Below are positions 1-64,000 of a DNA stretch of 64,000 nucleotides, in pieces; the first letter of the stretch is position 1, and each line of letters starts with the position of its first letter. A program made the translations under genes and the position numbers. The notes under the pieces are model-generated. The model was not told where the DNA came from, did no database searches, and worked only from the letters and a program-made list of their open reading frames with translations. The DNA comes from Dimorphilus gyrociliatus (Eukaryota; Animalia; Annelida): the NCBI GenBank assembly GCA_904063045.1, contig CAJFCJ010000061.1, forward strand, positions 24,744-88,743, in the 5' to 3' direction.

Positions 1-1834
1 TGATAAAGATAGTAGAATATGTCTTGTAACCTATATTTGCCCTATTGGTTGTTTTTGCTCTTCTCCTTTTGATATTAGCTGCTATAAAATGATAAAAATA
101 CCAAAAGTAACAAAAGTAACAATAAAAGGATTAGAATTGATTTCAATGCAACAATCTTTTGATGAAATATTTGATTTTTTTTTTAAAATAACAACACCAT
201 TAACACTTGTTAAATTAATAATAAAAAATTCAAATAATTTAACATTTTCAAAATTAAATCAATTTTTCAATTTGAAAATTTTACACTTGGAAAATACTGG
301 AAAATTTTTATCAATTTTAAAAAATTCATCATTAGATCAACTAAAATATTTGTATTATTTAAATTTATCAAACAATAACATCATTGAAATTGAACAGAAC
401 GCATTCAAAAATCTTGAATATTTAAATATTCTTGATATATCATATAATAAAATAAAAGTTTTACATTTGAATTTGTTTGCAAATCTTTTTAATTTAATAG
501 ATTTGAAAATGGACAATTTAAATTTAGTTATCATTGATAAATCTCCATTTAAAAATCTTGAAAAATTACTCAAATTATCACTGCAAAATACTGACATTCT
601 AAATATTATTAACATTAAATCAGATATTTTTCAAAAAAATATCAATTTAAAAATATTAAACAGTAAATACATGATTTTTTGTTGTTTTACTGACAAACTA
701 CAGAAAATGAAAGATTGTAAACCTAAAAGAACAATATTCATTTCATGTGGTCAATTAATTAATTCAAGAATTTTAAAAAGTAATTTTTTTTTCTTTTTTT
801 TTAAATTTTCTCATTTTTCTTTGTTTGCAAAAGAAATTGTCTACATTCTAATATTTTTTGGCTCTTTTGGTAATATATTATCATTGTATTTAAAGATAAA
901 AAGTGTTAAAAGACCAACAAATTTATTTCAAATAAGTTTAACAGCAGCAGATCTATTGCTTATTGTCTATCTGTCTATTATTGCTGTTTATGATGCAATT
1001 TTTCAAGATAAATATTTAGATCATGATTGGGAGTGGAGGAATAGCAAAATGTGCAAATTTCTAGGTGTACTCAGTAGTTCATCATGTCTTTTATCCTCGA
1101 TTAGTATGGTCTACTTGACAGTAGAAAAAACAGCAGCTGTTAAACAATATAAGATAATTCAGTACTTGAGTTTAAAATCTGTACTATTTGTCTTAGTCTT
1201 ATCAGTGGGAATAACTGTGTCCTTAGCTGTATTTCCTCTTTATTATAAGGTAAACAAGTAGAATGATATTGTTTTTATTTTTTCAAAAAAAAAATTCTAT
1301 TTCTTCCATTTCTCTTTCTTTTTCAAATACCAGAATTATGCAAATAGATATCCATTATGCTTTTCACTTCATTTAACAAATGAAAAAAAAGCTGGATGGC
1401 TATATTCTCTTATTGTTTTTTCCTTATTACCTATTTTCCTTATAGGTATAGTTGGCTATTTCTATCTTGAAATACTCAGAGAAGTCATAAAGAGTAGTCA
1501 AATCATTTCAAGGAAACAATTGTATTTAAGAGTGAAAAAAATAGTCTTGATTGCCTTTATGATCATAACAACAAATGTAATAACCTGGTTACCTATTCTA
1601 TTTTTAAGTATTGAACAAAAATTATAATCAATGATTAATTAAAATAGAAAATAATATTTTATCATATTTTTCTTAGGTATTTTAGCTGCATTTCAAAAAA
1701 GTCCATTAACACAAGAAACATACTTGTGGATATTTGTGTGTATTCTACCAGTTAATTCTGTTTTAAATCCAATCATTTTTAATAGTTTTGAATTGAAAAC
1801 TTTCATTCAAAATAGGAATACAGCTTCCAAGTAA
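1..1834 (+). CDS. GRL101/LGR-type leucine-rich-repeat GPCR, 5'-truncated by the window edge
   Basis: Frame is open to base 1 (DKDSRICLVTYICPIGCFCSSPF, LRRNT-like). It continues through LRRs (LYYLNLSNNNIIEIEQNAFKNLEYLNILDISYNKI), a hinge (FCC...CKP...SCGQLI) and 7TM. GT-AG introns at 780-833, 1250-1333 and 1608-1676 join in frame. TM7 reads LPVNSVLNPII; stop TAA at 1832-1834. Confidence 0.9.
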
Positions 1835-1999
1835 ATATCTTTAACATTTTTTGTTTTTAAGTATACACAAAAATAACATTCTTTTTTTATTTTCATAAAA
1901 AACAACAACAACAAAAAGAGAACATTTATGTAAAAAATTAAATTTTGAATATACAGAACAAGGTTAGTTCAATTTGTCAGAATAATATTTATTTAAATT

Positions 2000-2447
2000 T
2001 TGAAAATAAACAAACAAACAGTAAAGCAATTTTTCAAAAATTCTAAAAAAATTGGAGTAATATTTGAGAAAACTACAAATGAATATTCTACAGTGAACTT
2101 TAATAAAAAGGCAAACAACTTGCAAGAACTTTTCAAATTTTCATCAAGAATGATAAATATAATTGATAAAATGAATAGCATTAAAATGACAATAAAAAAT
2201 CTTGATGACAAATTATTTATCTATCAAGTAGATATATTTTATTTGTTTGAATTTGTTTTTTTTTCTCTTTTTGTTATTAGACTTAATGTTTTTTTTTCAG
2301 AAAGAAATGAATAATGATCACGTGATGTATTCTCTTTTAATGAGAAAATCTAATATTGTGTTGACATATGACAGTACTTTTTGTCAAAATAACATCTATT
2401 TTATTATGTGTTATATAGACAAATTTTTAAAATGTTACAACAGTTAG
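2000..2447 (+). CDS. Possible small two-exon gene of unknown function
   Basis: Two ORFs join in frame through a GT-AG intron at 2228-2300. No recognisable domain; the start is uncertain. Confidence 0.25.
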
Positions 2448-2828
2448 ATTAAATACAAATCAAAATGATGTTAGGCTTATTGAAATGAATTTGTGTGATT
2501 TTCTCAGAAGTTGTTGTATTTGAACAGCTATTGCTGAAGGGAAGCAATATTGTGCTGCTTCTACTCAAACTTAGTGAGCAACAAAATTTCAAGTTTAAAT
2601 GATTTATACAATAGGAACTTAATTGAGTAGTTTTAGGAAAGTTCAATAGCAGAGTAGGAGTATTATTCTAGCAATTCGAATGTGCTAAAATATTTAGCTT
2701 GTTGCCATATGATGTTTCAAATCTTCTTCTCAAGTTGGGAGGTTAGAGGTAGAGGTGGAGGGAGAAACACTAAACCAATATCTAAGTATTTTTTCTACTT
2801 ACAAATATAGAAATATTATTATTGAAAT

Positions 2829-2840
2829 TGTCACGTGACA
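2829..2840. promoter_or_regulatory. TGTCACGTGACA palindrome (CLEAR/E-box type)
   Basis: Perfect 12-bp palindrome containing GTCACGTGAC; the same 12-mer occurs at 35602-35613. Confidence 0.35.
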
Positions 2841-3028
2841 TGTCATTTAAAGAATTAACGGTATTTCATAAATTGATATACTATACCTTGGTTTACTTAT
2901 TTATTAGAAACAGTGTGATTAGCATAGTTTTTGCTTGTTTAAAAAAAAGAAACCTTTTATTAAATTTTTTCTTAAAAATCTCTGTTTTTCATGGATTTAT
3001 CTAAGAAATGTTTAGTTTTGTTACTTTT

Positions 3029-3961
3029 TGTACTTTGTTGTATTGTAATTGTAGGAATTTCTGGTTCGTCACAACTGTAATCGTCCTTTCCAATCATTTA
3101 CCAACTTGCCAAAGTACTGGTCCAAATAGAACCTTTAAAGTTCGTCCACAAATAGTCTAACAAAGGCAATTTCGGTAGAAATTGATTAACAAAACACCAG
3201 TATTTCGTCCAAAGAATATGTATTGAGTAAAATGAGCTTCTAGTTCTAAACAAGCTAGTTTAAACAACTAGCTGACGGTTAGAAAACTGAACTATCAACT
3301 GTTAATTTCGTAGGGTTTATATACTCTTTTAAGGGTTGATAGTTCACAAATTTCAATGTTCACAAAAACAAAAGTAACATTTGAAGACAAAGAAAAGTTC
3401 TAAATATGGTCATGTTTTTATTGTTTTCCTCTTCTAAATAATAGTTGAATTTCGAAGGTTGGAGAGTTGCATAAGATGTAACAATTTTAGTAGGACAAGT
3501 CCAACAATCAAGAAAACATGTAGATTGTATATTTGACCGTTTTTATATTCTACCTTAATAATGATATTCAATTGATTGAGTTAGTAAATTTAGCATCAGC
3601 ATATAAGGAGGAAGTATATCTGATTAATGCATGTTAAAAAGAACAGTATTGTGTATACAATACTGTTGAATAGTGAATATAATCTAACCTTAGAATTTAA
3701 GCATAATTGATAATTAATTGAACTAGTTTTAGTTCGAAATCATAAATTTATGGATTAATAAATTGTAATATTAATGCTAGGTTGCAAATAGCAAATATTC
3801 TTTATATAATTCAATAGGTTTTATTACTGCATAATGTGTATGCACTGCCCTATGCGAAACTAGGTCACTACTGCTTATCTTTATCAGTGCTATCTGCATA
3901 GTACAATACTGGTTCAATACTACTTCTCTATTGTAGAATATAGCTGACGAATGTATGTGTA
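3029..3961. repeat. Unclassified ~0.93-kb interspersed repeat R1, copy 1
   Basis: Collinear high similarity to 33758-34678, from TGTACTTTGTTGTATT to GCTGACGAWTGTATGTGTA. Confidence 0.9.
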
Positions 3962-4502
3962 CAATTGTAGTTGGTGAAACAGTACTATACGTCCAAAAAT
4001 ACAAATAGGAAGGCGGAAGAAGATCTAAAATATTACATACAATAGTAACATTATCTTTGAAGTTAGTCTGGTAAGCATTCCAAGCCATAAGAGGAAGTAT
4101 ACAAATCACAATATTGAACAGCCACATACCAGCAAGTAAGATAACTGCTCTCCTTATTGTCCATATTTTATGAAAATTAAAAGGATTTACAACTGCAATA
4201 AACTTTTCAAATGTAATTAGAGTCAATGTAAATGATGACACAGCAATAATTAATAATACTGATTGAGTCAGGAAAAGACAACTGTAAAAACTTGCTTGTT
4301 TATCAGTAAGATAGAAAAAGCATAAAACACTTATTGAATAGAAAATATCAGTAAAAGTCAATGCAGTAACACCAAAGTTCTCTAGTTTCCAAATATCTCT
4401 ATTTATTGTGCGAATAGCAATTAAATTTCCATTTAAGATCAGACCAAAAATCTGATTACAACTCATAAATGTCATTACAATCACTTGGTAGAAATTATCC
4501 AT
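3962..4502 (-). pseudogene. Class A (rhodopsin-like) GPCR, TM1 to start of TM5, cut off by repeat R1
   Basis: GLILNG (TM1), ALTFTD (TM2), ITFEKFIAVVNPF (DRY-equivalent TM3), TM4 Trp and ECL2 Cys are present. From HIHSS onward the ORF reads into R1; TM6-7 were not found. Confidence 0.75.
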
Positions 4503-4904
4503 TTTTAACAGAAATTTAGATAGTGCAAAGTTTTTGCTTAGTGTATATTCAAAAATTCAAAATGGCTGCTATTATTAACTTAATTCTCTCTTTTATATCT
4601 GATATTATAGTTCATAAGTTATTCATTACTTAATGTGCTCTCCTATAATTGTATAAACCTATCATATTGTTAAGAAATTGCTATGGATATTAGTGTTAAG
4701 AACAATAACTTAGTATAGGGTTCAAGGTCAATATTTTGTGTTTAGGATGAAAACACATACAAAGAAATTGTTTTTAAAATTCTATGTTTTTTAAGAAATA
4801 TAAACTCATCTCTTCAAAAATTTGAAAGAAATACTGTAACTATCTCCTTCAATTCTATAAACTTTTAGCAATGATAACATGCATCACTTTTCCATTGGGA
4901 ATGG

Positions 4905-5700
4905 GAAAAAGAATAAATATTGGCAGTTTTCTCCAATAGATTCAATGCAGTTATTTTTCCTTGTTTCTATTTATCCCATATGCTGAAAATATTTTTCTGC
5001 TTCTTAATGCTTAATTTTTTTGATATTTTTTCAACTTCTTTTCTGATAAGAGCTTTTGAAAGACTGCAATTAAAGGTTCTTCATGTTTCAAAAAATCAAC
5101 TAATAAATAGAAACAAGTATTTGGCATAGCTTTTATCTTAAGTCTTCTATGCCATCCCTCTACATCATTGTTAGTATGAATGCTCATTCCAAATACAGAC
5201 CAATTAGCTGCAGTCCAAATTGAATTTGTAATGCAAGTCTTTTCAATATATTCATATAAATGTCTATATACATTTTTCTCCAAAGCTTCTCTTTTTAAGG
5301 TGGAAAAAGTAGGTGGAATCACTTGAGACGGAAGGAAAGGCAGGGCTAATAATTTTCTCATCATATTTTTTACATCTTTGCTAGTTTTATAGTCAGTTGC
5401 ATATCCCAAATTATAAAAATTGAAACAGTTTTATTTCTCTTTTCCCAAAAAAAGAGGATGAGTTTTTCCCATACTCTTTTCCATCTTATTCCCCTATTTT
5501 ATCAAACAACAGGAACGTTTATACAACCTAGGAAGTAACAAACATAAATTTTGGTAAAAGAACAAAAGGAAAAATGTTGACTTTAAAACATTTTTCTCTA
5601 TAATCTATCATTTACAAACATTTCAGATATCCATTAAAAGAAATTTAATCTATTGCAACAAGTGTGAGTTTTTTTACTTCTTTTGGTGTCACTATTGTCT
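4905..5700 (-). mobile_element. Degenerate MULE transposase 3' fragment
   Basis: LLALPFLP...WSVFGMSIHTNNDVEGWHRRL matches the last exon of the other MULE copies; TIRs not identified. Confidence 0.8.
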
Positions 5701-6040
5701 TTGAAATATTTCTCTTTATTTCTAAATGTATAAACAAGTTCAAAGCATAAAATGTTTAGATAATTATTTTCAAATTCCAATGGAAAAACATTTTGTAATA
5801 GGTTAATCCTAAGGCATAAACAATTGAAAAGAAATTGTATATATCAATCCTGAATTAATCCTCTTACTGAATGGGCCAAGCATCACTTCAGAATATAGTT
5901 CTATTTTTTTTACAAATTGGTTATATACTCATCTTCCCTCAATTCTACATCTTTTCTAAGGAGCTGCAACAATGTGAAATGAAAAAAATCTTTTCCAAAT
6001 GTTTTGAGAAGGATTTATAAGAAAAATATTGTTGAAAAAA

Positions 6041-6620
6041 GGGGCCGACAGAAAACGTCCCCAACAGAAAACATCCCCAAACTGACAGAAAATGTCCCCA
6101 CACAGAGAGAAATTGTCACTTTTGCATAAAATAAAGTTAACTTTTTGGATTTTTGAATAAGTCTTTTTTTGAAACCTTACAATTTGAAATATATCAAACT
6201 TATAGAACTTCAATCTTGTTTTGACATTTTGTTGAATTTTTGGATTTGGTTAGTTTTAGAAACCAAATAGCAGATGTTATGCTAATGCTAGGTTTTTGAG
6301 CTAGGGTTAGGGTCAGGGTCAGGGTTAAGGTTATGTGAAATCATAGAATTAGGCAAAGGGTTAGGTAAAATCATGGGATTCAGCTTATGGTAAGTGTCTG
6401 TTGTGAAATTTTGAAATTTTCAATCTGTACTTTTGTCAAAATGGTTTGGGTTAGGGTTAGAGAGTAGCTTATATTCAGTATTTCTTCAAAAGTTGCAGAA
6501 TTGGGCTATTGTTAGCTTGAAGATGTGTTTTGTCAGTTTGGGGATGTTTTCTGTTGATTTGGGGAGGTTTTCTATCAGTGTGGAGACATTTTTTGTTTCT
6601 CAGTTTAAAATATTTGATTT
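6041..6620. mobile_element. Non-autonomous MULE/MITE (A-type TIR) with telomere-like interior; right end interrupted
   Basis: Starts GGGGCCGACAGAAAACGTCCCC followed by tandem ACAGAAAAYRTCCCCA units. An inverted array lies at ~6530-6600, with degenerate GGTTAGGG runs at 6290-6460. Confidence 0.75.
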
Positions 6621-6807
6621 GGGGTCAGGTGTGAATGTACCCCAGGTGGGTGTGAACATACCCAGGTACATTCACACCCTATTTTTATATTTATTTTATT
6701 TTTGAATTTTTGAATAAACATGTACATTGACACCCCGTTTTCATTCTTTTCCTTCATGATATATTTGTTAATATATTGATTAGATGGAATGCAGATATTA
6801 AATAGAA

Positions 6808-9175
6808 GAATTGGGGTGAAACTGCACCCAGGTGAAACTGTACCTGAGTGAAACCATACCCATGGTGGGTGAAACTGTACCTGAGTGAAATCATACCCAT
6901 GGTGGGTGAAACCATACCCATAAAAAGTATAGTTAATTGAAGATGTATTAATACTAAGGACAGTGATATATAATCTAAGAAAATGATAATAAAGAACTAT
7001 TGAAATATAAAAGATGAAAAATCTGGAAAAAGTGAGGATAAAAGAAAGAATACTATGGAGCATAAATGTATGATGTTTGAACTAAAAGTTCATCAGCCAA
7101 TAGTCCTCTAAGTCTATAATTTTCCCAGATTTCAAATATTTTCCTCCCTATTTAATATACTGCTTTTTCTAATACTTGATAATCTTTTTCTCAGACAAAA
7201 GTTTTTGATAGATGATAACTAAATTTGCTTCTCTCTTTAGTTCATCTATCAGCCAATAAAATGATCCTTTAGATGCTACTTTATTATTCATTCTATTGTG
7301 CCATCCCTCAACACTGTTATTACTTCTTATGAACAATGCATATATAGACCAATTTTCTGGTTTCCATATGGAATTAATAATCCAAGTAGCCTCAAAATAT
7401 TCTAATAAATCTCCAAACTTTTCTTTTTCCATCAGTTCAGATTTTAATCTGTAAAATGTTGGAGCAATGATATCAGCAGGCAAAAAACATAAGGCCATCA
7501 GCTTTCTCATGTCTCTCCAGTCTTCTCCTTTTTTCATATACTTCCCAGAGTAGCCAAGAGACTGCAGTAACATTCATTTAAAAGAAAAATTTGAAAAGTT
7601 GATTGAAAATGAATATTATACCTGAAGTTTCCTGTAGATTGCCTGTGTAAAATGGAAAACAGAACCATGAATTTTTGATTCTTGATATATTCTGGATACA
7701 GCTCTCCACAGACCCATCTAAAAATCAATTGTAATTTTCTCAGGTTGTGACATGCCAGTCAGATTTCTGATACTCTGAATTATGAAATACATTTTGAAAA
7801 GTTGAAAAATAAGTTGCTGATAATTATACCTTAAATGCCTTTTGATAGCTTTTTCTTTTTTTTGATGTCATAAAGATGAATGCTAAGGGAACATGTTTCA
7901 TTTCTCCATCTTTTTTTACATAGCTGTGTATAGATAAGAGCTGATAAAATGGATCCTTCACAATCTTGAATGTTCCATCAATAAACCAGTGATTTGATTG
8001 ACCAAGCAAATTAAGTTGGTGGCTGATAGCAAAAATAAGAATTCTTTCTGTATTTCATAGATGTCATCTTGCAAAAAATCATCTGGAATGAAATCTTTAT
8101 TTAAATCAAAGTCCACTTCTTTTGGTTCTTTGGGCCTTAGTTCTTGCCTTGTGAAATTAGCAACTCTTTTCAGATAATCAACATTTGGCAGAGAATCTGT
8201 ATGATTGCTGTGCTTTAAAAGAATTGTTTCAGCTAATCTCTTTCCACTTGAACTTGTGTCACTTTTACACATTTTTTTCAAATCTTTTCTAATTCTGATG
8301 TCTGTGGTTAAATGGTCATTTTTACCATGAATGTGTTCTAACTTTCCCTTTATGAATATTTTCCTCAACTCACTTAGACTTTCTGCATTTTGATGTTCAT
8401 GTTCAATTGAATTTTTCAGTTTTCCATCCACATCACAAGTTTCTATGCCTGGATCTTCAGGTCTGATGGTCTGAAGGAGGCACTTTCTCTTTTCACAATC
8501 CAGACAAACTGATACCTTAGAATCTGAATGAAATAGCTGAATTATTATAATAATCATATGGATTATAGAATGATACCTATGATGCATTTCTGATGAATAA
8601 TTTCATTGCATAGCACACAGGATTTTCTCTTCTGTCTTCCATGTACAACAAGCTTGCAATTTTTACATTTAACTGCCATATTTCAATAATGACTGAAAAT
8701 ATTCATTATAAATAATGCTATCTAACAAACAGTTATCATTAGCATTTATTCAAAATGGCTGAACATTCTTTATCAAATAAATTCAATATTTTCCAAATGA
8801 AGATAAGATGCATAATGAAAATCTTAATACAACATTGAACTAGATTAAATTCCATATGAATTTACCTCTTTTCAATCCTCCAAGATAAACTTTGTCCAAA
8901 TATATTCAGGAAATATGTTCTGACTTTCTAAGTAAACTCTTTCCAAAGTGAAAGTTTTCTTTTTCAATTTTAAAATGGCTGTCTTTTTATATTTTAACAA
9001 TCTTTTTATTGTTTTTGGTTTAGTTATTATTATTTAATAATATAAGATAACTAGGTTTCTTGTGGGTATGGTTTCACCCACCATGGGTATGATTTCACTC
9101 AGGTATGGTTCCACCCAGGTACAGTTTCACTTGCCATGGGTATAGTTTCACTTGGGTACGGTTTCACCCACTCCC
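6808..9175 (-). mobile_element. MULE 'B1' (2368 bp), defective PHD-FLYWCH-MULE transposase
   Basis: 9-bp TSD TAAATAGAA at 6799-6807 and 9176-9184. TIRs are tandem GGGTGAAACYRTACC units. ATG at 8679, with a frameshift in the PHD and a deletion across FLYWCH. WFIDGTFK and SNNSVEGWH motifs are present. Confidence 0.9.
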
Positions 9176-10195
9176 TAAATAGAATACATATCTCAACAAT
9201 ATTAACTACTACTTTAAAAGAAAATGTTGTTGAAAGTGAAATAGCAGCCATTTTAATAGTGGTAGTTTTATTAAATAAACTTTCACTTGGAATATTTATG
9301 CTTGCAAAGGTAAAGCTATATTTACTGAATAAATTTGGACAAAGTTCTTCTTGGAAGGGTTAGGAACAGAAGTAAGTATCTATATATAATCATTGAGATT
9401 GTTGATGCATGATATTTTGATGTAATGTATCATCTTCAATTATGAAAAAGCTCAATATTTATCATAAATAAAATTTCAGCCATTTTGAATATTTGGAAAG
9501 GAGATTTATTGATAACTGGAAATTTTTTCAGATAACCATCTACATTTGATTGGAGATTATAAAATGGCTTTCAAATGTCACAATTGTTATTCAACAATTT
9601 ATGGAAGGCAAAAATATTTGAAATGCAGCCTTTGTAAGAATCTTATTCATAGGAAATGCACAGGTATATAACTCTTTAATCAGCTTTCATGTAATTATAT
9701 TTTTTTTAGAAAACGGCCAGGATTGAAAACAGCCAGAGGTCAGTTGAAAATGGCCATAGGCTTGATTGAAAACAGCCAAAGACTTATTTGTATATAGAAA
9801 ATGATAAACATAATAATATTATTAAATAATTAACATATTTTTGATTGCATGATTTAAATGATTTTTTATGGGTTTGAGTGATAATATCAGTAGTAAATAA
9901 ATTAACCAGTTTCTTTTTTTCAATAGTGTATGTTTCACTGATTTTGAAACTTTCTGTTTGAAACCATTAGGTAATATTCATAAATTTAATAATTTAAACA
10001 TGTGTTATAGCAAAATTACTGTGTGATTTATGTTACAATTACAAACATCTCTCTTTATCCTTGTTTTCAGTTTTTTTCAGAAAATTTTGGATTGCTTTTT
10101 CATAGAAAGGGGTTTTGTTTTATGAGACCACTTTTAAAATGGCTCCTTGTTGCTTTTGTTGCCAAAAGAGAATATATAGAAAATTATGGATCCAT

Positions 10196-13100
10196 GGGGT
10201 TGACAGAAAATGTCCATGAAAGAAAACGTCCATGAAAGAAAATGTCCATGAAAGAAAACGTCCATAAACTGAAAGAAAACGTCCATTAAAATAAACTTCA
10301 TTTAAATATAAATATGTGTTGAAAAAGTAAACCTTTGGTAAAAGAATATGTTAAACATATAATTAATAAATGAAATATTCACAAAAAAAATCACTTAACT
10401 TTTCCTATTAGCTTAATTTTTTAGGAATTATATTTCCTTATGGAGTGAAAGAAAACATCCATAAAGTGAAAGAAAACGTCCATAAAGTGAAAGTAAACGT
10501 CCATACAGTGAAAGAAAACGTCCATACAGTGAAAGAAAATGTCTATAAACTAAAAGTAAATATCCATGAACTAAAAGAAAACATGAATAAAAATAAATTT
10601 CATTTAAATGTAAATCTATATTGAAAAACAAGTTAATAGAAAACTTTTTATATATACAACTTTAGGTTTACTATATAAATTGTGTATTGATTATTTGTAA
10701 ACAACTTTAAAACAAAGACAAACTTTTTTCAAGTTTTACAATTAAATGACCAGTGTTTTCAAGTAAAGTTTTTTGATATCAAGGTATTATCAATTATTTT
10801 CAATAATATAATTCTGAGCAAAGCTGCAGAAGCTGGTTTGCATTAATTTCACCTGTTTTAAAATTTTCCCAAATTAAGAAAAGATCTTTTTGAATTTGGC
10901 TATAAGTCTTCCTTTGAAGTCTAATTATCTTTCTCTCACTTAAAAGCTTTTTGTACAGATTTATCATGTCTGCTTCCCTCTTTAACTCATCAATCACTAA
11001 ATAAAAAGAAACATTTTCTCCAACAATTTTATTCAGCCTTTGATGATAACCTTCCAGATCATTATTTGTCCTTATGCTTTGATCAAAAACAGACCAAGTC
11101 TCTGGAGACCAAAATGTATTTTTTATCCAACTATTAGACACATAGTCCAACAAATCAGACAGTTTATTTTCTTTTATCAGTTGATTTTGAATTTTAGTGA
11201 ATTGATTTTCAATCATGCCATGAGGCAAATATGGCAAAGACATAATCATTCTCATGGATTCCCAAGCTCCCTCTTTTTTTCTAAATTCCCTGCTATAACC
11301 AAGTTCCTTAAACAAAAAAAATATTAATTGGATTGTTAAAAATTTTAGAAATCAATAAACCTGAATTTTTCTAAATATTGCCTGAGACCAGTGAAATGAA
11401 CATCCAGTCAAGACAGCATCAGGCCATATATTTTGTAAAGTTTTCCAAACAGCCTTTTCATAGTCTAAGACTATTTTCTTAGGAGCACAATTTTCAGCTA
11501 AATCCTTCACAGCCTTAAAAATTTAACATGATTGCTTATTAGTAAGTATATTTATGAAATGTAATTCTTACCTGGAAAAGTAGTTTATATGCTCTCTTTT
11601 TTTTAGAAGACAGAAAAGAAAAAAGCAAAGGAACTTGCTTAAGCTGTCAATTTTTTTTCAAAAATACATGAATAGAGTACATTTGAATGAAAGGTTCATT
11701 GGCAATCTTAAAAGTACCATCAAGGTACCAAATTTTACCCTTTGACAAAAGATCCAATTGATGATTTGTTGCAAAGATAATGATCCTCTCATTATTCATA
11801 TTTATATCCTTCTTTAAAAATTCAGGAGGAATGAATGTCATATTCAGCTCAAAGTTTTTATCATTGGGTACAATAGGCCTGTTCTTCCTTCTATTCCAAT
11901 TTGCCACTTCTTTACAATTAATTATATTTGGTAAGTTTGAAGTACTAGAATACTTGACAAGAACATTTTCAGCAATTCTTTTACCTGAAGAATTTATATC
12001 ACTAGAACAATTGTCTTTGATTTCATTTCTTATACGAATCCTGGTTTCTAAATTTTTTATTGGTGAATGACAATGAATGTTTGTCCCAATTGCAAAATTG
12101 CTTCCTTTTTGATTGATGCTTGCTTTACATTTTCTTTTTTTGCTTCTGACAGAACAAGTCCATACAGTAGTTGTTTTTGTTTTTAATTTAATAGTATATG
12201 AAAAACCTTTGTGAAAAAGTAAGTCTTTGCCTTTTTGACTTCCATGTGGCAGAATTTTAAAATGAAAATTGTCAGAAGAATTTTCTTTGGCAGATGTTTC
12301 ACTTTCAAAAGATTCTTCCTCAATTTTTTCAGATTCTATATATGCATTTTGAATTGTTTCAAAATTTTCAATTTCAATTTCATTATCATATTCAATATCA
12401 CTTCCATTAATGATATTTCCTTTGTCAACCTTTGTGTTTATACTTTCATCATTATTGTCATTGCTACTCCATGATATAGATAACCTCAATTCTTCTGTGA
12501 ACTCTTCAGTACTCTTTTCTTGTCCTTGATTATTATCTCCTTTCTCATCAATTTTTAATTTTTCCTCAGTCATGCTGTTATTCTCCTCAATATTCTTTTC
12601 TGGATATTCAACAATTGCTTCTTCCTTCTCATTAAGTTTTGCAGTAGAATTACTTTTTATTGGTACACTTTCCCTGCATTTTTTTGGTTCATCAATTCTC
12701 TTTAACATCACAAAACAGGTTTTTTTAGTTATTTTATAACAAATAAAACAGAGTGGTGATGCTGTTGATGAATCTGGAAGAAAAAAAAACAGTAAATGTT
12801 TTTCAAATAGAAGATAGTACAAACCATGCAGACATTTTATATGACAAATATGCAGGCACAATGAGCATTGGCCTTTTATTTGCCTACCAACAAATTTATC
12901 ATTGCAAATAGAACACTTGTCCATTATTCAATATTTTTTCTAAAATATTGGAGAAAAAGAAGAGCTAAATTAAAATTAATAAATGAATTTGTCATATCAT
13001 TATTATGATTATTTATGTAACAATTAGTATTTTGACAATAACATTGAAAAAAAACTTCATTAACAAATAAAATTGCTAAATTTATGTTAGATTGATTATT

Positions 13101-13465
13101 AATAAAATAATCAATAAGTTTTTAATCACAGAGATTATTAAGAACAAAAAAAACCTCTAAAAATTAAAAATTTCATATTACCTCAAGAGAGTGAAAATAG
13201 AAGAGGAAGTTGATATTTTGTATCTCTTTTCCTGAAGATTTCTTCATTTCTACCAGTTTTTTTAAAGTTTTGTGTTAATTTGTTTTTCAACATATATTTA
13301 TATTTAAATGAAAATTTCTTTATTTTATGTGTTCTTTTGATTCATGGATGTTTTCTTTCAGTTTATGGACGTTTTCTTTCACTTTATGGATGTTTTCTTT
13401 CAGTTCATGGACGTTTTCTTTCGGTTTATGGACGTTTTCTTTCATGGACGTTTTCTGTCGCATCC
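10196..13465 (-). mobile_element. MULE 'A' (3270 bp), near-intact
   Basis: 9-bp TSD TGGATCCAT at 10187-10195 and 13466-13474. Termini are GGGGTTGACAG and GGATGCGACAG, with tandem GAAAGAAAACGTCCAT arrays at both ends. Confidence 0.95.
10800..12924 (-). pseudogene. PHD-FLYWCH-MULE transposase of element A with one in-frame TGA
   Basis: Four coding exons join at GT-AG sites. Motifs: C4HC3 PHD, GKDLLFHKGFSY..WTCS..C..HCH (FLYWCH), WYLDGTFK, IVLDYE, GCSFHW and TNNDLEGYH. The only lesion seen is TGA at 11647-11649, where copies B1, D and E have Gly (KKDG/KKEG). Confidence 0.85.
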
Positions 13466-14016
13466 TGGATCCATATGCACTCTATCCAAGAAAAAATTTC
13501 ATTTGAAATGTCTAAAAGGTAACACTTCATTATTAATTTTGATTAAGTTTTAAAGTTATTGTTTTAGATGGTTTTTGCTCAATGTGTACAACAATCAACA
13601 AATGCCAATTAAAAGTAATTTTGAACAAATATGATAACATTTCCATACTTCTTCAACAATCAGAAACTGAAGGTAACAATCCAATGGCAGTGGACAGCCA
13701 AACCTCAACTCCTGACGAAATATTGGAAGAGAAGAGCATGACAGAAGCTGTTGTTACCACATTTCAATTGGAAGGAGAATTGCCAACAAGTTCTCCAGAG
13801 AACAAAAATATCATGGAAGTTGATCATGAAGAAGAGTGCATGACAACTGAAATCATACAAGAAGATAATATTAATGTAGTTGATGCCTAAAATGAAATAG
13901 AAAGCTCATTTGAAGACATAATGGATGAGGTTAACTTAGATGATGATGGAGCATTTAGAATTTTCAAGAATGGGAGCCAAAAAGGAAAACCATTAATGGT
14001 TCATAATGGTTATTTA

Positions 14017-16654
14017 GGATGTTGTTGAAAACGCCCACTGTTGAAAACGCCCACTGTGCTTGTTGAAACCGCCCACTGTGCTTGTTGAAAACGCCCATTG
14101 TTTTGAACTATTACATTAAACTTACCAAAGCTGTTTAAATACCTTTGAAATTGTAATACTTTATATTGAAATAATACAACTGAAGGAATAAATCTGGTTT
14201 TACAATTGTATTCAGCAAATAGAATCATTTAGAGTAAATATAAAAGATGACAAACAGATTCATGGATGATAAATTGCTGAACATTTTTCCAACAGCTCAC
14301 TTGCACAAATATCACCATTTTCAAACTCATCCCAATATTCATATATTTTCTTCTGAATGTTGGCATAGATTTTTTTTTGCATCCTAGAAATCTTTTTTTC
14401 TGATAGTAGCTTTTGATATACATTAATTAGATCACTTTCTCTTTTTAGTTCATCCACAATGAGGCATTTTCTTGCAAATTTCTGTTGAATTTGTTGTGGA
14501 AACCTTCCAAGTCATTATTTGTTCAAATAGCTCTTTTAAACACTGACCAATTATTTGGTGACCACAAATCATTATCTATCCATGTTTCCTCCATGTATTT
14601 CACAAAATTATTTAATTTGCCAGTCTCAGCTAAGTTCCTTTTAATCTTTTTAAAGTGATGTTTTATAATATTACTGGGAAGAAAAGGAAGAGCTAATATC
14701 ATCTTCATTGCATACCATTCTCCTGTTTTATTTTTGTAGTCTCTACTATAGCCAAGGTCCTAATGTGTTTTTTAAATATTAAAAATTCTTAAAATATCAT
14801 AAAAAATTACTACCTTTATTGTTCTAAATACAAATTTATTTCAGAATACCCTGACACCAATGAAATAGACATCCACCTATTTCTGCATTTTCCCAAACAG
14901 AAAGAATTGCTTTCCAAATTGCCTTTTCAAAATCAATAACAAATCTCTTTGGCTTATAATTATTTGTTAATTCACAAACAGTCTGAAAAAGTTCAAAATC
15001 ACCTTTGGAATATATTTAGAAAAACTTTCATCTTACTTGAAACAACAGTTTATATGCTTTTTTCTTTTTTGAAGACATAAACACATTTAATAGTGGTACT
15101 TGTTTTAATTTCTCATTTTTTTTCAAAAATCCATGTATAGAGAATATTTGTATAAAAGGATTATGGGCATGTTTAAAGGTTCCATCAAGAAACCATGTTT
15201 TAGTTGAGGAAAGAAGTTGCTTATTTGTTGCAAAAATTATAATGCGAAACCCATTTTCATTAATATCTTTTCTTAGAAATCTGTCAGGTAAAAAAGTATA
15301 ATTTAGGAAAACGTTAATACCATCTGGTTCTCTTCGACGATCTTTTCTCTTGTGATAATTGACAATTTGTACACAGGTTGTTAGTTTTGGCAAATTTTCA
15401 GCATCTGTGTGATTTATCAAAACTTCTTCAACAATTCTTCTTCCACTTAATATTAGATTTTCTTGACTTTTATTTTTTAAATAATTTCTTATCAGCAGTT
15501 TTCTCTCATTATCCTTATTTCCCAAATGTATGTGTGCTCTTTTACCTAAAGTAAAAGAACTTCCATTTTGATTGACACTAGCAGGACATCTTTGATTTTT
15601 ATTTCTCCTGCTGCAAATCCATACAGTTCTCTTCTTTGTTTTTAATTTTACATTAAAAGAAAAGCCATTATGAACTAGTAAATCCTTTCCTTTTTGGCTA
15701 CAATTTTCTATAATTTCAAATTTAGATGAATCACAATTTGTAATACTAGGTGATTCTTTTTCAAAAGAGTTTTCTTCAAGATCACTGACTTCAAAATTAG
15801 GATCACTACCAACACTTGAATTTGTAATATCAAGTGAGGGATTATTAATATCCATCACATGTTCATCATACAAATCGTAATGAAATGGTATTTGATAATG
15901 CTGTTGATCATTGCTTTCAATGATATTTTCTGTAGTTGTCTCATTATGTTGATCACATTTTTCAAGTAGTATTATTTTTAAATGGCATTTTGACATTGTT
16001 AAACATACTGAGCAAAGACATTTGTCAGACCCTATTTAATAAATTATAAATATTTAAAAAAAGAAAACAAGTGAAACTAACCATTAATGCACTTCTTATG
16101 ATAATTATGATGACAAAGGTTACATTTGAAGCCAGTGTTGTTTCTTTTAATAAACTTCCTACAAACATTGCATGACACCATGTTGTTTTCAGGGAATGAT
16201 TTTAAGATTTTCAAACTTATTCAATTTTCTTGAAAATTAATTGATTATTTTGTAGACTTTCAAGTAGCAATGTATATTTAATTATTTATACATCAATTAA
16301 GTCATGAATTATGTTTACAACATTAAAATTAACCACAAAAAATTATAAAAATAATAAATTGATCTTACCTCTGACTGAGTGATATTTGGAGAGGAAGTAG
16401 AATTAAAAATGGTGAAAGATTCTTTTGTAAAAATAAAAACTGGTAGTAGAAGATTTTTTTTAAATGATCAAATTTTATTTATAATTCTTTGGCAATCAAT
16501 TTTGATATTCTCTGTTTCAATAAAATAAATATATTAAGAACACATATTAAAAGTTTTAATATTAATAATCAATAATCCTAAAATTGATTATAAACATATT
16601 TTAAACCAAAGTGGGCAGTTTCAACAAGCACAGTGGGCGTTTTCAGCAACCCCC
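14017..16654 (-). mobile_element. MULE 'C' (2638 bp), defective PHD-FLYWCH-MULE transposase
   Basis: 9-bp TSD GGTTATTTA at 14008-14016 and 16655-16663. TIRs are GG..GTTG.TGAAAACGCCCAC arrays. ATG at 16181; PHD exon 16181-16082. There are stops in exons 3 and 4. Confidence 0.95.
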
Positions 16655-18805
16655 GGTTATTTATATACTATAAAAGGACACAGAGAACACTTTAGAATAT
16701 GGAGATGCAGTGTGAGAAATCAAAAAAAAAATGTCCTGCAAGCATAAATGAATATAAAGGTAATTGTCAAATTGGCTCTAAGCAGCACATTCATCCTCCA
16801 ACAGCAAATTTGGAAAAGATCATAGAAATGAAAATTAAAATAAGAGAAAGAGCAAATAAAGATTTAAATGTCAGCAGCAAAAGAATAGTTGAAGATTCTT
16901 ATCTGCAAAATGAAAATGTGTCCAATTTTCCAAAGATGTCAACATCAAAAGCAATTGTTAACTACCAAAGGAGAAAAAACAGGCCAAAGGAACCTGCTAA
17001 GATGTGGTTTTTAGATGGAACTTTTAAAGTTGTAAATCCTCCATTCAAACAGCTGTTTTCCACTCACTCATTTCTAAAAAAAGATGGTGTTTTTCCTCTT
17101 CTTTTTGCAATGACATCATCAAAAAAGAAAATCTGTTATTCCCTTTTATTTAACGTATATTATTAATATTTTTAAAAAAGTCTACAAATATTTCTGCAGG
17201 CTATAAAAAAATTGATTGCTGAAAAATCACCAAATAAAATATTGGTAGATTTTGAAAGAGCCATTTGGAAGAATTTACAAAAGCATTTTCGAGATGCTGA
17301 AGTAAAAGGCTGTTTATTTCACTGGACTCAGGCAGTTTTCAGAAAGATTCAAGTACAAATTCATTTTGTGTTGAATATTTTCTTTAAAATTAATTTTCTT
17401 TCTGTTTTCATAGGAATTTGGTTATTCTGGTGAATATAAAAACCACTCTGGGCAAAAAACTGAAATGAAAAAGCTATTGGCTTTACCATTCCTACCTGCT
17501 GATGTTATTCCAAATGAATTTTATAAAATAAAGCAACATTTGAAAGCAATTGAGAAGTTGCAGGACCTAAAAACTTATATTGAGGATACTTGGATTGAAC
17601 ATAACATGTGGACACCCTCTTCTTGTTCAGCATATGAATCTTCAATCAGGACAAATAATGATATTGAGGGATTCCACAATAGGTTAAATATAAATGTTGG
17701 CAATTCTAAATCTTTCTACAATCTGATAGATGAACTAAAAAGAGAGGCTGATCTCATTCCAATTTATCAACAAATGCTCTAAAATATATTTTTCACATTG
17801 GATACATGTTATTCTTTTAGTTTAAGTAGTTACTTTTAGTGCTTTATTTTTGGTATGGTGCTTTTCATGTTATTTTAGTAAATAAATCACTTCGGACTAT
17901 TATTATAATTTTAAGTTTCCAATATTTTTTTAACATTTATATTTATCATTTTCTAAATAAAAATAAGTCTTTGGCCATTTTCAATCAAACTTCTGGATGT
18001 TTTCAATCAAACCTCTGGCCATTTTCAATCAAGCCTATGGCCACTTTCAACTGACCTCTGGCCATTTTCTACTAGTCCCCTGCAGGATGAATGTCCTTGA
18101 GGTATCCATCCTTTGGAAGAGGTTAACATTGGCCATACATTTATTTGAGTTTATAATTTTACAAGGCAAAAGCTATGGCCGAAAGAACCAAATTTTATTA
18201 TTTAAATAGAGATTTCATTCCAGATGATTTTTTGCAAGATGATATACATGAAAATAAAGAGAAAATTCTTATTTTTACTAACAGTCACGAACTTAATCTG
18301 CTGGGTCAGTCAAATCACTGGTTTATTGATGGAACATTCAAGATTCTGAAGGATCTATTTTATCAGCTCTTATCTATACACAGCTATGTAAAAATGAAAC
18401 ATGTTCCCTTACCATTTATCTTTATGACATCAAAAAAAGAAGCTATAAAAAGCATTTAAGGCATAAGTTTGAGGAACTTATTCTTCAACTTTTAAAAATC
18501 TATTTCATATTTCAGAGTATTAGACACCTGATTGGCATGTCACCACCTGAGAAAATTACAATTGACCTTGAGATGGGTCTGTGGAGAGCTATATCCAAAA
18601 TATATCCAGAATCAAAAATTCATGGATGTGTATTCCATTTCACACAAGCAATATACAGGAAACTGCCTGTATAATATTCATTTTAAATTAACATTTCAAA
18701 AAAAGGACAATTTCATATTTATAGAACTCAAAGCAAGAACTGAGATAATTAATTTCAGTTGTAGTAAGTTAGGAAGAGGTTTATTCTATAATTTCTACAT
18801 TAATA

Positions 18806-20046
18806 CAGTACCGGCGGTAAGTCACTGTTACACCTCAAAAAAATAATATTTTCTTGATTTTTTCTCTTTCCACGCCTAAAGAATGAAAATGAAGGATATT
18901 ATTATATTTAATAATATTCTTCTTATCATTATAGAAAGAAAATATATGTTTTTAATTTAAAGGCATCTAAATCAAACCCCAAGTGGACGGCCCATCAGGT
19001 ATTATATAATTCTGTTATACCAATATCTCTTTCTCTAACAACAGTGAAGCAGGTACTACGAAAAAATAACTTAAATGGGAGAATTGCAGCCAAAAAACCT
19101 GCTTTATCTAAGAGGCAGATAATAAGTAGGAAAGAGTTCTGTAGAGAGAGAGAAAACTGGGGGATTGAAAATTGGAAAAAAGTAATTTTTTCTGATAAAT
19201 CAAAGGTTGAGCTGCATCCTAGGAGAAGGGAGTTTGTTAGGAGGCCACCAGGTAAATGGAATGACCCCAAATATACCACAAAAACAGTAAAATTTGGGGG
19301 AGGGAATATAATGGTGTTTGGCTACATTAAGTTCAATGGAGATAGGGGCCTAGCTTTAGTATCTAATCACATGACAGCTTCGGATTATGTCAAAATTTTG
19401 AGCAGTCATGTTGTCCCAAATTATAGGAGAGGGGAAATTTTCCAGCAGGATGGGGCTAGCTGTCATACAGCAGCCAGAACAAAAGTGTACCTCGAGAGAA
19501 AGGGAGTAGAAACACTGGATCCATGGCCAGCAAACAGCCCAGACCTGAACATAATTGAGCAAATATGGGGCATATGCAAAAAACATTTAATGGCACATAA
19601 GCCAAGAAACAAGGATGAGCTGTGGGAGATGTTCAGAGAGGAATTTTATAAAATTTCAGAATTGGAAATTCAATTCTTATATGAGACAATGGAAAGAAGG
19701 CTTAGGGCAGTTGTAGAAGCTAAGGGTATGCACACAAAATATTAAGGCATTAAAAAATATAATATCCTGTAAATAACAGTCAAAATAAGAACAAAAAAAT
19801 ATTTTTAATATTCTTTTAGAGTAATTTTTGTGATTGTTAACAAGTACTTATGCTCCCATAGAAAATAGGCCTACCACATTAAAATATCAATAATTCAGAG
19901 ATTTGAAATATATTTTCTCTCTATAATGATAAGAAGAATATTACTAAATATAATAATATCCTTCATTTTCATTCTTTAAATACGGAAAGAGAAAAAATCA
20001 AGAAAATATTATTTTTTTGAGGTGTAACAGTGACTTACCGCCGGTA
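18806..20046 (+). mobile_element. Tc1-like element with DD35E transposase (N-terminal HTH partly deleted)
   Basis: TA at 18804-05 followed by a ~140-bp TIR (CAGTACCGGCGGTAAGTCAC) that matches 19908-20046. The ORF is open from ~18957 to 19745 with VIFSD, FQQDG and WPANSPDLNIIE; 35 codons lie between the second D and the E. Confidence 0.95.
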
Positions 20047-20202
20047 GTTGGGATTAGGTTAGGAACAATATTCAAGCAATTGATTTGTAATTAGGTGGGT
20101 CCAAACTAAGGGTTAAGAACAGTAAAACCCTAAAAACAGGCTCCAGGGCTGGGTTAGGGTTTGGGTAAAACTGAAAAACTGTGGGCGTTTTCAACAACAT
20201 CC
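20047..20202. mobile_element. Right half of a C-type MITE with telomere-like interior
   Basis: Ends with GTGGGCGTTTTCAACAACATCC, the exact reverse complement of the left 22 bp of MULE C; the interior matches 39130-39260. Confidence 0.8.
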
Positions 20203-21227
20203 CAAAAATAGTGCTCTTGGTAAAGAATTGCTTTGTGTCAAGGTGAAAATATGTGTTTACATATATTGATGATGAAAAAGTTGATAAAGGATTGAGAGGA
20301 CAAGCATTGACAACAGCTATTTTATCCTACTATGAATAATCATTAAAATTATTTAAGTGTCTAAGTTCTGTATAGAAAGAATGGCCAATAGAAAGAACAT
20401 CCCTAATATGGACATACTTTGTTCTTTTACTCCGCAGTCAGCAGCAAAATTTGTTTAAAAACTTAAATATTCTAAAAGAAAATTTAATTATTAAAAACGT
20501 GTCTTTAAACTTCAAAGATTCTATTTAATCAACACAAGGGTTAGAACAGATATTGAAACAATTAAATCAATTTACACTATTAGTTAGGAATATTAAACAA
20601 TAGAAAATTATTGTTAATATCTTAAACTATAAATCAACCATTTTGTATTGATATACAAAAACAGTGCTGACATTATACAGTTTCACAAAGAGGTCCTCAT
20701 ATAGAAGTTGTAAATAAAATTTTATTGGCATGTGCAATTTGATCACAACTAAAACATTAATGTAACAAAAAAATAGCAATTACAGAATTATCATTGCCAC
20801 AACAATACTAAAATTGTACTTTGTCATATTGGAATTGTAGGAATTTATGAATAATCATACAATCATTTAACAGGTCTACCAGTTTACCATTCTAAATATA
20901 GAAAGAAAGAATCTAACTAAAATATTTTTAAAAATTTTGGAAACTTCTTATACCTTTTATTTTCAGAATTTATTTTTTGAAGAATAAAGTATTTCGCAAA
21001 AAAATTGAAACACCAACTGGATAGGCTGAACATTAAAAATCTTTTCACAAAGAAAAAGTTGTTTTTCTGAATTTTGAGGAAAAGAAGTGATTTTTCTTCA
21101 ATAGAATTAGGTTGTTTAAAGGGTACTTTATACAATTTAATATAATATTTCTTTTTTACAGCTTTCTAAAACATTTTTTTTTACTTTAGACAACAGGTAG
21201 TTTTTCACAATTTTCTTATATAATTTA

Positions 21228-22412
21228 AAGTGTGACATAAGTATCCATATGAACATGTTTTTTGTCTAAATAGTTATAAATCATTCGAATTTCGAACAAT
21301 TTGAAATTATCAGACAATTCTTTCAACTTAGTAGCTAATATAATACCATAAGCAAATAGGAGAGCTTGCAAGACAGAAAAAAACACAGATGACCTATGAT
21401 GAACTCCAAGAGGATTTGAATATCCCTAGGTCATGTCTTCAATACATTTGTGAAGGTAGAAGGGAAGGACAGCCTAAGAGAAGAAGCAGACCTTCAAAAT
21501 TAAGTTTTAAGAACAAAATCTCTAATCAGAAGAGAATGTGCAAGATTGCAGAAAAGGAGAGAGCTAGCTACTGCTAATATAATCAAGCAGAATTTAGGGC
21601 TGGATATCTCAAAGAGAACCATCCAAAGGATTCTAAAGCAAGAAGGAGCAAGCTATGTAGCTCTTCCAAAAATTTGCGCTCTGTCAACAAAAGCTAAAAA
21701 TACTCGAATGGCTTTGGTAGGTGGCTGGATCCAACAACAGATTAATTTAAGCAAAGTGATCTTTACTGATGATTCTAGGTTTGTCTAGATGGTCCAGATC
21801 ACCTATTAACTTGGCAACTAGATGATAGGCCAAGACTCTCAAGGGATAAGCTTCCTGTTGGTGGAGGAAGAGTGATGGTGTGGGGGAATATATTCTCAGA
21901 TGGTGAAGTTGTCATCCAAAGACTTCCCTCTAACATCACTGGAGAAATTTACTCCGAGTTCATTCAGGGGAGAGTTTTTCCAATATTGAGGGAAAAATTT
22001 GGTGAAGACTTCATCTGGCAGAGGATAATGCACCTCCACACAGTGCCAGGGTAACAATTGATACACTGGAGCAATCCAAGTGCTAGATTGGCCTCCATAT
22101 TCACAGACCTCAACCCCATAGAAAATTTGTTGGGTTATTTAAAACAAAATGTCTATGAAACAAGTAGGTCCCAAACTCTTGACCATTAAAGGGACAGAAT
22201 ACAAGCTGAAACAGAAAAAATAAATAGAAACAACAGAGGCTATGTACAACATTTGTATGAAGGAATAGGAGGAAGAATTGGGCAAGTTATTGCCAACAAA
22301 GATGACAGGATAGGAAAATAACTCCTTTATTAACACAAAATATAGAAATGTAACAAAAATATGAAGACAAACTAGTTAATTGATGCTATATGGAAATTTT
22401 TGACACACTATT
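21228..22412 (+). mobile_element. Degenerate Tc1-like element
   Basis: Frameshifted motifs VIFTDDSRF, VMVWGNIFSDG, QDNAPPH and WPPYS.DLNPIENL; weak TIR remnants. Confidence 0.8.
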
Positions 22413-22699
22413 TTTCTGTTCTTTTTTAAGATTATTAAACATTAAAAAAAAAATTATTTTTTTAGAATAAAAATATTTTTTTAAGCAAACCGAATCCAAA
22501 TTTCAAATTCAAACATATTCTTCAACAAATATTTAAAAAAAACCAAAAAAATTAATCTTAGAAATAAAAAAAAAAAGCTCTTTTATCAAAAAAAGTTTTT
22601 CTTTCATATATGGATCTTTCTGTCGCAGACTGTTTATATGAATAACTTCTAAATAGAGTTTGGGTAAGTTTTTATTAATTTCTTTGGTATTATATTATG

Positions 22700-23745
22700 T
22701 ATTGTTTTATTGATTTTTTTACTTATTTGGCTGCTACCGCATAATAATTGGAACTGGGGGTTTAATGTTCATATTTTTTCTATTTTTCAATGTAATCACC
22801 CTCTTTTTCTAAACACTTTCTGACTCTATGCCCTATTCCCTGTATAAATTTGGTAACAAGCCCGGTTGCCTTTTTATAACCTCATAAGAACACTTTTGGA
22901 TTTTCTTTGGATAATTCCTCCTCAGATTGGAATTGTGGACCATCATAAACAACTTTTTTGGTGAGATGCCAGATATTCTCAATTGGGCTGAGGTCAGGGC
23001 CAATCAAGAGGGTGGATGCCATTCATCTGAAAGGCTCTTTTAGTTGTCTTAGCAGTCTTGCTGGAGGATGTTCTGCCTCCCCATTTTAGCTAATATATCT
23101 TCTATTACAGGAAGAAAATCTTCCATAATAAAACTGCTATAGTTGTCAGCATTCAGTTTTTCTGTATCCTCAATATCTCAAATATTCCATCAGATGCTAT
23201 GAGTCCCCAAACCATTGTTCCACCTCTGCCCATATTTTTCATCACCCTGAAGTCTTTTTCACCATGATTTGTCGATGTTCTGAAGTCATCAGGGCCATTT
23301 AGTGAGAAGTTAGTCTTGTTGGTGAAAATTAATTTAGACCAGTTTAGATTATCACTGATCATTTTAAGGCAATACATTTTTCTTCTTTCTCAATTGTTGG
23401 ATGTGAGGTCAGGTCTTTGTCTCACTCATTTATACTTGACATTTTGTCTTTTCAGCTCCCTCTGAATTGCTGCTATGATTACTTCTACTTCTAATTTCTG
23501 TAAAATTTTTCCTGCTACTTATTTTCAATTTCTTTATTATTCTTTTCATCCTGCCTATGTCTCTCTCTGTAAGTCTCTTTGGATGACCTTATTCTCCTGT
23601 TCTGGTGGATTGTATTGTAGAATATTGTCAACTGATGATGGTGTCATCCCCAAAACCCTTGCTGTTGCTCTTAATATTCCTATTTCCTTATATTTCCTTA
23701 GTACAAGATCCCTAATGTCTTTACTCCACATCATGGTTAAATAAA
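22700..23745 (-). mobile_element. Degenerate Tc1-like element
   Basis: MWSKDIRDLVLRKYKE (HTH start), LIFTNKTNFSLNGPD and TMVWGLIASDG, with frameshifts. Confidence 0.75.
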
Positions 23746-24227
23746 TAAAATAAAAATTAACTAATATAATTAAAATTGACAATATTAGATAAACTTAACT
23801 TGGAAAATTGAATAAGTCAAAAAAATTTTAGTTTACTATGTATTTTTTATTGGCAAACCAGACATCAAGTGTTTATTCTAATAATTATGAAATGTGGCCA
23901 AATAAAGAAAAAATTGATGAAAATTACAAAAAATATTTTGCTAATAATATTCCCAAAAATCATCATTTTCTCAATTTTATTCAATATTATGTAAATATTA
24001 CTCTTTATCTATGTAAATTTAGACAAAAAAGACTACTTTTGTGGGAAAAAACATTTTTGACCCTTATTTTAAATTTGGCCTATCAAAATTTAGAGTGTTC
24101 CAAAATTTATGCGGATTACTGCATAGCTGACAAATGTATGTGTACAGGATGAACATTAAGGATAAAATATTTATCAGTTTGACTTGAAGTGTAAAAAAAG
24201 CCTACAGTTTTCTATATTTTTACAGTT

Positions 24228-24850
24228 GTTGTACTTTGCTGTATCTCGATCATAGGAATTTTGTTCTCTTCCCAACTGTAGTTGTCTGTGCTGCTTATTT
24301 AATAACACCCTAAAATATTGGTCCAAATAGAACCTCAAGTTTGTATTAAACTTTCAACAGTGTACTGCCCTTGCTTGGCCAATTTATAAGTTTACAAGTT
24401 AAAACAGTACTGGTTCTACTCAAACCTTTAAACAAATGTTTAAATTTTAAATGGTTTATTTAATGTAGAATACTTATGCAAATAACAATATCAAAGTTCA
24501 ATAGCAGAGCAGATAATTTGTAATAACAGGTCGCTAAATTACTAAACTGTCTTCCTATGTTGAAGAGTAGAAAGCTTGTTCCAATGAAGGTTGTTTCTAT
24601 AAGATTTTCTAAGATGATTAGGCTGGGATGTGATGATTTGAATGAAAACAGTGAGGGTTATGTTCTTTGAGGTTTGCTTTTGATATCCAATCATCACTTT
24701 ACAGTTGCTGAACTGTCTAGTTCATATTTATCTTCAGAAACAGGATGTTACAAGGCTCAAGACTTAAGAAGGCTAATTGAAATATAATTTGACCAAACCT
24801 TAACTGGCATATAATGATTAACCTTAAGGATGACTAACCAAGTCTATGTT
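24228..24850. repeat. Divergent R1-related repeat (R2)
   Basis: The left part matches 3029-3140 and the remainder matches 28760-29230. The R1 terminal motif also occurs at 24124-24146. Confidence 0.7.
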
Positions 24851-25039
24851 TGGGCAAATGTTAATGCGTTTTCTTGCATAGCTTCTTTAAGAGACTACAG
24901 GTATAACTTGTTGCATAAATTAATATAGTTTAAGCATGAAATATAACCAAATTTCTGAATAAAATTTTAATGGATTTCTTATTGAGAGATATTACAGAAG
25001 AGAAAAATTGTTGTATTGTATTTGGTACAAAACATCAAA

Positions 25040-25165
25040 TTACATTTATTAAGATGAAAGTTTGTGGATGAACTTTAAAGGTTCTATTTGTTTGAGTACT
25101 TTGGCAAGTTGGTAAATGATTGGAAAGGACGATTACAGTTGTGACGAACCAGAAATCATTTCTTC
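25040..25165. repeat. R1 fragment, inverted
   Basis: Reverse complement of 3060-3160. Confidence 0.85.
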
Positions 25166-25204
25166 AGGTATTACTGGATATTTTAGTTGGACGTGGTTAG
25201 GGTT

Positions 25205-25314
25205 GTGGTTGATTTTGATGCTGCTCTATAGAGACATCCAAGAGTCATTCCCAAGCACTCTAATTCAAGCATGTGTTTACCACTTTAAAAATGCAGTTTT
25301 CAAAAAAATACAAG
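25205..25314 (+). mobile_element. Divergent MULE transposase exon fragment
   Basis: VDFD..(frameshift)..ESFPSTLIQACVYHFKNAVFKKIQ followed by GTAAGT, at the same intron position as the other copies. Confidence 0.65.
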
Positions 25315-25639
25315 TAAGTTTTATATTGATGACAACTTAGAACTTCAAAGTTACCTCTAATATAGAACTTGGGATATATAAACAATTATAAAGAGAAAGA
25401 TTACCAAAAAAAAAAATAAACCCAATTGTAGAAACCAATGAGGTATGCCCAATACTATTTTGACCATTCATTTAGAATAGCATTGAAATAATATGCAAAA
25501 AACTGGATTTTACTGAAATAGAAAGAATCACTTTTAAGTTTATTTCCATTTAAAGTATTTACAGTCTTTGTTAAAAACTATTCAATAAAAAATATCATTT
25601 TGAAAGATATTGTATTGCAAAAAGTAGAATATCTACTAA

Positions 25640-26186
25640 CTATTTTGAGACTGGAACATTGCAAAGAATTACCTTAGCCAGCTTACTTCCCAGATCTTTC
25701 CCCCATAGAGAATGCATGGCACATGTTGAAGAATCTTGTATATGACGGCCCCCCAATTTACTAAAAAGGAAACTTTGTGGAACTGTATCCAAAAAAAATT
25801 GGAAATTTTGAATAAAAGACGGAAGAAGGATTTAATCACCCTTCATAACTCCCTGCTAAAGAAAAGATTGGACTGCATTAATAAAATGGCTTGAAGCTAA
25901 AATACTAATTTTTCTAAATGTATGTTTTAAAATTAATAAATATATAAAATATAGGGGAGGTATGTAAAATTTGCTAGCCTTTTCCAAAAATTTCCATATG
26001 GAATTATACATACTCACAAAATAGGTAAATAATTAGTAAACTAGGAGAGGTAGAGAGTATCTGAAAACTAGACAAAATTTCCTACATTTTAGTCAATATT
26101 TGTTTAAAAGAAGGCCATTGATTACCCTAAAAAATAGCCCTTATAAAAAAGCAGTCCATTGAATGAAAAATGTCTTTCACCACTGT
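25640..26186 (+). mobile_element. Tc1-like 3' fragment
   Basis: PDLSPIENAWHMLKNLVY motif; Tc1-like terminus ...TTTCACCACTG followed by TA at ~26185. Confidence 0.6.
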
Positions 26187-26401
26187 ATAGGAATCTGTAC
26201 CGCTAAATATTCCTGTGACTAACAATAGTAAATTTACATAAGGATTTATAATAAACATATCCATATGACAATATGAAGATGGGCCATCTGTATTCAAGCA
26301 ATGATATCTTTTAATCTAATCAACAGTTACAATGTGCTAGATTTGAACACTGAATTCTACTAGTTTTTCTCTTCTTTCCTTTTCATTTGAGTTAATTACT
26401 A

Positions 26402-26806
26402 ATGGAATTAAAGAGAAAAACATTTGTCTTATCGTCAATTTTTCTCCTATTGCTTTGTTGTTTTGTCAATAGAACATTCTATGTGAAGACAGGAAAACAT
26501 ATTACAGATGTAAACAAAGATGAGTTATTATATTCTAAAGATATTATCAAATATTTAAACAAGTCAGAAGTTTATGATTTCAATGTTAAGAATTTCAAGG
26601 TGTTTGAATTTTATTCAGGATATTTTATTTCACACGATTCTACAGTTAATTATAAAGGAAACAAAAGATTCGATAAAGGAACTGGAATTGAAATTGAAAG
26701 GGCCGACCAATCGATGATGTATCATTTTAACAGAAAAACACTAAAAGATATGAATGCAATCTTAGTTTATTCAGAAGACAGAAATTTCTCAAAGGAAAAA
26801 TATTAA
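26402..26806 (+). CDS. Unknown protein with an N-terminal hydrophobic segment (type II membrane-like), possibly truncated
   Basis: 134-aa ORF with the segment FVLSSIFLLLLCCFV; no family recognised. Confidence 0.3.
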   Translation: MELKRKTFVLSSIFLLLLCCFVNRTFYVKTGKHITDVNKDELLYSKDIIKYLNKSEVYDFNVKNFKVFEFYSGYFISHDSTVNYKGNKRFDKGTGIEIERADQSMMYHFNRKTLKDMNAILVYSEDRNFSKEKY

Positions 26807-27155
26807 GCGAAAAATTTTATAATGAAGATGTAGAAGTGTGGTTAAAGGGAGTATTATGTGATTAAGAGAAAATGTTGCAACAGGTTAAAGTTTGAGAATA
26901 TATGTTGGAGACATTTTGGAATAATCTCCAAAAAAGACAAATTTGCCAACTGATAGATTAGGGTAACATTAATAACTTGAAAATAAGCACATTTTCTCTT
27001 AATTCCAATTAAATTTCCCAATTTCTTCTTTTCTTTTAAAAACTGCAATATGTCTCTTAATGATAACATAGAAATGTGTCAACACTTTGCGATAATAAAC
27101 TTTAATGAAGAAGTTGATACTAAACTGAAAATCCATCTCCAAGATCTCCAGCATC

Positions 27156-28060
27156 ATGGAAATTATAATCTTTTTACCATTTATTTTTCCAAGTTTGACC
27201 TTTTACATTTATTTCGGTTTTGGCCATTTTTTAATATTTTACTACAAAAAGTTGATTTTAAGTTTCTCGAGAAGAAAAAAGAGAAAAAAATTGCTGGTAT
27301 TAATGGAAAGATTATTTTCAACTTGTTTATACATCTGGCTATTGGTGTTGATATTTATTCTATTAATTTCTATTCTTGTATTCGAATCCGATTTGTTTTT
27401 ATTCAATGGTCAGCATTATTATTGTTCATCATTCTATAAAGCTTGCCTTTTCCTTTCACTTCATCATGTAACTTTTTACCAGTTGACGTATGGTAATACT
27501 TTTCTAAATAGGCTTTTTATTAGCTTACAAGCAATAATATCGTATGAGAATTTTGGCATTTGTCTGTTAATGAACTTGACAATTCTAACATCAAATTTTC
27601 TAGGAAACTTTTTCTGTGCCTTCATGATTACTGCTAAGAGAATTTATTACTTTTATCGAATTTTAAAAATGAAAGAGAAGAAAGAATTGATTGTTTTGTA
27701 CCTTGCTGGATTATCAAATTATTTCTCTTTGTGGGACGATATTCCTATGGAAAACATTTGTGCTTTAACTGATCAACACCTTGTCACACAAGTTCAAAGA
27801 TCTTCTAATGAAAATTTTATTACTAGGAAACAGTTCAAACCAGTTCATTTACAAACAACATTTTCCCAAACGCCTCTAAGTGTTTACAAATTTATAATAT
27901 CAGAAGAGAAATTATGTGAAGTATGTAAAATTTGTGACAAAAGATTAAATATGGATTCCTATCATTTTGTTTACAGTCATATTTATCATAAAAATTGTAT
28001 TTTTTAGTATATAAGTAAACGAAACAATCTATTTTTAGTTTGTAATTATCAACTATTATC
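27156..28060 (+). pseudogene. Multi-pass membrane protein with a decayed C-terminal RING-H2
   Basis: Several hydrophobic segments are followed by CKIC...(Y)SHIYHKNCIF*YISKRNNLFLVC, a RING-H2 spacing with two Cys lost and an internal stop. Confidence 0.45.
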
Positions 28061-28129
28061 AATTAATTGTTAACTTTAATGATATTAGTTTACTTTTATT
28101 GCATTTTTTTAAATATGATGTGAAGTGAG

Positions 28130-28340
28130 AACATTATGGATCTTGTATTCAAGAAACTCAGTTAGACAAAGACCTGATCTCACAAGCAACAATTGCAAGA
28201 GAAGAAAAATTTTCTGCCTTCAGATAATCAGTGATAATCTAGACTGGTCTAGAGTAATATTCACTGACGAGGCTAGATTCTCACTGAGTGGGCCAGACGG
28301 TTTTTGTACTTGGACCAAAGATGGCAAAAAAGACCTCACG
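28130..28340 (+). mobile_element. Tc1-like fragment (family of the 22.7-23.7 kb copy)
   Basis: NLDWSRVIFTDEARFSLSGPDG; DNA similarity to 23300-23430. Confidence 0.75.
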
Positions 28341-28759
28341 CTGATTGGACCTTGCCATTTCACAGGTATATTTCAGAACAGGATTTGAACAGGTTTGAGG
28401 CTCATCTGAAACAGATAGAAAGCTAAATATACTACAAAGGTAAAGTGAAGGTGAGGGAAAGACAATTAGTAAAAGTGAGTTTAAAAGAAACATTACAATT
28501 TGACATAAACTTTTCTGTTATAAACAAGGTAATGCCAATGTTGCAGAGTCAAGATAACCAATATTAGTATGAATATGCAATATATCTCCTTTTTGTGAAA
28601 GTGCTACATCTATTGATGTTTATGTTTTTATTGAAATGTTATTTACCTTTTAGAAAATTGGCTCAAGGTCAGACAGTTGACTCTTGATTTTTGGTTAATT
28701 TTGTAAAAAATCCATCTAAATAAAAAGTTGCAAAACATTGGATAGATAAATAGATACAT

Positions 28760-29230
28760 ACTGTACTGCTTTTCCTTGTCCAATTTATGCATTTGCAAGT
28801 TACAACAATACTGGTTCTACTCGAACATATAAACAAATGTTTAAATGTTTAAAAGAATGGTTTATTCAAAATAATAATACTTAAGCAAGTAGCAATATGA
28901 GAGTTTAATAGCAGAGTAGATAGTTTGTGAAAGCAGGTTGCCAAACTATCAAACTGTTTTCCATTGTTGAGGAGTAGATGGCTGGCTCCAGCGAAGGTTG
29001 TTTCCAGGTTATCTTCCCAGGTTCTTGGGTCCAGATAGGGATGCTTAGAATGAAAATAGTGAGGATTTATATACTTTGAGGTTTGCCTCTGATATCCAAT
29101 CATCATTTTACAGTTACCAAACTGTGTAGTTCATATTTATGTTTAGTAAGAGAATGCTACAATGTTGAACATTTAGGAAGGTTAATTGAAATATAACCTG
29201 GCCACACCTTAGGCAAGTTAATTGAATTAT
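28760..29230. repeat. R2 repeat copy
   Basis: Collinear with 24360-24830. Confidence 0.8.
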
Positions 29231-29698
29231 AACAAGTATATATCAAGTATTCCTTCTTTCTACTGTTTAGTGAGATCATTAAACCGTTTGCAACTCCTGC
29301 TGATTTTATAACCGCATCAGATTCTATAAACAATAAAAAAACTGTCAGCATTAGTTTTGTGTAGATGAAATCCTGGTCTGCCTACAAGGGGCTGTTCTTA
29401 GACAGCTAGAAACGTATATTCATCAAGACAAAGGGATAGAACAATAGTTAATAACATGCTTTTTAAATATTTCATGCAGAAAAATTGATCTTTGGCCATT
29501 TTCAATCAAGGCTTTGGCCGTTTTCTATCATATTCTTTAATTTTCATTTCATACTCCTTCCATATATCAGTGCTGTCCCTGTCTTAGTAATATCTTTTTA
29601 CAAATGTTTTCTTATTTGGAAACTTTAAAAAACTTCTAATCATATAATTGTTCATATATTTGATAAAAAGTTAGAAATTCCACTAAAAAACAGAACAA

Positions 29699-30000
29699 AT
29701 GGCTCAAAATATAGAAAATGAAAGTAAAACAAGAAAAAGGCATGGTTTCAAAATGTCAGCCAAACAATTTGTTGTTAGTGAAAAAAAACTTAAATGTTCA
29801 ATTTGCTTGGACTTCTTTGTGGAACAAAATCCAAGAAAGCTAGCCTGTAAACATACATATGATTTCGGATAGATTCCACAAAGACACAAGGAAAACTGTG
29901 AATTATGCTGTCCACAGTGCAGACAAAAAATGAAAATAAAAAGGAGGGATATAAATCAACCTCAATGTCTTTTTGAATAAAAATATGGAGGCAATGGATT
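29699..30000 (+). pseudogene. TRIM-type RING-finger pseudogene
   Basis: After a frameshift it reads LKCSICLDFFVEQNPRKLACKHTY...*...LCCPQCRQ. Confidence 0.65.
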
Positions 30001-30311
30001 TTTAAATATTTGTGAAGGACTTCGAATGTCAGCCACCCTGTAAAATTTTTAGTTTTCATATTAAGATATACTGAATAACTACTTTGAATTGGTAATAATA
30101 ATTATTAATATGTAGAAACTAATATCCTTTACAAAAAATTATCAAAAAATTGATTTTCTTTTAAAAAATCCAGTTTTAGTAATTATACCTCAAAAAAAGG
30201 GATTAGTTAAAAATGCGTCACCGTCTATTTAATCAAAAACTAGGGGGCTAAGCTGCATAAATCAAATAGGAAATTATCTTATTATAATTGTATCTTTGGT
30301 TATTCAAAAAA

Positions 30312-30930
30312 ATGGTGGTCATTGATAAAGGAATTCGTCATTTGGTTGTTGAAAAACACCAAGAAGGGCTATCGTTGAATAAAATTGCCAAAATGCTAAA
30401 AATTTGGAGGTTCAATGCCCAAAATATCTGGAAAAAGTTTCAATTGCATTGTACAATTGAAGATTTACCCAGAAGTGGCAGGCCAGTCAAATTAAGCGAG
30501 TGAGATGAGAGAATATTATGCCTTATATCTAGCAGAAATCCTTTCTGGGGAGCAAAAAAAATTTTGTCAGCATCTAAATTAGCCTCAATAATACCCCTAT
30601 CTACTTGCAAGAATGTTTTAAGGAAACATAACTTGAGAGGCAATGTTGCAGCAAAAAAACCCCTATTAAAAAAAAGGCATTTAATAAATAGGAGAAAGTT
30701 TTGCAAAAGACTCCTCTCTTGGAACACAGAGCAAATTAATTCAATTGTGTTTTCAGATGAGACAAGGATAGATTTATATCCAAAACACAGGCAATTTGTC
30801 AGAAGGCATCCAGCAGATAGATTTCAAGCAAAATATGCCATAAAAACATTTAAGGAGGCAAATGGTACCCTAAATATATGGGGTTATATAAAAAGTGATG
30901 GCAGCAGAGGTATACATTTATATATTCCTA
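30312..30930 (+). mobile_element. Tc1-like transposase, 5' two-thirds, disrupted
   Basis: HTH (IAKMLKI..EDLPRSGRP), AAKKPLL and IVFSDETRI; related to the 18.8-kb element; ends before the second D. Confidence 0.85.
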
Positions 30931-33059
30931 ACCACTTCTCAATCTAAAATCTAGTCTTAAAATTTCTCATTTGTGGACATCTTCTGTCGACCCCTTTAAT
31001 TACCACATATTTGAATAATTAATTCAAATTAAGATTTTAGATTATCTTACATTTGAGGATTTATCATCATTTACTTCAATGTTTGCTTGTCTAAAATGTT
31101 AACAATGACTATTATAGAATTATTAAAAAAGTAGATATTTCTTACTTGTCCACCATTTTAGCTCTGATGCAATTTATTCAAAGAGAGAGATTGAAAGAGA
31201 TAGTGAGAGTGTGTCCCTGTGTCTTTAAATTTCTATTTTCTTTTTCATAAAATAAGTCTGAACATGTTAGATTTTCCTTTTGGTCAAATTCTATGATTTA
31301 TTTTAGGCCTACTATTAATATTATTCACAGTTTAAACTGAACTGAATAGTTCTTGTTTCTTTGTCAATTGCAGATATTTAGAGCTTCAAGGTATTAGTGA
31401 AGCATTTCAATCACTGTTTTTAATTGAAATGTATATTGTTTCTAGATTTAGAAGTGAAACTATAAAAGTTCAAAACAATTCTATTTAACAACATTGAAAA
31501 GAAATATGCATTTGTGTGAAATACATTTGGAATGCATCCACCATATTATTCATGTCAAAAAGATGTTTATTCATATATTGCACATGATTTTGTTTGTAAA
31601 ATGCGAAATGAAGAGTATTCTCCTCTTGTGAATAATGCTTATGTGACAAAGGGGAAGGTCAGGCTCTTACTCTTTACAATTGTGTTTATGTAAACAATGA
31701 AATTAAAGAATGTTATGCAACTTTTCACAACATTGTTACTGCCTGCCCAATAAATTCAACTTGTGCAATAAGAAATAAATAAAAAATAAGTACATTTTAA
31801 CATACATATTCATATAGCAGCACCAACTTACAGATAGAATTCAACACATCCCAACCAAGAGATAGAATTATTTTCCGATCCATTCATTAGCCAAAATCAA
31901 CCTTATATCTTTGGACCAACTAAAAGAATGTTGGAAATAAGTTCAAACATACAAATAGTTTATAACTTCCTACCACTTGTAATTGCAAATATATTCCTTC
32001 CATTCTAATAACAAGCATCGATCAAATATCAAAAAGAATGAGGAATTTCACAATTCATATTGACATGCATCTCCCTTTAAATTGTTTAACAAATTTATTA
32101 AAATAGATCCAACTTCTTCAACATTTCTCTTCCATACTTTATATTTAGTTACACTTGCACAATTTCCAATCCATTCATTAGCCAAGAACAAACTATCTGG
32201 ACCAATTAATTGAATGTTGGAAATGAGACTTTACAAATTACAGTACTTATTCATATTCCCTTTCCAATCTATTCATTAACCAAAATAACCCACAACATGG
32301 ATCAACTAAATGAATGTTGGAAAAAGTCTGATAAGAACAAAAACAAAAATATAGAACATTCTTCATCACCCTAAAAGTTTAAGTTCTACTCCCCTATATA
32401 TTTCCCACTTGTATATTTTACTCTCTGGTCTCCATTTGGTAATTTCATTCTTTACTTATCATTTATTTTTGGTTTAAACTTTTTACTTTTTTCTCTATTT
32501 TCTATTTCTATTGTTCATTTTTTAATTCTTATTAGCTAGTTTTTGTACACTAACACATAAGAATCTCTATCAACAAATAAAACACTAGTACCTGGAGAGA
32601 ATTTTTTCAGGAAGATTCTCAAGCCTCTCACATTTTTGATATTAGGTATAATAGACTCTGAAAAGTCCCAGATTTCAAAATACAGAGGGGGACGAAACCA
32701 CGGTAGGTCGAGTAGGTAGGAATTTTTCTTTGGAAATTGTTTTAAACGTCGACTTTGAGCGTATTTTTTCTTTGACTACTTTCCAAAATCGATTGGGACT
32801 CTTGAAGTGTGAGAATCCTGTTTCTCTTTTTTGATTTAGTAAAAAAAACCTTTTGCAAGCCGTAACCCTAACTTAACCTAAAATACATTTTGTATACTTA
32901 TTAAATATATTTCAGAATCATAAATGATACAAAGACATTATAAATTATACCCAAGAAAAGAGTTGTCCAGGGCACGTTTTGTCCAGGGGATGTTTTGTCC
33001 AGCATTCGTTTAGGAGGGCTAATTGAATTAAGACTCTGCTAGATTCATAATGAAAGTTG

Positions 33060-33266
33060 GGATATGACAGAAAACGTCCCCAAATTCATGGTTTAACCCT
33101 AACCCTAACCTAGCCCTTGTCTCTATCTAATCTTTTAGATTACCCCTAACCCTTAGATGGAATCCACCTAACTACAAATCAAAAGCTGCTTTACTCCTCC
33201 TAGCCATTTTTTAACCCAAAATGTCGCTTTCAAAAATCTCACTTGGGGACGTTTTCTGTCGGACCC
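33060..33266. mobile_element. 207-bp A-type MITE
   Basis: Perfect 9-bp TSD TGAAAGTTG at 33051-59 and 33267-75; TIR GG....GACAGAAAACGTCCCCAA; CCCTAA-like interior. Confidence 0.95.
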
Positions 33267-33757
33267 TGAAAGTTGAACCATTCTAATAACTAATTGAAAT
33301 ATAATTTGGCTAAGTCTTATCTCATTTTTTAACAAAAACTTTTAATTCAGAAAATTTCTATTTATAAAATATTCCATTATAAGAGAATATTTTTAAGATG
33401 ATAATGTTAAATACAAAAGAGTTGAAAAGAGAGAAATTATAATAATCATACAAATCAAAACTATTGGTTAAGGGCATTTTCAAAATCTTCCATAGCTTTG
33501 TATAGATATTCTGATCTTTTTTCCCTTTATTGACTGATTATCAATGTCAATTAAAATAGATCCAATTTGTTTAAAACTTCTAAGTGAAATTTCTATTTCT
33601 TTTTCCCAATGTCACCAATAAATCCATCCACTTCTTAATAATCTATAGATGAAAGTTTAAAACTTGCATCTAGTGAATTTCTGCTAGAGTGGATGGATTT
33701 TTGTATTTGAATTTTTTTTCTTGGATGTACTAAAAATTTTATAAAAGTACGATTTCC

Positions 33758-34678
33758 TGTACTTTGTTGTATTATGATAATAAGAATTTCTGGTTCATCT
33801 CTACTGTAATTGTCCTTTCCAATCATTTGCCAACTTGCCAAAGTACTCAAACAAATAGAACCTTTAAAGATCATCCATAAATAATCTTAACAAATGTAAT
33901 TTCAGTAGAAATTAATCAACAAAACACCAGTATTTTGTCCAAAGGATATGTATTGAGTAAAGCGAAGTTCCAGTTCTAAACAAGCTAGTTTAAACATCTA
34001 GCTGACAGCTAGAAAACTGAATTATCAACCATTAATTTTGTAGGGTTTATATACTCTTTAAAGGGTTGATAGTTCACAAATTTCAATGTTTACAAAAACA
34101 ACAGTAACATTTGAAGACAAAGAAAAGTTGGAAATATGGTCATATTTATATTGTTTTCCTCTTCTAAATAATAGTTGTATTTCTCAGATTGGAGAGTTGC
34201 ATAAGATGTAACAATTTTGATACAATTCCAACAATCAACAAAACATGTGGATTGTATATTTGACCATTGTTGTATTCTACTTTAAGAATAATAATTAATT
34301 AAATCAGTTAATAAATGTAGGATGAGTATATGCAGAGGAAGCATATCTGATTAATGCATGTTATATAGAAGAGTATTGCGTATACAACACAGTTGAATAG
34401 TAAACAAAACTTAAACTGAACTTAGAAATAAAGCATATTTGATATTAAATTGAACTGCTTTTAGTCAAATTCATAAAATTAAAGAATAATAATGTTAGGT
34501 TGTATATAGCAATATTCTGTAGATCATTAAAAAGAATTTTTTGCCTCGTACTGTATATGCACTGCTGTATGTGAAACTAGGTGAATACTGCTTATCTCTA
34601 TCAATGCTATCTGCACAGTATAATACTGATTCAATACTACTTATCTATTGTAGAAAATAGCTGACGATTGTATGTGTA
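33758..34678. repeat. Repeat R1, copy 2
   Basis: Collinear with 3029-3961. Confidence 0.9.
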
Positions 34679-34819
34679 GAGAAATTCTATGAACTTGTTT
34701 TATAAATAAGAGTTTGCTAAATTTTTTTTGTGACAGTTATACTTTTTACTATTTTTGGGGATTTTAGTTCAGGTATGGCTGAACATAAAATAGAAATAAT
34801 CTTGTTCAGGGTTAGGCTA

Positions 34820-35085
34820 GGGAACAATGATTTATCAACTTTGCAAAATCTCTACTTTGTTCTTTATTTAAATCACAGTAATATAATTCCAGATGCTTTA
34901 AAGTGTTTGATGACATTTGAAGCCCTTAACAAATATTCAAAAATTCATTTCCCATGCTTTGATTCCGTGATTGGTTGATTGTTTCTACTGTGAAACAATG
35001 TTTCAGCAACTTTCCCAACTCTGTACTTTGTACTTCATTAAAATCACAGCCACATAATTTCAGATGTTTCAAAGAGTTATATTAA
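34820..35085 (-). pseudogene. Ribonuclease-inhibitor-type LRR fragment
   Basis: NSLKHLKLCGCDFNEVQSTELGKLLKHC...NIC*GLQMSSNTLKHLELYYCDL, the same repeat type as 35627, with an in-frame stop. Confidence 0.75.
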
Positions 35086-35601
35086 CATTCACTTGACATC
35101 TGTCAACATTGTAATAAATTTCATTTTAAAATTTAAGGTAAAGCCCTCAAAGCAACTCAACTTGTAGTTTTTTCAATTTTACTAGACCTACTTTTATAAA
35201 TAATACAATTTTTAACTCCATTATCGCTCATGTGTATTCTAAATATCACTTGATGCCATATCGATTTATTTATAGAAGATTTTGTAAAAAAAGGTTTTTC
35301 AAAAGTGTTGGGAGAAAACGGACCAGTTAGCTAAACTTTGGTTAAGACTATCGGCTTTTCTAGAATTAGGAATATTGGAACTTGAATATTTTTCAGTTTA
35401 GATAAGGCTGAACTGAGGCTTGGGAAGCGCAAAGCGGAAAGAATCTTGTTAACTATTGGTTAAGGATAAAGGTTATCCACTAAAACATGGACCATTTTCT
35501 CAAGTGTAAAAGACAGGAGTGTGCCTAAAGTATGGAAAGAGTCTTCACTATAAAAATTACTATATTTCTCTCCATTGCTTAGTTATACATGACTGATTAT
35601 C

Positions 35602-35613
35602 TGTCACGTGACA
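35602..35613. promoter_or_regulatory. TGTCACGTGACA palindrome just upstream of the RING-LRR ATG
   Basis: Perfect palindrome ending 13 bp before the ATG at 35627. Confidence 0.4.
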
Positions 35614-35626
35614 CATACCTTTCAAT

Positions 35627-36586
35627 ATGACTACAGACCAATTCCAATTCGAACTTGAAAAATTAGAATGTGAAATTTGTTTAGATCGCTGGTTGGATGA
35701 TCCAAAAATACTGTCTTGTCAACATACATTTTGTATAAAATGCTTTAGTAAATTACCAATTAAAAATTTTCAACTTATTTGTCCAAAATGTGGAGCAAAT
35801 TGTCCTATACCTAAAGAAAATTGGATAGACAAACCAGTAGTTAATGATTCTGTTAAGAAAAATGGATTATCTTATATATGTTATGGATTCTATCAATCTA
35901 TTAACACTTTAAAAGATGTTACATTTATTAATTGCCATTTAAATGAAGAAAACTGTTATCAGATTGGAAATATGTTGAAATATTGCTCAATATTAGAAAA
36001 AATTCATATTGGATGGAATAGAAATATGGGAAATGGAATAATTTATATTTGTAAAGGTCTTTTTTCATCATCAAATACTTTGAAAGATTTAAATTTTTAT
36101 GGTTGTAGTTTAGATGTTGAAGGATGCAAGGAAATTGGAAATCTTTTAGAAAATTGCTCTAAAATAGAACAAATTGATTTTGGATGGAATAAATCAATGA
36201 AAACTGGAATAGATTTTATTTGTAAAGGTCTTTTTCAATCAGCAAATTCATTGAAATATATGAATTTTATTAATTGCAATATAAATGAAGAACAATGCAA
36301 AAGTATAGGAAATCTACTTCAAAGTTGCTCCAGTTTCGAAACCATTAATCTATATGGAAATAGTATGATAAAAGAGGGTATATTTCATATTTGTGAAGGA
36401 TTAATTCAATCATCAAATACTCTGAAAAACATCAGTTTTTGCAATTGTAATTTTAGTGATGAAATTTGTAAAATAATTAGAGAAATGTTAGAAACATGCT
36501 CTGAATTGGAAAAATTAGATTTAAGTTTAAATCATGAAGTGGGAAATGAATTTTCTTTTGTATTTTTCAACAATTTTTTAATTTAA
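35627..36586 (+). CDS. TRIM-type RING finger fused directly to RI-like LRRs
   Basis: C3HC4 RING (CEIC...PKILSCQHTFCIKC...CPKC) followed by 56-aa-period LRRs (LKDLNFYGCSL..LEKIHIGWN); uninterrupted 319-aa ORF. Confidence 0.8.
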   Translation: MTTDQFQFELEKLECEICLDRWLDDPKILSCQHTFCIKCFSKLPIKNFQLICPKCGANCPIPKENWIDKPVVNDSVKKNGLSYICYGFYQSINTLKDVTFINCHLNEENCYQIGNMLKYCSILEKIHIGWNRNMGNGIIYICKGLFSSSNTLKDLNFYGCSLDVEGCKEIGNLLENCSKIEQIDFGWNKSMKTGIDFICKGLFQSANSLKYMNFINCNINEEQCKSIGNLLQSCSSFETINLYGNSMIKEGIFHICEGLIQSSNTLKNISFCNCNFSDEICKIIREMLETCSELEKLDLSLNHEVGNEFSFVFFNNFLI

Positions 36587-36704
36587 ATATTTAGATAAAA
36601 TGTTGAATATTGGGTTTGATTATACAATTTCTTTTGTGAGTTTTTGAAAACAGATATTGCCATGGAATATATTATCAAAAGGAAAGTAGGCAGCCATTTT
36701 GAAT

Positions 36705-36911
36705 GGGGTCGACAGAAAACGTCCACAAATGAGAAATTTTAAGACTAGATTTTAGATTGGGAAATGATTAGGAAGAAGAACACAGCAACTGATTTGTACT
36801 TAGGAGGATCTCCTCTAAGGGTTAAAGCTGATGGAAAAGGTTAGGTACAGCCAAGGGCTGGGTTGGGGTTAGGGTAAAAGCACTGATTTGTGAACCTTTT
36901 CTGTCGCATCC
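36705..36911. mobile_element. 207-bp A-type MITE
   Basis: TSD ATTTTGAAT / ATTCTGAAT (8 of 9 match). The last 15 bp are identical to the right end of MULE A. The paralogous empty site is at 39764-39772. Confidence 0.95.
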
Positions 36912-37095
36912 ATTCTGAATATGTCAGTATATCTGATATTTGACTACTATTTGCATTTCTTTTTAAGGTCAGAAGTTGTATTTTCAACCTATTTCTGTTA
37001 ATTAACTGACAAAACTGATTGCATAATCAGCTATTTCTAGAGAATAAAATAGATGGTGTATATTTGGTCTATAATTTTCACATTCTCAATTTACA

Positions 37096-37225
37096 ATGGC
37101 TGAAGAGAAACAGTTGGATATTCTTTTTGATGGTTAAAGTATCAGAAGATATGCATTAGCATCATGTAAAAAACAATTTACTAATATCTTGAAAAGTCGA
37201 TACGTTTATAATATGCTGATAACAG
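37096..37225 (+). pseudogene. 5' remnant of an NLR paralog
   Basis: MAEEKQLDILFDG*SIRRYALASCKKQF aligns with the start of the 39931 ORF; the upstream ~470 bp is also duplicated. Confidence 0.8.
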
Positions 37226-37259
37226 GAATATGAGAAGTAGTTAACATAGATAAGTTTTC

Positions 37260-37570
37260 AAATATTACAGCAACGCTTTTAAAGATTTTCAATAAGTTTA
37301 CAAGTATTTTCAACCAAATCACACCAAATTTCCTGTAGGCCGTCATCTCCCATATTTCTATTTTGTCTTAGATCAACAATTTCAGTATTGGAGTAGGTTA
37401 ATAATAGATTTTTAATAAAGAAACATTGATGATTATCGAAATGGCAAGAGTTGAAATGAATACTTTTTAAACTGTTTACAAACGATTCAACACCTTCGCA
37501 AATGTATAATATCCATTATCCATGTTGAAATTATCACCAAAGTTTAAACTTTCAATTTTAGAACATTGCA
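37260..37570 (-). pseudogene. RI-type LRR fragment
   Basis: LQCSKIESLNFGDN..(frameshift)..ICEGVESFVNSLKSIHFNSCHF..VDLRQNRNMG. Confidence 0.7.
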
Positions 37571-39086
37571 GGGCAATTGTTTATTATTTCAGCTATGATT
37601 ACAACAATGGTTCAGATAATGATGATGACAATGATAAAAGACTACTTGATTTTGTGATATCCAACTATTTCTGTTTCTATGGATAGTATTATTATTGTAG
37701 ATTGTTGTCATTATCAGAAGGGAGCGATAATTGGCAAAAAACGGGGTTTAACTATATTAAAAGAAATATAAAAGATTTGGCAGTGTCTTTAGTCAATAAA
37801 CCAAATGGTTACCTGCAAAGTAGGTTGAGTAATGATCAAATATGATAATAGTCTATGGCGATATTTAATGATTATTTACTGCTGGAAGCTATACTGCAAA
37901 TGGTAATTCGTATTTTATGCAAAAGATCTTCAACTAAAAAACTAGACAATCTTTAAAAGTATGCTATAAAGTGAAGGGATAAGCTGGACATTCTGTTTCT
38001 ATTCTTCAAGATATTGTAACAAATACAACAACTACTGGAATATTTCTCAACAATTTCTGCATCCATACTATAAACATTGAACAGAAAAGGAAGTATTATT
38101 CATTTTTTAGTAATAAAAACTGGAGTTATGTATGGAAGAATGGATTAGGATTTAATGAAGAATTCTTGACGATAAGAGTAAAGGATGATGAATTATTTGT
38201 TCATACTTTTCTTGATAATCAACAATTGCGAATGGTTGTGAAAAAATGATTCAATGCAAACACTTGATGAATCAAGGCCATATCATTTAAATGATTAGGC
38301 AGTCAGTATAAAAGATATAGTGGAATAATTGGTGATATTGGAAAACAAGAATTCCTGTTGCTAAACCAGTTGGAAAATGTTTTAAAAATTCATTTACAAA
38401 TTGATAATCATATAATTATTGAACAAATAGGAGAAATCTTCAATAAATCATGTCTCTTGGTCTCTTTCAAAGATCTAACAGTCCCGAAATCTCTTCACTA
38501 TAATGTGCACAAGGAGAAATTGAAGAGTATATCATTTCTTCCCAAAGAAGGGAGGCCATTTATATTAGATGATACTAATCAGAATACAGTTGTTTCTACT
38601 GGTAATCACTGAATAAAATGGACTAGAAAATCATTATCATAGTCAAAGAATAATAGTTCAAAGAGTTTCATTACAAATGACATCAAAATATTACTCTACA
38701 TAACATGCATTAATCAGATATACTTTCTCCTAATACACAGTACTAGGAAGTTCAAAAATGCATCAAATGCATATCTACCATTCCAAAAAACTCCTAGAAT
38801 AATAAAATTGCCGCCTAATCCTTACCTTTTTTTACAGTTGGCTGACAAAAAATGTCACAGTAGTTGGTTAAGGTTTAATATAAGACATATGGGACATTTC
38901 TAGGGTTTGGGAAAATTTCAAAGCAGTTTCAGCAAAATCAATTAAATATTTTTTGGCAAAACGATTCAAAATGTATAGAAAATATAGTCAGGTGAGTAAT
39001 CATCAAGGTTGAGCTGATTATCTACAGATGTGCATATACTCTGAGCCAACTTTAAAAAACTCCCAAAAGCATTACGCATCAACTTG

Positions 39087-39300
39087 AGGGGCTGTTGAAA
39101 ATGCCCATTTTAGAGTTGATTTGGAGTGAGCTATTGGGTTGGGAATGGGTTAGGTAAAATATTTAACCAATTGATTTCTAATCCAGTGGGTCCAAACTAA
39201 GGTTTAGGAACAATCAAGCACTTAAAACATGGGTCCAGGGCTGATATGAATTAGGGTAAAAACCTTAAACTCTAATCTTCAACCCTAATCCTAAACAAAA
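39087..39300. mobile_element. C-type MITE, right end eroded
   Basis: Left end GGGGCTGTTGAAAATGCCCA; interior homologous to 20047-20170. Confidence 0.65.
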
Positions 39301-39930
39301 CTTAAATTTTTGGAGTGATGTTTTTGTGTTACTGTATTTCATTAAAACTAATGCATAAACACAAAACATAAACATATATATATATATATATTAGTATATA
39401 AGAACTTTGTTATACGCATTCAGCTTATTAATACCTAATAGAGTAGTTGTTGAAAGGCATCTCTTGCCAACAATGCTCTTTCTCTTTCTTCTAATAATTC
39501 CGGAAAATGCTTGATTAGCCAAAATCAAAAGATGAAATGATATTTAAAGTTTGTGCCATCTGTTACTTTTTTCTCCATTTGAGAAAAAGAGCAATTTTTT
39601 AAACCCTAGGCAACAAGTAGTTTATTATTTCATTTTCACTACTAATATAGTTGTGAAAAATCATTATTGAATTGGAACACCTGTTTTATTATTCAATTTC
39701 TTTTGTCAACTTTTCAATAGAATAGTTGCTATGAAATATGTTACAAAAAGAAAGTAGGCAGCCATTTTGAATAGTTTAGTATTTCTGATATTTGAATATT
39801 ATTTGTGTTTCTTCTTAATGTTTACCAGTTGTAATTTATAAGTTATTTCTGTTAATTGAGTTTTATTGCATTTCAAGAATAAAAGAAGTGGTGTGTATTT
39901 GGCCTATGATTTTTACATTTCTAATTTACT

Positions 39931-42895
39931 ATGGATGAAAATAAACAGTTTGATATTCTTGTTAATAGTGAAAGTATGAGAAGATATGCATTTGCTTCAT
40001 GTAAAGAACAATTTAAATTGAAAGCAAATCCTGAATACATGTATAATCTACTGATAACACTACTGCCAAAAGAAATTAAAACAGTTGAGTTTCTTAATCT
40101 AAAAGAGCCACCCTCACCTGAAGGAATAGAGAAATTGTGGGAATTACTTGAAAATTTAAACATCAGAAATTCTCTAATGATTTTGAAAAATGCAGATCTT
40201 AGAATGATTGCTGACAATATAGAAAAAGCATGGAGTAGATTAATAAATGAAGTTAAAGAAAAACATTCAAATGAACACAGCTTTGTTCAAGTTTTACCAT
40301 TTGGTAAGAAGTATAGATTCCAAGTTAAAGATATTGTCACTCCAATAGAAGTTATAAAAATTAATAAATCAATGTTTAAACAATGTCAACTGCCAACCGA
40401 AATCACTTTTTACACTTTCCACGAAGTATTATTAACGGATTTTGGAAAAATTGTCATTCAAGGCGAACCTGGAATTGGGAAAAGTGTTCATGTGAAATAT
40501 CTTTTAAATTCATGGGCTAACAATAAATGGAAGGAATTCAATGACAAACTATTCTTACTTATCTCAATAAAAGATGTTTTTATAGAGTCGAGATTAAACA
40601 ACAATACAAGTTTGTACCAATTGATAAAAGAGCAAAATTTTCCAAAAGATTCTTGTATTGATGAGACTATGATCAAAGAATGGTTTAAGGAGAAGAGAAA
40701 GGATATTATTCTCTTCATTGACGGAGCTGATGAATTGAATAGCGGTGATAACAACTCTAATTCGTGGGTAACAAGTTTAAACTCAATTATAGAGGGTGTA
40801 AACTGTTCACTTCCAACGGTTGTTTGGTGCAGAAATTGGAGAGCTGAGGAGATATTATTCAGCTGCGATTTGGCATTAGAATTAATTGGCTTCAATCGGC
40901 AACAGTTGAAAGAATTTTTTCAAAAATTTGAGGACAATACTAAATGCAATAGTTTCATTGAAGAGTTGGATAAGGCTAATATTGGAATGTTGAAGAGGAA
41001 TATGAAGATAAAATCTACAAAGATATTCTCTTGAAATCAATTAAATTACCTCAAATTTTCAAAATGAGTAGGTGTATTGCTAAAATTCTGGAAAATGATG
41101 AAACGAAAAACCTCAATGATGTAATTAAACTGAAAAAGGAGCAAATTAATAATCTAAGCCTAACCCTAACCTAACCCTAACCCTAACCGAAGTAACTTCC
41201 TGTACAGAGGAAGGAACATAGAATTGAATCTAGGTCTTCTTCTGTTACATTTTATGAAAGGTGACTTACCTAATTGTTATACCTGCGATTTTTGAAAGGT
41301 TACCCTCTAATTACTATAGAACGTAGGGTCGAGATACTGGTAATAGAGTCTAAGGCTGCCAGTCAGCCATCCTCACCTACCACCGTTAACTTCAAAGCTC
41401 CATAGCTCCGCAACCGCTGGGCCGATTTCGTTCAAATTTTGCACAGTTGCTCAGTTCAATTAGATCTAGCACTGTAAAATTTCATAACGATCGGAGCAAG
41501 TTGAAATTTCAACTTTCGTCAGTGGTCGACTTGCTTTACTGACCACCAAATAGGTGATTTGTAGCGAAATAAAGTGTGGGATCAAACCAGTACCTATCCT
41601 AAGGTATAGTAAGCCTCTCAGAGATCAGTCTGGTGGCAATCTAACCAGCCACTTTTCCCCTCTCACTTGATAAAGGAGGAATACCTCCGAAATATTGTGA
41701 GAATTTTTTTTAATTGGGAAATTGTTACAGTTGCCAAATACAGGTTCTCTTCACCTTTGTGGAGAATTTGTAAGTGTTTTTGTGGGAGACACAGTTACAG
41801 CTTAGGCTGGGGAATTGCTACTCAAGATAGCAACTCCTCAATAGCCACACCAACCCTTAGCCAAAACCTGGTTATAAGTGTGTGTGCACTTTTGGGATTA
41901 CCAGTCTGTACTGATTGTGCTAATCCCTAACCCCAAGACCTAACCTAACCCTAAAGAAATTACTATTGAGATTTTCTGAATTAATGATGGCTAGATTAGA
42001 GATAATCAACTTGTCAATATCAGATTTTAATCATTTAGATTTTGAAGATTCAAAAATTCTTAAAATTATGATGCATATGATAAAAACTCGCCAATTAAGA
42101 TATTTCAACAGTCAAAGATTCGAGTTAAAAGTTAGCATTGAGGATAATATTCAAACTATTTACATTACGGATAGATTTGAAAGTTTTGAATTGGTTATGG
42201 ATATTTATGTCGAAGAAGATGATCATGATAATGAAAGAGGATTAGGGAATAGGAAACCGGGTAAGAAATTTCAACAAATTTGGCATATGATTTCTATAAT
42301 GGCAGGCTTTGATTTGCTTTTGAATGAAATTATTCAATGCTATAATATAACTGCATTCAAATTGAATGATCATTCTCTATTGTCAAACCAACTGGCCAAA
42401 TTGGAGATATTGTTTCAGACTTTCAACCAGACTCTTCGAGTAGTTAAATTTAATTGTAGAACAATAGATAAAGAGGTTGTAGAGACTTTAAACAACTACA
42501 TGAATATTTTGAACAATTTACAATCATTTTCCATTGTTGCTTCATCGTCTGTAGATAATTGTTTGGAATTACTTATTGATAAACTACTGCAAACATGCTT
42601 TTGCAGCAATTTAAAAAATCTGGAAATTAATCTCTCATCCTACTACAATGTGGAAGTTTCCCTAAAGAGAGTACTAGAGAGATGTCAGAATTTGGAGAGG
42701 ATAGACATTTCGGGTGTAAATGTCTCGTTCAAACAGCTTAAAGAATTCGAAGATGATAGAAGATTCTCTGACAAGATTGATTCTCTTCAATTGAAAACTT
42801 GTTTCTTAAGGGATGAACTGTTAGAGATACTTAGGAATTACCATGTGCGCAGGATCTGCCATCAAGACAGAGAACACCTTCATTATCGTCATTGA
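39931..42895 (+). pseudogene. NLR-like gene (putative death-fold, NACHT, LRR-like C-terminus), disrupted
   Basis: Walker A GEPGIGKS and Walker B IILFIDGADE. There is a frame change near 40995 and an insertion at 41158-41954. The C-terminal ORF 41966-42895 has LRR-like repeats (LKNLEINL, LERIDISG). Confidence 0.8.
41158..41954. mobile_element. Composite insertion with CCCTAA-type repeats at both ends
   Basis: (C)CCTAA runs at 41158-41188 and 41925-41954. An internal imperfect inverted repeat (41422-41446 / 41472-41494) resembles non-autonomous Helentron/DINE-type cores. 41690-41930 is repeated at 48951-49200. Confidence 0.6.
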
Positions 42896-43169
42896 AGAAG
42901 AAACCTGTAAGGCGGAAGGTGGCACGAGCTTTGATGAACAAAATTTGTTTTACTACCTTAGGCCCTCTTCAAGAAAGTTTTAAACAGGGTCAACTAACTA
43001 AAAAAAACTGAGTCTATTCTAGCCAGCAGACAAACCTCCTTTCAACTAAATATCGATCTATTCCAACTGTTAGTCAACTCTACAAAAAAGCGCCGGTAGA
43101 TGGCATTGGGAAATGTGCACAAAGTGACGTCGAAAAAATTGGGAAAGGAATAGCAAGGTTAAACAATGA

Positions 43170-43470
43170 GTATCTGCACGCATATAGAAATGGGTAATTT
43201 GGTATTTCCTGTTAAATGGCGTAAGGAGTATGGCAGATTCAAGTTAAAAGAAAATATGAAAGGAAATTGGATGAGGAACAATCCAGCACTGATTCCACCA
43301 GTTGGAGCTGGTCAGTTGGATAACCATACCAAAGCAAAATGTAAAGTTTGTACGAAAACAGATCAAGGAAAGACTGCCAAATGCATAGCTCTACATTCCG
43401 CTAACACTGCATTATTTAAGACTGGATTGGGTATATAATATGAAGATTACTGCTTCGAGATACATACCAT
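43170..43470 (+). mobile_element. Possible piggyBac-like transposase C-terminal remnant
   Basis: CKVC...KTAKC...AL....YCFEIYH resembles the piggyBac cysteine-rich tail; heavily decayed. Confidence 0.4.
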
Positions 43471-44209
43471 AAATAAAATTAATTCAATTATAAATAGGTG
43501 CGATTATACTCATCCATGCCAGAATTTTGACTACACGGGAAACACTTCCATACTGTAAGCTTGTACATCCCATTGTCAAGAATATCAAAAGGTGGCTCAA
43601 TTGGAGAAAGCTGTTCAACTGGAGGACGTCGACAATGTAAAAGTTAATCGCACCATTGAAGGCTGAAATAATCTCGCTCGCCCTTATATCATCATCACTA
43701 GGACAACATTTCGACGATAGTTAATGTAATAATAGCATTTGAGAATAGAATGCAATGTCAGAAGAAAGAGAAACATCAAGATAATGAAAATGAGTTCATA
43801 CGAAGAGGAAAGAATGTTACTATCAACGCCCTTGTTGTTGTCTCTGTGGGCTGTTGGAACCCCGCTAACAAAAGGTTATTTACTAAAATGAGTATTCCCC
43901 AAGGTCGCAGAGGTCTCATGAGGAAATTAATGACTTGTAAAACACTGCAATACTCTAATGACATTGTTACAGTTCACACGAAAGGAAATAAGATACTATG
44001 AAACCTAAGGAAATTTGGAAACTCCAACTGGATGGATGAGACGGTAATGAATAATTTCTGTTCTAGTTTAACTTATCACCTGACAAGATTTTAATCAGAA
44101 TTTAATCAGTCAAACCAAGCATACCACCATTTTCAATATTAAGGACGAGTATAAACTATGCATTTATGACTCATTTTTATTTGTTTAATTCGTGGAAACT
44201 GGTGCAAAA

Positions 44210-44315
44210 TTGACATATACATTTGTCAGCTCTATTCTACAATATATAAGTAGTATTGAACTGGGATTGCACTGTTCTGATTGCACTGATAGAGAGAGAT
44301 AAGCAGTATTGCCAT
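44210..44315. repeat. R1 terminal fragment, inverted
   Basis: CATATACATTTGTCAGCTCTATTCTACAAT matches the reverse complement of 3870-3960; a further piece lies at 45995-46090. Confidence 0.8.
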
Positions 44316-44399
44316 AGTTTTGATTTTCTGCAATTACAAAAAATATGAAAAAAAACTTCAGTTGATAATAGCTCAAGCTTCAACTTAACTATTTTCAGC

Positions 44400-45290
44400 T
44401 TTTTTACTGATTTGCACTATTATTACTATTTGGAAAAGTGTCATCTTACTTATATATTCGTTTTGCAGAATACTGGAATAACCTCTCTTCACTTGTTTTT
44501 ATCTATTTCTCTTAATTTCAATCTCAGTCTTTTTCAAGACTTTTGCAGGCCTCCCACAATCACCATGCTTTTTATAGGTTGGTTTGGGAGTGTATTGCAC
44601 TGTTGATCTTTTTATCTTCTTGCTTCAGGAGTCTCTTCATATATTTTCCCCTCTGCTACCTTCTCTTTTACAATGCAATATATTTCCTTTGAATGCATTT
44701 CTGTAATTTCATCAACCAACTAAGGTTCAAACAGAGAGAAACCCCAAAATTAAATTCTTGAAATAGTTCAAAATGAGTCCTCAGAAGGACAAAGAACCCA
44801 TAACTTTGTTCTTCTACGGATTTTGCTATGCTCCAAATGGATAGGCTTATGAGGACTCTGGACTGCTCATCATTCCATCCAGATCTTAACCAAGCAGACA
44901 CGTTGAATTTCCTTACAACTACCTGGATTGCTTCTAAGTGCTTGCTTTCATTCCGACCTTTGTAGTCAGCATAAGCCTCCTCAATATCTGGCTTAGTTCT
45001 TCGTGCTACTCAATATTATTTTCATGAATTATGCCTAAGCTTTCTTGTCTTGAAAAGGTGTCACTTACATGCGCTCTTGATTTACCCATACCTCGACCTG
45101 AGGAATCTTACAGCACTCTTGTAACCATCTAGACAAGACACTCTCATGCCTTGCCCCGAAACTTTCAAACATGTCAAGTTCCCCATCAAACATAATTGAG
45201 GTGTTTGGGATCTTTCTATTTGTCAGATTGTAGTTCCTGACTTCTCATCCAGCTTCTTCTTTAGCTGTTGATCTCTTCTCAGCTGTTTGG
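44400..45290 (-). mobile_element. Possible decayed CR1/L2-type LINE fragment
   Basis: Relatively GC-rich tract. The peptides RDQQLKKKLDEK (ORF1-end-like) and WLMKLQKCIQRKY (ORF2-linker-like) occur among many stops. Confidence 0.3.
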
Positions 45291-45834
45291 CTTGACACAT
45301 ATTGGTATATAAATGTAGTCATTGAACAAATAGGGGTTCTTAGGAAACCATTATTCACTGACTATATTAATATAACCCATGAAAGTTTTTACTAATGATA
45401 ATTAATAATTTTAGGTACACACGTATACACAGTGAATTATAGGATGTGAATGATGACTATCAGTTTTAAATATAGAGACGTAACGTTTAAGACATGATAA
45501 CGGTTATGATCATTTGGTACGTTGCCAAATATAGGCGATGTTTTCATTTATTACATAAATATATATAATAGTATAGAGCGTACCTCGCACACAATGCTAT
45601 TGTTAAGCATTCATATTAAATAGTATTGAGTTTAGTCTATGCTTTTCTAAAATTTTCTATCAAACTGAAGTACACAGGAAGATAATTTTGATAGAAAGCA
45701 AGATGAACAAAACTTATAATAAAAGTTAGGTACAACAAGGGATTTATGGACACTTTCTTATTGCAAAAGGCTTTTAAATTGGTTTATTACCTAATAGGAG
45801 CACATTGTAAATAGACTGAGAAAATTATAATTTT

Positions 45835-45989
45835 GGCTACACCTAACCTTTTCCTTTATCCTTAATCCTTAGATGAGACCCATCCCCTTCCCTAAGTAGA
45901 AATCAGTCACCGTCTTTCTCCTCCTTAGCATTTTTAAATCCAAAACCTAGCCTAGAAATTTCTCATTTATAGACATTTTCTGTTCACCC
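45835..45989. mobile_element. Partial A-type MITE
   Basis: The reverse complement aligns with 36705-36850. Confidence 0.8.
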
Positions 45990-46481
45990 TGTCTAGAACT
46001 AGTATTGTACTGTGCTGATTGCAATGAAAGAGATAAGCATGTTGACCTACTTTCATGTGGTGCAGTGCATATTATATGCATGGCAAAATGTTTTCTTAAA
46101 TTGCAGACAATTATTAGGATTGATTCAATTACATGTCAATATGCTACAATTATAATACACTATGTTATATACATGAAAATATGTTAAATTCATAACAACT
46201 TCCCTATGAAATACAATTTAGTACATTGACAAAAATGTGTTTTTACCACTTGCATGCAAAGTGAATGGTATATTATTCACAAAGACATTACTTTTGCACA
46301 CAATTGATTTTTAAATTCATATTTTTCAATATTCCTATAAAAAATAAAAAAGATAACTGCAAGTGTACTCCTCATTATTTTTTTATTATAGTAGAACAAC
46401 TGCAGGCCAACTATGGCCATTTACTTACTAACTTCATTTATATTACATTTTTTCTTTACAAAAGAACTATTTAAAAAAATT

Positions 46482-48504
46482 ATGAATTCACGTAATCTAA
46501 ATACTAATGAAAAGTTGTGTCTTAATTACTTCAAGGAAGATGTTAAAGAATTACTTAAAACTCAATCAGTCTTTGATAGCTTTACAACAAAATTGGACTA
46601 CTTAAAAATATTAAATACTGATGACAAGTATAAACTACAAAAACAATATGATAGTGAGCAAAAAAGTTTGGCAATATCTTCAATCTTTGAAATTTTGTGC
46701 CAGTTGAATTTTTGTGATTTGTGGGAAGTTTTTTTTAATATTGATCATTTAAATTGTGAATGAATAGCAAAGTGTTTATCCAACAGAGAGATTGCATGGC
46801 AAAAATTGATTTTTGATACTAAAATAGAAAGACAAAAAGAATTTACAACAATTCCATTACTCCCTTTTACAAAAGCTGAAGTCAAAATATCAGATATTGT
46901 AACATCTATTGAAATATCCAAAGTACATAAAATTGATATAATTGATAAGGAATTGCAGGAAACAGAATTTGACTATACATAGACATTTGGAAATTTCCAA
47001 TGATAAACCTATTAACAACATTTCAATTAACTTTTTAAAACCACAGCAAATGAGAGGAACTGCAAAATTAAAGATAAATTTGTTGGATTGTTGTCTAGAG
47101 GTAAACAACAATGATCTTTGTCAAGGTAAAAACATTTTTCAACAGAGTCTTGCTCTGTTTGACTTTGACGAGATTTTATCATTGTTTGTCCTCAAAGACA
47201 GCTTTCTACCTATTTTTAGCCAATACAGCAAAACGGAACGGCTTACTAAACTACTTTCAAAATGTTTTCATTTGGAAGAGTTTAACTTAGAAGTGAAAGA
47301 AAATAGACAAATGAATGAAGTTTTCTATTGCAAACTATTTTTTGAATCCTTACACTACTCAGTAAAAACTTTAATGGTAATTAACTTAAGGAACTGCAAC
47401 TTGTCAAATGCATGCGGTAAAGAACTGGCTAATCTCTTGGAAAAGTGTCATTCCATTGAATATATAGATATCCATGGCAATAAATCAATGTGTGACGCCA
47501 TTGTAAAAATCATAACGTCTCTTCAATCCTCATTCGAAAGTCTGAAGCATTTGGATATAGGTAATTGTAATTTGGGGAATCGCCATGGAGTTGTTCTTGT
47601 TGATCTCTTCAAAAAGTGTACAACTATTGAATTTGTTGATATAAGTGATAATAGTTCAATTGGCAAAGATATCGGAAAAATCTTTGTGTCCTTGACAGTG
47701 AATTCAACAGAAATACTGCAAAATTTCAACATTAGTAACTGCAATATAGCGGAAAATGATTCATTTGTTTTTATAAAAACTCTGAAACAGTTTTCTGCTT
47801 TAAAACTTTTGGATGTTAGCTCAAATGGTTTGATTGGCAGGGCTATTGGTGGGATAAAGCAATCTTTGGAGAATTCATCAGACAGTCTTAGATATTTAAA
47901 GTTTAACAACTGTAATATAGCCAAACAAGATAAACGTTCTCTTACCGTCAAACTGCAAAGATTTCCCTCCATATTATTTCTGGATTGCAGTTCGAACGAG
48001 TTCATTGGTGATGATGTTGTTATTATCATAAAGGTTATGGAAAAGTCTTTTGAAACTCTTAACCATATCAACTTGAGTTATTGTAATATAAGTGATGAGC
48101 ATGGCCAGCTGTTTGCTATGTATCTAAAAAACTTTTACAATCTAAAACATTTGGACATTAGTCATAATAATCGGATTGGGAAAGCTGTTGAAAAGATAGT
48201 AAAGTCTCTTAAAAATTCATCGGAGACTTTGAAACACCTGGATTTTAGTTATTGTCAGATAACAACATTGGCCGCTTCCTATCTTGCAGATAGTATCAAG
48301 GAATTCTTTTCTCTACAATATCTAAATGTTAGTGGCAATTCTGCAATTAATGAAAAAAGGGCCCAGTTTGCAAACAATTTAAAGCATTTATCAAAGATAA
48401 TGGTCTATATGAATTTTAGCCATTGCTCAATTCATCCAATTCACAGACAGGAGATGACAGAGTCATTTAAAGATTTTGCCCTGCTGAAAGATTGTATTTT
48501 CTAG
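46482..48504 (+). pseudogene. NLR-derived gene: death-fold (CARD-like) plus RI-type LRRs, NACHT missing
   Basis: Helical N-terminus, then TGA at 46761. The pre-NACHT segment aligns with the 39931 protein up to ~46980, followed by a frame jump into a 520-aa LRR ORF with no Walker motifs. Confidence 0.75.
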
Positions 48505-48789
48505 GAGAAGTTGATTTTTGGAAAGGAGTAGAAGAAGAATGAGAAGATGAAGTAGAAAATTAGCAATTATTGTATTCTATATTTTGCAGTAGAATAAACT
48601 ATATTTCACAATTTTGAGTTGTAAGCATCTTTTTTTGCAGTATTTCCTATAAAAAATGACCATAAGATTTTCACAATATCATAGATATTTTCTCTAAAAA
48701 TATATCTTACCCAACAATTGAGTTCTAATGTAAATGATATAGGCCTGAAATTGATGGTTTAAAAAATCAGTTGAGCTGGTTAAAGATTT

Positions 48790-48955
48790 CTTCTGATAGA
48801 GAATATACCACATGGATAATAAATTATTATCAAATATTTGTAAACAACTTCATAATTCATCAAATACTTTCGAAAAATATTAATTTTTCAAATTGTTCTT
48901 TAAACATGGAAGATTGTAAAGACATTGGAAATCTTTTTAAAAATTGTTCCAAATA
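48790..48955 (+). pseudogene. RI-type LRR fragment
   Basis: NICKQLHNSSNT..NFSNCSLNMEDCKDIGNLFKNCSK resembles LRRs of the 35627 ORF; interrupted by a repeat. Confidence 0.7.
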
Positions 48956-49200
48956 TTGGGAGTTTTTTAACTTGTGAAAAATTGTGAATTTCTGAAGTAC
49001 AGGTTCTTTTCACCCTTGTTGAGATTTTGTTTTTGGTTAGGTTAGAGATACAGGCTGATAGCTTAGGCTAGAATCTGCTACTTAAGACAGTAATTAGTTC
49101 CTAATAGCTACACCAACCCTAAGTCTAGCAAGCTTATAATGTGAGTGCATTTGGGAAATTACCAGTCCTTAGTGATTGTGCTAATTAGACCCCTAACTCT
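48951..49200. repeat. Repeat R3 with telomere-like segments
   Basis: Collinear with 41690-41955. Confidence 0.75.
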
Positions 49201-49763
49201 AAAAGAAAACAAGAGAGAATTTTGCAATGTTTGTTCTTTGTATTGAGTGAATGTTTACATTTTTAAACTCTCATTCTCTTCTGCAATAGCTTTCTACAAA
49301 CTTGTCCATATGAAAGAATATCTTTCTTGTCTAAATCATTTCTTAAAGGTAGAAGAACAACTGGTTTGATATAGAATTTTTTTCTAAATGAATTTAAATG
49401 CTGTTATATTTAAAAAAAGAAATATTATTTAAAAGAGACAATAATTTTTTCATTATTAACTTTATATATGATCATAGATTCATTGAACTCTCCATTTAGT
49501 GTAAAACTATTACTATGGCAATACTGTATTCCTTTGATAGAACAATAGAATATGTTTAATATTTTATTAATATAAGAAACATTTTCTATCCAATCAGCAC
49601 GTTGAAAACGATGATAACAATTCTTACATTCAAAAATACAGTTGCAAAATGTAATGTTATTCAAAGGAGAATTTTTCATAAAACTACCAGCTTGAAATTG
49701 TCTTTTTGTTTGTAAAAACTATTTAGACTAAAATAAACTTACCGGAAGTTCTTACTTGACTAG

Positions 49764-52700
49764 CTAATAGTTCGTCTGCTTTAAGTCTAAGGAAAACACA
49801 GTGGAATAATAATTTGAGGAAAAAAGAGATTGAAAATTAAAAGACCTTTCTTTTAAGGCATTAACTCTTTTTAATTTAGTCATTTTAAAAAATTGAGAGG
49901 AATTGTGAAAAAATGGATTAAGAACAGAATTAATTGGTATAAAGATAAGGATAATTAATGAATAGATATCATTACTCATCTCAATATGAATAATATTTGA
50001 TTAAATACCTATATAAACAAACAATTATTATAAATTTGAACAAAATGGAGTCTCACACCAAGCAGAGATATTGGTATTGAGCATAATAGATTTGTTGTTA
50101 TTATTAAATAAATCTTTTTTGATAATGATTTCCTACCAAAAGTAACAGTTTTATTATCAAACATTTCCAAGTTTCTATTCACAGCTGTTATTATTTTAAT
50201 ATAACAAAATGTGCTTAAGAGCGATATTACAAAGATATATAATCCAAAAATTGTAAAAGAATATAATGTCTCATTTCCCAGTTCACTTCTTATGTGTAAT
50301 TTGAAACAGATGGGTGAGTTATTGAAATAATCCTTTAGGGAAAGAGAGAAGAAATAGTGGACATATATATATATATATATAGTTTTTTAAAAATAATTTT
50401 AATACCTTGAAGTAATAAACTGGAAATGCACCTAGACAACCATTTAGAATGATGTTTCCAACAGTTATTCCAATCATCATATTACCCTTTTTAAATATAT
50501 TTTTCATATTGTAGAAAATTCCTAAATACCTTTGAAGACTTATCCAAAGGAGGCTTGTAGTAGAAGATAATAGAGAAAAATCCAATTATTTTACAAGTAT
50601 AGCCAGTTGTCCACTCTTCTTCATACTCAAAAAATCTACCCTCATAATAGACATTTGACACTGCTATGGAGATTAAATAGACACTTGTTATCATATCAGA
50701 AAATGACATTGATAAATAGAATGTATTGCTCCAATTATTCATTGCAGTAATATATAGATAAATGCAAATAGAATTCATTATCATTCCCAAAAGTCCAAAT
50801 ATCCATATAAGAATATTGAAAAGAAGTGAAGCTAGTAAATCTGAACATGTATTAAATACTGAAGAATTAGGAGTACAATCCTTAATTGATTTTGCATATT
50901 TCCAGGCAAAACAACATAATCTATAATATTCACTTTTTATCACTTCAACTTTTTCAAGATTTTCAATTAAAAGTTTCATATGATGACCTTTGGATAATTT
51001 TGTTAAAGTTAAATCAAGAGTTTTGATATTAGCTATTCCGAATATTTGCTCCTCAACACTATCCAATTGACAGCCCTTTATACTCAAAAATGTCAAATGC
51101 TTTAACCTGAACAATGATCTAAATTCTAGAGAAGTGATTTTTGTAAATGAAATATCAAGTTTTCTTAAAAATTCATAAGTGCTAAAACTAGGTAGCCTGT
51201 CAATAGGATTATGAGAAATGTCAAAAGCTTGCAACATTGGATTTCTCTTTTGTAATACTAAAAGTGGATTATTTATTTGATTTCTTGTTAAATTTAATAA
51301 CACTAGATTTGGTGTGGAGAGATTTTTGAAGACATTATCTAGTTTTGAATTTTGAATTTTTATGTCAGCTAACTCCAATGATTCCATTGAACCAGTTAAT
51401 TGGAAAAAGTTTTCAATGTGCATTCTTTTAAGTTTGAGTGAAGAAACCTTTCCAAAATCAAATACTTTATGCATTTTTTCGGATGATTGACAATAAATCT
51501 CATATGCTAGAGGACAAGAACAAAAAGATGGGCATGAATTGTTAGCTTGAATGCAGAAAATTTCATCATTTCCTTCTCGACAGTTGATTATTCCGTCGCA
51601 AATGCTACTGATACTGATATATTTATTTTGTCGTTCGCATTTAAAAAACCCTTTAGGTTTGTAATTATCTAGAGGAATTGGGGACAAAAAGGCAAAAAAA
51701 CAAAAACAAAAAACAAACAAACAAACAAAATATCTACCACAATTGATTTCATCATCATTATACCAACAATGATTAATGCCATCACAAACTTGCTCAATTG
51801 ATATACAATAATGCGATGTTTTGCATAAAAGCTCACCAATTTTACAGAAATGTTTAAAACAGTTGGATATTAACCCATGTGGTTTTCTCACGTTTGTTCG
51901 TAAATTACCCATAGAGTCATATATTATGTTGCATCTGTTACTTGATTCCTCTCGTTTACGTATTCTTCAAGATAGAAATTTATATATTCATTAAAAAAAA
52001 TGATACTCGAGGAGAATGTCCTGATTATTCAAAAAAATTATTTGGCTTATTATAGGCTTAATTAATCTCCTATTAGATTATGAGTTTTGAATCTTAGATA
52101 ACTACTCAATTACCTATATTATATACTATTTTACTTTACTACATGTTTACTGATTCTAGCTATGGTAAACCATAAATTTAAAAAAAATAAAGATTTATAC
52201 AAATCAATTCTGTATTCAATTCCTTGAGAACAAATACTGCTATCTTCATCACTTCCATCCATACAATCTGTTACATAATCGCATTCCAAATTCTTTAATA
52301 CACATACATTATCGCATAAAATATGAGTTTTTCTACTACATCCTTTTTTTTTTAAATTTTCAAAATTACAAAAATTACCCTACAAACATTTCAATTTCAT
52401 TTTAAATCTATTTACCAAATTCTTGTAAATGTGTTGATTTTTGATTTGAAAATAAATGACACTGCTCATCACTTCCATCAAAACAGTTTTTTTCAGAATT
52501 ACAAATGTTTTCTTCAGTAATACATTCCATATTTTTACAATGTCTACATTTATGAGATTTTGTTGATTTTATTTAATGGAAAAATGGAAAAAATACTTTT
52601 CTTGTAGTGAACATGGTTTCTTAACTAATTCAAAAAAAGAAAATTAAGTTTTGTTTTGTTCTTAAACAAAAAAAAAACAACTTACTGCAATGATTTTCAT

Positions 52701-53830
52701 CTGATCCATCAGAACAATCTGCTTTATAATTGCACACTTGTTGATATGGAATTACACTTTTATTATCATTGCAAAAATATTGTGATGCTTCAGTACAATT
52801 TTCTTCATCTTCTCCCGAGAAACAATCAGTATGACCATTACAGATCTCTAGTAAAGAAATGCAAATATTATCCTTAGTGCAATGAAAGCTTGAAATGTGT
52901 GGACATGGATTTGAAAGGTTGAAATGAACATTGAAAATGGATTGTTGTACAATAGATGGTTCTAAAAAAAAATTCATAAAACTCAATAAAATAATTTGAA
53001 AGAATATTCTTGATTTCGAATTACTTAAAAGTTTTTGACAAAATAGAGAAGTCTTTAAATTTTTCCTACATGAGATTGCCATTTTGATATAAAATGTCAT
53101 TAAAATTGGTCTATTTCTGTTCAACCGCTTGATAATAAAACATTGAGAAGAAGGTTCATTTTGTATTAATTGTCCATTAATTATATATCTGACAAATGCG
53201 CTATTTTTTGGGCTATTTGTAATAATTAATATAATTATTCAACTAAATTGAATAAATGAATCAATGAGTAAGTATGCTCTGTAATATGATGGTGATATGT
53301 ATGAATTCCAGATAAGAAATTTGAGTATAGATGTGTTGGAGAGAGAAGAATATTTGTTTTATTACTAGATTTATCATTCAATAATTTCAAAGCTAAATTA
53401 ACACTTGTGAATAAAATATTGATTTTCTTTGATAATTAAATTTTTAGAGTTAACACCAATGTAAGAAAATTTCCATGAAAATTGGATGTAAATTTGGTTA
53501 GTTTAAAAATAATGGAAATGTTTTTAAATGGACATTTTCTTACTAATTCAATAACTTTTTTTTATTCACCAGTTGGAATTATCAAGTAATCATTTCCTTT
53601 TGAATTCAAAGAAGATAGAGACTTGATTGATTTGAAATTAGAAATTTTTAATATATACAATCTCAATAGTAATAAAAAATCATAGATGATAATTTCAAAA
53701 TTCAATGGCTCATCAATCATTTCTAAATTTTTTTTTGAACAACTTTCTTTCATATTTTGAACAGAAGATTTATGTTGTTGATGATAAATATAATAGCAAA
53801 CATCTAATATCTTGTAAGCATTTTCCAAAT
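49764..53830 (-). pseudogene. GRL101-like LGR (C-type lectin-like, at least 6 LDLa, LRR, 7TM) with two lesions
   Basis: CTLD-like CPY..CYYIY...C / C...SLFCQK; LDLa repeats (DCFSGEDE, DCSDGSDE, NCFDGSDE, DCMDGSDE, HCWYNDDE, NCREGNDE); LRRs; hinge LCC; TM7 IPINSVLNP. There is a frameshift in TM3 (~50575) and an in-frame TAA at the start of the last exon (~50001-50003). Confidence 0.8.
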
Positions 53831-54739
53831 ATGGACATTCTTTTCTCCAAATAAAAATATATAATTTGTAAAATGAGTATATTTTTGCTTAAATTACCCC
53901 ATTTCTCTCTTCCCTCACTACTACCCTTCCCAAAAATAGTAGCCTTACCTTCTGATTTCATCATCTTACATTGGATTTTTATATTTTCATTAATTTTATC
54001 CAATAGAAAAAGAGATCTATTGAAATAGACAAACATGACTGTAATTGATTAATTTCACCTTGTTAATTATTTAAAAAACCTACAATAACTTTAAATGTGT
54101 CTCTGACATAGTTTTATATAAACATTGTTCTATAGAAATACTTTGATTTGGACAAACTAAATCATAAAAGGCTAAGGCATTCATTGTTGGTTTTAAATTT
54201 TCATTTTCAGAAAACAATGTTCCAGATTCAAATCCAAAATGTTTACAAATTAAATTTGCTTCTTGATGATTGATTGTAATTTGATTAACTGGCCACCATA
54301 CTCCATATTTAAATATTTCAAAAACTCCAATGCTATGTGATAATGATTTTCTTGTATTTCTATAAATATAACCATTTTCTTTATCATAAATTCTTTGTTT
54401 GTGATCTATTCATTTTAAAGAGAAAATAGAGAGTTTTGTCAAATAAGCATTTATTCAATTCAAATTTCTTTATTCAAAACCTTTTAGAAAGTGAACTTTT
54501 TGTGGAATTTCTTCACAAAGTATACTTATCAATTTGACAACTACGACATATCTTCGAATTGAACAAAGGTATCTTGAATCGTTTAATTTATTACAGAATG
54601 AATAGATCCGGTAATGAATTTGATTTGTCTGAAAATCAATAGATCAATAATTGAGATTTTATAATTTTAAGCAAGATTTTGTAGGTGTTTTGATTAATTG
54701 ATTGAAAATGTGTTACTAATGTAGGATATGGCCCAGAAT

Positions 54740-56230
54740 CTATTCTGGACTTACTTACTGGCACAATAACTTGAACTTGATGAAATAAGCTACTACAAAT
54801 ATCTACATTCTTTAATAAAAGATAGTATAAGAAATATGAAAATGTTTCTCAAATTTTCAATATTTACTAGGTCACCAAGTTTAGAGTCTCTTGACCAGTT
54901 ACGGGCTGAGAGTACTTTATTTTGTCTAATACATGTTTCATTAAATGCTTCAAGGTCAAACTCTGAAGTGTCTTTAGAATGATTAATAAATCTTGTAAAA
55001 TATGATTTCTCAAGTGTATGTTTTAAAGAATCTTTATGAGGAGAATACGTCACGTTTCTGCCATTTCCTGTTGACATTTAGAAATTTATATATATATATA
55101 TATATCCAATTTTTTACTATCAGCAGAAAACATCCATAACTTGACAAACTTTGAATTTAAAGTTTTAATTAAGTTTTTGAGTTTGGAATCATTGTTTTGT
55201 TGTTGTTTTTGTTAATTTCTTACATCTTAACTAGCATTTATTATAAAATTAAAGCTAAGGGTCAGAGTTAAAGGTAAAAACTTCAAAAATTTAATATAAC
55301 GTTTTCTGTTGCACATAAAAATCAGTTTTATCTTACTAATTATGTCACCAAAATAACAAATAATAGTTTCAAAATGTTGATTTTGAGAAATTTTCATTTC
55401 TATTGAATCTCCAATGATATTAGTTATTTTAATAAGTTGATTTGAATAGAAATAAGTGGAATGATGCAAAAAATTTGCATTTTTACAAATATCCTCTCTA
55501 AGATGTGTTTTATCCATTCTAAAAAGCATATTTTTATATCTCAAATGACATTCAAATACTGATAGACTTTTAGAAAATGGTGTTACATAGAAATCTGTTT
55601 TAAAAGAAAGTAAACAAAAGTAAGATAGGCCTATGGAATACTTATAAAAATAGCATACACGGAGCACTTGTTTTAAAACACTTAATGCAACAAAATTCAA
55701 TATTTTCATTTTCTTTTTTTTCTTTTAATGCTCTAATAATTGATTTTTAAGAAAAAGAAAAAAGAGGTTATGTTTTTTATTGGAATAATAAGAAAAAGAC
55801 TAACAAATGGCAGCATTTTTGTTGTTTTTCTATTACTGAGTAGTAATTTTCAGATGAATCTTTTCAATTTAAAATATGCAAAAAATATATACATTTATGA
55901 AATAGAAATATTAATACATAATTTATAAAATAATACAAAACTGGTATTTTGAGGACAAGTAAAATATTCATGATAGATTGAATCATAATTAAAATCTGAG
56001 CAAAGTTTGTTAAAATATTTATTCATAATACATTGTTCCATTTTTAAAGAGGCTTTAATGTTATATTTTGAATGATAAACTAATATTTTTCCTATTATAT
56101 AAATTGTATGATTTTCAATAATTTCCAATTTTATATTTTTATTAAATCCATCAGTGAAAGTAGTAATAGAAAAAAGAAATATATAAAAGAAGTTGGATAT
56201 TTTTACAAAGGATATCATCATCATCATCAT
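54740..56230 (-). CDS. Possible upstream exons of the LGR (signal-peptide-like start)
   Basis: Same-strand ORFs with acceptor-like flanks; MISFVKISNFFYIFLFSITTFTDG resembles a signal peptide. Exon joins were not resolved. Confidence 0.3.
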
Positions 56231-57039
56231 CAGTATGGATGTTTTTAAAAATCCTTTAAGATTTCAATATATAAATATATATATATATATATAAAATGAA
56301 ATACATTTTAATAATTATTTTCTCTAATTAGCAAAAAAAAAGAACCTGTATTATTGTCCATTAATCAAAAAAACCTTTTATTAGAATGTAACTGATACTT
56401 TTAAAGGTATTTTTGTTATTGAAAATTGTAACATCTTCCTTTTTCTTCTTTTTCCTCCCCTTTGTTTTTAGCTAGAGAATAGTTGAAAGAGAGTTTTTGG
56501 TGTATTCTGTTGTTTAATACTAGTTTGGTGCATATCTCTATATGGATGTCATAAGATGTCCATCCATATTTATCTTTCTCAAACATTGTCTTTCAATTCT
56601 TCTATCTCTAAAAAAATAATTCTTACACATGTATTGAAGATATATAGATTGAAACAGGAGCAAAAACACTTTTCACACTCAGATATATACGGTATACAGT
56701 GCTGAAACAAGTTTTGTTCTGTACAGGCGACTTTTCTTTTATAAGGGCTATTTTGAAGGGTAATCAATGGGATTTTTTTAGAAAAAATTTGACTACTGTG
56801 CAGAAATTTTGTCTAGTCTTATAAGAAATTTTCAGATGCTTTCTACCTCTTCTAGTTAGAGAGAGGTTGGTGTTGCATTTCATCATTTTTCTTGATCACA
56901 AGATTCTTAACATTTTATATTTAATATTTATAATAACAAAATAACTAATATATGAAAATTGACAACAGGTGAGAAATTTAACATAGAAAAGTGGATACAA
57001 GTGTTAGTTTAAGATGTCTATTTGAATGCCAATCAGGAT

Positions 57040-57420
57040 GTCAACTGAATGTTGAAAATTGAAAGGGAAAAAATTTGAAATCTATTGTCAAATGATTAAG
57101 ATTTGATATGGAGAAATCAATCAAATCAACTTTTATAAAATTGAATTGTAAATTCCGTTCAACATCTTGTCTACCATAAAATCTTTTACTACAGTTAATA
57201 CAAACTGGTGCCATTACTAAGTTTCTGCAAAAAATATTCACTTTCAAATATGGCTGACAAACACAAAAGTTATATCTATTAGAATACTTACCAGTCTATC
57301 TCATTATTCTTTATGTAAATTATTTCATATGGTTGTATTGCAAGTTTGTACAATTTCTTTGTTATCCTGCTCTCCGGCTATCTCTTTCGTTATAGGAAAT
57401 TTCTAACCATTATCCTCTGA
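57040..57420 (-). mobile_element. MULE 5' remnant
   Basis: MAPVCINCSKRFYGRQ (ATG at 57214) matches the PHD starts of other copies; deleted thereafter. Confidence 0.6.
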
Positions 57421-57644
57421 CAAAAACAGTTTAAGAAGGGTAACCACTTGTGGATATGAGAAATCCGATAGTACATAATTAATTCTATACTATTCACTCA
57501 ATTAGAGATGGAAATTAATCAGAACCAATAAGCAAGTTCAAAACTAGGTCAATACTGCCTACCTTTGTCAATGCTGTCTGCATTTGAGTGATTAACAAAA
57601 ATGGTTATAAAATTGTTCAAATTTTATAAATATGAATCATTGTT

Positions 57645-57790
57645 GGATGTCAGCTTGAGTCAGTACGATTGTATGTGAAAGAGAAGGAGTGAGTGTGTAA
57701 CATGTTTTCAGGGTAAATGATTTGGATTTATATCATTATTGGTCAGCTTGAATTGATTCCATGTTACACAAGTCAAGCTAAATCAAAAAT
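57645..57790. repeat. ~150-bp direct repeat, partner at 61561-61710
   Basis: Shared blocks ATGTTG.ATGTCA, ATTGGTCAGCTTGA and CAAGCTAAATCA. Confidence 0.6.
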
Positions 57791-58294
57791 GTGGCATCAC
57801 AGATGAGTAGAGTCGAGTACCCCAGTTAAACAACACAAGCAGACGACAAGATAAGAATTAATTGGTTGCTTGAGGTAAATGATATTTTGAAACCTTTGAA
57901 GATAATCAACTATCTATTTAAAAGAATTAAGTAGCATATTACATATTACATGTACCTTATGACATGGAATTGATTCAAATTTTAAGAATTTAAAATAATT
58001 TATTGAACAACTGACAAACCTTCTATATAATCAATTTGTTCAAAGAAGCAGAATGCTAGCACTACTTGCAAATTTAGATCCTCAACTGACCTCTATTGCC
58101 AAATCAGTTTGGAATGCACGGTGGTTGAATGGGAGAATTAGCTATAGCTAAGCAATGTTCTCAACAACAAATGTTCTCAACAAGCTAGTTTTCCAAGAAC
58201 AACCAATCACTTATGTTCTAAAGCAAGTCAATAAAGAAAGATGCTGGATAAACATCAGGCAATCAGTTTACTGAATAGAACCAATCCATTGGTG

Positions 58295-58487
58295 GGGGCC
58301 GACAGAAAACATTCCCAAGTGAGATTTTTGAGAGCAAGATTTCGGATTAAAAAATGGTTAGCAGGAGTAAAGTAGCTTTTGATTTGTAGTTAGAGGGGTT
58401 CCATCTAAGGGTTACGGGTAATCAAAAAGGTTAGAGAGAGACAAGGGTTAGGGTTAAACCTTGCATTTGGGGACATTTTCTGTCGTA
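58295..58487. mobile_element. A-type MITE, inverted relative to 33060
   Basis: Left end GGGGCCGACAGAAAAC. The left flank is CCATTGGTG; at the right only ATTGGTG survives, so the terminus is clipped. Confidence 0.85.
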
Positions 58488-58758
58488 TTGGTGTTATTTA
58501 ATAGAGTTTTTAAAAAAAAAATAAAGAATTGAGGTCTTTTAACAGCTCAGAATAAACTAGCCTAAGACTTAAGACTAGAAATAAATATATTATAATCAAT
58601 TTTAGAGAATATTTGACAAATCAATAAAGATAGCATAATATGTAGGTCAAAAATCTTTTGCATATCTTGTAAAAATTTCACTCCATTTTACACTTAAAAA
58701 TACCAATGTAATAATCAAAATTTTGATAGAGATAATTCAAATGTTAGAAGCCCTACCA

Positions 58759-59850
58759 TCATCTTCGTCTACGAAAATAAGTTGTTACAGCAATAATTTC
58801 ATATTTGCTGTAAGAAAAGAAGTTAGAATAGTATAAACTTTGAAAAGGTATTTTTTAATTACTGTTTTTTACAGCAAACACCACTAACAATAAGTATTAC
58901 TGTAACAACTGAGACTGCTATAACTGTTTTTTGAAAAAGAAAAATAAACATTAGGAATTATTTTCATTATCATCATTTTTAAAAAACAAACTTACTAATT
59001 ATTTTGGCATTATTCCTTTGATCTTTTGATATTGGGTCAACTACAGAAGTAATAAGGGAAAAGTCAAAATAAAAAATTAGGTAATATGTGGTCACGAAAA
59101 TTCACTTCCACTCTTAATAATCTTAGGCCTATATTACAGTTTCTCAAAAATGCTGCTCTTTTTAGATAAGATAAGATAAAAATATATATTCATGAACTGT
59201 TATCTATTTGAGTAGAGATAACTCAATCTAAATAGAATGACAAACCAGTTGTTGGTGTGTAGCTTCTTCCACAGGGTAATGGTGTTTCGTATTGACTGTA
59301 ACAACTGTTCCGGTATACATTAAAAACCTGTCCTATTTAAAAAAAATACTGAGTTGTGTAAACTTTTTCCAGTTTCTAGCATTTTACATACCATTTAAAC
59401 AGTAGCGTGTCCCTACATTTCTATAGGCATAGCAGACAAACATTGTTCTGCACGTATCACCAACATTAGGATAATATCCATTGAGTAGAGTTCTGCAATT
59501 TCTGTTTCGTCCACAGGGAGGAGGACTAACTTGAAAACTGTAAGAGAATTTAGGGTGTTTAGGAAAGGGTTAACAGCCTACCCGTCACACTTCCTCTTCA
59601 TATGATTATAAACTGTTGGTGAGGAACAGAAAACTGGAATTTCACGTCTGTTATAGCATTGTACATAAAAACTGCAATTTTGACGTAAATGAACTCCATT
59701 TGGTTTGTTATAGCAAACATTAGTTGCAAGGGAAGAAACTATAAAACAAAACAAAAATAATATTGAAATTTAACTGATACTACTCACTTGAAAATATTAT
59801 AATTTACCAAAAAATGATAAAGACATTGAAATCACCATCTTCATCATCAT
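58759..59850 (-). CDS. Type I membrane protein with two chitin-binding peritrophin-A (CBM14) domains, 7 exons, 195 aa
   Basis: Exons 59850-59808, 59738-59582, 59537-59392, 59332-59246, 59040-58996, 58923-58863 and 58807-58759 are all GT-AG, phase-compatible and total 588 nt. The product has a signal peptide, two 6-Cys CBM14-like units each followed by PPPCG/PLPCG, the TM IIIIAVSVVTVILIVSGV and a tail ending RRRR. Confidence 0.85.
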
Positions 59851-60601
59851 TTTATAATTCCCTAATAAAAGAAAATTCAATTAATCAAATGTTTGATGCT
59901 CTCTATTTCAGTTGAGAGATGAAATGTTGGTCATGTTTGAATTATTCTGTCATTTTTATATTATGTAATATATTCTATATCTAATTGCAGTATTTTGTTA
60001 TTGGCTAGAGATAACACGCCAAAAAGAGAGATAACAAATTTACTTTCTTTGGAATAACTTTTAATTAATGATTATTTACTTCCTTAATTACGAATAAGCC
60101 TGTGTTAAAACACCAAAAAGAAGTATTACTAAATTGTGAATGGTACCTCACCACACTTTCACATACTATTAAAAGTGAATTTTTTATTTAGACTCACCCA
60201 CATTTATCATAATTTGAGCAATATTTTTGGTATATATCCAAAGATTGTATTGCATCTAACCTATCACGGTTTATAGAGAAAACACCTACAGAAGAAAATG
60301 TCCACAACTGAGGAGAAAACATCTACATTAATTTTTTTTTTGAAAAATGGTTTAGAGATATTATTCAAAATGTTGAATCACTTCTGAACTGATTGCCATA
60401 TATCATTAGAGATGATGAAATGATGATTTCTAACATTTTCTTCTGCTTATTTACTGAAAAAATATATCTATCAGTATAATATTGATGATGAAAGGGAATT
60501 TTACTTAAATGAGGTATTTAAAAATTAAATATAACAAGAAAATAATCAAAAAGAATTGACAATAATTTTTCAAACAGATTAATTTTACTAATTTTGATAG
60601 A

Positions 60602-61501
60602 ATGAAATTATATGTTTTATGTTTGCCACAAAATGGATTGGCTAATACGATAAGGTCATTAGTAGCTTGTAATATTCTATCTGAAATCTTAAATAGAACA
60701 GTATTGATTTATTCAAATATTCCAAAAGAAGACTGCTCCATGGATACATATTTTAGTTTTAACTCAATTCAAGTTATTGAGACACATGCATTGGGAAATT
60801 ATACACCTAATATTTATTCATTTTTTTATTGTAATGTATCCATTATTGAAGAATTAATGGATAATAAGGACACAATTTTTGCTGTGAAAAGTGGCAATTT
60901 TTTTTTAAGAAGAGAAACATTGGTTAAACTTAAACTTAAAACTGAAAAATTCAAGAAATGTGGAACAAATAAAGCTATATTTTTACCATACTTTAAGAAA
61001 TTGTTTAAACCAAAGGGATTACTTTTAAAAAGGCTTCAGATACATAAAAAACATTTTGAGAAGTATAAAACTGTCAAATGTATTCAAATAAGAACTGGAT
61101 GGACAGAATATTATCACAAAAGGAAATGGACTGAAAAATGCATTCAAGAAGCATTAAACATCGAAAATATTACCTCTGTTGAAAGAGATAATTCATCAAT
61201 TTTATTCATGACACTGGACAGTCCTATCCTGAAACATTATATAAAGAGCATCAATAAATATCCAATATATTTTGTGGAAGGCACACCAAGTCACTTCAGG
61301 GATAAAAATATCTCTTGCCAATTAATATTAAATATATACCTAGAATTTTTTCTCTTGGGACAGTGTAATGAAGCCTTAGTAAGTGATAGTTCAACATTTG
61401 GAATGTATGGAATTACAAGAAGTTTGGCTAGTAATAGTGTTTTCATAATGAAATGTGTTAGAAGTCAATTATTAATAAGACAAAGAAGATCTTGGGCATA
61501 A
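60602..61501 (+). CDS. GT-B fucosyltransferase-superfamily protein (GT11/GT23/GT37/NodZ-type motifs)
   Basis: NGLANTIRSL (GLGN-like loop), IQIRTG (motif I), LFMTLDS (motif II) and EFFLLGQCNEALVSDSSTFG (motif III); 299-aa intronless ORF. Confidence 0.8.
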   Translation: MKLYVLCLPQNGLANTIRSLVACNILSEILNRTVLIYSNIPKEDCSMDTYFSFNSIQVIETHALGNYTPNIYSFFYCNVSIIEELMDNKDTIFAVKSGNFFLRRETLVKLKLKTEKFKKCGTNKAIFLPYFKKLFKPKGLLLKRLQIHKKHFEKYKTVKCIQIRTGWTEYYHKRKWTEKCIQEALNIENITSVERDNSSILFMTLDSPILKHYIKSINKYPIYFVEGTPSHFRDKNISCQLILNIYLEFFLLGQCNEALVSDSSTFGMYGITRSLASNSVFIMKCVRSQLLIRQRRSWA

Positions 61502-61938
61502 ACAACACAAATTGATTTTTTGTAATTATTCTATAAAATTAAAAAAAAATCTTGTTAGCAATGTTGTATGTCAATATGAGTTAGTATGAATGTTTAAACA
61601 AAGAGAAGTGAGAGTGTGTCAATTATGTTTAGTGTATATGAATCTGTGTTCATATCACGATTGGTCAGCTTGACGTGATATCATATCACAAGCTAAATCA
61701 GAATGATATAGCTGAGAAACAAACTCACAATACAAAACATAGATACTATCTTGTAACATTTATTTTAAATTAAACTTCCTGGTTAATATAATGTTAACAA
61801 TGATACCAACAATTTCAGCACAAAGATTTTTAGTTGCAACAATACATTCTTTTCAATGAATTGAACTTTTATATTTCCCTTTCTAAACTTGCAATGAATC
61901 ATAGAGAAACAGATACAATTGGTAGACCATTATTATTA

Positions 61939-64000
61939 GGGATCAACAGAAAACGGACCCAACAGAAAACGGCCCCAACCGGAACAGAAAACGGCCCCAA
62001 TCAGAACAGAAAACAGCCCCAACTGAGACAGAAAACGGCCACAAAATTTCGAAATATACAATACTCATAAATTGAATAGAATAAGTTAATTTAAAATTTT
62101 TTTCTATTAGTTAGTAAATATTGGATGAAAAAATATTAAATTGTCCACCAGTTTTTCCTAAGAGGTTGAATATTTTGCACTATTTTTAAATTCCTGCCAA
62201 TAGGTTAAAGCAGCTCAAAGGAGATTTTTGCCACAATGCTACCATATTGTTTTGGATGTAAGAAAAAGATTAATAAGCTGAAGCAATGTGTTTGTTCACT
62301 TTGTCATCATAAAGTCCATTGGGCTTGTTTATCAGGTAAGATCCAAATTGATTTTAATGTAAACTAAGCTCTTTCTTTTGTAGATGGATTATGTTCTATA
62401 TGTTCAAGTCTTGATAAAAAAAAAATCAGAATTATTCTGAGCAAATGTGATGAAATTTTACAAGATAAATCTACCAATAAAGTCTCAAATGCTGAAAATA
62501 TAGATCTAAATCATACAAGAGAAGAGATAGATGTGCAAAATATAATAATGGATGTTGATCATGAAGAAGTGGTTACCCTTATTGAAACACTGAATTGTGA
62601 TGCAGAGTACAGGCTTGTTGATAATCTTAGTGAAAGCAGCCCTCTGCATGGAAATACATTACATTTGAATGAGAATGATATCAATATGGAGGAGTCCTTT
62701 GAAAGTATACCAGAGGTGAACTATGACAGCAATGGTAAATTCAGAATATTCCCTACAGGAAGTCAAAAAGGCAAAGAATTACTTGTATCTAATGGTCACT
62801 CATTTGTTGTCAAAAGAAAAGACAAGACTTCCATAATTTGGAGATGTGGAGTTAGAAGCAAGAAAATGCTGCCAGTGTCATTCAAAGAAATAATAACTTC
62901 TCTTTGGGGTCTAAATATCATATTCACCCTCCCAAAAAAAATTTAGAACAAATTATTGAAATGAAAGTGACAGCAAAACAAAAAGGAAAGACTGGCACCA
63001 ATGTTAGTGGAAAACGAATAGCTGAAAATGTTCTGCTTCCTTTTGCAAATATGGGAAATATTGTACAAGTTGAAAATTGCAAAGAAATGATAAATTATCA
63101 TAGAAGAAAATATCGTCCCAATGAACCTATTGGAAGAAACTTTCTTATTAATAATTGCTTTATTCCTGATGATTTCTTAAAGAAAGATGTCCTTGAAAAT
63201 AATGAAAGAGTGATTATTTTTTCCACTTCAAAACAACTTAGCTTACTTGCAGTGTCAAAAGTCTGGTACTTAGATGGAACTTTCAAGATTGTTAAGGACC
63301 CATTTACACAGTTATTTTCATTTCACTCATTCCTCAAAAAAGAAGGTGAATTAAAACAGGTTCCTCTTCTATATGCATTCATGTCATCAAAAAAGAAAAA
63401 AGCATATAATCTGTTATTCAAGGTAGTTCAACTTGAAATTTTCTCTGAAATGCATTTAATATTCATTTCACTGTTTTTCAGTGCATTAATCAACTGCTAC
63501 AATATAAGGAACCAAAAAAGATAATTATGGATTTTGAAAAAGCTATTTGGAAAGCTGTGTTAAATAATTGGGAAAATGTAAATCTGTCAGGATGGTTATT
63601 CCATTGGAATCAAGCAGTTTATAGAAAAATTCAGGTATTATTCAACCTAAACTCAAACTGGAGTCATTTTTAATTTTGTTTTTTTAGGAGCTTGGTTATT
63701 CTACAGACTTCAACAAAAAAAAATGGACAATGGTTTGAAATGAGACAGCTAATGGCTTTGCCATTCCTTCCATCTCACATTATTCCAATAGAGTTTATTA
63801 AAATTAAGGATTACCTTAAATCAATTGATAACTTGCTGATTTTATTGATTATTTTGAAAGAACTTGGATTTTGAATGATGTTTGGTCACAAAATGTTGGT
63901 CTATCTATCATGTGCAATCAGAACAATAATGATGTTGAGGGATTTCACAATAGGTTGAATGGAAATGTTGGAGTGAATGTTTCATTTTATTCTGTGATAG
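61939..64000 (+). mobile_element. MULE 'E', runs off the window; defective PHD-FLYWCH-MULE transposase
   Basis: Left TIR GGGATCAACAG plus an ACAGAAAACGGCCCCAA array. The PHD (CFGC..CSLCHHKVHWAC/CSIC) is split by intron 62336-62382. GSQKGKELLVSNGHSF, WYLDGTFK and NNDVEGFH are present, with frameshifts. Confidence 0.9.

Follow-up and report, generated by a model that had tools for sequence, protein, structure and literature searches.

A nest of Mutator elements in the annelid Dimorphilus gyrociliatus: a probable pile-up of DNA transposons in TE-rich, gene-poor DNA

Elements of the Mutator superfamily (MULEs) are marked by target-site duplications (TSDs) of 8-11 bp, typically 9, by terminal inverted repeats (TIRs) that are often long, and by a MULE DDE transposase (PF10551) with a WRKY/FLYWCH-type zinc finger ahead of the catalytic core. 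The Phantom/Muta MULEs of animals combine an N-terminal FLYWCH domain (WRKY-GCM1 type) and a MULE DDE domain with TSDs of 8-10 bp and with repeats that vary and are in many cases long or subterminal (Marquez and Pritham, 2010; Dupeyron et al., 2019, PMC6446971). The elements described here share these features, the DDE domain being a putative one. Unlike them, the present elements possess an extra Cys/His finger exon before the FLYWCH exon and several short introns. Rehavkus, as described from Repbase (PMC6446971, Table 1), is comparable in its hosts, which include annelids and arthropods, its 9-bp TSD and its TIRs of 26-400 bp, with minisatellite-like repeats near one end, and may be so in its single ORF with a PHD-type finger. 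Compared by these descriptions, FLYWCH is not listed for Rehavkus (PMC6446971), and the elements here further differ in having tandem repeats at both ends and a finger that scores higher as C1 than as PHD.

In the assembly of Dimorphilus gyrociliatus, whose genome is noted for its low TE content, MULEs account for 1.50% (1,167,144 bases; Supplementary Table 4), Mariner elements for 0.85%, and all TEs for 4.87% (Martin-Duran et al., 2020; PMC7854359). In the published account of its TE islands, MULE and Mariner are the DNA transposons present, as at the present locus, and are concentrated in gene-free, closed-chromatin islands. The part of PMC7854359 considered here gives classes and totals; MULE families, TIR types and nesting do not appear in that part, and neither does the architecture uniting the finger with FLYWCH.

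We analyzed a window of 64,000 nucleotides from this assembly, in which an earlier note had read positions 6041-20202 as a stack of MULEs from four TIR families, with a single large host, B2, containing the elements D, A, C and B1. The features that we recognize in this region are as follows.

4913-5424, reverse strand: a further MULE transposase gene fragment with 3' exons (tblastn, the translated exons of A and C as queries, E 3e-26).
6041-6603, 563 bp, no strand assigned: a MITE (non-autonomous MULE) with the TIR GGGGCCGACAGAAAACGTCCCC and a degenerate 9-bp TSD, TTGAAAAAA/TTTAAAATA.
6621-9705 (6621-6807 and 9176-9705), forward strand: a family-E MULE reduced to its left 708 bp, with B1 inside, 93% identical to the recent E burst.
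6808-9175, 2368 bp, reverse strand: B1, a family-B MULE with the TSD TAAATAGAA at 6799-6807 and 9176-9184.
9706-18075, forward strand: D, a family-D MULE of 2444 bp without A and C, 95% identical to the copy on contig C72.
10196-13465, 3270 bp, reverse strand: A, a family-A MULE with the TSD TGGATCCAT at 10187-10195 and 13466-13474.
14017-16654, 2638 bp, reverse strand: C, a family-C MULE with the TSD GGTTATTTA at 14008-14016 and 16655-16663.
18147-18700, forward strand: a fragment from the interior of a B-like MULE (the "DDE region"), which corresponds to positions 8166-7590 in B1 and is 85-93% like it; the stretches on either side, 18076-18146 and 18701-18808, belong to none of the elements listed.
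18809-20046, forward strand: a Tc1/mariner element with 139-bp TIRs that are 95% identical, TA at both ends, and a DDE_3 ORF at 19044-19745.
20047-20202, no strand assigned: the right-hand 156 bp of a MITE remnant, with a C-type TIR at its end.

The fragment at 4913-5424 lies a little to the left of the nested stretch; the Tc1/mariner element and the two MITE pieces were absent from the earlier reading.

The elements A, C and B1 are, as the earlier note held, complete MULE insertions, each with TIRs and a perfect 9-bp TSD, and all three are antisense to their respective hosts. Each begins and ends with G-rich termini followed by subterminal tandem repeats of 16-22 bp, the inverted arms spanning 56-181 nt in A and 66-70 nt in B1. 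In silico excision of C recovers the predicted single ORF across the junction of HNGY and LYTIK..WRCS, which is the FLYWCH exon of D. Excision of A likewise rejoins D's zinc-finger exon, but the expected frame is changed by a 1-nt frameshift, with AAAA in the window copy versus AAA in the D copy on C72, whose zinc-finger exon reads MAPCCFCCQKKIYRNYGSICTLSQKKFHLKCLKG intact. Empty-site paralogues elsewhere in the genome prove all three insertions: the same C72 copy is continuous at the A site, with a single TGGATCCAT, and at the C site, where five further D copies are continuous too, and in five E-family copies (L003-L007) the B1 site is unoccupied, TAAATAGAA occurring there once.

These junctions also bear on whether the nest is an artefact of collapsed or mis-joined repeats in the assembly. 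The contig is of small size and has many repeats, some small contigs duplicate one another, as seen from identical flanks (C237/C63 and C88/C83; also C259 versus C101), such that the small-contig set is partly redundant, and the junctions at 9705/9706, 18075/18076, 18808/18809 and 20046/20047 lack a TSD or host continuity. However, because the TSDs of A, C and B1 are perfect and their hosts exactly continuous when set against independent copies, a mis-join would not have yielded their junctions; the window, moreover, contains no N. An artefactual nest is thus scarcely credible to us.

A differs from the majority sequence of its family by 0.5% over 1525 aligned interior bases, and by this measure is very young; the nearest copy of C is 97% identical. 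As judged from these divergences, the guests are younger than their hosts, with D 95% identical to its nearest copy and the E fragment 93% identical to the E burst. The reading frames of A and C are still largely open: the ORFs of A encode the Cys/His finger, FLYWCH and a putative MULE domain, and C retains exons for FLYWCH and for the Cys/His finger (C1_1, 32 bits), its 3' exons being frameshifted. B1, in comparison with a B copy on C72, has frameshifts and an internal deletion that took out the FLYWCH region. Repeated insertion of MULEs into MULEs at this locus is real (A into D, C into D, and B1 into E), the comparisons establish the order of these three insertions relative to their hosts, and D itself probably entered a B-like element.

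The outermost host fares differently. B2 cannot be retained as one element spanning 6041-20202: its left arm belongs to family E and its right part to family B, the TIR at 6041 is GGGGCCGACAGAAAACGTCCCC, that at 20202 is the reverse complement of GGATGTTGTTGAAAACGCCCAC, and no common TSD unites them. It is instead a composite of the 563-bp MITE, the left part of E, D, the B-like fragment, the Tc1/mariner element and the MITE remnant. Its supposed left end belongs to the MITE at 6041-6603, which contains telomere-like GGGTTA repeats, an inverted motif at 6051-6088 and 6542, and a self inverted match (6047-6090/6528-6576). The supposed right end is that of the small MITE remnant, which is homologous to the MITE cores at 39138-39243, 33070-33182 and 36757-36879. 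While the insertion of B1 is genuine, the arm that received it is a family-E fragment and not part of B2. Similarly, D does not separate the PHD exon and DDE region of one element, as the arm with the exon is 93% identical to family E and the DDE region 85-93% like B1, with the E interior being only ~65% like B1. A zinc-finger exon (9558-9662) is retained in the E fragment, which breaks off within intron 1, at position ~738 of the 2712 of E; D has an intact right tip (..CTACTAGTCCCC) and a left tip without 9 nt (GGGACTGGT), and the E/D junction at 9705/9706 shows no TSD. A macro-transposon bounded by the left end of E and the right end of D (or the 20202 end) was rejected, since the 9-bp flank pairs are all mismatched. 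The ORF of the Tc1/mariner element matches PF13358 (E 7e-16) and partially HTH_Tnp_Tc3_2; a second copy (L016), considered as a guide to its termini, is without ends. With at least two junctions lacking duplications, we infer deletions or rearrangements at the locus.

Rather than four TIR families, at least six TIR types are present. Perfect 9-bp TSDs also flank three E copies and the MITE at 33065-33268, and the full E copies have the TIR GGGGTCGGGTGTGAACGTACC with 9-bp TSDs; this family comprises at least 22 copies that are 99.5-99.9% alike. In profile searches, FLYWCH (PF04500), for which the cut-off is 23.6 bits, scored 30-40 bits in A, C and E. With exons searched singly, the MULE domain (PF10551) stayed below its cut-off of 27.6 bits, an E exon covering profile positions 2-51 (E 0.024) and exon 3 of A positions 56-98 (E 2.8e-5, 24.9 bits); these halves are complementary and are matched by consecutive exons, the domain being split by introns. 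A Cys/His finger exon is conserved in all families, and in A it has the pattern C-x2-C-x12-C-x2-C-x4-H-x2-C, with a further C-x2-C beyond an in-frame intron. Among Pfam families, C1_1 matches the finger best (above the cut-off in C, at 32.4 bits); PHD reaches 19.4 bits, short of its cut-off of 24, and RING also stays below its own. Six related MULE TIR types are catalogued in this way, and of these A and E, at minimum, were recently active. Small MITEs with the same TIR types also occur in and near the NLR-like genes of the window (33065-33268 and 36705-36912).

The earlier note had proposed that MULEs prefer MULE DNA as a target, a proposal to be given up if nesting were no more frequent than the local element density predicts. 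For families A and E, 33 independent sister copies at other sites in the genome were examined, of which five abut MULE DNA at the junction (15%; exact CI, 5-32%). In the flanks of those same 33 copies, MULEs cover 13% of the sequence at a distance of 200-500 bp and 9% farther out, at 1-1.4 kb. At these local densities, the probability of five or more is 0.17-0.43; nesting therefore matches local density, which gives no support to a targeting of MULE DNA as such. When the genome-wide MULE share of 1.5% is the reference, there is a roughly tenfold excess (P = 1e-4), attributable to bias at the level of the compartment; against the compartment-wide density of 4-6%, the same 5/33 gives P = 0.01-0.05, and some finer clustering within the compartment remains. 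Nests elsewhere include E inside A (C82), A inside a B-type TIR (C101), D inside B (C72), a B derivative inside D (C18), and, within A copies, one insert of 636 bp (C72) and one of 728 bp (C45). Thus, MULE nests are common, yet involve a minority of copies. The C72 nest is not a segmental duplicate of the present locus, as D runs antisense to B on C72 but in the sense direction at the present locus, with sites at least 60 bp apart; this difference in orientation and site argues for two independent events of D entering B.

Other regularities in these insertions were sought. Across all orientable nests, six antisense and two sense cases give no significant antisense bias (P = 0.29). An apparent preference for the 5' part of the host disappeared once gene orientation was considered, the insertions falling at ~7, 20, 36, 42, 54, 77 and 86% of host length, and the 20 E flanks examined for a target motif are AT-rich with no consensus. 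The A site in the window is palindromic (ATGGATCCAT), a single case.

What does distinguish these elements is where they are found. FLYWCH exons lie overwhelmingly on the small contigs, C35 and above (139/150), versus 130 of the 134 kinase domains on the large contigs C1-C31 (Fisher P = 2e-61). All 22 near-identical E copies fall outside C1-C31, contigs that together hold 64% of the assembly, no less than 50 Mb (0.36^22 = 2e-10), and the flanks of sister copies are crowded with other repeats. For copies so young, this absence is poorly explained by selection alone, and the distribution hints at an insertion bias toward the TE-rich compartment. That the young E copies are merely hemizygous haplotigs of large-contig loci was rejected, since, of the E flanks checked, one is unique in the assembly and the second copy of another lies on the small contig C101.

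These observations, together with the conservation of the Cys/His finger exon across all families, are what would be expected if the transposases, perhaps via this N-terminal finger, steered integration to silent TE-rich chromatin, with nesting as a by-product. The heterochromatin targeting of Ty5 and chromoviruses is a parallel for such steering, which, if true, would explain the missing near-identical recent copies on gene-rich contigs. However, the finger is not confirmed as a PHD, C1_1 being its best match, strong purifying selection in a very compact genome can give the same distribution, assembly breaks at repeats inflate the TE content of small contigs, and same-TIR MITEs occur in or near the NLR-like genes. 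We hence regard chromatin-directed integration as unlikely, even if it is the foremost of the alternatives.

A second suggestion of the earlier note was that of a trap locus, possibly one that produces small RNAs. As a dedicated TE trap, for example a piRNA cluster, the stretch would capture MULEs and give rise to small RNAs directed against them. Such a trap would be in keeping with the dense, fragmented and nested copies of at least six related families and a Tc1 element within 15 kb, and with an insertion density above that of the sister copies: 3-4 insertions in ~4.6 kb of host TE DNA, versus ~0.05 interruptions per kb in other A and D copies, the latter a lower bound from hit coordinates and the comparison biased in that this locus was picked because it is nested. 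It would also fit the CpG decay of the older copies, which is suggestive of silencing. Against it, the reading frames of A and C are largely open, comparable nests exist on many contigs, including C72, C82, C101 and C18, and from 4.9 to 20.2 kb the strands are mixed, the forward strand carrying E, D, Tc1 and the B-like fragment and the reverse strand carrying A, B1, C and the fragment at 4913-5424; being divided four to four, the locus is thus unlike a uni-strand piRNA cluster. We consider a trap highly improbable.

The CpG signal deserves mention in its own right. TE-rich DNA shows ~9.5-fold CpG hypermutability, which contrasts with the published status of the species as essentially unmethylated and is a hint that TE islands alone may be methylated in the germline or the embryo. 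The corresponding test on family A was uninformative, with one CpG in 1526 bp. The only possible leads to something new here are this decay of older copies and the exclusion of young copies from gene-rich contigs.

Taken together, we favor with good confidence the explanation that cut-and-paste DNA transposons have piled up here, in a region of the genome with many TEs and few genes. Older FLYWCH-type MULE copies (E, D and the B-like element) would have been decaying at the locus first, into which the recently active relatives A, C and B1 would then have inserted by ordinary DDE transposition, each with a 9-bp duplication; a Tc1/mariner element would also have come to lie between the remnants. 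At least two later deletions or rearrangements may account for the end of E after 708 bp, the lost left tip of D, and both ends of the B-like fragment. Confinement to the compartment is the probable cause of the nest: with surviving MULE insertions nearly restricted to DNA that is itself ~5-13% MULE, nesting would follow, and each fresh insertion would widen the target, making recognition of MULE DNA unnecessary. As nearly all such elements lie in the same TE-dense, gene-poor DNA, the locus points to an ordinary pile-up and offers no evidence of a special trap; it also says little about mechanism, since the places in which MULEs survive account for the nesting. Its value is as a well-documented case of nested DNA transposons.

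Nested clusters in heterochromatin or intergenic DNA are familiar from the nested retrotransposons of maize and from the pericentromeric TE graveyards and piRNA clusters of Drosophila. Unlike those clusters, the layers here are cut-and-paste MULEs rather than LTR elements, and their strand orientation is not uniform. What the locus shares with them is the presence of younger elements inside older, decaying ones, adjoining truncated fragments, and a setting that is TE-dense and gene-poor.

The nested MULE insertions proposed in the earlier note stand for three copies, A and C within a host of family D and B1 within one of family E, and all three target site duplications (TSDs) were found exactly where that note had placed them:

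10196-13465, exons on the minus strand: A, 3270 bp, TSD TGGATCCAT
14017-16654, exons on the minus strand: C, 2638 bp, TSD GGTTATTTA
6808-9175, exons on the minus strand: B1, 2368 bp, TSD TAAATAGAA

Each has G-rich inverted tips at both ends, followed by 16-22-bp subterminal tandem repeats, and on the minus strand a short Cys/His finger exon precedes transposase exons split by short introns; the FLYWCH exon is present in A and C, and the corresponding region is lost from B1. The decisive evidence for these insertions comes from sister copies of the hosts in which the sites are empty. A D-family copy on contig C72 (L001, 95% identical) has a single, uninterrupted TGGATCCAT at the A site and reads GGTTATTCA at the C site, which is also uninterrupted in five further D copies (L008-L012), and the B1 site is empty in five E copies (L003-L007), which have a single TAAATAGAA. 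Hence, A, C, and B1 represent three real transposition events, not mis-joins or chance repeats. The expected rejoining of the D exons upon excision holds fully for C, with one ORF running through GSQKGKPLMVHNGY and, across the junction, LYTIKGHREHFRIWRCS; for A, the finger exon is restored but its frame is changed, as the window D has AAAA versus AAA in the C72 copy, i.e., one extra A. In the C72 copy the reading frame is intact through MAPCCFCCQKKIYRNYGSICTLSQKKFHLKCLKG.

The combination of 9-bp TSDs and long terminal inverted repeats (TIRs) with FLYWCH and MULE-domain matches places these elements in the Mutator superfamily. The FLYWCH (PF04500) matches in A, C, and E exceed the Pfam cut-off, and introns divide the Pfam MULE domain (profile positions 2-51 in one exon and 56-98 in the next), such that each part alone falls below the cut-off in our searches, which took the exons singly and not as a joined protein. 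The exon previously labeled PHD is a cross-brace Cys/His finger; since C1_1 is the Pfam profile that it matches best (32.4 bits for C), with the PHD and RING profiles scoring below threshold on the finger exons, that label is plausible but not established.

Judged by sequence divergence, the guests are younger than their hosts. A lies 0.5% from its family majority sequence (1525 interior bases), the nearest copies to C and D are 97% and 95% identical, respectively, and the nearest relative of B1 is 93% identical. Family E, a 2712-bp FLYWCH-MULE with TIR GGGGTCGGGTGTGAACGTACC and 9-bp TSDs, marks a very recent burst: at least 22 copies (L003:4736-7447 plus 21 or more others, L034-L055) are mutually 99.5-99.9% identical, and every one of them is flanked by a separate 9-bp TSD.

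The outer layers, on the other hand, are not a Russian doll. The earlier note had read 6041-20202 as one host, B2, with a left arm carrying the finger exon and a DDE region; the stretch instead breaks into separate pieces, with a further MULE gene fragment beside it:

4913-5424: further MULE gene fragment
6041-6603: MITE, 563 bp, with inverted ends of its own (GGGGCCGACAGAAAACGTCCCC) and flanked by a degenerate TSD
6621-6807 and 9176-9705: left part of a family-E element, 708 bp, 93% identical to the E burst copies
9706-18075: D, right tip intact, left tip short of the first 9 nt that the C72 copy has (GGGACTGGT)
18147-18700: B-like internal fragment, 85-93% like B1
18809-20046: Tc1/mariner element (DDE_3 ORF, TIRs of 139 nt, TA at the termini), unmentioned in the earlier note
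20047-20202: small MITE, of which the right 156 bp are present, with a C-type TIR at the end

The E interior resembles B1 at only ~65% and the 18147-18700 fragment at no more than 77%; thus, the supposed left arm and DDE region derive from different families, and a common host, if there were one, would also lack about 600 bp. The window E fragment ends in intron 1, precisely at the start of D, and no TSD flanks D. Besides the three clean insertions, the stretch contains two or more junctions left by deletion or rearrangement and at least six TIR types, as opposed to the four families formerly counted. The intact right tip of D makes its insertion into a B-like element probable; the left junction of D has been lost. 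Elsewhere in the window, 30606-31010 holds part of another Tc1-like transposase, which is diverged (39% identity to the 19044-19745 ORF).

Such stacking could in principle reflect the targeting of MULE DNA or a trap locus, as was suggested from the sequence alone, but the nesting test proposed with that suggestion does not support it. We took 13 other A and 20 other E copies, each with a unique flank, and scored MULE DNA in the outer 1.4-1.5 kb beside the left terminus by tblastn (ORFs of all local families) and blastn (their DNA). At the junction itself it was found in 5 of the 33 (15%, exact CI 5-32%), namely, one A in a B-type TIR (C101) and four E copies, one of them inside an A copy on C82; the majority of copies are un-nested. 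Within these flanks, MULE cover falls with distance from the terminus, from 14% (50-200 bp) through 13% (200-500 bp) and 11% (0.5-1 kb) to 9% (1-1.4 kb). The probability of at least 5/33 is 1e-4 at the genome-wide 1.5%, 0.03-0.05 at a MULE density of 5-6%, and 0.17-0.43 at 9-13%. Nesting is therefore about tenfold over a uniform genome, yet roughly what local density predicts. Nested insertions showed neither a significant excess of antisense orientation (6:2, P = 0.29) nor a preferred position within hosts, and a search for a target motif gave none. Other nests include a B derivative inside D on C18 and small inserts within A copies on C72 and C45. On C72 (L001, G000:C72:44600-49000), a D-family element also lies antisense in a B-family coding exon (..HGKNDH..), with a decayed GGTTCATTTT-type TSD pair GGTCATTTT/CATCATTTT; its opposite orientation and different site make it an event independent of the window, and the B copy there keeps ~300 bp gone from B1.

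Other repeats crowd the flanks of the sister copies. In the window, a ~935-bp repeat without inverted termini (3027-3963 and 33758-34678) occurs at least 40 times at 98-99% identity, with ~900 first-look candidates genome-wide. Small MITEs with A-type or C-type MULE termini (33065-33268, 36705-36912, ~39089-39290, 6041-6603, and 20047-20202), several in or close to an NLR-like gene region, have 9-bp TSDs (TGAAAGTTG; ATTTTGAAT/ATTCTGAAT) and share a core of many degenerate telomere-like GGGTTA/TTAGGG repeats. Another FLYWCH-MULE (61940-64000, plus strand), whose left TIR is D-like (repeats 61965-62031), continues past the window end.

The CpG observed/expected ratio, 0.26 over the window and 0.23 across 285 kb from other, TE-rich loci (L001-L063), drops to 0.02-0.09 in old MULE copies, where TpG and CpA are overrepresented. 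Measured against a majority sequence (16 near-identical E copies), five older E copies (L056-L059 among the loci) show transitions at 39/107 CpG sites versus 88/2294 other C/G sites, a ~9.5-fold difference. This strong depletion in the sampled TE-rich DNA stands against the negligible adult 5mC (0.16%) and genome-wide ratio of 0.9 published for Dimorphilus gyrociliatus (PMC11292947).

The assembly, in which the window is G000:C61:24744-88743, comprises 349 contigs and 77,897,245 bases (GC ~29%), with MULEs at 1,167,144 bases, or 1.50% (PMC7854359, Supplementary Table 4). Its small-contig set is partly redundant (haplotigs or segmental duplications), since the same TE copy occurs with identical flanks on different contigs (L017/L019 on C237 and C63; L035/L043 on C88 and C83; also C259 versus C101); C98 (L026-L028) holds a ~7.1-kb tandem repeat. 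FLYWCH exons fall on contigs C35 and above in 139 of 150 scored matches, whereas 130 of 134 protein-kinase domains fall on C1-C31 (Fisher P = 2e-61), which span at least 50 Mb by the sum of highest match coordinates. The few large-contig MULE matches are clustered (C12, ~2.72-2.77 Mb; C18, ~1.02 of 1.05 Mb; C26, 0.40-0.50 Mb). None of the 22 near-identical E copies lies on C1-C31, an absence for which selection by itself does not readily account; an insertion bias at the level of the compartment may also play a part. The bias is really one of compartment, with MULEs on small contigs, in line with what the genome paper says of TE islands, gene-free and in closed chromatin, where TEs concentrate; that account also has Mutator-superfamily elements on record for this species (PMC7854359). 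Most likely, the locus is an ordinary nested-transposon pile-up in this known TE-island setting.
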